Below, piece after piece: positions 1-64,000 of a stretch of DNA of 64,000 nt. Position 1 is the stretch's first letter; each line of letters opens with the position of its first letter. The translations under genes and the position numbers were made by a program. The notes under the pieces were generated by a model, which was not told the DNA's origin, did no database searches, and worked only from the letters and a program-made list of their open reading frames with translations. Origin of the DNA: Macrostomum lignano. Its lineage: Eukaryota. The stretch spans positions 1,178,001 through 1,242,000 of the forward strand of contig NIVC01000038.1 in assembly GCA_002269645.1 (NCBI GenBank). The letters are read 5' to 3'.

Positions 1-560
1 TCCTCACAGAGCATACCGTAAAAATCATAAATTGTCTTCGTCATAAATTCGCGTGCTTCACATTTTTCAAAGCCCTACTGACCCGGCTAAAGCACCCCCG
101 GCGGAAAGGCCGTTGCATCAATTTTTCTTTTATCTCTCACTCTCATTTCGCCATCTCGACGGCTCCGCTACGGCAGCGTGACCAAAAGAAGCAAAAAAGC
201 AGTTGCGTTTCTGGTGCTGCGTACATTGAAGAAGATTTCATATTTTACTCTGCCTCATTTGTCTCCTGCGTCTTGCTGCTTGGAGAGGGGTTGGGCATCT
301 CTGCAACCCTCAGTGGGAGCCAGAAGCGCTCTTAAAAATGGGAAACAAACAGGCGGCATCCATTAGCCTCTGTTGCCGACAAAGAGAAAGGAGGAGAGGA
401 GGCCAACTTTGACCAGCTTCAGTGCGTGGCGCATCAAAACAGACGAAAGCTAGAGGCAGAAGGAAATGCAATGCGGAAGTAAGGGTCAGGCGTACCCCCG
501 ATTCTGAACGGCGAATAGAAGTGCAGCAGAGTGAAAGATTTTTTGAGGACACGGACACGG

Positions 561-8659
<8,099 letters not shown>

Positions 8660-8984
8660 TTCGAGTCGAGTTTGCCAACTCTTCAAAGCTCGCGTCCTAA
8701 TAATGATAATGAGGTTTCTTTAATGATATTCTCGGAGTTGCTCAATAGTTTACATGGTCTCAGGTTTCTCGATCGGGCGACTTGTCCAAAAACCGAGAAA
8801 CGCTTTTTACGATTACGTAATCAAATCTGCGGGTTTTTATACGAAAGCAGTCTCTCGATAGCTATGTGTATAGGTGTAAAGTTCGTTTACCTTTGTCTCT
8901 TCTGGCTTTCTGGTTTAACTTTTTATTCACGAGCTGAAGGTATGCATGGGTGGGCCTGTTTAGGAGAAGACGTAGGAACAAGAA

Positions 8985-9115
8985 TAGCTTTCGCGTCAGC
9001 CAATGAAATCGGGTCTGCAGCGGAGGAAGAGAAGAGGGGATGCCTGTTCCGTGTGTCCTCAGCCCCGCCTCCCCAAGGAGCCATGGAGAACCAACAGAAG
9101 CAATCAGGAATGGGA
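8985..9115 (-). promoter_or_regulatory. Putative core promoter upstream of the TTC28-like gene (CCAAT and GC-box motifs)
   Basis: GCCAATGA near 9000 and GCCCCGCCTCC near 9062, about 350-400 bp upstream of the ATG at 8659. Motif evidence only. Confidence 0.35.
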
Positions 9116-9194
9116 TTTTTTCTCCTTATTTTTGGCAGGAAATTTTAGAATTTAAAATTTTTAGCATATAAGAATTGTACAAAAGGCGTTTGCA

Positions 9195-10025
9195 ATATGG
9201 CACCAAAACAGCTGTCAAATTGGCGCCAAAACAGCTGTCAAATTGGCGCCAAAACAGCAGTCAAATTTACAGCTAAAGCAACTGTCAAATTGGCGCCAAA
9301 ACAGCTGTCAAGATGACGCCAAAACTGCTGTCAAGATGGCGCCAAAACAGCTGTCAAATTGGCGCCAAAACAGCTGTCAAGATGACGCCAAAACTGCTGT
9401 CAAGATGGCGCCAAAACAGCTGTCAAATTGGCGCCAAAACAGCTGTCAAGATGACGCCAAAACTGCTGTCAAGATGGCGCCAAAACAGCTGTCAAATTGG
9501 CGCCAAAACAGCTGTCAAGATGACGCCAAAACTGCTGTCAAGATGGCGCCAAAACAGCTGTCAAGATGGCGCCAAAACAGCTGTCAAGATGGCGCCAAAA
9601 CAGCTGTCAAATTTACAGCTAAAGCAACTGTCAAATTGGCGCCAAAACAGCTGTCAAGATGACGCCAAAACTGCTGCCAAGATGGCGCCAAAAAGCTGTC
9701 AAATTGGCGCCAAAACAGCTGTCAAGATGGCGCCAAAACAGCTGTAAAATTGGCGCCAAAACAGCTGTCAAGATGACGCCAAAACCGCTGTCAAGATGGC
9801 GCCAAAAAGCTGTCAAATTAGCGCCAAAACAGCTGTCAAGATGGCCCCAAAACAGCTGTCAAGATAGCGCCAAAACAGCTGTCAAGATGACGCCAAAACA
9901 GCTGTCAAGATAGCGCCAAAACAGCTGTCAAGATGACGCCAAAACAGTTGTCAAGATGGCGCCAAAAAGCTGTCAAATTAGCGCCAAAACAGCTGTCAAG
10001 ATGGCGCTAAAGCTGCTGTCAAATT
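9195..10025. repeat. Tandem repeat, ~22-bp unit (TGGCGCCAAAACAGCTGTCAAA/G)
   Basis: Direct reading, more than 30 copies. Confidence 0.95.
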
Positions 10026-10456
10026 GGCATAAACTGTGGTCCAATTAGTCAAGCAACAAGACGAGTACATTTAATTTTACTTTCATCCAATCCATACTCT
10101 AACTCTAAATAGATGTCCTTGAACCCGCGCCCGAAGTCCCTTTCTCTCTCCTGTCTTCCTTACCCCAAGCGAAGTACAAAGCTGGCAGCGGAGAGGTGAA
10201 CTCAGGCTACAGCTCTCACTTTAGTCAACAAAAGACTCCCAATTGTACGCCTGGCCTCCGCTCTGAATATACTTGTAGGAGACTAATTGGGGTCTAGAAA
10301 CAGTATGGGACCAACTCAGCCACATTTTGTACACCAAAGCTTAAAAAGTATTGTAATTTTGTACTTTTCATGAGCAACTTTCACTTGCTGTGTGTTGAAT
10401 TATTGGAGTAGTTCTGTCAGGGAGAGGCGAGGGTAGGGAAGAGGGCCTGCATTGCC

Positions 10457-10958
<502 letters not shown>

Positions 10959-11829
10959 TTGTTTTGCAGGCAGCATGTCCGGCTGCAAAGACTGGAGGAT
11001 CAGCGAGCCGATGACATAAAAGAATTGCGTTGTCTCGCCCGCTGCTGCTCAAAGAATTCCGTCAGCAGTGCTCAAGCAGCAACCACAGACTGAATCCGCT
11101 GAGGCGAACCACTTTGCAAAACTGCTGCAAGAAAACAAAGAATGTTTCATAAACTTTACGCTCTTTAGGCAATCAAAATAGGTTTCTAGTTTAGAAAACA
11201 GTAGCAGCACTGCAACTAGTGCAGTTACATTTCCAGTAGCAAAACTTCATGTCAATCCTTTTTTCGAAAAAAACTCAAATTTTTCAGCATATTCGCCCTA
11301 TCCGCTACTTATCCCAGTAGAATCTTTAGTTTTGTCATCATTATGAGTAAAGTTCAAGTTCAAGTTCAAGTAAATTTTATGATTACTAAATACTGGATAA
11401 CTCATTCGGTGACATCTGATTGACGAATGAATATGGACAGGTGAAGAATTTCACCTTGAATAGTCAGTTGTGTTGACAAGTTGTGTCCTTTTAAATATAG
11501 CAGGTTTTTTGCCTCTCACGCAGGAGACACCATCATAGCAGAAGAACTCCGCAGAACATGCAATGAATAGGCATATATTTGCGCTTATATACCAGCAACA
11601 TTAATAATAATATTAGTTTGAAAATGCGCTTAAAACAATGTCTTAAAACAACAACAGCATGGTCCTGAAAGTCTCTTTTACGTGAATAAACCATCAGGTC
11701 GAGCTTACGAAAACTGCATTTGGAGGAACAAACTCGGACAACTTATGGACATCTGTTGCAACCATAACTCTGGATTCGCTTGCGAGTGCATAGACCCCTC
11801 TGCGAATCTGAGGTTCTTTGATTGGAAGA

Positions 11830-12470
11830 TGGTGCTGGCGCCCCTGGTGCTGGCGCTTCTGGTGCTGGCGCCTCTGGTGCTGGCGCCTCTGGTGCTGGCG
11901 CCTCTGGTGCTGGCGCCTCTGGTGCTGGCGCCTCTGGTGCTGGCGCCTCTGGTGCTGGCGCCTCTGGTGCTGGCGCGTCTGGTGCTGGCGCCTCTGGTGC
12001 TGGCGCCTCTGGTGCTGGCGCCTCTGGTGCTGGCGCCTCTGGTGCTGGCGCGTCTGGTGCTGGCGCCTCTGGTGCTGGCGCCTCTGGTGCTGGCGCCTCT
12101 GGTGCTGGCGCCTCTGGTGCTGGCGCCTCTGGTGCTGGCGCCTCTGGTGCTGGCGCCTCTGGTGCTGGCGCCTCTGGTGCTGGCGCCTCTGGTGCTGGCG
12201 CCTCTGGTGCTGGCGCCTCTGGTGCTGGCGCCTCTGGTGCTGGCGCCTCTGGTGCTGGCGCCTCTGGTGCTGGCGCCTCTGGTGCTGGCGCCTCTGGTGC
12301 TGGCGCCTCTGGTGCTGGCGCCTCTGGTGCTGGCAACTCTAGCTCTAGAAAGGCAACTCTAGCTCTAGAAAGGCAACTCTAGCTCTAGAAAGGCAACTCT
12401 AGCTCTAGAAAGGCAACTTTAGCTCTAGAAAGGCAACTCAAGCTCTAGAAAGGCAACTCTAGCTCTAAAA
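11830..12470. repeat. 15-bp GC-rich tandem array (GGTGCTGGCGCCTCT, ~33 copies) followed by a 20-bp array (GGCAACTCTAGCTCTAGAAA, ~7 copies)
   Basis: Direct reading; the 15-mer lacks stops in several frames, giving spurious ORFs. Confidence 0.95.
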
Positions 12471-12959
12471 GGCAGAGGCGAAGAGATAAATCTGTCTATT
12501 TGTTGGCTGGCTATTTTTGTATGCAGAGTTTAACAAGATTGTACAATCTTCTACAGCAACAATGACTGTAGGTTGTGTACTCGTCATACGGTACTAACAT
12601 TTTGCTAAGTATCTTAATATAGTGGATGCTACAGATGTCTGCAACAAATTTAATCTTCAGCCACTTTACTGACAGAGGACAGGATGAACAGGTCAGTAAG
12701 ATGTTTATGTTTCATATCCACTGTCATGCATACATGTACGAATAACTTCGAAAAATTAAAACAAGTACATGTACGTCACTCGCCATTAAAATAGTAAAAA
12801 AAAGTAGAACGGCTACTCTGTTTTGGTAGTAAGAGCTCGAAGTTGTTTAAGCTGTGTAACATAAATTGTATCGTAAACATAAACTGTGTAATAAAAAAGT
12901 GGAGCATATGGGAACAACGAGCATTTAGCTACGCAGCCACGCATGCAAAGGTCACGGTT

Positions 12960-13655
12960 ACAGAGCCACAGAGCGGACGAAGTCCGCTCCGTTGGAGTGT
13001 CGGGTGCCCCAGCGTGGCACAGCAGGCAGTCCACGTATCCATCACGGGTTTGGGCCTGACCCCGCCTGAACGGGCCCTGCAAAGTGAGCAGCAGGACGTC
13101 CTGAACAGGTTGGGGGCAGTAGCCCTTGATCACGTGGCCCGCCAGTTGAAGTCGCTGCCGGCGCAGGATGATGAACGGGCGCTGCAGCTTGGCCCGATCG
13201 TACAGGGCCTCGGTCCCGACGCTCGATCTCGTCAGCTTAAAAGACCGCGCGGAGCAGCCCTGAGTGCACCGAGTCCAGCTGCCGCTCTAGCGTAGCCGTC
13301 AGCGTCCAAGTCTCGGCGTTGTAGAGCAGGACGGTTTTGACCACCGCCTGCCACAGCCGAGCCCTCTGGCGATCGGGCAGCGCTTCAGACTGGAGGACGG
13401 CCCGGATCGAACGGAAGGCTGCCCGGGGCAAGTCCTCTGCGCCGCCGGAGGTCTTCCTCCACGTAGGGCACCAGACCGCCGAGGTAGGTGAACCGCTGGC
13501 AGCATGCGAGCTTGGTCATCTGCCCGTCTGCGCCGCGGCACGTCAGGTCCGCTGGGATGTCGGCCGGCACAGTCAGCACCTCGGTCTTTAGCGTGTTGAC
13601 GATCAGACCGACGCTCGATGCCAGCTCGACCAGCCTGTCGATCGCTCGATGTACG
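12960..13655 (-). mobile_element. 5'-truncated, frameshifted non-LTR retrotransposon (RTE-like LINE), RT C-terminal region
   Basis: Translation GLIVNTLKTEVL...FTYLGGLV...WAAFRSIRAVLQS...RARLWQAVVKTVLLYNAETWTLT...RLQLAGHV matches the RT thumb and downstream motifs of RTE-type LINEs. Frameshifts split it across three ORFs. The 3' boundary is approximate. Confidence 0.85.
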
Positions 13656-13848
13656 TAAATGAACGCAAGACAGATTAAACTCAGCCGAGGGGGCAGGCCC
13701 AATCTGGCTCAGCCAATGAGAAAGCAGTAAGGAGGGGTCGTTAAAGTCAGGAGTCTAGGGGGGCAGGCCTAATCTAGCTCAGCCAATCAGAGAGCAGTAA
13801 GGAAAAAGGTCAAAGTCAGACGTAAGCCAAACTATTTACCCACCAGGC

Positions 13849-15480
13849 TGGTGTTGTATCTCTAATAGATAATCGGCTTAGCTTAATAATCCGCTCAGTC
13901 GCGGTGGCCGTCTTCAGTACGACGTATATTTGCATACGGTTACAGTCACGCGTATAATTGTCTATGACCAAAGCCACACAACTAAGGCTGGGGATACACC
14001 ATCTCCCCTTTCAAAGTTCAACTATCATAGGTTTTCCTCCTATAGGTCAACCTGTAGCATCTGAGGTTTCTTAGTCTCTCGCCGAATCGGGTCCTCCTTG
14101 GCTCGGCCGACCCTCCGGATGCTCCAGGCATGCCTTGCTCGGTAGCACCGTCCGCGGCGGTCTTCTTGGCCTCGATTGGGCTGACTGGGATCCGCTTCCT
14201 GATGAACTTGCGGTTCCGCCGTAGACATCTCCCACTCGCCAGTCGAATCATGAAATCTCGGTTCCGTCCGGCTTCCACGATCACGCCGTACTTGTCCCAT
14301 CATCCGGTGTGACAGTCCTGAACCACCACTCTGTGATGCACTTTGATGTCCGGCAGGGGCTGAGCGTCTTGGTTGTAGTATTTCTCCGTAGTCGCCTTGA
14401 CTCTAGCCTGCTTCTCCTCGATCTCAGCTGCAGATTTTTGCCATTCAGGTGCGAACGCTCTTCTGTGTGCCGGAATCGTGTCACGAATTGGGTGGCCGAA
14501 CACTGTTTCAGCTGGGGACTTGCCGTCGTATCTTGGAGTGTTGAGATAGACTAAGAGGCCTTTTGACAGTTTCTCCCAGTCCAGCGTGCCAGTCTGATGG
14601 TTCCAAGACCCTCTGACGATCTTCTTCATTTCTTTCACCCCAGCTTCGGCGCGTTCGTTGCTCTGTGGATAATGTGGAGACGATACTCGGTGTTCGACGT
14701 TCCAGCGTGCTAGTAGGAAATCCTTGAAATTTTTTGCGTTGAATTGTGGACCGGCGTCTGACCAGAAAATGTCGGGGACCGATTTCTCGACGAATCGCTG
14801 TCGGATAGCACTGACGACTTTGGTTGCGGGTGTGTCATCGCCAAGGTAATTGAGAGCTGCCCAACCGGATAGGCCATCCACGATGACAAGGAAATTCTTC
14901 CCTGCATATTCAAATAGATCCGCGTAGATCTCTTGGAAGACTCGTTCCGGTGGCTCTGGAACGACCATGGGTTCCTTCGCCAGGCTAGGAAGATTTTCTT
15001 GGCATGGTTTGCACGTCTTAGCGATCTGCTCGATGTCGTTGATCAGGCCAGGCCAGAAAATGCTTTGCCTTGCTTGCTCCTTCATTTTGTGGCATCCCCT
15101 GCTGCATCTTCAGGAGATTTTCGAGGACGCTTCTCCTTAGCTTCCTAGGGATCAGTAGCCGTCTTCCAGCCAGGATGAGGTCGTCTTCGACGCAGAGTTG
15201 TTGCCGTAGGTGCCAGTACGCACGGATATTCTCTTGGAGGTTCGCCTTGCAGTTTGGAAAACCATCTAGGATTATCTTCTTGAGAAGCCGATATTCTGAA
15301 TCACGGTTTGCTGCTTCGGAGATTTCTTTCTCCGACTGCAACAAAGCGTGCACTGAGCTGATAGCCTGCTCCCTGTTGTCGAATTCCAGGATCTGATCGC
15401 TCGCTTTAGGCTCCTCCACCGGCGCTCTGGACAGTGCGTTAGCGTCATCATTTAGCTTGTACTTGATCCACCGAGCATTG
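13849..15480 (-). mobile_element. Decayed Ty3/gypsy LTR retrotransposon: partial pol (RNase H end, H2C2 zinc finger, rve integrase), PPT and a short 3' LTR
   Basis: ADALSR-like NALSRAP; zinc-finger region ...FWPGL...CKPCQ (HQG His degenerate); integrase EIYADLFEYAGKNFLVIVDGLSGW, SDAGPQF, SSPHYPQSNERAE. Frameshift near 15090 and an in-frame stop at 14300-14302. PPT AAAGGGGAGA (14002-14011, minus strand) precedes a TGGTGT...ACACCA-bounded LTR at 13849-14001. Confidence 0.9.
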
Positions 15481-16082
15481 ATGCACCAGCTGGGGTCTGG
15501 TGCGCCACCAATTTTCTCTCCAAATTTTCGCTCCACAAGTAAACTGAATTTAGCATTTTCAAGTTTTCCTTTAATCTTCAGTCTTGATTTTTTCGGGGTC
15601 ATCACATGGCCGAGTCATTGACACACCTTGAATGCGCTAGTGCTATTGCGGATCCCTGCAAGGCTTTGGGGTGGAGTACGGCGATACAGGAAATTAGTAG
15701 CTACCCTGTTACATGTACACGTGTCTTTCTGCACAGTACTGAAAATATAAGACAATATTAGATAAGATAGAGCTGTAGAGAGTGAGAGAGAGAGAGAGAG
15801 AGATTCATAAAGTCTGTTTATATTCACAGCTTGGATAAATTAGAAAAATAAAAAATACATGCATTCGAGCTAAAAGCTGTTTTACCCAGATACATATAAT
15901 TCTTGCTGCCTTAGAACACAACAGGTAAAGTTGAAATACGAATTTCTTTTCTTTATTATTTCCATAGACATTCATGGAAAAGTAACTAACTTTATTAGTA
16001 GCAGAAGCCTATTCTACCAATTTTGAAACTTTTGTGGCACAAAAAACGTTTAACGAGTCAATTAAAACAGTCGAATACCCAG

Positions 16083-16423
16083 TGTGTACGGGGGGTGCTT
16101 TCACAAGGTCGAAATTTCATAACACCGAAAACTCTTGTAAGAACCTTCATAAGGTCGAAATTTCACAAAGTCGAAACTTCACAAGGTCGAAATTTCACAA
16201 CATCGAAAACTTAATACTCGTATAACAAGAACTATGCTAAAGTTTTCTACCTTGTTTTCTACGTTGTGAAATTTCGACCTTATGAAGTTTCGACCCTGTG
16301 AAAGTGGCTGCTATTTGAGTTTTCGTGTTATAAGATTTCGACCTTGTGAAATTTCGATCTTGTGAAAGAAGGTGCTTTCGACGTTGTGAAATTTCGAGTT
16401 TGTGAAATCCCCCCTGTGTACAC
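16083..16423. mobile_element. Small foldback/MITE-like element with inverted arrays of TTTCACAAGGTCGAAA subterminal repeats
   Basis: The left half carries (TTTCACAAGGTCGAAA)-type repeats and the right half their reverse complement. Imperfect termini GTGTAC-G6-7...TTTCACAA. No clear TSD. Confidence 0.6.
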
Positions 16424-17202
16424 TCGTTGAGTCACGTGACACGACAGTTCGTTTCCAAGAAATAAGCTTCGGCGGAAAAAGCGTACTGCCTGCACAAAAT
16501 TATAACAATATTAAACACATAGCCAAAACTGAATTTTTACAAATTCATGGTCTCTTTTTAAAGATTGAAAAATTGTTCACAACTGGCACTATCAAGTTTC
16601 ATTTCAAATTGAGCGGAAGTTTATAAGGCAAGAAATTATGAAACTTTTTTGCTTTGCTTAACAAAAGGGAATCTCCTCTTTTGAACCTACCTATTTCAAC
16701 CCTCTCCCCCAATGTACACTCAATGTACATTTGCAAAGTATACGTATCTTTGCTATTACCGCGTAAAAATAAGGAACTACGAGCTGTTTAGCTGGAATAA
16801 GCTCTGGCAACTCTAAATGCAGAACAGTTTTTAGAAGAACTCATGCAATACACATTTGCACTTGTCTCAAACTTGTGAAGCAACGGTAAGTTCTAAAGGG
16901 GCTGATCGAAAATTACCTTGGAATTTCAGTTGATCATGACTATACATCTACATCCCGAGTAATGTGTATTTTGAATGAGCAGGTAAATATAGTTTCACTT
17001 GGCCAATAATAAACGCTTGAAGTTGCTTAAATTTTAGTTCAACAGTTCGCTCAATCTCGACAGCTATTCGAAGAAGGACATGCCAAATCTAATCAGGGCC
17101 TACGTCTTAGGTCGGAGACGCTGGAGGATTAAAATTTGGAATTCTGTTTGAATACAAAAGTCTTTTGGAAGAAGGCATCCCGCCACTCAGTTTGTTATTT
17201 AT

Positions 17203-19782
17203 GTGGTGTTTAACAAAAACTCTGTCAAAAATCGATTGACGTCAGCTTTAGCATTTACTCGGATAAAGAATATTGAATTTTTTGCTTGCCAAGTGTTTGA
17301 TAGAGAATCAGTGCTGACTGTCGCTAAAATTGGTCGTTTGAAACTGCTCGACTCAATCAGATCCCAACTAATGGACACAGGACTATGCTTAGAGGCTGCT
17401 AAATGTGGCGCACAGTTTGGTCGTGTGTCAGTTGTGCGCTGTCTGTATTTAAAACTGCAAAGAGAATTTATTGACGAATTCTGCATTGAGACAGCGAAAT
17501 CTGCGGCCACATATCACCAGTGGGAAATTGTTCAACTCTTGATGACGTCCACTCTGCAGCACTGGCGATCGGATGAGACTTCGCTGACAGTCGTGAACCT
17601 GCCGACCGAGGAGAGCATGTTTGCAGACTTCTGCATGGTTGAGTTCAGAGACACGCCAAGTATGAACCTGATAGAGATGATGAAGTTTTTGCTTCAACAG
17701 ATCTCTGACATCCCGGACAGGGATCGGTGCAGCCTGGAGGTGGCGAAATTTGCTGCTAAGAAAACCGAATGGGAAGTCGTGAAACTTTTAGTAGCCAGCG
17801 TTACAGACTGCTTTGCAAGAGATCAGTGCTTCTTTGAATTCATAGAAGATGTCGCAGTAAAATGCGAGTGGAGCACCCTGAATCTGTTTTTGCACTGTAT
17901 AATAAAAGACGATCTAAAGAAGATTTCCTGTAAGAAAGCAGTCTCTGCCGCTTCAACAGTAGGAAATTATGAAGTTCTAAAGCTTTTTAACCAGATCGTG
18001 GTTGATTCTACGTTGAAATTTCATTGCTGCGCGGTTTTCGTAAACGGAGTTGCAGAATGTGGCGATTCTAAGATAATAATTTTGCTGCTCGAGCAGATTT
18101 CTGATGAACGTCTGCGCGATCAGTGCTGTTCTGAAGGGGCAAAGTCCGCTGCCAAGTTCGGGCATCTGGAATTGTTGAAACTATTGTCTCGGGAAATTAC
18201 TCACCCGGAGCTAAAAGAGACTTGCTACGTACAAGCTGTGAATGCCGCTGCAACAGAACGCCAGTGGGAGGCTGTGGAGTTCCTGCTGAAGGTGGCATGC
18301 GATCAAACCATGAGGGTCAAATGCTGCACAAAGGCTGCTAAGTCGGCAGCAAGATTTGGAAATTTAAAGATTCTTGACTATGCTGTTAATTTGATATGCG
18401 ACTTAAATTTCAAAGATAGCTGCTGCTTACAGGCAGCGCTGATTGCTGCAGATGAGCATCAGTGGGAAGTGGTGAAATTTCTTGTGCAGACTGTGACAGA
18501 CAGAAATGTGAGAGATCGGTGCTGCATGGAGGCAGTGAGGCCTGCTGCACGAGACAGTCAGTGGAAAGTGGTGAAGTTTCTGGTCCAGACCATTTCTGAC
18601 CAAAGCCTGAGAGACCAGTGCTGCATTGAAGCGGCAAAATCTGCAGCAATCAACGGTGTTTTGAAGGAGGTGAAGGTCCTGGTGCATACAGTCGCTGACC
18701 AAAAATTGAGAGATTACGGTTGCAAGGAGGCAGCGAAATCTGCTGCAGTCAATGGTCAGTTGGAGGTGGTAAAGTTTCTGGTTCAGACAGTCGCTGACCA
18801 AACAAACAGAGATCAGTGCTGCATTGAGGCAGCAGTATCTGCTGCAAGTGAGGGTCAGTGGGAAGTATTGAAGTTTCTGGTGCAGACAGTCGTTGACCAA
18901 ACAAACAGAGATCAGTGCTGCATTGAGGCAGCAAAATCTGCTGCAAGCAAAGGTCAGTGGGAGGTGGTGAAGTTTCTGGTTCAGTCAGTCGCTGACCAAA
19001 CAAACAGAGATCAGTGCTGCATTGAGGCAGCAAAATCTGCTGCAAGCAAAGGTCAGTGGGAGGTGGTGAAGTTTCTGGTTCAGTCAGTCGCTGACCAAAC
19101 AAACAGAGATCAGTGCTGCATTGGGGCAGCGAAATATGCTGCTGAAGAGGGTCAGCTAGAAGTCGCGAAGTTCTTCATCTCGTGTATCTCAAGTCCGGAT
19201 CCCAAAGCCAATCTCCGTTTCCAATATGCAGTCGCGGCTTGCTCTCGTCTTCATGAAGATGTCGTTGCATCCCTCGGCCTCGAGCCCGACTGGCTCTTCC
19301 AATCCAGCACCATCCTCAGCTTCACTGCAGCAATGGCCATCGAAGGCAGGAACTCTGTTCTCACCGACACCCTCTCTCGAATGCAGCCAGCTCACATCAC
19401 ACAGCTGCTTCGTCTCTCCATCTCTCAAAGACACGTGGCTCTTGCTGTCACACTGATCAATGATGAGCGAGTCAGCACACAGCATGTCGATCTGCCAGAC
19501 AGCACTGGAGCCACTGCTCTCATGCTGGCAGCTGATGAAGGTCATCACGAGCTCATTGAGAAACTCATCGATCTCGGTGCGTCAGTGCGTGCTGAAGACA
19601 GTCAGGGTCGGACTGCTCTGTCACGAGCGTGCGAAGCCGGTCACGTGCGAGCAGCCAAGGCTCTGATGAACAGAGGAGCGGATGCGAGTCATCAAGACGG
19701 TCGGGGTCTGACGTGTGCGCAGGTGGCACAGCGATTTGAGCAGCGGCAGGTGCTCCGACTTCTTGAACAGAATTCAGTGTGA
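17203..19782 (+). CDS. Ankyrin-repeat coding exon: ~15 atypical 33-aa repeats plus ~3 canonical C-terminal ankyrin repeats
   Basis: Repeat DQCCIEAAKSAASKGQWEVVKFLVQSVADQTNR is 33 aa. Canonical repeats DSTGATALMLAADEGHHELIEKLIDLGA and DSQGRTALSRACEAGH...GA. Uninterrupted 2.58-kb ORF. Confidence 0.92.
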   Translation: MVFNKNSVKNRLTSALAFTRIKNIEFFACQVFDRESVLTVAKIGRLKLLDSIRSQLMDTGLCLEAAKCGAQFGRVSVVRCLYLKLQREFIDEFCIETAKSAATYHQWEIVQLLMTSTLQHWRSDETSLTVVNLPTEESMFADFCMVEFRDTPSMNLIEMMKFLLQQISDIPDRDRCSLEVAKFAAKKTEWEVVKLLVASVTDCFARDQCFFEFIEDVAVKCEWSTLNLFLHCIIKDDLKKISCKKAVSAASTVGNYEVLKLFNQIVVDSTLKFHCCAVFVNGVAECGDSKIIILLLEQISDERLRDQCCSEGAKSAAKFGHLELLKLLSREITHPELKETCYVQAVNAAATERQWEAVEFLLKVACDQTMRVKCCTKAAKSAARFGNLKILDYAVNLICDLNFKDSCCLQAALIAADEHQWEVVKFLVQTVTDRNVRDRCCMEAVRPAARDSQWKVVKFLVQTISDQSLRDQCCIEAAKSAAINGVLKEVKVLVHTVADQKLRDYGCKEAAKSAAVNGQLEVVKFLVQTVADQTNRDQCCIEAAVSAASEGQWEVLKFLVQTVVDQTNRDQCCIEAAKSAASKGQWEVVKFLVQSVADQTNRDQCCIEAAKSAASKGQWEVVKFLVQSVADQTNRDQCCIGAAKYAAEEGQLEVAKFFISCISSPDPKANLRFQYAVAACSRLHEDVVASLGLEPDWLFQSSTILSFTAAMAIEGRNSVLTDTLSRMQPAHITQLLRLSISQRHVALAVTLINDERVSTQHVDLPDSTGATALMLAADEGHHELIEKLIDLGASVRAEDSQGRTALSRACEAGHVRAAKALMNRGADASHQDGRGLTCAQVAQRFEQRQVLRLLEQNSV

Positions 19783-22700
19783 GGATTATAATGTTATTAT
19801 CGGAGCTAAAAGTCCTTCTAAAATGAAAATAGGCAGTTGCTTATGAAGTATTTGCACTTTAGTTGGTCTGGAGATGGCCTGCATGGTAGGTCTTAGAATC
19901 CTACCGCTGCCACCAATGTCGTGTCTGCTGGCTTCCTCAGGCTGTCTCGGAAGGGCTGGCAGATCTTCTAGCTCCTGGCGGAGGCGTCTAGCTGGCGGTT
20001 TCTTAGAAACTAGTTCTCGTAGCGTAGGTAGTGCTGCCACCAGCTTCGTAGAGTCGCAGCCTTTGGTGAGGTGCTGAGCTCGTAGAAGCAAATAACTAGC
20101 AATAACTAGCAGTTCTCGAGCAGAGGCGTCCACAGTCAGCAGTCCCTGCCGGGCTGGTGCGGGGTTAGAGCGATGGTGCTAGCTTCGGGCGATCTGAGCT
20201 GGCCCGCTAACAGATAGCAGGAACAATTAGAAGCAGGCACTCGCAAAGTCGGGAGTCTTGGAGTTCAAACTTAGGCTCAAACTTGGCACACGAACTTGGC
20301 TTGAAACTGAGAGACAGGTGAAACGGTGAGGCAGAAAAGGGGACGCGCTTGTCTGAGCCAAGCCATGAGAGGGACTGCATTTATAGGGAGCATCGATTGC
20401 ACTATATCACGAAATGGTGCAATCGATGCGCGTCATAGATGACACTGTTGCTATTTTTAGCAACAAGCGAGCGGGTTCCGCCTTAGAAGAGGAGACAGGG
20501 GGTCCTGGCGCACGTGATGTCCCCATAAACACGAGCCCAGTGCACAATGAGGAAATCATTGTACTTTGGACTAATAAGACAGAAGAGGCTTGTCATGTGA
20601 CTGGCTCACACGACAAGGGGAAAAGGGCCCACAAGTGAAGGCACTCGTGACCTGGGACCGGAAAACAGAACGGCACTCCAGATTTGGAGGTGCCTAACAG
20701 AGACGAAACAGAGGCAGGCCAGACCAAACTGTCTGGGCACTGCAAAACGAGAACACGAGACAAAAGGGGGCAAACGAGGACAAACAGACAGACAGGCAAA
20801 CGGGCAAGGGAGAGGCCAGAGGACAGGCGAGAAGGGACAGACAACTGCCCAGCGGCAGACAGAAGCCTGGGGCGAGGGCGAGGAAACCAGCTGACTAGTG
20901 CGGCGCCTAACTAAATAGCGACTCACTACACTTAGCATCTTATCAGTCTTACTCATTTGCCAATTGTAGCAGAAACTTTATGGAAACCTTAGAAACTTTA
21001 TACGTTAGAGTTAATAGTTGACTGCCAATTGAGAATTGCGTAATCTTCTTTATATGTATTTGTCAGGGTCAAAGACGACACTCGGAATGAGAGGCAACTC
21101 AGCGAAGAGCATTCCAAGCTCTCAGACGACTCCCAGCAAGACAGGCGCCTGAGCGAAGAGCTTCATCGACTGCTTAGCGAGGCGGGATTCACCAGGGAGA
21201 GAGCGGAGTGTCAGCAGAGACTGGCTGACTGGCTTAAAGGAGTCGCTCGAGTCCTCACACAGGATGGCAGGCAGATAACGGGCAGCTACGCAGAGGGCTG
21301 GGCCAACAGTCTGGTGCAAGTGAACGGCAGGACAGCTGCAGACTCGGACATTGACTGGACTGTGCTGGTTGCTGGGCAAGAGTTCCACCTGGAAGGTGGC
21401 TGCGAAAGATGGAAGGACTCCTGCAGATATGCCACTCGGCTGCAAGTCAAGGAGGGCCACGCACAGGTGTCTTTGGGAGCAGGTGAGTGAGGCTGGGTTT
21501 AATAAATTCCGGACAATGTTTTGGTAGTTCATTGTGATGACGAGAATGAAGAGAAATGTAAAATTTTACAGCTAATTTCATTGCAGTAGATTATCAAGTG
21601 AAGCATTTGAAACAAAAAATTCAGGAAATCAACCAACCGTGACAGCGGCTGCATGCGGTGTGAGGCCTGCTCAAGACATCTGCCAGGCGATCCAGTGCTG
21701 CAGCAGTTTCTGTCAAAGCAGAGTTGAGAGGCTTCTCAGCTATCAGGATACGAACGTTCACCTTGTCAGAGCGACCAGACCGAGCTCGACCAACGAGCTC
21801 AGAGTGAGCTTCAGCTTCCAAGAGAAAGAAATCATGAGACAGATGAGCACAGTACAGGGCCAGCTGTTCACACTCATCAAGTTCATCTTCAAGAGACACT
21901 TGCCGCTCACTCTGGACACACCTGGACTCAAAACCTATCATGCAAAGACTATGCTTTTCTTCATGCTGGAAAAGCATGGCACATATAGTTGGCGGAATGA
22001 GGCTTGGCAACCCCAATATCTGATCGCTCTGCTCAAGGAGTCTCTCGACATGATGCTGAGCTTCATCAACTCAAACACTTCGCCCGATGAGTGCATGCCG
22101 CACTTCTTCATGCCCGACGCTCCGCTCTACTTCAAGAACGCTGGAATCGGCGGCGACTTTGACAACACGAAGGCGAGGGTTCGAGACCGACTTTGTGAGC
22201 TGAGAAGCGACATCGGCGGAGTGGTCGAGCAGCTGAGGAGACTCGTGAGACCTCTGCAGTCAGAGAAGTTCTACTTTCACCCGTTCACTCTGCTGCCTCT
22301 GACAGCGCCGCCTGCTGTCACGGAGATCAGGGAAAGAAGTAACTATCTGGAAACTTGCAAGTTTGCAGACGTGTACAGTGTGGTGCACCAGTGTGTGAGC
22401 GAGCTGCAGTCGGAATCGAGCGACAGAGACACCCTGATGAGGCAGCTCAGTCTCCTGCATGAGCTGCAGTGGTGCAAGTGCGCCGCCCTGTGCATGACCG
22501 CCATGGCGCATTTGAAGTTCGAAGAATCTGAGGAGGCTGAGAGATTCGCCATGGAGCTGCAGAGACATCAAGTTGGGTCAGGGTTGAAGCCACAGGATAT
22601 TCGAGATGAGAGTATAAGCAGTGGAGAAAAAGAGATAAAACTGCCAGAAAACTCAGACTGGGCGTGGAGGTTCTGCCTCCCCTGCGACTCTCCGCCTCGC

Positions 22701-23228
22701 TTCCCATTCCTTCCCGAGTTCACGCAGACTCTGTTCACAGCCAGACTGTCGCAGCCTCTCTCCTCTCACCTGTACGTGAACTTCCGCTGCCTGAGCTGGA
22801 GTCTCCAAGCTGAGCTGCTCCGCAATCGCGCACCTGCAATCGCATTCGATCATTGGATTGAGCAGCTGCTTGGAGACCCGGACTTGGAGGAGCTGCTCAC
22901 TCTGGCTCACTACAGCGACTGCCGCGAGCACGTGGAGCTCAGCCTGCAGCAGATGGAGATGATCGAGAAAGAGAGACGCGTCGCCATGGAGACGCAGGAC
23001 GAGGAGAAGATCGGCTGGGTCAGGCAGAAGCGGTGGCGAGTTTCGAACGGCAGCGGCAGCGACAGCGGCGCTCACCGCAGCAGGAAAGATGAGGAGCGGA
23101 GGCTGTGGGCGAGGGCGAGGTTGCGGCGAGACGGGGCCGATTTGGGGGGTCTGGTTGCCATGGAAACAGCAGTAGAGCAGTTAGACAGCTGGACTCACGC
23201 CAAGCTCAATAGAATGAAACTGCAATGA
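17371..23228 (+). CDS. Ankyrin-repeat / cGAS-like (Mab-21, cGLR) nucleotidyltransferase fusion protein, ~1,475 aa (predicted exons <=17371-19778, 21067-21482, 21625-23228)
   Basis: Donor GTGAGG at 19779 (phase 2) matches acceptor TTTGTCAG|G at 21067 (phase 2). Donor GTGAGT at 21483 matches acceptor TTCAG at 21624 (phase 1). Exon 2 holds GSYAEG...DSDID. Exon 3 holds QDICQAI, RVSFSFQEK, LKTYHAKTMLFF and MPHFF (Mab-21 motifs). The 5' end is unresolved: the frame is open from 17152 and the first in-frame ATG is at 17371. Confidence 0.75.
19917..20615 (-). mobile_element. 699-bp LTR followed by a tRNA-Leu primer-binding site; internal region absent
   Basis: Termini TGTCGTGT...ACACGACA form an 8-bp inverted repeat. 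On the minus strand TGGTGGCAGCGGTAGGATTC (19896-19915) follows, complementary to the 3' end of eukaryotic tRNA-Leu (…ACCGCUGCCACCA). TATA-like CCCTATAAAT near 20380. Confidence 0.85.
21067..23228 (+). CDS. cGAS-like receptor (Mab-21 family NTase) exons
   Basis: G-S-x-x-E-G...D-x-D motif (GSYAEG, DSDID), third Asp in QDICQAI, and Mab-21 lid and helical motifs. Exon 21067-21482 has no in-frame Met, so an upstream exon is required. Confidence 0.9.
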
Positions 23229-23499
23229 CCTGATGATGAGGACTATGTTGTCTTGGTTTTTTGTCTCACGGCTTTTGGATCTAAAGTTACACACAAGTGT
23301 ACATGCAAATTTTCCTGTAATTTTTTTCAAGTACATGTATTGTTCTTTTTTCTAACGCTTTTTTGCAGTTCTTCTGTACATGTCTTTGTGTGTCTTGGAT
23401 TATTGTAGGTATATTTTCTTATAGCATTGTACATGTATGCAACTGCTCCCAGACTCAAGTCAACCAATCTGCAAATCTGCAATTTTTATCCAGAAGTGA

Positions 23500-23710
23500 C
23501 TGACAGCCTGACAGCTCCCTCATGAGCATTCAGTGACTGACAGCTCCCTCGTGAACATTCAGTGACTGACAGTTCCCTCGTGAACATTCAGTGACTGACA
23601 GCTCCCTCGTGAACATTCAGTGACTGACAGCTCCCTCGTGAACATTCAGTGACTGACAGCTCCCTCGTGAACATTCAGTGACTGACAGCTCCCTCGTGAA
23701 CATTCATTGA
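23500..23710. repeat. Tandem repeat, 29-bp unit (GTGACTGACAGCTCCCTCGTGAACATTCA)
   Basis: About 7 copies without spacers, downstream of the cGLR stop. Confidence 0.9.
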
Positions 23711-24660
23711 CTAAAGACTGAATTAACCTACAAGCTTTTCAAAATTGACGCCTAAACTCTAAAATGTAATTTTACTCTGACGTTTAATTTTTTTTTCTGT
23801 TTTAGTTCGTAAATACAGAATGATGTGTTTTATTCTCCGGGTGGCGGCCCAGGAGCTGCACAACAGCCTCACAATGTTTAAATTTTAATCGTGCCACGTC
23901 CTAAATAGCAGAGAGGTAGAAGAAAGAGAGGGACAGGGGGACGGCCAGCCAATCACGAGCCGCCGCCGGTGGGGGGGGATAGCAGAGCCTAGACCAGGTC
24001 AGGGTGAGGTGAAGCCCAAAGCCGGCCAGACCCACCTGCCCAACCAGAGAGCGGGGAGGGAAAGAGACTGCATAACTCAACCGATGAATCTTTCTGATTG
24101 GATGTTGGTGTTGTAAAGCGACCGGCAACTTCAGTTGGTTGTACGGTTGCAGTTGCGTTGCTCTGGCTTTTATGGTCGAAGGGGGGGGACAAAGACAAGA
24201 ATTCTACTTGTAAATTATTTTGCGAGTCGGTGTTGTTAGCACACTCATTTTGGCACCACAGGTACTCATTTTGGCGACTTCACCAGACCCCTAACCTTTA
24301 ACCTTAAAGCACTGGCGATCTGACCGGGATCTAGGGACCAGATTTGCTTGAAAATTATGTGCATGTATTGGCTAGAATATTACATACTCTACAGTCTATA
24401 CAGTACTGTTTTAGCTGCGCCTAAATTGCGTAGCAAAATCCATGTAAGCCAAGTAGCAAATAAGCCACCCAGTTGCGGGAATGCTTTAGTCTAGGGCACC
24501 GATAGGATGCAGCTCGCACTGCGGAACAGGACTGCCGAGCGGAAGAGTTTGGCTTGAGCGCTCGATAACCTCTGAGTACTAGCAAATAACTCCTTAGCAA
24601 CTGCCTTAAGAAATCTACAGCATTCCGTTCTGCAAGCTGCTTTAAAAACTGAAGAGGAAA

Positions 24661-26775
24661 ATGCGAGCCCGACTCCGCACGGTGACCGGTGCCGCCCAGG
24701 AGGTGGCTGGCATCACGAGAACCCACGGCTTGCTGCACATATTCCTGTCCAGAGGCACAGCTCGACGGCTCTTCTGGCTGCTTCTGTTCGTAGCTGCCCT
24801 GATCGGCTGCACCGTCCACCTGGCAAAATTGGTGCAGAAATTCACCGATCGCTCCGTTGAGTCGCGGCTGAAGCTGAGGAGCGAACGAGCCCAGTTTCCC
24901 GACGTCACAATCTGCAATTTCAAGCCCATGTCTCTTAGCTTATCCGTGAATAGTCAATATTACAACTACTTGAAAGCCTTCTGGGGCAACTTCGACAACT
25001 GGTTCCAAGAGGACACCAAGAAGCGCCCGCAGGAATCGGATGAAAGCTACCAAAACCGAATTGAGAAGGTGTGCAAGAAGGTCCTGGACGTGATGTGGGT
25101 GTCGGGCGACACCAGAGACATCTCCCACCTCGATAAGACCATGCTGCTGAGCTGCCGCTACAACAACGAGCCCTGCAGTCACAAGAACTTCTCGCTTGTC
25201 CAGACCAGCCGGTTCTGGAGCTGCTACACGTTCCACCCGGACCCGGGGCAGTCGTCCAGCGGTTCTGGGGGCAGGGGAGCCGAGCTCGACATGGTGCTCT
25301 TCACCGATGGCTACACAGACAGTTCCTACTATTCTAGGTATATTTTTCAGACCGAACAGGAAAAAAATAACCCTCCATCCTGCATGTCCCGCATATTATT
25401 CAGAAGCAGATCTGCCAATCGGCTACTGCAGAACAACCAGCCTCAGTCTACTGGATTGCGCCTTTTCATTCACGACGCGAAAAGCTACCCGATGAGTCGT
25501 ACGTAATTTTGAGGTCGCATTAAATTGTTTTCATAGCTCGTAGGTCACATAGTCTCATAGCCCACGCACAACCCATGCCAAACCAGTCTCACAGCCCATG
25601 CCAAACCCATGCCAAACCGCAGAGACCGAGTTCGTGGACGTGGCCTCAGCCACCAGCACCTCCATCAAACTCAGGCCGGTCCACAACCGACTCAAGTCGA
25701 CGCCGAGCCGCAGTTGCTCCGAGCCTCCAATCGAAACCATCAACTATGTCAGGCACTTCTCCAACGCCTCGCTGAACGTGGTCACCAAGGCCTACTCAAA
25801 GTCCGTCTCCGATTTCGTAGTCGAGGCACAGCAGAGCATCCTGCACAGCAACTGCGGCTGCTACTCGCACCTGCTCCCGTTCTCGGTGAATACGAGCGAC
25901 CTTTGCTACTTCGCTCCACCACAGGAGTGGATCACCCCATCGGATGCTGTGCTGAAGAGAATCGACTGCCATGATCACTGGTTTCAGCACGCACAGAGGA
26001 AAAGCGAGGAGCTGGCGAAGGAGTTCCAACACCGGATGTGGTGCCAATTCACTCAGCAACGGCCTTGGCAGCAGAGCCGCGGGTGGCCCCCGTTCAGCGC
26101 CATTCAAGAGATCTGGGAGAACCTGATGGTGCCACAAGTCACACATGGAGTCGAGTTCCTGCCCGAGGATGGCAAGGTGCATCATATCTACGAGTATAAG
26201 AAAAATCACAGATCCAGACAGGAAATTCTAGTTAATTTTCGTCTATCTCACGACAGAACCTGCCGTAATGTTTATTAATTAAAGAACTTACAGGCATACG
26301 AAGATTATATAAATTTCGGAACGCCTTGCGTTCGTCATAGCGAATTGGCGGATAACCTGGCAGCAGTCAGCATCAGCTTGCAGAGTCCTGCCGCGGACGT
26401 TTACGAAGAGATGTACAGATACCACTGGACTGAGGCCCTGTCGGAGGTGAGAGCTGCATTCCGGTTATTGCAATATTCCAGTGTTTAAGGCTGGTGGTTA
26501 GACCCGCCTTAGCCCCACTGTCTCACCCTCAGCCCCACTTGCATGCCCAGTTAAAATCGGCTCCAGCAAATCCCACCGCCCTGGTTCCCTTAGCAACACT
26601 GAGCTGCTGTGCCAGTTTTCAATTTTTCCTCGATATTCCGCAGGTCGGAGGAACTCTGGGACTCTGGCTTGGCATCAGCGTCGTGAGCACATTTGAGCTG
26701 CTTGAGTTCATCTATATTCTGGTGCAGAGGTGCAGGAGAAACGATGACGACTCGGACACTGAAGAAGAGTCCTGA
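24661..26775 (+). CDS. DEG/ENaC (ASIC-like, amiloride-sensitive) channel subunit, ~558 aa (exons 24661-25498, 25623-26176, 26294-26446, 26644-26775)
   Basis: Pre-TM1 HG motif (TRTHG), TM1 RRLFWLLLFVAALIG, FPDVTICNFKP, SCRYNNEPC, GLRLFIHD, and TM2 LSEVGGTLGLWLGISVV with the G-x-S filter. Splice phases 1,0,0 sum to 1,677 nt. Confidence 0.9.
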
Positions 26776-26869
26776 GTTCGAACCGGCAGCTCTCTGCATA
26801 GCGATTTGGATCGGTCACTGGCTTCAGTTTCAATGGCTGCTTCTTCATCACAGCATGATAGATACATGA

Positions 26870-27710
26870 ACGTCTCTGTAATTTACTGTCACAGCATGAA
26901 AAATCCCTGTAATTTACAGTCACAGCATGATCAATCTCTGTAATTTACTGTCACAGCATGACAAATCCCTGTAATTTACTGTCACAGCATGAAAAATCCC
27001 TGTAATTTACTGTCACAGCATGATAAATCTCTGTAATGTGCTGTCACAGCATGATCAATCTCTGTAATTTACTGTCACAGCATGATAAATCTCTGTAATT
27101 TACTGTCACAGCCTGAAAAATCCCTGTAATTTACTGTCACAGCATGATAAATCTCTGTAATTTACTGCCACAGCATGATAAATCTCTGTAATTTACTGTC
27201 ACAGCATGATCAATCTCTGTAATTTACTGTCACAGCATGACAAATCCCTGTAATTTACTGTCACAGCATGAAAAATCCCTGTAATTTACTGTCACAGCAT
27301 GACTCATCCCTGTAGTTTACGGTCACAGCATGTAAATCTCTGTAATTTACTGTCACCGCATGATAAATCTCTGTAATTTACTGTCACCGCATGATAAATC
27401 TCTGTAATTTACTGCCACAGCATGATAAATCTCTGTAATTTACTGTCACAGCATGATCAATCTCTGTAATTTACTGTCACAGCATGACAAATCCCTGTAA
27501 GTTACTGTCACAGCATGAAAAATCCCTGTAATTTACTGTCACAGCATGACTCATCCCTGTAGTTTACGGTCACAGCATGTAAATCTCTGTAATTTACTGT
27601 CACCGCATGATAAATCTCTGTAATTTACTGTCACCGCATGTTTATTTCCTGTAATCTACTGTAACAGCATGATAAGTATAATATCTCTGTAATTTTCTGT
27701 CACAGCCCGG
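26870..27710. repeat. Tandem repeat, ~31-bp unit (CTGTAATTTACTGTCACAGCATGATAAATCT)
   Basis: About 27 copies, direct reading. Confidence 0.95.
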
Positions 27711-28671
27711 GGTTGCAAAAAGTGCCACAGGTGATTGTGTGGCACGCAAAAAAGACACAGTGAGTCCTGCAGAACCTGCATGCAGCAACTGTCAAGCCAG
27801 CATTTTCGCATGGTGCCTTCAATGCATGCATGGGATAAAGTTTTTCAAATTTATAATACTGTAGGTATAAGGTTCACAATTCGTTTGCCTATTCTTTTCC
27901 ATTCAAACTTACATGTACATGTATGCACAAATTATCAGTCAGTCAACCGTCTTTCACTAAAATCCTATACTAAATCTTATATATAAACTAATACATATTT
28001 ACATACTGGTAGAATATAGATAGTTTCATAATCAAATTAGCTTGAGCTTATTTTAAAATAAATTTGTTTATTTAACTAAATAAAGCTATTTTGACCCTAT
28101 GTCAGAACATTAGTATAAGTAGTAGTATAGTGCAGTATAGTACACTTTCCACACAAAAAATGATGGAGTTTATAAAGTTAATTGGTTTTAATAGGCCGTA
28201 AACATGTAACATGTAATAAAAAGTACATTAAAATTTCATGCACACTGCGCTGCAGTATGCAATAATAAAAAATTATGTATTCAAACAAGCAAATATATTT
28301 TTGGGGCAAAATTCAGTAAGTAATCAAAGAACTTACACGTCGAATGCTCTATCTCAGTCATATATATACATGTACATACATGTACTACTGGTTACAGCAG
28401 TAAGGTACTGCTATGTGGTTCTGGTGAAAGATTAATTTTTGTACTGGTTGTTCTGTACGCATAGTTAAATATTCATATTTTAGTTGAAAAAAGACTTTGG
28501 AATTTACAGGAATTTTGGAATTTTGCATTGGTACGGAAGGATCACCCTATTACTTTTCTAAGTTTTCTCGTTAAGCTTCCCCGATGTTCTAACTATCAAC
28601 TCTTAGTTTAGGAAAAATCACTCCCCCCACTCCTGGAAACTGCCAGAGATAATTTCCAGGACTGAAGCCAA

Positions 28672-28852
28672 CAGTAGCGCAACCATGGAAATTTTCTAAG
28701 GGGGCGGTTTCTGAAGAGTAAAGACCCGGGAGGGGGGCGGAGGGGCGGCTCTGTTTTTGGCGAAAATTCGCTTGGTCCCCCTTCGAATTTTTTTCGGTCT
28801 CCGCCTGAGGGGGGCGGCGACCGCCCCCCGCCGGCCGCTGGTTGTGCCACTG
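28672..28852. mobile_element. 181-bp hAT-type MITE
   Basis: TIRs CAGTAGCGCAACCA and CAGTGGCACAACCA (reverse complement). Flanks GAAGCCAA and GAAACCAA give an 8-bp TSD with 1 mismatch. Confidence 0.75.
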
Positions 28853-29335
28853 GAAACCAAGTCAAACAAATTCTGCATGTAGGCCAGTTGTAATTGACAT
28901 TAAAAACTCGAATAGTCCAATCGTTGATCCAACCATTATGAATTTAGAACAACTCAACTACAAAAACATCAGCCCTTCACCCGTACGTTTTTGGAGAAAT
29001 TTGGAGAAATCTCAAAGTCGCCAAGTCGCCAACCAAATATAGTAGAAGTACTATAGCGTTATGGACATACAATTAGAAACAAACAAATATTAGAGATTTA
29101 GTATATTTAGATTATTGTAGAGCCGCAACGCAATCAAAGTAATTAAAGATTATATGGACCCGAATCAACAACCCATGCAGCGAATAGTTGGCGACTCCCA
29201 GTCTCCCAGGACCTCGGACCTCTTTTTTGCATTATTATATATGTTCAGATTTAGACAATTCTATATTATTACTGATAGTTCACTCGAATTATCTTATATA
29301 GAAATCATTAGAGATAGTAAACAACCAAAAATTAA

Positions 29336-32300
29336 GGTAAGGGGTAAAACACTACCCAAGAAATGGGGTAACAGGCTACCCGATGATTTTAGGCGTCTAC
29401 CTGCTTCAAATCGTCCAGAAAATGCGGCTAACCTATGCAGCTTCTAGTGTGGAATTTTTTTAGGTGAAAAACTGAAAGATTATAATGAAATTCACGTTTA
29501 TTTTTGTTGGTAGTGTTTTACTCCAAAAAGCTACCCAAAACTACCCGACCCCTACCCCCGTCATTGAGAATCGAAAATCAATAGCTAAGCTTACTTTTAC
29601 ATCTTCTGCCATAATGTATAATATCAAGTGGTTTTAACGTGTATGAGCAAAGTTAGGGTAATGGGTAATTTGTTTTACTGTATTTTACTTTTGCATTTTT
29701 TAACAGGCATTTTCGTTTACGTTTGACTTAGTTATTATGTAGCCCGTTAAGCTAGTGTAAGGTGCAAACTAATATTAAAGCATCATTTTTTAGTTGATGC
29801 ATAGTATAGAAAATAAATTACATCTAATAGAGGCTTGGTATATTTTTGCCTCAATTCAAAGTGAATTTCACTGTTGAAGTTTTTTATGGTTAGGCCCTAG
29901 GCCTAACAATAACATTAAATTTATTCATTAAAAATTAAGCAGATTGTGTAAAGTATAAGTATGAAATGCCATATACCATATGTCAGCTGTCCTTTATAAG
30001 TTTATATATTTACGCTTTGTATACCAGAAGCATAATACTATGTTTACTCAATTATTTTTGGCCATGCCTTGTCTGTCACTACCATTGGGCATTCTATGGA
30101 TGGCTTTTGATAGGTTTATAGACTAAATGCTGATTTCTGATAAAAAAATCGATATAAGACCCAATAGATGTGCTATTTTAGCCCACTAGAAGCGCTTCTA
30201 ATAGGTTCTGAGCGACCGCGTTGCCGTCTTTCGAACGCATTTTGCATGCCCAATCAAAATGTAGCGTGGTCCGGATGATGTTGGGCGGTTCTACGAGTAT
30301 GTACTCGAGCTCGAATGGCTGGTATGGGCATGGATTACTTTAGTAAGTTGACCTGAGATTTTGAAAAGTCAAAATTTTTTCAAAATGATTGCCCACTTGC
30401 AAAATGACTCTTTCCCAATGATTTTGGCATGAGAAATCAAATGGCAAAACTCCGGAGACGCCAGGCAGTGAGGCAAAAAAGTTGGAGCTATTTTTAACTT
30501 TTTCTCGGCTTAGAGATTTGGAATCTCAAAGTTTGATATTCTAAAGTAGAAATCTCAAAGCATTGTATAGTGCATTTCTGTGCCTAAAAGTTCACTATCT
30601 ACGTATTTGTGCACCATTTGCACAGTACCTAGCGATATCACGGACCAGAATGGGGCGAATCCTGGGTGATTTAGTGAAAGTTGAGATGTTCCAAAAGTCA
30701 ATTAAGATAAATGTCAATTACGAAATTTATTGTTGCTCTAAATTGACTAAATTGATAAGAATCAGATGGTTCTTATGGATATAAAGAAAACACGTAGGAG
30801 CTAAGACAATATATTTCAAGGTCCAAGGAATAGAGAAATTACAAAATTACAGATGCAAAATGGATTACCAAAAGTACGCTGATTATGTCCAGAAATTTTT
30901 TGTCGGGATGCGTGTAGAGCACCCCAAGAGAATTACACTTTAAAACTTATTCTTCCAAATATGGCTAATGTATACGCATTGACCTAACAAATGGATTGCT
31001 ACTAACAGCTTGCTAGGTCTCATTTCTATTAGAAAAACAAACAGAAGACATGGATCACATTTTGTATCCTAGTTTAGTGTCTTAGAAATAAGTTCCTTTC
31101 ACTTATATTGATATTGCTTCCATAAACCACTATTAAAAGTCTATGAGATAACTGTTTCTTAAACATTTGTGTCCACAATGCATATTGTTTCTAGTACGGC
31201 TAGTGCGGGTTTCACAGATCAAGTGAATCCATATGGAAATTTTAAATAGATTATCTTGCTCATCCCACACGCCGTTTACGAAGCATCATCTGAGATTTTA
31301 CTTGCCGCGATTGCAGCTGCATCAGGACAACCGACTCTTGCTTGTCTCCTCCCAGCTCCTGCTCATTGCCGCCCAGCTCCTGCTCGTCGCCGCCCAGCTC
31401 CTGCTTGTCGCCGCCCAGCTCCTGCTCATCGCCGCCCAGCTCCTGCTTGTCGCCGCCCAGCTCCTGCTTGCCAATGTTTACTTCAAGGTTATTGACTAAC
31501 TCTTCGTTATAATGGCTATGATTGGGCTCATTGTTCTATAACGGAATAGCGGAGCAGAGATCAACCACAGAATAAAGCATCGAAGAACGCGGTCATTCCC
31601 ACAGAGCACCAACTGGGTGAGCAAACGTTGAAGTATACGTCGCATGTGTGGTGATGTGCACGGATGAGCAAGGCAAGGTTGGTGAGGTAAATTTACTGTC
31701 TAGATGGGGTAGAAAGACAACAAAGCCACTCTTTACCATTTTGGTGGTGCTTGCCATGGATTGCTCCACCATATACGCCATGTAGAAATATAGCCACTTT
31801 AGGCTCTTCAATGGAAGTAATAACAGACACTCGGTCTTTACCACACCGCTTGTAGCCATGCTGACTGTAAATGTGAACACAAGACGCAGTCATTCCACGA
31901 GTATAAACACAAAGCCTTTGGCATATACTGCGCAATGGTAGATCTTGTGGGAGTGCAAACACCACAATTACAGAACTATCAGGACATGGCAGTGGCGGAC
32001 TAGGCTGCAGTAAGTCTACAGTAGGTGTAGTCTATAGGAGGTTCAGCTGCAATTTTTATAGGATTTTAGAAGTCTAACATTAGTATCTAAATTGACAGAC
32101 ACTCAGAAAGACTGGATCAGAGACAATAGTACTACAGAGATACTATTTGTGCTTGTCCTATAGTTACTACACTTTACATTTATGAACCAACCCAATGCAA
32201 ACTGAAAACTAATGTATACCATCTGATACCAACTAATGCCAAGTAAATGCCAACTAATGCCAAGTGTCTGCCAAGTAAATGCCAACTAATGCTAAGTAAA

Positions 32301-34257
32301 TGCCAGGTAATGCCATGTAATCAGTTACTTGGCCAGGCCTAGGCCTATGGCATTTGCCAAGTAAATGCCAAGTAATGCCAGGCCTATGACAATCTAATAT
32401 TCTAAAAATGAAAATATATACTAATAATAGAATCTTCAGTTTGCAATACTCTAAGTTAGTTATTAAATAAGTTTGGACTTTAATTGTAATCATAACAGAT
32501 AAAAAGCAAAGTAAGGCACAAAATGCTATAATTGTATAAAACTTTTATCAGTCTAATTAGAAGGCTATGACAAAAAAGTACATATTGCATTTTGCTATTA
32601 TTCATTCCAAATTTTGTCTAAAAGATATTATAATTAGAAAATATAATAGGCCATCTTTAAAATATTCACTATTGAATATTTGAAAATTGATTTTGTATCA
32701 AAGCAATTTCTTTTAATGTTCAAATCATATAGGCCTAGTAAACTTTGTTAAAACACTCAAATATTCTACAATATTGTATTATATTTAGATGCCCAATTAA
32801 AGCATAAAATTATATTTTTTAAAATATCTTGAAAAATTACTATAAATATATAGGTGGTTAGACTGAAAGGAATCATCTTACTAATGAGCAACAAAGAGCA
32901 ATTAGCTTGAAAGTGAGCAAATCATTGAAGTCTAAATTCAAGAAGTATTCCAATCATTTAGATTGTGTAATTGCTATGACCCTCTAGATCACAATGCCTA
33001 GACTATAAGAAAGAGTGCCAAGCTGCTTGGGCACAACCACTACCAAAGAGAGGAAGTTTAGACAAGAGAAATATTAGAAGAAAAGTGTATTATATACTTT
33101 ATAAAGTATATATAAAGTGTATATAAGTTAGAACCAAGAGAAAGAATAATAGAGAGCCCTAGGGCAAAAATAGATAACAAACTAAGTCTAGTTATCAACT
33201 TAAAAGCATTTCCAATTTGCTATTAAATTTATGAGGCCAATAGACAAAGTGAGAAAGCAAATTTTAATAACCCCCATTAGATTATGGTCCTTTCCTAATT
33301 TATTCTTCCTATTGTCAAATTCTATAAGTATAATCAATATCATGGTTTTGCTATTCCCCAAACTTCATTAAAGTAGAGTAGGATAAAGTAAAACAGTAAC
33401 TCTAATTAGATCATGATCCATTCCTAAATATAGAAGTGCTTCATAGCCTGCCACAATATAAGAAGAATCTAAAATGAGTATTCAAAAACCTATCAAAAGC
33501 CATCCATAGCAATGCCCAATGGTAGTGACAGACAAGGCATGGCCAAAAATAATTGAGTAAACATAGTATTATGCTTCTGGTATACAAAGCGTAAATATAT
33601 AAACTTATAAAGGACAGCTGACATATGGTATATGGCATTTCATACTTATACTTTACACAATCTGCTTAATTTTTAATGAATAAATTTAATGTTAGGCCTA
33701 ACCATAAAAAACTTCAACAGTGAAATTCACTTTGAATTGAGGCAAAAATATACCAAGCCTCTATTAGATGTAATTTATTTTCTATACTATGCATCAACTA
33801 AAAAATTATGCTTTAATATTAGTTTGCACCTTACACTAGCTTAACGGGCTACACAATAACTAAGTTGCCAAACGTAAACGAAAATGCCTGTTAAAAATGC
33901 GAAAGTAAAATACAGTAAAACAAATTACCCATTACCCTAACTTTGCTCATACACGTTAAAACCACTTGATATTATACATTATGGCAGAAGATGTAAAAGT
34001 AAGCTTAGCTATTGATTTTCGATTCTCAATGACGGGGGTAGGGGTCGGGTAGTTTTGGGTAGCTTTTTGGAGTAAAACACTACCAACAAAAATAAACGTG
34101 AATTTCATTATAATCTTTCAGTTTTTCACCTAAAAAAATTCCACACTAGAAGCTGCATAGGTTAGGCACATTTTCTGGACAATTTGAAGCAAGTAGATGC
34201 CTAAAATCATCAGGTAGCTTGTTACCCCATTTTTTGGGTAGTGTATTACCCCTTACC
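29336..34257. mobile_element. 4,922-bp Mutator-like (MULE) non-autonomous element with ~780-bp terminal inverted repeats
   Basis: 29336-~30117 is the reverse complement of ~33487-34257 (imperfect, small indels). Termini GGTAAGGGG...CCCCTTACC. Perfect 9-bp TSD AAAAATTAA at 29327-29335 and 34258-34266. No intact transposase seen. Confidence 0.85.
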
Positions 34258-34479
34258 AAAAATTAAAGTTCTATGCCTTTTTTAAGATGGTGCAAATCAA
34301 TTAATCAAAGAATATAACAATATATGAGTTTGTATCAGTTATCACAATATGTATTTTTATTTTATATATTTATATGATATATATTATAATTATATTGCAT
34401 ACATTGTTCAAGTTAAACTAAATTTGGCAATGACCAATGTTCTAGACCTAGTTAGTTCCCCATTTCTGTGTTAAATTAA

Positions 34480-35070
34480 GGGTCATTTCACAAACCCTAA
34501 TTTTCACAACGTCGAAACCAGAACCTTTCATAAGACCCATATTTCATAACACCTAAAAGGCATGCACAGAATTTCAAAAGCCCTAAATTTTACTATCTCT
34601 AAATTTCACAAACCCTAAATATCACAACGTCAAAAATTAAATTTGCTTCTATTTTCAGAAGCTCTAAATTTCACAATGCCTAAAAACACTATGGAGATAC
34701 AATCTTTCACAAGACCTAAATTTCACAACATCTAAAAGCACGTCTGATAGATTGTATCTCCATAGTGTTTTTAGACGTTGTGAAATTTAGAGCTTGTGAA
34801 ATTTAGAGCTTGTGAAATTTAGAGCTTATGAAATTCTGTGCACAACTTTTTGACGTTGTGAAAATTAGGTCTTATGAAAAGTATGGCTTGTGAAATTTAT
34901 AGTTTATGCAGTCTGATACAAGTTTTGTTTTCGACGTTGTGAAATTTAGAGCTTATGAAATACTATGCACAACTTTTCGACAATGTGAAAATTAGGGTTT
35001 ATGAAATTTAGAGCTTATGAAAGTTTGTGTCTTGCGACATTGTGAAATTTAGGGCTTGTGAAAGTGACCC
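34480..35070. mobile_element. 591-bp Kolobok-like MITE (TTAA TSD) with inverted subterminal repeat arrays
   Basis: TTAA|GGGTCATTTCACAA...TTGTGAAAGTGACCC|TTAA. The interior has TTTCACAA-type repeats on the left and TTGTGAAA on the right. Confidence 0.75.
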
Positions 35071-35559
35071 TTAAATTATTCTAAATTCTTACCTATTTTT
35101 CTTCCTTTTCATTTTTCAACCATGCACACATTTATCAATCACTGTCTACATTTTATTAATTTTGTTGATCTGAAAATTCTAATTTTGTTGTCTTTGTTGG
35201 TCAGCAGTGTCTTGCTGCTTAGGCACTGAAGCTACCCAAGGTAATTCGTACTGATGATAGCCCATAAAGTACATATAGGTATGTTGAAACCTATGGATTT
35301 TGAACCCAGGGAATTCTAATCCTGGGAACTATTATTGCATGTATTCTAAAATCTAAGGCCATACACAAACAAAAACTTGTTAATAGTTAGTAGGATAGAG
35401 GTAGACATAAAATGGAAACATTCATGTAAAATTAGGGTTTGAGGCAAACATTGATATTGTTGGCTAGGGTATTGCACAAAATGTCAGGCAATGTCTGTTT
35501 GACTCTAAAACATTTATTGGCAAACTCTGGTCTCTCCCTGACTCTCCCTATGTCTCTTG

Positions 35560-36420
35560 GATCCTTTAAAATTTCTATTGTCTCTTCTGTTTCCTCTCTT
35601 CTCTCTAATCCCTCATCTCTCCTCTCTCCCCTCTTCTCTCGTATCTTCCCTCATCTCTTTTCTCTCTCGTCTTTGCTCTCTTATCTTTCCTTTTTCTTCT
35701 TTTATCTTTTCTCTCTTATCTCTTCTCATTTCTCTCTGCTCCCCTCTCTCTCTCTCTCTCTCTTATCTCTCCTCTCTCTACTCTCTCCCCTCCCTATTCT
35801 CTTTCCTCTCCTCTCTCCTTACTCACTTCTCTCCCTTTGTCTTTCCTCTCTTCTCTTGTCTCTGTAATCTCTCCTCCATTCTCTCTACTCTCCCATCTTT
35901 CATCTGTTCACTCTTGTCTCTGCTCTCTCATCCCCCTCTTTATTCTGGCATTTCTGTCTTATATCTTCTCTCACCTCTCTCCTCTATACTCTTTTCTTTC
36001 CCCTCTTTTGACTCTTCACTTTCCTTTCTCTTTTTTTCTTTTCTCTTTTCTTCCTTTTTCTATACTCTCTCTCCCTCTCTTCTCTCTCTCCACTCTCCTC
36101 TCTCCTTTATCTCTCATCTCTCATTTCTCATCTCTCCTTCCACCTCTCTTATCTCTATAACCTTAGAGATGTAGAGATGTAGGCCTATCTTTATCTCTTC
36201 TCTCTTCCCTTTACTCTCTCATCTCTTCTTTCACCTCTTTCCTCTCTGCTTTCCTTTCTGCTATCTCCCGTCTCCTCTCATCTGCAGCTCTCTGCTCTCA
36301 TCTCTACTCTGTCCCCTTTTCTCCCCCTCTCTCTTATCATTCTCACTCCCTCATCTCTCCTATTATCTTTTCTTTTATCCCCTCTGTCATCTCTTCTCTC
36401 TTCAAATTGTCTATTCCTTT
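35560..36420. repeat. CT-rich low-complexity tract
   Basis: Polypyrimidine; explains the L/S-rich ORFs. Confidence 0.9.
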
Positions 36421-38737
36421 TTCTTTCCACTTTCATCTGCCCTTCAGCTATGAGCTGGATTCTTTATCTGGCCTTTGAGGTTAAAAGTCTGCCCATCCCT
36501 GCTTGGAAAGCCAGTTTGTGGGACGTAGTACTCTCATGGTTGTTCTCATGCTTTGATCATGTCATCTTTCTTGCCAATTTTCAGCCCTGAAAGGAATTTG
36601 TGTATCTTCAGTTCCACTGCAGTCTGCATCAGTCTAACAACCAAGGAAATATACATTTCTTAGGGTGCCATTTAAAGTTTACACAGTACCTTTAAAAGAA
36701 ACCTAAAATTTCCATGGTGTACCTAATTTAGTAGGGTTGTATTGCATTGCATCGCATTGCCTTTTCATAAATCTTTTGCTTTTACAAACCATGCTGGATT
36801 CCCTCGATTTGCCAATTGCCATCCACTGTTAAACTGCTGCAGAGTTTGCCAATACAGAGGGGAGGGTTGTGGTTAGAATTTCTCACTAAACTGTTATGGA
36901 TAAATATAGCCTCTCAACTCTTGGGGTGTAGAGAAGGCTATAAATAAAGTTATTCCAAAACACTGTGCATTGCCATGTACATTCAGTCCTATCGCCTGAT
37001 CATTTGTCTGGCTTTAGGGGAATGAGTGAGAGAATGGCACAAACAACAGAAAAAACAGACAAACTTCACATGCTTATAGTTTCTTCTCTGAATGCATTAC
37101 AGAGTTGAAACTTTACATTTAGACAGAGAATGAGTCAATGAAGAATTGTGTCAAGTTTAAAGTCAATCGCTTTATGGGGAGCAAACTTATAGCAGCTTAA
37201 AGTTAGTCAATTTTGATTGAAACCTTACAAATCTGGGCCCAGATCGGGATCAGGAAAGAGGCAGGCAGGCAGAGGTGGGGTTGTTGCTAGGCTGAAAAAA
37301 CAGCCTAACTTTAAAAGTGCACAGCGCCACTCAGGATTAACTTTGAGACTCAAAAGTTTACATGATTGTGCCAAAATAGTTTAAGATTGTCTGTGTCAAA
37401 TTTGAAAAGAATCGGTAGAAGTGGAGTGGCACTATAAAGGATTTATTGAAAAAATCACACATTCTGAGCAGTTTTTTGTACTTTTAGGTAGGAAGACTTG
37501 AGTCTAGGAAATTTAAAGGTAGCCTAAGACATTCTCCATAGTAAGTTTAGGGTGGGTGTAAAGTTTGGTGGCATTTGGTTGAGCAGTTTGGGAGTCCATA
37601 GCAATCAAAATTGTCCACAGACAGACAGACAGACACACAGAGTTTTGATTTTTAAATAGTTAGTTAGAGTTAGAGTTAGCCAAATAGTTAGAGATAAGTT
37701 CAAGTTCAAGTATAACAATTACACTTTAACAACTTAGTGGCTAAACAGTCAGAGCCAGGTGTTAGGTGGACGCGCGTGTCAATGGGGTTTAATCAAATTA
37801 GTCAACTGGCAGATGTAATTGGTGCTATCAACTGTACGCATGTTCGAATTCAAAGGAGGATCTTGTAGGATAGAAGGAATAGCAAAGAAGTGCTACAACA
37901 TCTATTATAATCATCTGTCATATGAAACTAGGACTAGGACATTGCTATAATTGATTGTCTTTTTTTAATTTAGTTAATAAAAAGTTGAATATGCCTAAAT
38001 CTTAATATGAGCTATAGACTTAATTTAATCAAAGTTTATGAGTTTTGATATAAACAAAGTCATTTTCATTGAAACAATAGGAATACCAAAGATATATTAA
38101 CTTGAGCCTCTTTAGATAGGTCTAATATTTGCAAAAAGATAGTCTAGGCTTGAAATATATATGGAATATTTTTAAATTGAAGATTTAGAATTTTGTCAAG
38201 ATTTCAATCAAGTATATTGCCTTTGCCTACTAATAATCTAATATAAAAGGGTGGTTAAGAAAAAAATAGGCTAGTATATACTACTAGCAGTGCTAGCACT
38301 CGCAATAACCAGCTGTAGTTGTTCCTTTCATTGGTATTAGTTAATTTTTATATTTAATTGTATGTCTGCCTATATAGTATACTGGTAAAGTTTTATTTAA
38401 ACAACCATAAGAATGTTTTTTCTTAACCTTTATTAAACCATTGTCTAGTTTACTACTCTTGGCTTTATGCTAGCTTTGTACTTTCAATTTTCTAATAGTA
38501 TTTTATAGCTCCCTGTAATTCACCCTAGTTTATTACTACCCTATAATCCTGATAGATTGCTATATAACTCATCAATAAAAAGTGATGCAAAACCATTGCA
38601 CCCCATTGCATATTTTGTCTAGTTGCTGAGTATATAATAGCAAAGCTAAGACACTAAAACTAAAGCAGTAAATGAGGCTAATGATCTATTATAATTTAAA
38701 AATCATTTATTTATGCTATATATGCTATTCAAAGATC

Positions 38738-41700
38738 ATGACAGATGCAAAATATATTGCTGTTCTTGATGTTGGTTCTTCAAGTGCTCGGGTTCACATC
38801 TATAATGAAGAGGCCACAATTATACTTAGCAAAAGTGCCAAGGCAGGTGTTAACTATAATTGATTTATTAATCAAGTACTTCAGAGTCTACAACAGAATA
38901 ATTTTAATATCCACATAAATAGGTAACTGCCTTGCATCCAGAGCCATTGCAAACTGAATATGACCCAGAGGATCTGTGGAAAGTTTGTAAAGGAATATTA
39001 GAGGAAGCTTTTGCTGGTAAGAGTGACCTCGTGTATCATTACTTACATATTGCATATTGCAGTGTTCAATAATCAATAGCAATTACTCTAGTTTGCACTG
39101 CAACCACCCACTGCACCATAGAACCTCACTGCATACTGCTGCACCCACCCCACTCCATACCACTACACCCACCCCACTCCATACCGCATCACCCACCCCA
39201 CTCTATACTGCAGCACCCACCCCACTCCATACTGCAGCACCCACCCCACTCCGTACCACTACACCCACCCCACTCCGTACCGCCGCACCCACCTCACTCT
39301 ATACCGCTACACCCACCCCACTCCATACCGCATCACCCACCCCACTCCATACCACCGCATTCACCCCACTCCATACCGCTGCACCCACCCCACTCCATAC
39401 CGCAACACCCACCCCACTCCATACCGCAACATCCATTCCACTCCATACCGCAACACCCACCCCACTCCATACCGCCGCACCCACCCCACTCCATACCGCC
39501 GCACCCACCCCACTCCATACCGCCGCACCCACCCCACTCCATACCGCCGCATTCACCCCACTCCATACCGCAACACCCACCTCACTCTATACCGCCGCAC
39601 CCACCCCACTCCATACCGCCGCACCCACCTCCCCGCAGAGGTGGCGCCCAGCCAGATTCGAGGCCTGGGCATCACAGTAATGCGCAACTCAGTCACAGCG
39701 TGGGAACGTGACAGTGGCAAGCCGCTGATGCCCATCATCTCCTGGCAGGACCGGCGGGCCGGTAAAGATTGCGCAATCTGGAATCGATCTCTGAGAATGC
39801 GGGCATTCAGGGCGGCGTGCTGGGCTCTGTACAAGCTTACTGGCCGAGCGAAATTCTTGGCTGCGTCTGTGCTACAGTTCAAAATCGGTATGCCGGTTAT
39901 TCAATTGGTGAAGCTCTTTGCCGAGAACCCGGCCCTGTTAGAGAGGGCCAGGCGCGGCGAGATTTGCGTTGGCTGCAATGAGTCCTGGCTGTTGTGGCGT
40001 TTGACCGAGGGCAGGACGTTTGCCACCGATTATTCTTGCGCCAGCACTACCGGAATGTACGATCCGTTTGGGGTGAGAATTCTGTCAGTCACTCATTTAC
40101 TCACTCACTCACTCAATCATATAATCACTCATTTACTCACTCACTCACTTAATCATTCATTCATTCACTCATTTACTCACTCACTCACTTAATCATATAG
40201 TCACTCATTTACTCACTCACTCACTTAATCATATAATCACTCATCTACTCACTCACTCACTTAATCATATAATCACTCATTTACTCACTCACTCACTTAA
40301 TCATATAGTCACTCATCTACTCACTCACTCACTTAATCATATAATCACTCATTTACTCACTCACTCACTTAATCATATAGTCACTCATCTACTCACTCAC
40401 TCACTTAATCATATAATCACTCATTTACTCACTCACTCACTTAATCATATAATCACTCATTTACTCACTCACTCACTTAATCATATAGTCACTCATCTAC
40501 TCACTCACTCACTTAATCATATAATCACTCATTTACTCACTCACTCACTTAATCATATAGTCACTCATCTACTCACTCACTCACTTAATCATATAATCAC
40601 TCATTTACTCACTCACTTAATCATCTAATCACTCCTTTACTCACTCACTCAATCATCTAATCACTCCTTTACTCACTCAATCATTCAATCACTCTTTTAC
40701 TCACTCACTCACTCACCATCCAGCTGGAGTGGAGCCCCATCGTGGTGTCCGCCCTGCTGCACATGCCTCTGCGCATGCTACCGGAAGTCCAGCCCACAGC
40801 CGGCCAGTTCGGCCACACCGATCTGTTCCCCGGCGGTCCGGTGGACATCACCTCAATTTCTGGCGATCAGAGCGCCGCCACCTTTGGCGAGTTGTGCCAC
40901 CAGCCCGACCAGGTGAAGGTCACCCTTGGCACCGGCACGTTTCTGGACTGGAACACCGGCAAAGAGCCTTATGCGTCGATGAAAGGCCTCTACCCCGTGA
41001 TTGGCTGGGTCATTGATGGTGATCAGAGCGGACCGACCTACATGATCGAAGGTAGTCACGCAGACACAGGCAACACACTGGATTGGGGCTGCGCTATGGG
41101 ATTTTATCCCAGCGTGTCGGAGGCCGAGTCTGCGGCTTTGACAGTGGCGGGTAAGTGGCTTCTGTCTGTCTGTCTGTCTGTCTGTCTGTCGGTCTGTCTG
41201 TCTGTCTGTTTGTCTGCCTGTCTGTTTGTCTGTCTGCCTGTCTGTCTGCCTGTCTGTCTGCCTGTCTGTCTTTAGGTCTGTCAGTGTGTCTGTCTGCCTG
41301 CCTGTCTTTCTGTGTCTGTAAGATTCAAGCTTGTGAAGCTTCGTGTCTTCAAGAATTTCTAAATTTAAGCCTGTAAAAGCAATCAACTACTTTTAGTAGC
41401 TAAATCGTGCACAATCTAGCCAAGTTTTTTTTAAATATCGCACTCGCAGACTCTGGCGGAGTGTTCTTTGTGCCATGTTTCACCTGGTCGGCTGTGCCGG
41501 TCTTTGATCCGGCCGCGTGCGCTGGCTTCCTAGGAGTTAACCTTGGTACAAGCAGGGAGCACATGGCCAGGGCCCTGCTTGAGGCGGTCATATTTCAGAC
41601 TAAAGCCATTGCGGAAGCCTTCCGATTGGAGACTGGCAAGAAACCGGCTGTGTTGCGGTGAGATTTACAGAAAAATTCATTTTATTTGTTGCAATTTTTA

Positions 41701-42092
41701 TTTTTAGTTAAAAAGTCCTCAACCGTCTACTTACTGTGCTGTAAGTAGGCTAGTTGCGTATTTTGCTAGATGAATTTATCTATGGCTCTTCAAACCCGCC
41801 AATCTCTAATTTTAGTTGCAACGGTGGCGTCAGCGCCAGCGATTTTATCATGCAGGGAATTGCCGATTTACTCGATTGCGATGTGGTCCGCGGTTCGAAT
41901 CGCGAAGCAACGTCGCTCGGTTGCGCATTTTTAACGGCGATCGCTGCAGGACTGTGGAGCCAGGCTGAGATTGGCCAGAGGTTCGACAGCATTGAGCGAC
42001 GTTTCCAGCCCAGGCCTGAGGCCGCTCAACGGCTGGCTAGGGATTATGAGAAATGGAAAGTGGCCGTACAAAGGTGCTACTCCTGGTACTGA
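38738..42092 (+). CDS. GK5: Glycerol kinase 5 (FGGY family), ~514 aa (exons 38738-38842, 38923-39016, 39639-40072, 40724-41150, 41450-41657, 41816-42092)
   Basis: [23 protein letters not shown]...[49 protein letters not shown]...LGCAFL, and C-terminal AVQRCYSWY. The insertion after SWQD and the ending are typical of GK5. Phases sum to 1,545 nt. Confidence 0.93.
39120..39630. repeat. Intronic 24-bp tandem repeat (CCACCCCACTCCATACCGCCGCAC) in GK5 intron 2
   Basis: Runs up to the acceptor at 39638. Confidence 0.95.
40085..40715. repeat. Intronic (ACTC)n-derived ~36-40-bp repeat filling GK5 intron 3
   Basis: Direct reading. Confidence 0.9.
41160..41310. repeat. (CTGT)n microsatellite in GK5 intron 4
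   Basis: Direct reading. Confidence 0.9.
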
Positions 42093-42109
42093 ACTGACCT
42101 AGGGGCTGC

Positions 42110-42835
42110 TGTGGGGGGGGTCAACTGACCTCCCTAAGCTATAGTATAAGAGTCAACTTGGCTTTTTTGTGTGCGGAGGTCTATTGATTTTCTTATTACT
42201 TAATTTTACCGGGGTCACTTGACCTCCCTGTTCCTTGACCTAGAAGTACATGTATAGGGGTCAATGGACCTCCCCATTCCTCGATCTTGGAGTATAGGGG
42301 TCAACTGACCTCCCCGTTCCTCGATCTTGGAGTATAGGGGTCAATGGACCTCCCCATTCCTCGATCTTGGAGTATAGGGGTCAAGTGACCTCCCTGTTCC
42401 TTAATCTAGGAGTATAGGGGTCAATTGACCTCCCTGTTCCTCAATCTAAGAGTATAGGGGTCAAGTGACCTCCCTGTTTCTCAATCTAGGAGTATAGGGG
42501 TCAACTGACCTATCTGTTCCTCAATCTAGGAGTATAGGGGTCAACTGACCTATCTGTTCCTCAATCTAGGAGTATAGGGGTCAACTGACCTATCTGTTCC
42601 TCAATCTAGGAGTATAGGGGTCAACTGACCTATCTGCTCCTCAATCTAGGAGTACAGAGGTCAACTGACCTATCTGTTCCTCAATCTAGGAGTATAGGGG
42701 TCAACTGACCTATCTGCTCCTCAATCTAGGAGTACAGAGGTCAACTGACCTCCCTGTTCCTCGATCTAGGAGTATAGGGGTCAACTGACCTCCCTGTTCC
42801 TCGATCTATAAGTATAGGAGTCAACTGACCTCCTT
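42110..42835. repeat. 40-bp tandem repeat (GGGGTCAACTGACCTCCCTGTTCCTCGATCTAGGAGTATA) starting just after the GK5 stop
   Basis: About 16 copies, with degenerate copies on the left. Confidence 0.92.
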
Positions 42836-43454
42836 ATTATTTGATCTTCTAGCACCAATTACCCTCATTCCTAAATCTAATCAGTGATCTGACCATTTAT
42901 TCATTTGTAAATCTGCACTATTTTGCTACTTTGACTTTATGACTTTTTCGGGCGCTCATATCAGTTTTCCGTGACAAATTATTTGCTTTTTTAACTGAAT
43001 GCTTCTATTTTAAGTAAGCAATGTAGGACATTAATATCTGCATATTTTTTGTTTATTTATAGTATTGCCTTCCATTTTGTTTCAATTTATGATCAGCTGG
43101 TTAAATTCTCTTCAATTTTTCCTTAATTTCCACAAATTCGTTTGTCAGTTTTTCTGATTTTTTAGTTAGCAAACTAGTTTTAGTTGCAGACACTTTCTTT
43201 GCGTTAATTGAATGCCATATTGTATTGCACACTTGATCATTGATGATGTCACACGATTTGCCACATTTCCAATTGTTAAAATGGCCATCTACCTGTAAAT
43301 AATGTAGTTCATTTTTATAGGAAGCAACTTTCTTGATTTCAGAAAAGCTTTATTGGCATCATGTTTCAGAAGAAATGTTCAATTGCTGTTCACATTACCT
43401 TAGTTGAATTGCCAGTGAATGCTGCAGTTAACTTGCTTCATTACGGTCACTCTA

Positions 43455-43865
43455 AAGACAGTCCCTCCAAAAGACAGATCACTCCCTTAGACAGGTCACT
43501 CTTTAGACAGATCGCTCCCTTAGACAGGTCACTCTTCAGACAGTTCACTCCCATAGACAGTTCACTCTTCAGACAATTAATTCCCATACAGGTCACTCTT
43601 CAGACAGATCACTCCCTTAGACAAGTCACTCTTCAGACAGATCACTCCCATAGACAGTTCACTCCCTTAGACAGGTCACTCTTTAGACAGATCGCTCCCT
43701 TAGACAGGTCACTCTTCAGACAGTTCACTCCCATAGACAGTTCACTCTTCAGACAATTAATTCCCATACAGGTCACTCTTCAGACAGATCACTCCCATAG
43801 ACAGTTCACACTCTCTTAGACAGGTCACTCTTCAGACAGTTCACTCCCTTAGACAAGTCAGTTCA
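43455..43865. repeat. 16/32-bp repeat with a 180-bp higher-order duplication
   Basis: The block starting near 43486 recurs near 43666. Confidence 0.85.
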
Positions 43866-44389
43866 GTTCCCTTGAACACAGGTTTAAATAAATTGTTAAT
43901 CAATTTTACTAGTCTGTATTTTACTAGATTTACTAGTATTAACTAGTTTTGTTTGAATTAATAGTCTGTCTGTATCCTGGTTATTAAAATTTTACATAAC
44001 ACTCGTATATAGTGTTAATCGCTTCTTATAACTGATTGTGCCTTACTTAAATGATTAATGATTTCATAATGACACAATATTTATATGCATATTATGCCCT
44101 ACCTGCCAAATTGTTTATGACAATAAACTAAACCGAGGCCTTTGCTTGACTTGACAATTTGATTTCGGACAGAGCCATTGCACAAGATTGCAAATTTTAA
44201 AAAAGAAAAAAATTTATGAACAGACTGGAGTTCTTTTTTTATCAAAGCGAAACTAAACAACAAAATTCTCGAAAAATATATATTTATCTTTGTAGAATTG
44301 ACGAGTATTAATAACGAAAACTTTCATTGCGGTCACTGTAAATAGGTCATCTGGTTTCACATGTTTTAAGACCGGTATTATGTCGTAAG

Positions 44390-45130
44390 TGAATGGCGAT
44401 TCTTTGACTGATTGGTGAATAGCGATTCCTAAATTGATTAGTGAATGGCGATTCCTAAATTGATTAGTGAATGGCGATTCCTTAATTGATTGGTGAATGG
44501 CGATTCCTAAATTGATTGGTGAATGGAGATTCTTTGACTAATTGGTGAATGGAGATTCTTTGACTAATTGGTGAATAGCGATTCTTTGACTAATTGGTGA
44601 ATAGCGATTCTTTGACTAATTGGTGAATGGAGATTCTTTGACTAATTGGTGAATAGCGATTCTTTGACTAATTGGTGAATAGCGATTCTTTGACTAATTG
44701 GTGAATGGAGATTCTTTGACTAATTGGTGAATAGCGATTCTTTGACTAATTGGTGAATAGCGATTCTTTGACTAATTGGTGAATGGAGATTCTTTGACTA
44801 ATTGGTGAATGGAGATTCTTTGACTAATTGGTGAATAGCGATTCTTTGACTAATTGGTGAATGGAGATTCTTTGACTAATTGGTGAATGGAGATTCTTTG
44901 ACTAATTGGTGAATGGAGATTCTGACTAATTGGTGAATAGCGATTCTTTGACTAATTGGTGAATGGAGATTCTTTGACTAATTGGTGAATGGAGATTCTT
45001 TGACTAATTGGTGAATTGAGATTCTTTGACTAATTGGTGAATTGAGATTCTTTGACTAATTGGTGAATTGAGATTCTTTGACAAATTGGTGAATGGCGAT
45101 TCTTTGATTGATTGGTGAATGGCGATTTTG
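44390..45130. repeat. 26-bp tandem repeat (GGTGAATGGAGATTCTTTGACTAATT)
   Basis: Direct reading. Confidence 0.95.
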
Positions 45131-45218
45131 AGATTCACTGATATAGGGTGATTCTTAGAAAATCAATAAAAGAAGATTTTGAATATATCGAATTAAGCTT
45201 CGGGCCCTTATAAACAGC

Positions 45219-47954
45219 TCAGAACGGCAGCAGCCGCAGGTACTCGCTGGCCGTGACGCATTCGCAGGTGTCGCAGCCGAAGGCGTCCTGCCTGCTGCCG
45301 TAGAAGCATCCGCAGCTCCGGTTGGGGCAGCGGCATCCGCAGCCGACCTGGCACCCGGTGGCCTCATCAATTTCAAATCCGTGATGGCCGCAGCTTCGGG
45401 AGCAGCGCGGCTTGGCTGGACACCTGCTAGCTGCTGCTGGCTGCAAGCAGTGACACGCATGGCAACCGTAGGCGTCCTTAGCAACAGTGAAATTGCCAGC
45501 CTGACCGCAGCTGGAGATGCACTGGTTGAGGTCGGGGCAGTTGCAAGCGCAGCCGGGAAGCAGGCAGCCCAGAGAGTCCCGCAGGTGGCCGTGCGGGCCG
45601 CAGCTGTTTGAGCAGCTGGGCTCAGTCTGTGAGCACCTGTTCGCTGGCGATTGGCCAGCGCATGAGCAGGTCAGACAGCCGGAGTTCGAATCCTCGCTGA
45701 TGGAGAACTGCTGCCGGGGACAATTGGACGGGCACAGGCGGTCCATGGCGTTGGGCTGCTGGAGGCTGGATTTAGTGATGCAGGGCTGGGAGGCTGGCAG
45801 CTGCTGAGCTGCAGAGTGAGACCTGGAGCCGCCAGAGCAGGCTGAGCACAGCTGGCAGCCGAACCTGTCAATCTCCCAGCGCAGGCAGCTCTCGCCAACT
45901 GGACAGGCCTTTCAATTGAGGATTTGGGCGAGGGATTTTAACACCTCTCTGAACAACAATGATTGCAAAATTGCAAATCCAAATTCTTACACTTTAAATA
46001 AATCAGCTGCAATTATTTTCGTGCATGGAAATTTTTTATTCCGAGTCAAACGTGATTATAAATTCATCATTAGCAAGGCGAAATAATAAGTGGGAAGTGA
46101 GGAAAAATCGCCTTATCACTAATCAGATATGGAAAAATCATCCTCACTTCTTTTCACCAAGAAAAATCGCCTTTCCACCCAAAATTCTTAACGAAAAATC
46201 GCATTTTCCCTAAAATAATTGTCCTAAAAGTACAAATAAAAATCTCCCTCCTCTCCCCATCCCAAGAAAAATCACCCTCTTCCAAAATCACCCTCCTCCA
46301 TCCCTAGAAAAATCGCCCTCCTCCCCCATCCCAAGAAAAATCACCCTCCTCCCCCATCCCAAGAAAAATCACCCTCCTCCCCCATCCCAAGAAAAATCAC
46401 CCTCCTCCCCCATCCCTAGAAAAATCACCCTCCTCCCCATCCCTAGAAAAATCACCCTCCTCCCCATCCCTAGAAAAATCACCCTCCTCCCCCATCCCAA
46501 GAAAAATCGCGCTCCTCCCCATCCCTAGAAAAATCACCCTCCTCCCCATCCCTAGAAAAATCACCCTCCTCCCCCATCCCAAGAAAAATCGCGCTCCTCC
46601 CCATCCCTAGAAAAATCGCCCTCCTTCCCCATCCCAAGAAAAATCGCCCTTCTCCCCATCCCTAGAAAAATCGCCCAGAAAGTAGGTACAAATCGCCCCC
46701 GGAACTTGTGAAAGCACAGTCAGGCGGACAATCCATCCATCATTCACCTGTCTGGCAGGCGGGCACCGGCATGAGCAGTCCCTGACGCAGCCCCGATCGT
46801 CACGAGACTCGCCACTAGCGTAGCCGTAAGATCCGCAACTGTTGGGACAGCGGAGCAGACACGGCGGCGGCGGCGGAGGCGGCGTGGTCAAAGGCTCCGG
46901 CGGGTCCTGCTGACAGACGCACACTGGACAGCCTTCAGTATTCGAATCGCTACCAGTTGCAGCAGAACCCCGCGAGACGAGCCTAGCTGTTGCCGATGCC
47001 AGGCCCAAATCTGAGCAGGCCCTTGAGCAACTAAGGCGAGCTTCATCTCGAGGTAGACAGCGGCAGCGACAGTGGGGACACCCGGCTGAGTCAGTCTGGA
47101 ATCCGGACGGGCAGGAGAGGCGGCAGGCTGATTTGAAGAGCACCATAGATGAAGATTCCGAGCAGCTGGGCGGAGGGCGGCAGATGCCGATTGGACACCC
47201 GCTGGAATCCACTTGCTGTCCTGCGGGGGGGGCGAAAGGCGATGTCTTATATTGGCAAAAATGTGCCTTACACTGTCAAACGCCTAGACGTGATAAAGGA
47301 GAGGCAGTTTATTTAAAGAGGCAAGGCGTAGGTAACCTGCTGGCCCTTAAAAGGGCCGTTTTAGGTTTTAAAAAATTGTATGTAACTCGTGTAAATGTGA
47401 AGCAATGCTATCTTTCGGAAAAGAGGGGCGTCTCCTTTGTTACTCGTAACTGTCGATAACTCATGCTGACGACTGACATCCAATTCCAAACCAAAGGTTC
47501 ATATTCAATTATTCATAAGTCGGTATAAGCCACACTAGCGGGCCTTAAAAGGGCCGTTTTAACTAAAAAACTGGCTTATTTAAACTGGTGTAGTGTAAGG
47601 CCGGGAAGGTTGTTAGTTAATTCTCAAGGGAAGCTTACCATAAGTACAGAATCCAATAGCATCTTTGTTCGTGCCGGGACAGTTATTTCTCATTTTTGTC
47701 TCCTCGTCAGGAGCCGTCTTTGCTGTCGTCAAATTCAGCGCATTCTCGGGGCAGCTGCAGCCGGTGAGCAGACCCGCTGAGCATATCTGATTGATTCTTG
47801 CCGGTTTTAACGACTGGCAGGTGGCGCACAGGCTTCGACATTGAGAATGATGCTCTGCAGTCGAGGAGGAGCAGACTGGTTTGACGCTGCCAAAGATTGT
47901 TACCAGAGCCAGTAGGGCAACAGATAGAAATAGCAATTGATGCTGAGGCGCCAT
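45219..47954 (-). CDS. Secreted cysteine-rich protein with ~10 antistasin-like repeats, ~492 aa (exons 47639-47954, 46748-47220, 45219-45908)
   Basis: Signal-peptide-like start MAPQHQLLFLSVALLALVTIFG. Repeated C-x3-C-x2-G-F-x2-D-x2-G-C-x2-C-x-C units, e.g. CRLSCPSGFQTDSAGCPHCRC and CFYGSRQDAFGCDTCEC. Phases 1,0 sum to 1,479 nt. The last acceptor (AAG) is weak. Confidence 0.85.
46250..46680. repeat. Intronic 28-bp tandem repeat (AAAAATCACCCTCCTCCCCCATCCCAAG)
   Basis: Direct reading. Confidence 0.92.
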
Positions 47955-49229
47955 TATCGTATCAAGCGCTGTGCTGACTTGCAGTCTTGCAGTTTATTGC
48001 TCCCAATCAATTCAAGTCGCGTTTACAACTTTACAATAAATAAGCTTGATAAAGCAAAGCCAAGTCTAGAAAATCAAACCGAAGGGGTGTAGTGTCTTCC
48101 TTATCGCTTATAGCAAGTCTTGGTCTGTGCGTACACGCCCCAGCAATGTACATTGAGCCCCTCGTTATCTAATTGGCTAGAGCAATTTGGTCCAAGGATT
48201 TTATTATGGCTGACTAAAGCAACACCCCCTTTTAGTCGGGGCTTGTTCAGGCACCAATAAAATTTCGTCCCCGGCCCAGCCAGACCCAGACAGTTCAAAT
48301 GACCTTTATACGTATACAGCACTGCTAACTTTATCTGTCAACAAAGGCCCTTTGCGAACATATGTCTGTTGGTCCCTTTGGTAATGGCGGGTAATGGGCT
48401 TCTGTAAGAAGGGATTGTCTTGACTCTTGAGGCCTTGACTGGAATGAAAATGCATGAGAAACCGATAAAAAAAATTTTCTGTGTGCCTGCCTATTCCATT
48501 TGTTCCCACTCGCACGTCGCACTCGCATTAGTAATTGCGAGTATAAATTATATAAGTTATTGGTACTAAATTAAAAGTTCACTGTGAAATGAAGGCATTT
48601 ACCGCGTACCGGTACATAGAAAGTTGTTAAAAAAACACTCCAGCTGTACTACTTACTTATGAGTTATGATCTCCAATTAAAAGATTAAAGTTTACTTTTT
48701 CTCGATGTTGATGTTGCTAAAGAACTTGCACACCCAGTCAGTATCCAGAACATTTGTTGAACAGAACATGCTTGGAAAGTAAAGTTACAACTTTAGCCTT
48801 GGCCTCCTAGACCCAGAGTCTGCAGTCGAGTCCACCCATAGCAAAAAATATACCGTCCTCAACTTGCGGGGGAGAAGCGTGACTCATGCCTTTCTTCTCC
48901 AGGTGCTATCTCTACAGTCTACAACTAACGGCTCACTGCTCAAGTCGGAACAACCGCAAGTTAGCCAGTGACTCACCTTACCACTTACCAGTATGCTAGC
49001 TAGCTAGGGTAGGGATATCGGAAAGGAACGAAGTCTTTTTGTACTCGAGTCAACCCCCAACCCCCACACTCGTACATTTATTGATTCGGTTTCTGGCCTT
49101 CTGTCCTTCAGGGGCTTCCAAGTTGCCTGCCTCTAGCCAATTGATTTCTCCAAGGACTACTGGACCACTACGAGCTAGAAGGACTTCTAGTGATCCTTGG
49201 ATTTTTTTCTTGCTATTCTTTCTTTCTAG

Positions 49230-49304
49230 CAGGGACTCCTAAGCTCGCTTTGCAGAGACGACCTAAGCGAAGCGACAAGCGAGCCTAGGACTTAGGAGTC
49301 CCTG
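49230..49304. mobile_element. 75-bp hAT-type micro-MITE
   Basis: Perfect 14-bp TIR CAGGGACTCCTAAG. Flanks CTTTCTAG and CTTTCTAT give an 8-bp TSD with 1 mismatch. Confidence 0.7.
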
Positions 49305-50454
49305 CTTTCTATAGAGAAATCCTTGCTCTAGCTTAGGAATTCCGGGACAAGTTTTTATTATTATTTCTTCAAAAAGTGTTGAAATATCATATTTAATATA
49401 AATATGAATAGGAACATAACTGGGCCCAAAACTGCTAGTTGCTAGTATTTGATGCTGTGTGAAAGTGAGAGTTGATCAATTGGCTCAATTGATCAAGTCA
49501 ATTTAGAGCTTCTGCTTTAGAAACTTTATTAATACTTTTCGTTTTACATTTTTCTACTCGATACTATCAACATTCTACATTCGTTAGATAAAGATAACAA
49601 TACACAATACATACGTACATACATGTAATATCGCATTTGTAATTTGTGCATCACAGATTTAAATGCAAATTTTGATATTTTGATTTGCTTCTTAACTACT
49701 AATATAGTAGTAGTTTTATACTATTTATTACGTCACAAGATAATGCTGTTTTTCATCTACAAATAGATCATTAACTCTATAGCAATCAAAAATGGAAGTA
49801 AAAAACGGTTTAGCCAATATTTAGCCTTAAAATTTCAACCAAAAACCTTAAAAATCATTGAATTCCACCAGGATTGGCCAAATTTCGGTATTAAATCCCG
49901 GGATCCCGAGATCACAAAAACCGGGATTTTGCAATCCCTAACAACAGGTCTAGGTCTCAACTCTCAACTCTTAAGTCACAGGCCAGTATGTAGTTAACTT
50001 GACAGCGCATCCCGCATTGGGCTCGTTTTTTGACAAAATTACAAATCAAAAAAATGATATTTTGGCAAGGTTAAAAATATATATATTTGCTCGAAATGAA
50101 CTGAAAGAACCGCCTGAATCTTCCAGATTTTCAAGAAAAAAGAAAGGAAACCCCATGGCATGCAGTTTTGGCTTGCTCTGTTGGCTGCTAAAACAACGCA
50201 AGCAATGTCTCTGGTCGACTGGTTGGTAGTGTCCTGCTTTGCCGAGAGTATGAGAAAAGCTGAGTGGCTCGGGACTTTATGCTACTGAGAGTAGCGAGCA
50301 TGAGCTGTGACAGCCTTTGTGAGGGTCTCTGGCCTTAATGAGTGTGTGTAGTTGTTGTTGGATAGGATAGAGGGTGAGACACTGCGGATATGGATTCTCT
50401 ATCGATTATAATCTCGCCCAAAGTCCGTGGCAAACGTGATTCGACGAAGAGCAC

Positions 50455-51015
50455 TAAGTGTTGTGTCACTCAGTTTTGTGTCACTCAGTGTTGTGTCACT
50501 CAGTGTTGTGTCACTCAGTGTTGTGTCACTCAGTGTTGTGTCACTCAGTGTTGTGTCACTCAGTGTTGTGTCACTCAGTGTTGTGTCACTCAGTGTTGTG
50601 TCACTCAGTGTTGTGTCACTCAGTTTTGTGTCACTCAGTTTTGTGTCACTCAGTGTTGTGTCACTCAGTTTTGTGTCACTCAGTTTTGTGTCACTCAGTG
50701 TTGTGTCACTCAGTATTGTGTCACTCAGTTTTGTGTCTCTCAGTTTTGTGTCACTCAGTGCTGCATGTGTTACTCAGTGTTGTGTCACTCAGTGCTGCAT
50801 GTGTTACTCAGTGTTGTGTCACTCAGTGCTGCATGTGTTACTCAGTGTTGTGTCACTCAGTGCTGCATGCGTCACTCAGTGTTTGTGTCACTCAGTGTTT
50901 GTGTCACTCCGTGTTTTGTCACTCAGTGTTGTGTTTGTCACTCAGCTAAGTGTTGTATCAAAAGCTAGTGTTGTGTCACTCAGCTAATGAATTGTGTCAC
51001 TCGGTGTTGTGTCAA
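50455..51015. repeat. 15-bp tandem repeat (TGTCACTCAGTGTTG)
   Basis: Direct reading. Confidence 0.95.
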
Positions 51016-51919
51016 TCGGTGTTATATTTACATATGTATTTCAGTAGCACGGGCGTTAGCACCAGGGGCGCCAGCAAGAGGGACGCCAGCACCAGGGGCG
51101 CTGCAGCACCAGGGGCGCCAGCACTGCAGGGACGACAGCACCAAGAAGTATATCTGGTAAGAATAAAATTCTTTTACCCTTTTATTCTACTAGCAGTAGC
51201 ACATTTTGATTTGCAGTAGCAAATCCGAAGCAGCAGAGGAATTTTATTAACTCCCATGATTTGCTGCTGACTGAAACCCGTCATCAGCAGCAATTTGAGA
51301 TCAGTTCCCTTGCTTCTGCATATTAAAATGAAAACTCATAAATTTGCATTTCCCCGCCGCGGCGCAAACTGAAGCACGCGTCATGAAAGGCGTTCGCGAG
51401 GGCAAACACCTGGCAATTTAATTGGTAATTGCTGTCCACACGAATCTTCAGAAGGAACCCCCCCCCCAAAAGCACGTGCGATTGGCCGGCCGCGCGCCAC
51501 CGTCCCGGCGAGGAAGCTGAGAAAAAATATACTCAAGAGAAAAAAGAAGAAAATTTGACATCGAACTTTTCTGAGGACTGAGCTGCTTTTCTAAGTGAAG
51601 TCACGATTCGAGCTGAGAAGCGATCCAATATAAACAGAAGCTCGACTGTGCATGCACCTTGGAGGGGATCAGTTTCCTTGGCTGTCTCTGTCTCTCTTAA
51701 ACCTGGATGGTCGCTGCGGAGAGTTTGCTCAAACCGGATCCGGTTTCGTTCAAACTCTCTCAATAAACTCACGATTATTTCTATGCGAATTGCACTGAGT
51801 CTCGGGGACTGCAGGCGTGCAGCCTTGGATACCGTGGGGCTGGCCTCATGGTTGCATGGCCTCATGTTGCACCTGAAATCTTTTACGTCTGCTTATCTCA
51901 TAATAACCGATCCGATTTA

Positions 51920-52125
51920 GGTGTCATTGTGGCGCCGATTCTGGTGTCATTGTGGCGCCGATTCTGGTGTCATTGTGGCGCCGATTCTGGTGTCATTGTG
52001 GCGCCGATTCTGGTGTCATTGTGGCGCCGATTCTGGTATCATTGTGGCGCCGATTCTGGTGTCATTGTGGCACCGATTCTGGTGTAATTGTGGCGCCGAT
52101 TCTGGTGCCATTGTGGCGCCGCTTT
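51920..52125. repeat. 23-bp tandem repeat (GTGTCATTGTGGCGCCGATTCTG)
   Basis: About 8 copies. Confidence 0.92.
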
Positions 52126-52524
52126 GGGTAATCATTTGAGAGACGAATTCGAGGTCAGAATAGCGTTAAACTATGATCTATACATCTATTTATATTTGTA
52201 TATAGATCGATGTTATTCAGACTTAATATGAAAGAAACAATCTTCATTTTCCCCATCTTTGAAAGCACTGCAGTAGAACTGCAACGCGCCCCTTGATGAT
52301 GGTTGACACGCTAAGGCCTCTCAGTAGGCATGTTATCGTCCCGTGTGTAAAAACTGAATTCGAGTTCTCTAATAGCCAAACATGCAAGCCACAACGGGAG
52401 CAGTCTGGTCAGCTCAACCGGCAAATCTGTATAATGACTGTATAGAATCTTTGCCATGGGCCTCTTCAACTCTCTTCATGGACCTCTGGAACTGTTCTTG
52501 TGAACTGATGAGTGTGATAAAACT

Positions 52525-53130
52525 GAGCGCTTGTGACAGACATTAGTTGTGGTTGTGATTAAACTGCGCTCTTGTGACAGACATTAGTTGTGGTTGTGAT
52601 TAAACTGCGCTCTTGTGACAGACATTAGTTGTGGTTGTGATTAAACTGCGCTCTTGTGACAGACATTAGTTGTGGTTGTGATTAAACTGCGCTCTTGTGA
52701 CAGACATTAGTTGTGGTTGTGATTAAACTGCGCTCTTGTGACAGACATTAGTTGTGATTGTGATTAAACTGCGCTCTTGTGACAGACATTAGTTGCGATT
52801 GTGAATAAACTGCGCTATTGTGACAGACATTAGTTTTGATTGTGATTAAACTGCGCTCTTGTAACAGACATTAGTTGTGGTTGTGATTAAACTGCGCTCT
52901 TGTGACAGACATTAGTTGTGATTGTGATTAAACTGCGCTCTTGTGACAGACATTAGTTGCGATTGTGAATAAACTGCGCTATTGTGACAGACATTAGTTT
53001 TGATTGTTATTAAACTGCGCTCTTGTAACAGACATTAGTTGTGGTTGTGATTAAACTGCGCTATTGTGACAGACATTAGTTGTGGTTGTGATTAAACTGC
53101 GCTATTGTGACAGACATTAGTTGCGATGAA
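52525..53130. repeat. 41-bp tandem repeat (GTGACAGACATTAGTTGTGGTTGTGATTAAACTGCGCTCTT)
   Basis: About 14 copies, no unique spacers. Confidence 0.95.
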
Positions 53131-53849
53131 ACAAACTTAAATGACAGAATTTAATTCAGTCACGGTTAATCTCAATTACTTGTATTTTGATCTTATTGTT
53201 GATTTGAGCTTCCGATCCAGAAGTAATATTTCTAGCGGTCCCTGGCGGGCCTATCATCTTGATCCTGGACACATGCTCGCAAGCCCGTGGGAATTTAGCA
53301 AACGGGGGCGGGCATTGAAGCCGACTTTTCTCCCAATTCAGATGACGAGTTCCCTACCCCTCAGTCTCACTGGTCATGCAGCTCTTGACAATTTGGACAT
53401 TGTGCAATAAATGAAGCGGTAGTGGCGGCTTCAATCTACCAAACACAGGGTTGTCTTCATCAGCCTTCTGCAGCAGACTTAAGCCAGGCTCGCTGCTTAA
53501 ACCACCGATCTGCCTGTCAATCAATCTTCCCCCTCAGAGTCTGTTCGTATCGTCGCTTTAACGTCACCTGTCAAAGGTCAATTTAATTTTGACTTGCTGG
53601 TTGTCGGTTTGACATCTAAAGAAGCTTATTGAGTTCTTGCAATGTGATTTGTTTTATCGAATCGGGGGTCTGCTGAAAATTCGAACAGATGTCACTAATT
53701 GTTTTTTAAGCGAGAAGTTCATGTAGGAGTTTATATCAATATGGGAGCAGCAATTATAGATAAGAAGCTTATAAGCGTCAGTTTCAGGACTCTCTGGTGC
53801 TGCAGCTCTGCTGAACACTATGGCTGAGGAGTGGGGTGAGAATTTGAGG

Positions 53850-54505
53850 GGTATTTAGAGTGTGGCAGAGGGGTATTTAGAGATAGACAAATAGGGTATT
53901 TAGAGTGAAGCGGAGGGGTATTTAGAGATAGACAAATGGGGTATTTAGAGTATGGCAGAGGGGTATTTAGAGATAGGCAGAGGGGGTATTTAGAGTGAGG
54001 CAGAAGGGGATTTGAGATAGACAAATGGGGTATTTCAAGTGAAGCAGAGGGGTATTTAGAGATAGGCAGAGGGGGTATGTAGAGTGGGGCAGAGGGGTAT
54101 TTAGAGTGAGGCAGAGGGGTATTTAGAGTGGGGCAGAGGGGTATTCAGAGTGAGGCAGAGGGGTATTTAGATTGAGGCAGAGGGGTATTTAGAGTGGGGC
54201 AGAGGGGTATTTAGAGTGAGGCAGAGGGGTTTTTAGAGTGGGGCAGAGGGGTATTTAGAGTGAGGTAGAGGGAGAGTGAGGCAGAGGGGTATTTAGAGTG
54301 AAGCAGAGGGGTATTTAGAGTGAGGCAGAGGGGTATTTAGAGTGAGGCAGAGGGGTATTTAGAGTGAGGCAGAGGGGTATTTAGAGTGAGGCAGAGGGGT
54401 ATTTAGAGTGAGGCAGAGGGGTATTTAGAGTGGGGCAGAGGGGTATTTAGAGTGGGGCAGAGGGGTATTTAGAGTGGGGCAGAGGGGTATTTATCGTGGG
54501 GCAGA
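53850..54505. repeat. 22-bp tandem repeat (GCAGAGGGGTATTTAGAGTGAG)
   Basis: Direct reading. Confidence 0.92.
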
Positions 54506-55324
54506 GGAGAATTCAGAGACAGACTGAGGGGTTTTAAGAGATAGACAGTATCGGATCAGATGCAGCAGATTCTGGTAGGCCTCTTAAAAAAATCAGTTCT
54601 TCACGCCGCGCAGCAGGCAAGCAATTAAAATTTCTTCTTAAATGATTCGAGAAGTCTTCGTTGCAGGCGTAGCCCAGAGACCAATTCAATTTAATTGCTG
54701 TAGTTGCCAGGGCGGCTCCCAGTTCATGCGCGAGAAAGAGTTTTGTTATGTTTTTTCAAACAAGCAATATCTGGAAAGTGAAAGGTGTTAACAAGGCCTG
54801 TGGCGGCATGAGCATTCAATGAGGGTCTCCAATTAAAGACAGTTTCTGTTCTCTTCTGCTTCTCTGTCTTGACCCCTCGTCACCTTTTTCTTTCCACACT
54901 CCCCGCCCCTCAAGTCTTTGTTCTTGGCATTGTCTTTGTTCCATTCATTTTTCTCACCTGACTGATGGGAGCTCTTTACATGCTTCGCATCAACTGAGGA
55001 CTTCAATACCCAAGTAGATTTTTCATTATGTATCATTCTTTCTCCCTCTTCTTGATCAGTTTTGCGGAACAATGGTTATGGTTATAGCATTGCTATATCA
55101 GTTCCACTAGTCTTGGACCGTTGTGGACAAAAATCCTATTGAAGGACCAGGGTATCGCCAGGGTTTCTTTCTTCTGCGCAGAAAGGAACCAACCCCTGCC
55201 ATACTGACACTTTCTCACAGAAGACTTCTGTGTGATGGCGTGGTGGTGACCTGGCTGAATCTGCATGGCTGAATGGCAGCTCTGTGTATTTTACTATTAA
55301 TTTGTGCTTAGGGTATTTTAGACA

Positions 55325-57125
55325 ACGAATCGCCCCTCAATTCCTGCAAGGAATCGCCCTTCAACTACAGCAAGGAATCGCCCCTCAACTGCAGCAAGGA
55401 ATCGCCCCTCAACTGCAGCAAGGAATCGCCCCTCAACTGCAGCAAGGAATCGCCCCTCAACTACAGCAAAGAATCGCCCCTCAACTGCAGCAAAGAATCG
55501 CCCCTCAACTGCAGCAAGGAATCGCCCCTCAACTGCAGCAAGGAATTGCCTATAAACTACAGCAAGGAATCGCCTATAAACTACAGCAAGGAATCGCCTA
55601 TAAACTACAGCAAGGAATCGCCTATAAACTACAGCAAGGAATCGCCTATAAACTACAGCAAGGAATCGCCCCTCAACTACAGCAAGAAACCGCCCCTCAA
55701 GATTTCAGCAAGAAATGCCTGTGGCTGTACAATTGTTATCCTGCAACTCAATACCATATGATTAAGAACTGGCTCACTATCAGCATGGGGACAGTATGTG
55801 TCATGAAGCATGGTATAATCAGTCTCTATGCACAGATTTGTATCTGCTCCGCATGGTGACTGTGACAGAGGTACTGCTCGATCTCTCATATGGACGAATA
55901 TTATAAGATTAAATTACTGCACTGCACAGGACTAGAACAGGCGTCTTGTCAGTAACAACTTCACCAAATAAACTTCTGCCTGAACATACATTTGTATAAT
56001 CAATCATTATAAAATATATCTAACAATTTGAGAAAGGATTGACTAACCAGACCCAAATCAATCAACGATTTGTTTAACCGGAACCGAATCAAATTTTAAA
56101 GCGGGACCGCCCGCGCACCCCTCACTGCCCCCTTGCTGCATTTCGTTGTCGATCCCCCATTGGCCTGGGTCGGGTCTCAGCGCGACCAACCAGAAGAGCC
56201 TGCGTGTGGGAGGCGAATAACTCCCTCATTTTTAGCGGCCAAAAGCAGCTCAAATTCAAAAGGAAAAATTATCTAAAGACTTCAAAACGACTATACTTAT
56301 ATTTACAAGGAGGTGTCTATTTATTATTCAGAAAAGAATCGCCCTTCAACTACAGCAAAGAATCGCTCCTCAACTGCAGCAAGGAATCGCCCTCAACTGC
56401 AGCAAGGAATCGCCCTCAACTGCAGCAAGGAATCGCCCCTCAACTGCAGCAAGGAATCGCCCTTCAACTACAGCAAGGAATCGCCCTCAACTACAGCAAG
56501 GAATCGCCCCTCAACTACAGCAAGGAATCGCCCCTCAACTGCAGCAAGGAATCGCCCTTCAACTACAGCAAAGAATCACCCTTCAACTACAGCAAGGAAT
56601 CGCCCTTCAACTGCAGCAAGGAATCGCCCTTCAACTGCAGCAAGGAATCGCCCCTCAACTGCAGCAAGGAATCGCCCTTTAACTGCAGCAAGGAATCGCC
56701 CTTCAACTACAGCAAGGAATCGCCCCTCAACTGCAGCAAGGAATCGCCCTTCAACTGCAGCAAGGAATCGACCCTCAACTGCAGCAAGGAATCGCCCTTC
56801 AACTGCAGCAAGGAATCGCCCCTCAACTGCAGCAAGGAATCGCCCTCAACTGCAGCAATTAGGGATCGCCCCTCAACTGCAGCAAGGAATCGCCCTCAAC
56901 TGCAGCAAGGAATCGCCCCTCAACTGCAGCAAGGAATCGCCCTCAACTGCAGCAATTAGGGATCGCCCCTCAACTGCAACAAGGAATCGCCCTCAACTGC
57001 AGCAATTAGGGATCGCCCCTCAACTGCAACAAGGAATCGCCCTCAACTGCAGCAATTAGGGATCGCCCCTCAACTGCAGCAAGGAATCGCCCTCAACTGC
57101 AGCAATTAGGGATCGCCCCTCAACT
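55325..57125. repeat. Two arrays (55325-55700 and 56335-57125) of the same ~24-bp unit (CAGCAAGGAATCGCCCCTCAACTG)
   Basis: The same unit occurs in both arrays, separated by ~630 bp of unique sequence. Confidence 0.92.
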
Positions 57126-57132
57126 ACAGCCA

Positions 57133-60100
57133 ATGGATCCCAGCTTGTTCCAGCATCATCATCAATCGTCCATATTTTATCCGCACAGCTTCGACCCTCA
57201 TCAGCAGCCCCCGATGCCCGCCTGTCACGCTCAGCAGCAATTTCCCAATCAGCCTCATCATCAGCACCAGCAGCTCCAGCATCAGCAGCATCAGCCAGCC
57301 GGCAAGAAGCGCGGCCGTCTTGACCCCCGCCTCCGTCGCATCCATCAGCGCAAGGCGGCCAATCAGCGCGAGCGCAAGCGGATGCGCTCCATCAATGCCG
57401 CGTTTGAAGGCCTACGAAGGCGCCTGCCAGTGGAGCAGTCCGAGGACAGGAGGCTGTCCAAGGTGGAGACGCTCAAGCACGCCATCCAGTACATTCAGGG
57501 CCTCGCCGATCTGCTCAACGCTTTGGAGGCCGACGAGGCCAGGACCAACCCTGATGGCGTGGCCGCCAGGAGGAGGGCCAAGATTGTCCTGCTGTGCAGG
57601 ACTGCCAATGATGAGGGGTCTTCGACGGCTTCGGCTGCTGCTGGCAGTGGCTGGCAAGGTGAGTTGATTGAGCTTGATTCTCATGGGTGAGATGGATCTC
57701 CCTCTCCGCTGTCTACCATCTCCCTCTCCGCTGTCTACCCTCTCCTTCTCCGCTGTCTACCCTCTCCTTCTCCGCTGTCTACCCTCTCCTTTTCCGCTGT
57801 CTACCCTCTCCCTCTCCGCTGTCTACCCTCTCCGTCTCCACTGTCTACCCTCTCCTGCTCCGCTGTCTACCCTCTCCCTCTCCGCTGTCTACCCTCTCCT
57901 TCTCCGCTGTCTACCCTCTCCTTCTCCGCTGTCTACCATCTCCCTTTCCGTTGTCTACCATCTCCCTCTCCGCTGTCTACCCTCTCCTTCTCCGCTGTCT
58001 ACCCTCTCCCTTTCCGCTGTCTACCCTCTCCCTCTCCGCTGTCTACCCTCTCCCTCTCCGCTGTCTACCCTCTCCCTCTCCGCTGTCTACCCTCCACTGT
58101 CTACCATCTCCCTTTCCGCTGTCTACCCTCTCCCTTTCCGCTGTCTACCCTCTCCCTCTCCGCTGTCTACCCTCTCCTTCTCCGCTGTCTACCCTCTCCT
58201 TCTCCGCTGTCTACCATCTCCCTTTCCGTTGTCTACCCTCACCCTCTCCGCTGTCTACCCTCACCCTCTCCGCTGTCTACCCTCACCCTCTCCGCTGTCT
58301 ACCCTTTACTATAGAACCATCTCCAACATGTAGCAAAAGGTTTAACTTATATTAATAATTGGGCCAAAAAGTCAATCAGCTAGCATTAATAATTTAAATA
58401 GAAAATATAATGGAACTAAACAAAGATTGCATTTTTTCGTGAGACTACTATGTAGCTCTATTATATGCGCCAATGTATATATATATCGATATCTATACAG
58501 CTCTGCGATATAACTGCATTAATAAATGATTGATCGAACCGAATAGAAGAATCGCTGCCTGCATGCATGCAGCTCACTCGCTTTTATAGAATGCAAACAC
58601 TTGATGTTGGAGGCTGCGGCTATAGCAGCAAAAGGCGCGGGAACTGCCAGCAGTATAAGGGGAGAGACAGACTTGGAGAGACAGAAAAATGGCCCCTCGA
58701 GACATTGCGCAACCGTTCCTGCAGGCAGCTAGATTTTGAAACCCTCTTATACTTGTTAATCCTTATCACACTAAATCCTTTGTTAAGAAGTCCGCCCAGC
58801 AGCAGACTTAATGCTAATGATGTAACTATGCACACACAGCAGCATATTCTGGGTTTGAGAATGACGGACACTTCAGTTGGGGAAATTATGAAATTGTTGC
58901 CAAGTTGCTGAGAGAAGGTGCTGAAGGATTGAAGGAGGCTGGGTCTGCTCAGTATGGAGCTGCTTGAGAACTCTCTCAAGGAAAAAGTGGGTCCGGGAGT
59001 TGCTTCGGGGTTTTTCACTCTTTCTGACCCGTTATGCTCTTCAGGAAAAGTCGCTGTTGCTTCAACGGTTGCTTCTTCAGGGGCTGCTTCTTCAGGGGCT
59101 GTTTCTTCAGGAGATGTTTCTTCAGGGGCTGCTTCTTCAGGAGATGTTTCTTCAGGGGCTATTTCTTCAGGGGCTTGGTTCTTCAGGAGATGTTTCTTCA
59201 GGGGCTGCTTCTTCAGGAGATGTTTCTTCAGGGGCTGCTTCTTCAGGGGCTGCTTCTTCAGGGGCTGTTTCTTCAGGGGATGTTTCTTCAGGGACTGTTT
59301 CTTCAGGGGCTTGGTTCTGCTTGGTTCTTCAGGGGCTGTTTCTTCAGGGGCTTGGTTCTGCTTGGTTCTTCAGGGGCTGTTTATTCAGAGGCTGTTTCTT
59401 CAGAGGTATAGCAATAGCGACAAAATCAAGGTGAACAATAACAATGATCAAAATCATATGCTTGGAATGCGAACTTTCACTCACTATTAGTTCAATTCTC
59501 ACTAATTTAATTCTATAATAGCACACGTGGCCATGTCCGCCGCCCAGATCCCCCCGTTGTAGTCACCATGGTCAGGAACAGCCGCACACAGGCAAGAAGA
59601 TGCCTGTGTGCGTGACATGTTATAGACAATAAATCTTATCATTGATGTTGTGTGACTGTGGCTTTGGCCACTTCAGATCTTGTGGCTCTCATCCGTCTCG
59701 ATTCTCCATCCACATCCTTTTAATGTGAATTAAACAACCGACGCGTGTGCACCTCCGTATGCAACTGTGCTTTCCCCTGTCTGCTTGTGCGTGACTTGCT
59801 GGGGATGCGATGCTGCATGGGAACTGTTAGGATTCGAGCTGAATTGTTTCAAACCATATCGAGTTTTTGTTACTGGCCAGTTCAGGATGTTCTGCTCTCT
59901 CTACTCTCCTACCAACCCTGTCTACTATCCTATCTACTCTGTCTACTGTTCTGTTAGCTACCATATCTACTCTCTGTTATCTACCCTGTCTACTCTCTGT
60001 TAACTACCCTGTCTACTCTGTTATCTACCCTGTCTACTCTCTGTTATCTACCCTGTCTACTCTCTGTTAACTACCCTGTCTACTCTGTTATCTACCCTGT

Positions 60101-63090
60101 CTACTCTCTGTTATCTACCCTGTCTAATCTGTTATCTACCCTGTCTACTCTCTGTTAACTACCCTGTCTACTCTGTTATCTACCCTGTGTCTTCTGTTAT
60201 CTACCCTGTCTACTCTCTGTTATCTACCCTGTCTACTCTGTTATCTACTCTGTCTACTCTGCTATCTACTCTGTCTACTCTCTGTAAACTACCCTGTCTA
60301 CTCTGCTATCTACCCGGTCTACTCTCTGTTAACTACCCTGTCTACTCTGCTATCTATCCTGTCTACTCTCTGTTAACTACCCTGTCTACTCTGTTATCTA
60401 CCCTGTGTCTTCTGTTTTCTACCCTGTCTACTCTCTGTTAACTACCCTGTGTCTTCTGTTTTCTACCCTGTCTACTCTCTGTTATCTACCCTGTCTACTC
60501 TGTTGTCTACCCTGTCTACTCTGTTATCTACCCTGTCTACTCTGTTATCTACCCTGTCTACTCTGTTAACTACCCTGTCTACTCTGTTATCTACCCTGTC
60601 TACTCTGTTATCTACCCTGTCTACTCTGTTATCTACCATGTCTACTCTGTTATCTACCCTGTCTACTCTGTTATCTACCCTGTCTACTCTGTTATCTACC
60701 CTGTCTACTCTGTTATCTACCCTGTCTACTCTGTTATCTACCCTGTCTACTCTGTTATCTACCCTGTCTACTCTGTTATCTACCCTGTCTACTCTGTTAT
60801 CTACCCTGTCTACTCTGTTATCTACCATGTCTACTCTGTTATCTACCCTGTCTACTCTGTTATCTACCCTGTCTACTCTGTTATCTACCCTGTCTACTCT
60901 GTTATCTACCCTGTCTACTCTGTTATATACCCTGTCTACTCTGTTATCTACCCTGTCTACTCTGTTATCTACCCTGTCTACTCTGTTATCTACCCTGTCT
61001 ACTCTGTTATCTACCCTGTCTACTCTGTTATCTACCCTGTCTACTCTGTTATCTACCATGTCTACTCTCTGCTATCTACCCTTTCTGCCCTCTTATCTAA
61101 CCTGCCCCCTACTTCTCATATCTACTTTATTTCCTATCAGAAGTCTGAGTTCTCATGCACTGATATTTTCTATACGTAATAAAATCAACCAAAGTAAAAT
61201 TCAGAATCAATCCAAATCTCACGAAAGCCGTTTATTGAAAGCTTAATAAAAAATTCACCATTATACTGAGGTATAGATTTACTTGCTCTAACACTTCATC
61301 ACCTTCACCAGTCTCCACTTGAAGCTTTGACAGGCCTATAATACACAATACAACAACTGAGAGCTGGACAAGCCACCGGCAAAGGTGCCAAGGAATTAAC
61401 GGTCAAGATTAACTGGTTGAGCGCATAACGCACCCATACGCGTGGCCAGTCAAAATCGCTTTCACACTGTATGCTAAGAAAGTTTTACACAATGATCCGA
61501 AATTCTTTATAAAAGATGAAGAACCGCTTTACAAGGAATTCGACCATTAGGCCACGTGGCTACCATGCAGACCCGCCATCCTTGATCTGCTTGGGAACTT
61601 TGCAGCAACTCAGCCCCCTTAACTCACCGATCCCTTCGAAATAAAACACGTGCTCCCTGCACACTTGCACACTTCAATAGTGCGATAAAATATGCTTGTT
61701 AAAGGAGGTCTTTGTCGCGAATTTCTATACAAGAAAGCTCGGGCGCATGTTCCTCGGCCAGATACGGCCCTTGCCGTTTAAAAAACTTCTTGCCTCCTTC
61801 AGTTTTATATTGACGAGTGATGAAAAAATGAACAAATTACCATCGCAAGCAGATGGCTGCAAAACGTGCCTGACCAAGGGATCAATTGACTCTCGTGAGC
61901 ACTGGGGAGCAATGGCTGCGCGTCACTCAACTAAGTGTCTGTCTTTCACTATTTTATACCACACAGAGAGTCACGTAAATTGGCTCAAGGCTCAAGCATT
62001 CTTTGATAGAAATTCTTCTTTTAGCTTTTGATTCTCGCAAAATTTAAGGTTTTCAATAGCTCGCTATTAGTGGCAGTCTGGTATTTGAAGGGTAGAGAAG
62101 AGAAAAGTAAAGTAGGGTAGACAGAGTAGGGTAGAGAGATAAAAAAGAGAGTAGGCTAGAGAGTGTAGGCTAGAGAGTTTAGGCTAGAGTAGGGTAGAGA
62201 GATTAGGGTAGAGAGAGTAGGGTAGAGAGATTAGGGTAGAGAGAGTAGGGTAGAGAGAGTAGGGTAGAGAGAGTAGGGTAAACAGAGAGTAGGGTAGAGA
62301 GATTAGGGTAGAGAGAGTAGGGTAGAGAGATTAGGGTAGAGAGAGTAGGGTAGAGAGTGTAGGCTACAGAGTAGGGTAGAGAGAGTAGGGTAGAGAGAGT
62401 AGGGTAGAGAGAGTAGGGTAGAGAGAGTAGGGTAGAGAGTAGGGAGAGAGTAGGGTAGAGAGAGTAGGGTAGAGAGTAGGGAGAGAGTACGGTAGAGAGT
62501 AGGGAGAGAGTAGGGTAGAGAGAGTAGGGTAAAGAGATTTGGGTAGAGAGAGTAGGGTAGAGAGAGTAGGGTAGAGAGTAGGGAGAGAGTACGGTAGAGA
62601 GTAGGGAGAGAGTAGGGTAGAGAGAGTAGGGTAAAGAGATTTGGGTAGAGAGAGTAGGGTAGAGAGAGTAGGGTAGAGAGTAGGGAGAGAGTAGGGTAGA
62701 GAGTAGGGTAGAGAGTAGGGAGAGAGTAGGGTAGAGAGCAATGAACTAAAAAACAAAAGTAATACTTGTGCATCTCTCGCCATGCCTCCCCAAACGGTCG
62801 CCCCGGTTCCAGCGCCCCAGCAGGCCATCCCGGACCTGGCAGACAGCAGCTGCCTGCTGGATTCTGACGACTCTCTACAGATGATGGACGACGATCCGGA
62901 AGGCGAGCTCGGCGAAGTCTGGGGCCACTCGCTGGCCTGGATAGACCAGAGAGGCGATTTCGAACGGCTCATCCGCTGTCCGAACGGCCCGGAAGATCCG
63001 ACGGAGGCTAGCAGGTCGCGGGTTCGAGCCCGGATTTGGCGACCAACCCAAACGGCCACGGGAATGTGGTTTGGCGGAGGGGACGTTTGA
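57133..63090 (+). CDS. ptf1a: Pancreas transcription factor 1a-like bHLH, ~267 aa (exons 57133-57658, 62813-63090)
   Basis: bHLH QRKAANQRERKRMRSINAAFEGLRRRLP...RLSKVETLKHAIQYIQGL, post-HLH AKIVLLC, and exon 2 motifs GHSLAW and RIWRP (Ptf1a C1 HSLSW and C2 VWTP). Phase-1 donor GTGAGT at 57659 matches acceptor TTCCAG at 62812. Confidence 0.85.
57695..58310. repeat. Intronic ~21-bp repeat (CTCCGCTGTCTACCCTCTCCC)
   Basis: Direct reading. Confidence 0.92.
59075..59405. repeat. Intronic 15-bp repeat (TTCTTCAGGGGCTGC/T)
   Basis: Direct reading. Confidence 0.9.
59905..61085. repeat. Intronic 21-bp repeat (TCTACCCTGTCTACTCTGTTA)
   Basis: Direct reading, more than 50 copies. Confidence 0.95.
62100..62740. 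repeat. Intronic purine-rich 14-16-bp repeat (AGAGTAGGGTAGAG)
   Basis: Direct reading. Confidence 0.92.
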
Positions 63091-63589
63091 AGGTCATTCT
63101 TCAAGCAATATCGTCACCTTGTCTGGCGACTTTCTCTTCAGCCGCCTAAAGATATTTTATTTGTGCATAAAAGTTGTTTCAACAGTTTAACAATGAGAGT
63201 TTTGCTCTATAAATTAAAGCAATTGTGTAGTTTTTTAATCCTCTAGGAGGCTGAGTGCATGCTAATGAGCTTGTTTATAATGAGCTATATAAATATAATT
63301 ATCTTTAAATATACAGCAGCAACTACCATAACTTCTACTGTATAATTGCAGTCTCCTATGTCTCCTATCGTCAGGTGTACATGCCTGTCGATATTAGACA
63401 GTCGGGGGCGCCGTACACCCTGTGTGAGCGTGTGTACTAATTAGCTGTGAGGCGTGATCTCTGCGCGCGTGTGTGCTCAGCTCAGACACCTCAGGATGGC
63501 GGCTAAGACTGAGGAGATCCCATTTTTGGTCCGATATTAGTTTTCTTCATTTCATCCTACTTTTACCACCCTGAATAACCCTCTTCTAT

Positions 63590-64000
63590 CATCTGTGAAT
63601 CACCCTCTTCCCTCTCTGAGTCACCCTCTCTTCCCTCTCTGAGTCTCTCTCTCTTTCCTCTCTGAGTCTCTCTTTTCCCTCTCTGAGTCTCTCTCTATTC
63701 CCTCTCTGAGTCACCCTCTCTTCCCTCTCTGAGTCTCTCTTTTCCCTCTCTGAGTCTCTCTCTATTCCCTCTCTGAGTCACCCTCTCTTCCCTCTCTGAG
63801 TCTCTCTTTTCCCTCTCTGAGTCTCTCTCTATTCCCTCTCTGAGTCACCCTCTCTTCCCTCTCTGAGTCTCTCTTTTCCCTCTCTGAGTCACCCTCTTCC
63901 CTCTCTGAGTCTCTCTTTTCCCTCTCCGAGTCACCCTCTTCCCTCTCTGAGTCTCTCTTTTCCCTCTCCGAGTCACCCTCTTCCCTCTCTGAGTCTCTCT
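63590..64000. repeat. CT-rich ~22-25-bp repeat (CTCTCTGAGTCACCCTCTCTTCC), running off the window end
   Basis: Direct reading. Confidence 0.9.

What the first reader, a model, noticed from the sequence alone, without database searches (positions are those of the whole stretch)
17152..23228. Hidden ankyrin-array / cGAS-like nucleotidyltransferase fusion: a candidate invertebrate innate-immune sensor
Seen: the 859-aa ankyrin ORF ends ...AAT TCA GT|GTGAGG, and the stop codon lies inside a strong donor. Splicing there (phase 2) to TTTGTCAG|G at 21067 keeps the frame into an exon the ORF track misses. That exon encodes GSYAEG...DSDID, and a phase-1 intron joins it to the 21625-23228 exon (QDICQAI, RVSFSFQEK, LKTYHAKT, MPHFF). 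The middle exon has no in-frame Met, so it needs an upstream exon. Established: the G[S] plus D-x-D plus third Asp arrangement is the catalytic core of cGAS/Mab-21/CD-NTase enzymes, and animal cGLRs make cyclic dinucleotides after sensing a ligand. The vertebrate cGAS Zn-thumb (H-x5-CC-x6-C) is absent here. Inference: a ~1,475-aa protein in which ~18 repeats act as a variable ligand-recognition or autoinhibitory module controlling second-messenger synthesis. Accessory-domain cGLRs exist in invertebrates, but a very long atypical repeat array on a catalytically intact enzyme in this lineage looks uncharacterised.
Basis: partly seen in the sequence, partly recalled or inferred. Interest (0 to 1): 0.9.

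Follow-up and report, generated by a model that had tools for sequence, protein, structure and literature searches.

The report
Flatworm ankyrin-repeat cGAS-like enzyme gene
This is a real three-exon gene from a Macrostomum flatworm that joins a long ankyrin-repeat array to a cGAS-like signalling enzyme, but it is one more copy of a large gene family that a 2023 survey of animal cGAS-like receptors had already listed.

Summary
The 859-codon ankyrin ORF ends at a GT donor (19779). Splicing to the acceptor at 21067, then 21482 to 21625, gives one open frame to the stop at 23226-23228. That is 1,475 aa from the first in-frame ATG (17371).

Dozens of Macrostomum lignano gene models read straight through the same ankyrin, linker and enzyme order. 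The best match is 84-85% identical. Those models come from an RNA-seq-based annotation.

The enzyme part folds as cGAS/Mab-21 (pTM 0.87; Foldseek E 1e-9 to cGAS). It keeps GS, D-I-D and a third Asp, which are intact in 89 of 102 aligned family domains. It has no cGAS zinc thumb, and its charge is near neutral.

The novelty claim is overstated. Li et al. 2023 list ankyrin-cGLR fusions as a class. They record the Ank_2 domains of the closest paralogue (PAA68676.1) and cloned its enzyme part for their screen. No Macrostomum enzyme is named as active.

Verdict: a new member of a known kind. Product, ligand, role of the repeats and expression of this copy are untested.

The parts
17155..17370 (+). 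Open frame upstream of the first ATG. It is either 5' UTR or the tail of an exon spliced or trans-spliced from upstream.
   Evidence: The frame is open from about 17155 with no in-frame ATG before 17371. ORF residues 1-51 match no paralogue repeat.
17371..19778 (+). Coding exon 1, the ankyrin-repeat region (803 aa from the first in-frame ATG).
   Evidence: Pfam Ank_2 4.7e-40 with 9 stretches, plus Ank_4, Ank, Ank_3 and Ank_5.
17383..19212 (+). About 17-18 atypical Cys-rich 33-residue ankyrin-like repeats. The consensus is GQWEVVKFLVQxVADQTNRDQCCIEAAKSAAS.
   Evidence: An iterated repeat HMM finds 19 segments between ORF residues 61 and 670.
18459..19142 (+). The youngest part of the array: a 99-bp unit repeated 6.9 times at 81% match.
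   Evidence: Tandem Repeats Finder.
19498..19767 (+). Three canonical ankyrin repeats next to the junction.
   Evidence: The best Pfam Ank, Ank_2 and Ank_5 stretches fall at ORF residues 760-842.
19779..21066 (+). Intron 1 (1,288 nt, phase 2). The donor is GTGAGG, with the TGA stop at 19780-19782 inside it, and the acceptor is tttgtcAG.
   Evidence: Sequence and frame check. The paralogue locus L001 has a phase-2 donor at the same place.
21067..21482 (+). Coding exon 2: linker, N-terminal spine helix, the GS motif (21281-21286) and D-I-D (21347-21355).
   Evidence: Translation, residue coordinates, conservation.
21483..21624 (+). Intron 2 (142 nt, phase 1), GTGAGT...ttcAG.
   Evidence: The donor position and phase are the same in L001.
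21625..23228 (+). Coding exon 3: the rest of the enzyme core, the C-terminal extension and the stop codon (23226-23228).
21149..22244 (+). cGAS/Mab-21-fold nucleotidyltransferase core (318 aa, interrupted by intron 2). The third catalytic Asp codon is at 21675-21677.
   Evidence: AF2 pLDDT 83.8 and pTM 0.87. The Foldseek PDB top 50 is cGAS except one MAB21L1 chain at rank 39, best E 1e-9, TM 0.64. A profile search of PDB is best at Sp-cGLR1 8gjy, 1e-4.
21909..22127 (+). Mab-21_C (HhH/H2TH-like) Pfam match.
   Evidence: PF20266 scores 25.2 bits against a cut-off of 24.1.
22245..23225 (+). Family-specific C-terminal extension of about 327 aa. It is mostly helical with a small sheet and carries the motifs FYFHPFTLLPLT, DWAWRFCLPC and HLYVNFRCLSWSLQAELL.
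   Evidence: Conserved across paralogues. It is folded in the AF2 model, with most 10-residue blocks at pLDDT 75-95 up to about residue 610. It has no Pfam hit and no separate PDB match in the top 50.

Best explanation
The region is one protein-coding gene of a Macrostomum flatworm, either M. lignano or a close congener. It belongs to the lineage-specific, heavily expanded ankyrin-cGLR family.

The predicted product has about 1,475 aa and four parts:
1. An N-terminal solenoid of about 17-18 atypical Cys-rich 33-residue ankyrin-like repeats plus three canonical ANK repeats.
2. A short variable linker.
3. A cGAS-like (Mab-21 fold) nucleotidyltransferase core with a complete active-site set: G875-S876, D897-I-D899 and D959, numbered from the ATG at 17371.
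4. A family-specific C-terminal extension of about 330 aa.

The most likely mode of action is inferred, not shown. The core would be a signalling nucleotidyltransferase that makes a cyclic or short linear nucleotide second messenger when switched on. The repeat array would be the protein- or ligand-binding module that controls or localises that activity.

The core is near neutral (pI 7.7; whole protein 5.9) and has no Zn thumb. So the trigger is less likely to be double-stranded nucleic acid bound in the cGAS manner, and more likely a protein or another non-nucleic-acid cue.
For: Gene structure, shown:
- Canonical GT/AG sites and a single open frame.
- Paralogue proteins map onto the window with the same exon limits.
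- P0047 aligns to fusion residues 375-1531 in one HSP at 75% identity. More than 30 further models span repeats, junction and enzyme.
- The paralogue locus L001 has donors at the same positions and phases.
- The NCBI BOX15 gene models come from an RNA-seq-based, genome-guided transcriptome (PMC5730564).

Constraint, shown: dN/dS against the closest paralogue is 0.30-0.55 in every part, including the repeats at 0.47.

Fold, shown:
- AF2 pTM 0.87.
- Foldseek top hits are cGAS with probability 1.00. Sp-cGLR1, MB21D2 and MAB21L1 also appear.

Active site:
- GS, D-x-D and the third Asp are intact in 89 of 102 aligned family domains.
- D129 (core numbering) lies on a predicted strand.
- It aligns with the conserved Asp of distant bivalve-type relatives.
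- It sits 27 residues before VHLV, comparable to the spacing seen in coral cGLRs.

Family:
- Li et al. 2023 list the closest paralogue as a cGLR with Ank_2 domains and cloned it for their screen.
- They report that nucleic-acid-sensing cGLRs have pI above 8.5. Here the core is 7.7.
Against: - There is no transcript evidence for this particular copy. Its exact protein is not in the searched collection.
- The start codon is not settled.
- Pfam's Mab-21 nucleotidyltransferase model PF03281 does not hit at all, and Mab-21_C is only 1 bit above its cut-off.
- A profile of the N-lobe alone finds no cGAS in PDB. The mapping of catalytic residues therefore rests on motif pattern, predicted secondary structure and family conservation, not on a residue-level structural superposition.
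- The fold alone does not separate active cGLRs from inactive MAB21L1, which is also hit.
- No M. lignano enzyme is named among the active enzymes in the text of Li et al.. The text also says many cGLRs in that screen appeared inactive in vitro.
- The last four repeats are nearly identical. That fits a scaffold as well as it fits a specific recognition surface.
Confidence: 0.7

Rival explanations
1. Two products rather than one. The main mRNA of this copy retains intron 1 or ends there, giving an ankyrin-only protein of about 803 aa. The cGLR exons would then be silent, or used only from another promoter or leader.
For: The TGA stop lies inside the donor, so any unspliced transcript ends the protein exactly there. 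Some paralogue models lack the repeats (P0003, 659 aa) and others stop early in the enzyme part (P0044, P0043). [quoted passage not shown]
Against: Exon 2 has no in-frame ATG, and its frame is closed 8 codons upstream. The first Met downstream comes after all the catalytic residues. Most paralogue models read through the junction. The donor position and phase are conserved in L001. The enzyme exons are under purifying selection.
Confidence: 0.12
2. The fusion is real, but the Mab-21 domain does not make a second messenger. It would act as a scaffold or binding domain, as proposed for Mab21L1 and for shrimp Mab21 proteins, or carry out a different nucleotidyl transfer.
For: MAB21L1 and MB21D2 are also structural matches. 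Relatives fused to a caspase have lost the second and third acidic residues (P0027 and P0054), so the fold is used without catalysis within this same family. Shrimp Mab21 proteins are reported to signal outside the nucleic-acid-sensing paradigm (PMC12928593, abstract seen). No Macrostomum activity is named in Li et al..
Against: GS, D-I-D and the third Asp are kept in 89 of 102 aligned domains across a family diverged to below 30% identity. That is hard to explain without selection on catalysis. Li et al. state that Mab21L1/2/3 lack a predicted functional active site, unlike this protein.
Confidence: 0.18
3. This copy is a recently dead or unexpressed duplicate in a highly redundant, repeat-rich genome.
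For: Its protein is absent from the annotated sets searched. It sits among minisatellite arrays and retroelement remains. There is no clear start codon context or AATAAA signal.
Against: All 1,531 codons are open across three exons with intact splice sites. dN/dS is below 1 in every part. All catalytic residues are intact.
Confidence: 0.1

Closest known systems
Macrostomum lignano ankyrin-cGLRs catalogued by Li et al. 2023, for example PAA68676.1 / BOX15_Mlig016402g1 (our P0001) and PAA93208.1
   Same: The order is the same: atypical Cys-rich 33-residue repeats, three canonical ANK repeats, linker, cGLR core, C-terminal extension. The enzyme part is 84% identical to the window's. The intron positions and phases and the catalytic residues are the same.
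   Different: The window copy has a much longer repeat array, about 17-18 atypical repeats against about 3-8 in P0001 and P0002. It has no MGxxxS N-terminus. Its linker differs: P0001 has an extra 42-nt micro-exon. Its exact protein is not in the searched collection.
[quoted passage not shown]
   Same: They are animal cGLRs with appended repeat or interaction domains. Sp-cGLR1 is the best PDB match by sequence profile (1e-4).
   Different: They belong to a distant clade. The family profile scores coral cGLRs far below bivalve ones. Sp-cGLR1 itself is a single-domain dsRNA sensor that makes 3'3'-cUA.
Vertebrate cGAS
   Same: It has the same bilobal Mab-21 fold (TM 0.64, E 1e-9), the same GS, D-x-D and D arrangement, and the shared RLSFS..EKEI and Mab-21_C helices.
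   Different: The window protein has no Zn thumb: only 8 residues lie between EKEIMRQM and QGQLF, and there is no H-x5-CC-x6-C motif. Its pI is near neutral rather than basic. There are 20 residues between GS and D-I-D. It carries ankyrin and C-terminal appendages.
Bivalve-type cGLR expansion (Crassostrea and Mizuhopecten entries of Li et al. Table S3)
   Same: These are the nearest relatives outside Macrostomum found here. They share GS-x-x-EG[FW], S-D-x-D, the (H)GP...D..A third-Asp segment and the W/LR[IV]SFS motif.
   Different: They are mostly single-domain proteins. Macrostomum has an 8-residue insertion between GS and D-x-D, the repeat array and the extension.
Human MB21D2 and MAB21L1
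   Same: They have the same fold and also appear among the structural matches.
   Different: Li et al. describe Mab21L1/2/3 as lacking a predicted functional active site. Here the catalytic set is intact.

Membership tests
cGAS-like receptors (cGLR; Mab-21 / CD-NTase superfamily) | Bilobal cGAS/Mab-21 nucleotidyltransferase fold | tested here: met
   The AF2 model of the 318-aa core has pLDDT 83.8 and pTM 0.87. The Foldseek PDB top hits are cGAS at E 1e-9, probability 1.00 and TM 0.64. Sp-cGLR1, MB21D2 and MAB21L1 are also matched.
cGAS-like receptors (cGLR; Mab-21 / CD-NTase superfamily) | Match to the Pfam Mab-21 models (PF03281 nucleotidyltransferase domain; PF20266 Mab-21_C) | tested here: inconclusive
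   PF20266 scores 25.2 bits against a cut-off of 24.1, which passes marginally. PF03281 gives no hit even at E up to 1. A family profile against PDB hits Sp-cGLR1 at 1e-4 and cGAS at about 3e-4, over the C-lobe only. An N-lobe profile finds nothing.
cGAS-like receptors (cGLR; Mab-21 / CD-NTase superfamily) | Active-site set: G-[GS], then [DE]-h-[DE]-h, then a third acidic residue on a later strand | tested here: met
   G-S, D-I-D-W and Q-D-I are present and intact in 89 of 102 aligned family domains. The third Asp lies on a predicted strand and aligns with the conserved Asp of distant relatives. Residue equivalence to cGAS is inferred, not superposed.
cGAS-like receptors (cGLR; Mab-21 / CD-NTase superfamily) | Synthesis of a nucleotide second messenger, usually on ligand binding | not testable with these tools
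   This needs an enzyme assay. The closest paralogue was cloned for the Li et al. screen, but its result is only in a figure I cannot read. The text names no Macrostomum enzyme as active.
cGAS-like receptors (cGLR; Mab-21 / CD-NTase superfamily) | A cognate receptor (STING or other) in the same genome | not tested
   No verified STING query sequence was at hand, and the eukaryote genome could not be scanned. M. lignano is not in the cGLR/STING count table of Li et al..
Vertebrate cGAS proper (orthologue) | Zn thumb H-x5-CC-x6-C and a basic DNA-binding surface | tested here: not met
   The motif is absent. The core pI is 7.7 and the whole protein 5.9.
Ankyrin-repeat proteins | Tandem helix-turn-helix repeats of about 33 residues that match Pfam Ank models | tested here: met
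   Ank_2 4.7e-40 (9 stretches), Ank_4 7e-32 and Ank 1.5e-27. The period is 99 bp. Nineteen repeat segments were found. Most repeats are atypical, with CC-I-E in place of T-P-L-H.
Macrostomum ANK-cGLR family (Li et al. 2023 Tables S2 and S3) | Full-length collinear similarity to catalogued members, with shared intron positions | tested here: met
   84-85% identity over 89-97% of the enzyme part. Single-HSP alignments run across the repeats, junction and enzyme. Donors sit at the same positions and phases in L001.

The most novel reading that the evidence does not exclude
The ankyrin array is itself the sensor. It would bind a protein or another non-nucleic-acid cue, from a pathogen or from a guarded host factor, and so release an otherwise autoinhibited cGLR core. 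The family would then be a modular, NLR-like receptor system built on cGLRs, in the one flatworm lineage seen here that expanded them, while most flatworms have none. Array length would be tuned by unequal crossing-over. Sister genes would have swapped catalysis for a directly fused caspase effector.
Probability: 0.2. Interest if true: 0.7.

Novelty: new member of a known kind. Interest (0 to 1): 0.35.

Why it matters
- Li et al. report that most flatworms have no immune-type cGLRs. In these searches every close relative with a species name is from M. lignano. One unnamed metagenome protein is the only exception. The family forms about 80 clusters at 50% identity.
- The family therefore offers a tractable place to ask what appended repeat domains do to a cGLR. 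M. lignano can be made transgenic.
- It also allows the question of whether cGLRs can sense something other than nucleic acid.
- For this particular window the value is modest. It adds one unannotated, long-array copy to a catalogued family, and it shows that the ORF track hides the real gene structure.
- The more interesting lead is at family level: compact genes in which a catalytically degenerate cGLR-like domain is fused to ankyrin repeats and an apparently intact caspase.

Tried and rejected
- **Upstream first exon.** I looked for an exon encoding the MGQNQS-type N-terminus of the paralogues. tblastn and a motif scan of 9-17.4 kb found none.
- **Large protein search with the N-terminus.** The first 420 residues of the ORF returned nothing at E up to 1e-5. 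A local phmmer against the proteins already fetched does find the paralogue repeats (1e-56). The empty result is therefore a limit of the candidate step on repeats, not evidence of absence.
- **hhalign against coral and beetle cGLRs.** Global mode gave a meaningless end-to-end match. Local mode aligned only the C-lobe (91% probability) and, weakly, the GS motif.
- **N-lobe profile against PDB.** No cGAS was found. Model coordinates are not exposed, so I could not measure whether the three Asp converge.
- **The 672-aa model against PDB.** Hits were dominated by the enzyme core and said nothing about the C-terminal extension.
- **Screen result for the Macrostomum constructs.** Only the construct list is held as text.
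- **Caspase-fused entries in the Li et al. tables.** None are in the stored, truncated parts.
- **Literature on Macrostomum with cGLR or STING.** Nothing relevant turned up.
- **Species identity.** Only coding exons are shared with the paralogue locus, at 84-90% nucleotide identity. I cannot say whether the window is M. lignano or a congener.
- **Considered and rejected.**
  - A bacterial or viral origin: the gene has introns and its close relatives with a species name are all from a flatworm.
  - A cGAS orthologue: there is no Zn thumb and the pI is neutral.
  - An inactive Mab21L-type protein: the catalytic set is intact.

Full report
**1. What is in the sequence**

The window is eukaryotic DNA, rich in introns and minisatellites. 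On the + strand an 859-codon ORF runs from 17203 to 19782. It ends ...GAA CAG AAT TCA GT|GTGAGG. The GT at 19779-19780 is a good donor, and the TGA stop (19780-19782) lies inside it.

A pyrimidine-rich acceptor, ttctttatatgtatttgtcAG, puts the next exon base at 21067. That exon ends GGA GCA G|GTGAGT at 21482. A second acceptor, ttcAG, starts the last exon at 21625, which runs to the stop at 23226-23228.

Joining 17203-19778, 21067-21482 and 21625-23228 gives one open frame of 1,531 codons. Among nearby GT and AG sites, only 19779 with 21067 keeps the frame and has a pyrimidine tract. The exon-2 frame is closed 8 codons upstream of 21068 and has no ATG. Exon 2 therefore cannot start a protein on its own.

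**2. The splice is supported by relatives**

I searched the spliced 672-residue C-terminal part against 5.8 billion proteins. It returned 45 hits. All but one unnamed metagenome protein are from the flatworm Macrostomum lignano. The best are 84-85% identical over 89-97% of the query. Most carry ankyrin Pfam domains and Mab-21_C in the same protein.

The sequences read straight from the canonical ankyrin repeats, through a short variable linker, into ...LSEELHRLLSEAGFT...GSYAEGW...DSDIDW. tblastn of these proteins against the window places the exon limits at 19764, 21062-21484 and 21618-23225.

P0047 (1,217 aa) aligns to fusion residues 375-1531 in a single HSP at 75% identity. More than 30 other models also span the junction.

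In the genomic locus of the closest paralogue (L001) there is a phase-2 donor at the same place, four to five residues after ...VLRLL. A phase-1 donor follows ...VGAG, as in the window. That paralogue also has an extra 42-nt micro-exon in the linker.

The NCBI BOX15 gene models derive from a genome-guided RNA-seq transcriptome (PMC5730564). The fused architecture is therefore transcript-based for the paralogues. For the window's own copy there is no direct transcript evidence, and its exact protein is not in the collection.

**3. Is this copy alive?**

All three exons are open. Against the closest paralogue locus, dN/dS values are:

| Part | dN/dS |
|---|---|
| Enzyme core part of exon 3 | 0.30 |
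| Exon 2 | 0.38 |
| Ankyrin C-terminal part | 0.47 |
| C-terminal extension | 0.55 |

Only coding exons are conserved at the DNA level. This is purifying but fairly relaxed selection, as expected for a fast-evolving family. It argues against a dead copy.

**4. The start**

The frame is open back to about 17155, but the first in-frame ATG is at 17371. A local phmmer shows that ORF residues of about 52-124 already match paralogue repeats, while residues 1-51 match nothing.

An upstream exon or a trans-spliced leader cannot be excluded, since about 39% of M. lignano genes are trans-spliced. The MGxxxS N-terminus of several paralogues is not found in the window.

**5. The repeat array**

Pfam calls ankyrin repeats with high confidence: Ank_2 at 4.7e-40 with nine stretches. 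Tandem Repeats Finder sees a 99-bp unit repeated 6.9 times at 18459-19142. An iterated repeat HMM finds 19 segments between residues 61 and 670.

That amounts to about 17-18 atypical 33-residue repeats with the consensus GQWEVVKFLVQxVADQTNRDQCCIEAAKSAAS. A less regular stretch of about 100 residues follows, and then three canonical ANK repeats (residues 766-855).

The array is Cys-rich at 4.8%. Its last four units are almost identical, which points to recent unit duplication or homogenisation. Paralogues carry far fewer of these units: about 3-4 in P0001 and about 8 in P0002.

**6. The enzyme part**

By sequence it is a distant Mab-21 relative:
- Mab-21_C passes Pfam's cut-off by one bit, and PF03281 does not hit.
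- A family profile against PDB is best at Sp-cGLR1 (8gjy, 1e-4) and then cGAS, over the C-lobe only.

By structure it is clear:
- An AlphaFold2 model of the 318-residue core, built from a 14-sequence family alignment, has pLDDT 83.8 and pTM 0.87.
- Forty-nine of its 50 best Foldseek matches in PDB are cGAS chains and one is a MAB21L1 chain (rank 39). The best match has E 1e-9, probability 1.00 and TM 0.64.
- The 672-aa model also matches Sp-cGLR1 and MB21D2.

The fold alone does not separate active cGLRs from inactive Mab21L proteins, so the active site decides.

**7. The active site**

The core has G-S (codons at 21281 and 21284), D-I-D (21347-21355) and a later Asp in PAQDICQAI (21675). I aligned 102 family domains that cover all of these positions. 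In 89 of them GS, both Asp of D-x-D and the third acidic residue are intact.

Per-column counts are G 127/129, S 126/128, D 125/130, D 123/130 and D 107/123. The first Asp of DSDID is variable.

Three observations support the third Asp:
- It lies on a predicted β-strand.
- It is 60 residues after the D-I-D pair.
- It aligns with a conserved Asp in the (H)GP...D..A segment of distant relatives, which resemble the bivalve cGLRs in Table S3 of Li et al..

Its distance to the VHLV strand is 27 residues, comparable to the spacing between SVDLVPAL and VHVV in coral cGLRs. RVSFSFQEKEIM is the counterpart of the RLSFS..E motif shared by these cGLRs.

I could not superpose coordinates, so residue equivalence to cGAS is inferred. 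The Zn thumb is absent: there is no H-x5-CC-x6-C motif, and only eight residues lie between EKEIMRQM and QGQLF. The core pI is 7.7 and the whole protein 5.9. Li et al. report pI above 8.5 for nucleic-acid-sensing cGLRs.

**8. The C-terminal extension**

After the core come about 330 residues that are conserved across the family (FYFHPFTLLPLT, DWAWRFCLPC, HLYVNFRCLSWSLQAELL). In the 672-residue model (pTM 0.76) this stretch is folded: mostly helices with a small sheet, and pLDDT of 75-95 in most blocks up to about residue 610. It has no Pfam match and no visible PDB match.

**9. The family**

An exhaustive HMMER search of 1.84 billion cluster representatives with the core profile gave 81 proteins at E below 1e-30 and 1,156 at E below 1e-3. 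I looked up the names of ten of the hits. All seven of the stronger hits (E of about 1e-26 or lower) are linked to M. lignano. Six are named M. lignano proteins, and the seventh carries only an accession of the same series as those.

In a local comparison, the family profile scores another M. lignano cGLR highest. Bivalve cGLRs come next, and coral and beetle cGLRs come far lower. This is a lineage-specific expansion whose nearest outside relatives are the bivalve-type cGLRs.

**10. What is already known**

Li et al. 2023 (PMC9980059) make these points:
- 87% of cGLRs are single-domain, but some carry TPR or ankyrin repeats.
- ANK-cGLR is a class in their Figure 1C, and they annotate ANK- and death-domain-fused cGLRs in a coral.
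- Their Table S2 lists Ank_2 domains for PAA68676.1. That is BOX15_Mlig016402g1, the same protein as P0001, the window gene's closest relative.
- Their Table S3 lists five M. lignano constructs (rows 89-93), including PAA68676.1, cloned without the repeats.
- The main text never names a Macrostomum enzyme among the 15 active ones. It notes that many cGLRs were inactive in vitro, probably for want of the right ligand.

The kind is therefore known and the family is catalogued. Its chemistry, its ligand and the role of the repeats are not known.

**11. How it most likely works**

- Shown: one gene, and a repeat-enzyme-extension architecture.
- Shown from a predicted structure: the core has a cGAS fold.
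- Shown: a conserved catalytic set, with purifying selection on every part.
- Inferred: the core makes a nucleotide second messenger when activated. The repeat array binds a protein or other ligand and controls or localises the enzyme. The near-neutral charge and the missing Zn thumb argue against cGAS-style binding of double-stranded nucleic acid.

Rivals are:
- an ankyrin-only product by intron retention, since the stop lies in the donor;
- a non-catalytic or differently catalytic Mab-21 domain;
- an unexpressed duplicate.

Each is less likely, for the reasons given in the Rival explanations section, but none is excluded without RNA and enzyme data.

**12. Verdict**

The finding is real and correctly dissected. 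It is a new, long-array member of a known and catalogued family, not a new kind of system. Interest is moderate to low for this locus.

The family-level questions remain open: what the repeats sense, what the product is, whether a STING exists in this lineage, and what the caspase-fused, catalytically degenerate relatives do. They are testable in a transgenic-capable flatworm.

Noticed in passing
L002:3001-6651 (P0027); also P0054: Two M. lignano relatives carry a cGLR-like domain, ankyrin repeats and a caspase (Peptidase_C14) in one protein. P0027 is a compact 3.65-kb gene with three tblastn blocks. Its caspase keeps the SHG and QAC motifs. In both proteins the cGLR-like domain has lost the second metal Asp (now N) and the third Asp (now S or T). 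It looks like a catalytically dead sensor domain wired directly to a protease.
   Followed up: partly
window 21386-21761 (core residues H80, C85, C136, C137, H157): A set of His and Cys residues is strongly conserved across the family: H80 118/127, C85 107/126, C137 104/124, H157 107/132 and C136 82/123. It may be a zinc site at a different place from the cGAS Zn thumb. The geometry could not be checked without model coordinates.
   Followed up: partly
window 19777-19784: The ankyrin ORF's TGA stop sits inside the intron-1 donor. Simple intron retention would therefore give an ankyrin-only protein. That could be a regulated decoy isoform, or it could mean nothing.
   Followed up: no
L001:8001-28291 (paralogue P0001): In the closest paralogue the linker is built differently. 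It has two short introns around a 42-nt micro-exon (NPQHLQAAAQRLHP). The intron equivalent to the window's 142-nt intron 2 is about 17 kb long. Several paralogues start MGQNQS or MGQYLS, which resembles an N-myristoylation signal, and the window copy lacks this.
   Followed up: partly
window 1-64000, e.g. 6569-8234, 9193-10022, 26873-27675, 59900-61104: The window is packed with minisatellite and microsatellite arrays. There are 47 TRF rows with score of at least 200, including (GACA)n with about 420 copies, which explains the AT skew of 0.64 at 6-8 kb. This fits the report that tandem and simple repeats make up 15% of the M. lignano genome.
   Followed up: partly
window 23508-23712: A 29-bp tandem array (7.1 copies, 97% match) lies about 280 bp downstream of the stop codon. 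No AATAAA signal is visible in the about 470 nt read after the stop.
   Followed up: no
window 24661-25506 (+): The next ORF downstream on the same strand matches the amiloride-sensitive sodium channel family (ASC, PF00858, 1.2e-30). It is probably the first large exon of a DEG/ENaC channel gene.
   Followed up: partly
window 14300-15605 (-): Remains of an LTR-retrotransposon integrase (Integrase_H2C2 and rve) lie about 1.6-2.9 kb upstream of the gene, on the opposite strand.
   Followed up: partly
window 17203-18462: The large protein search returned no hit for the first 420 residues of the repeat array. A local phmmer against the paralogues already fetched gives E 1e-56. Empty results from that tool on repeat proteins should not be read as absence.
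   Followed up: yes
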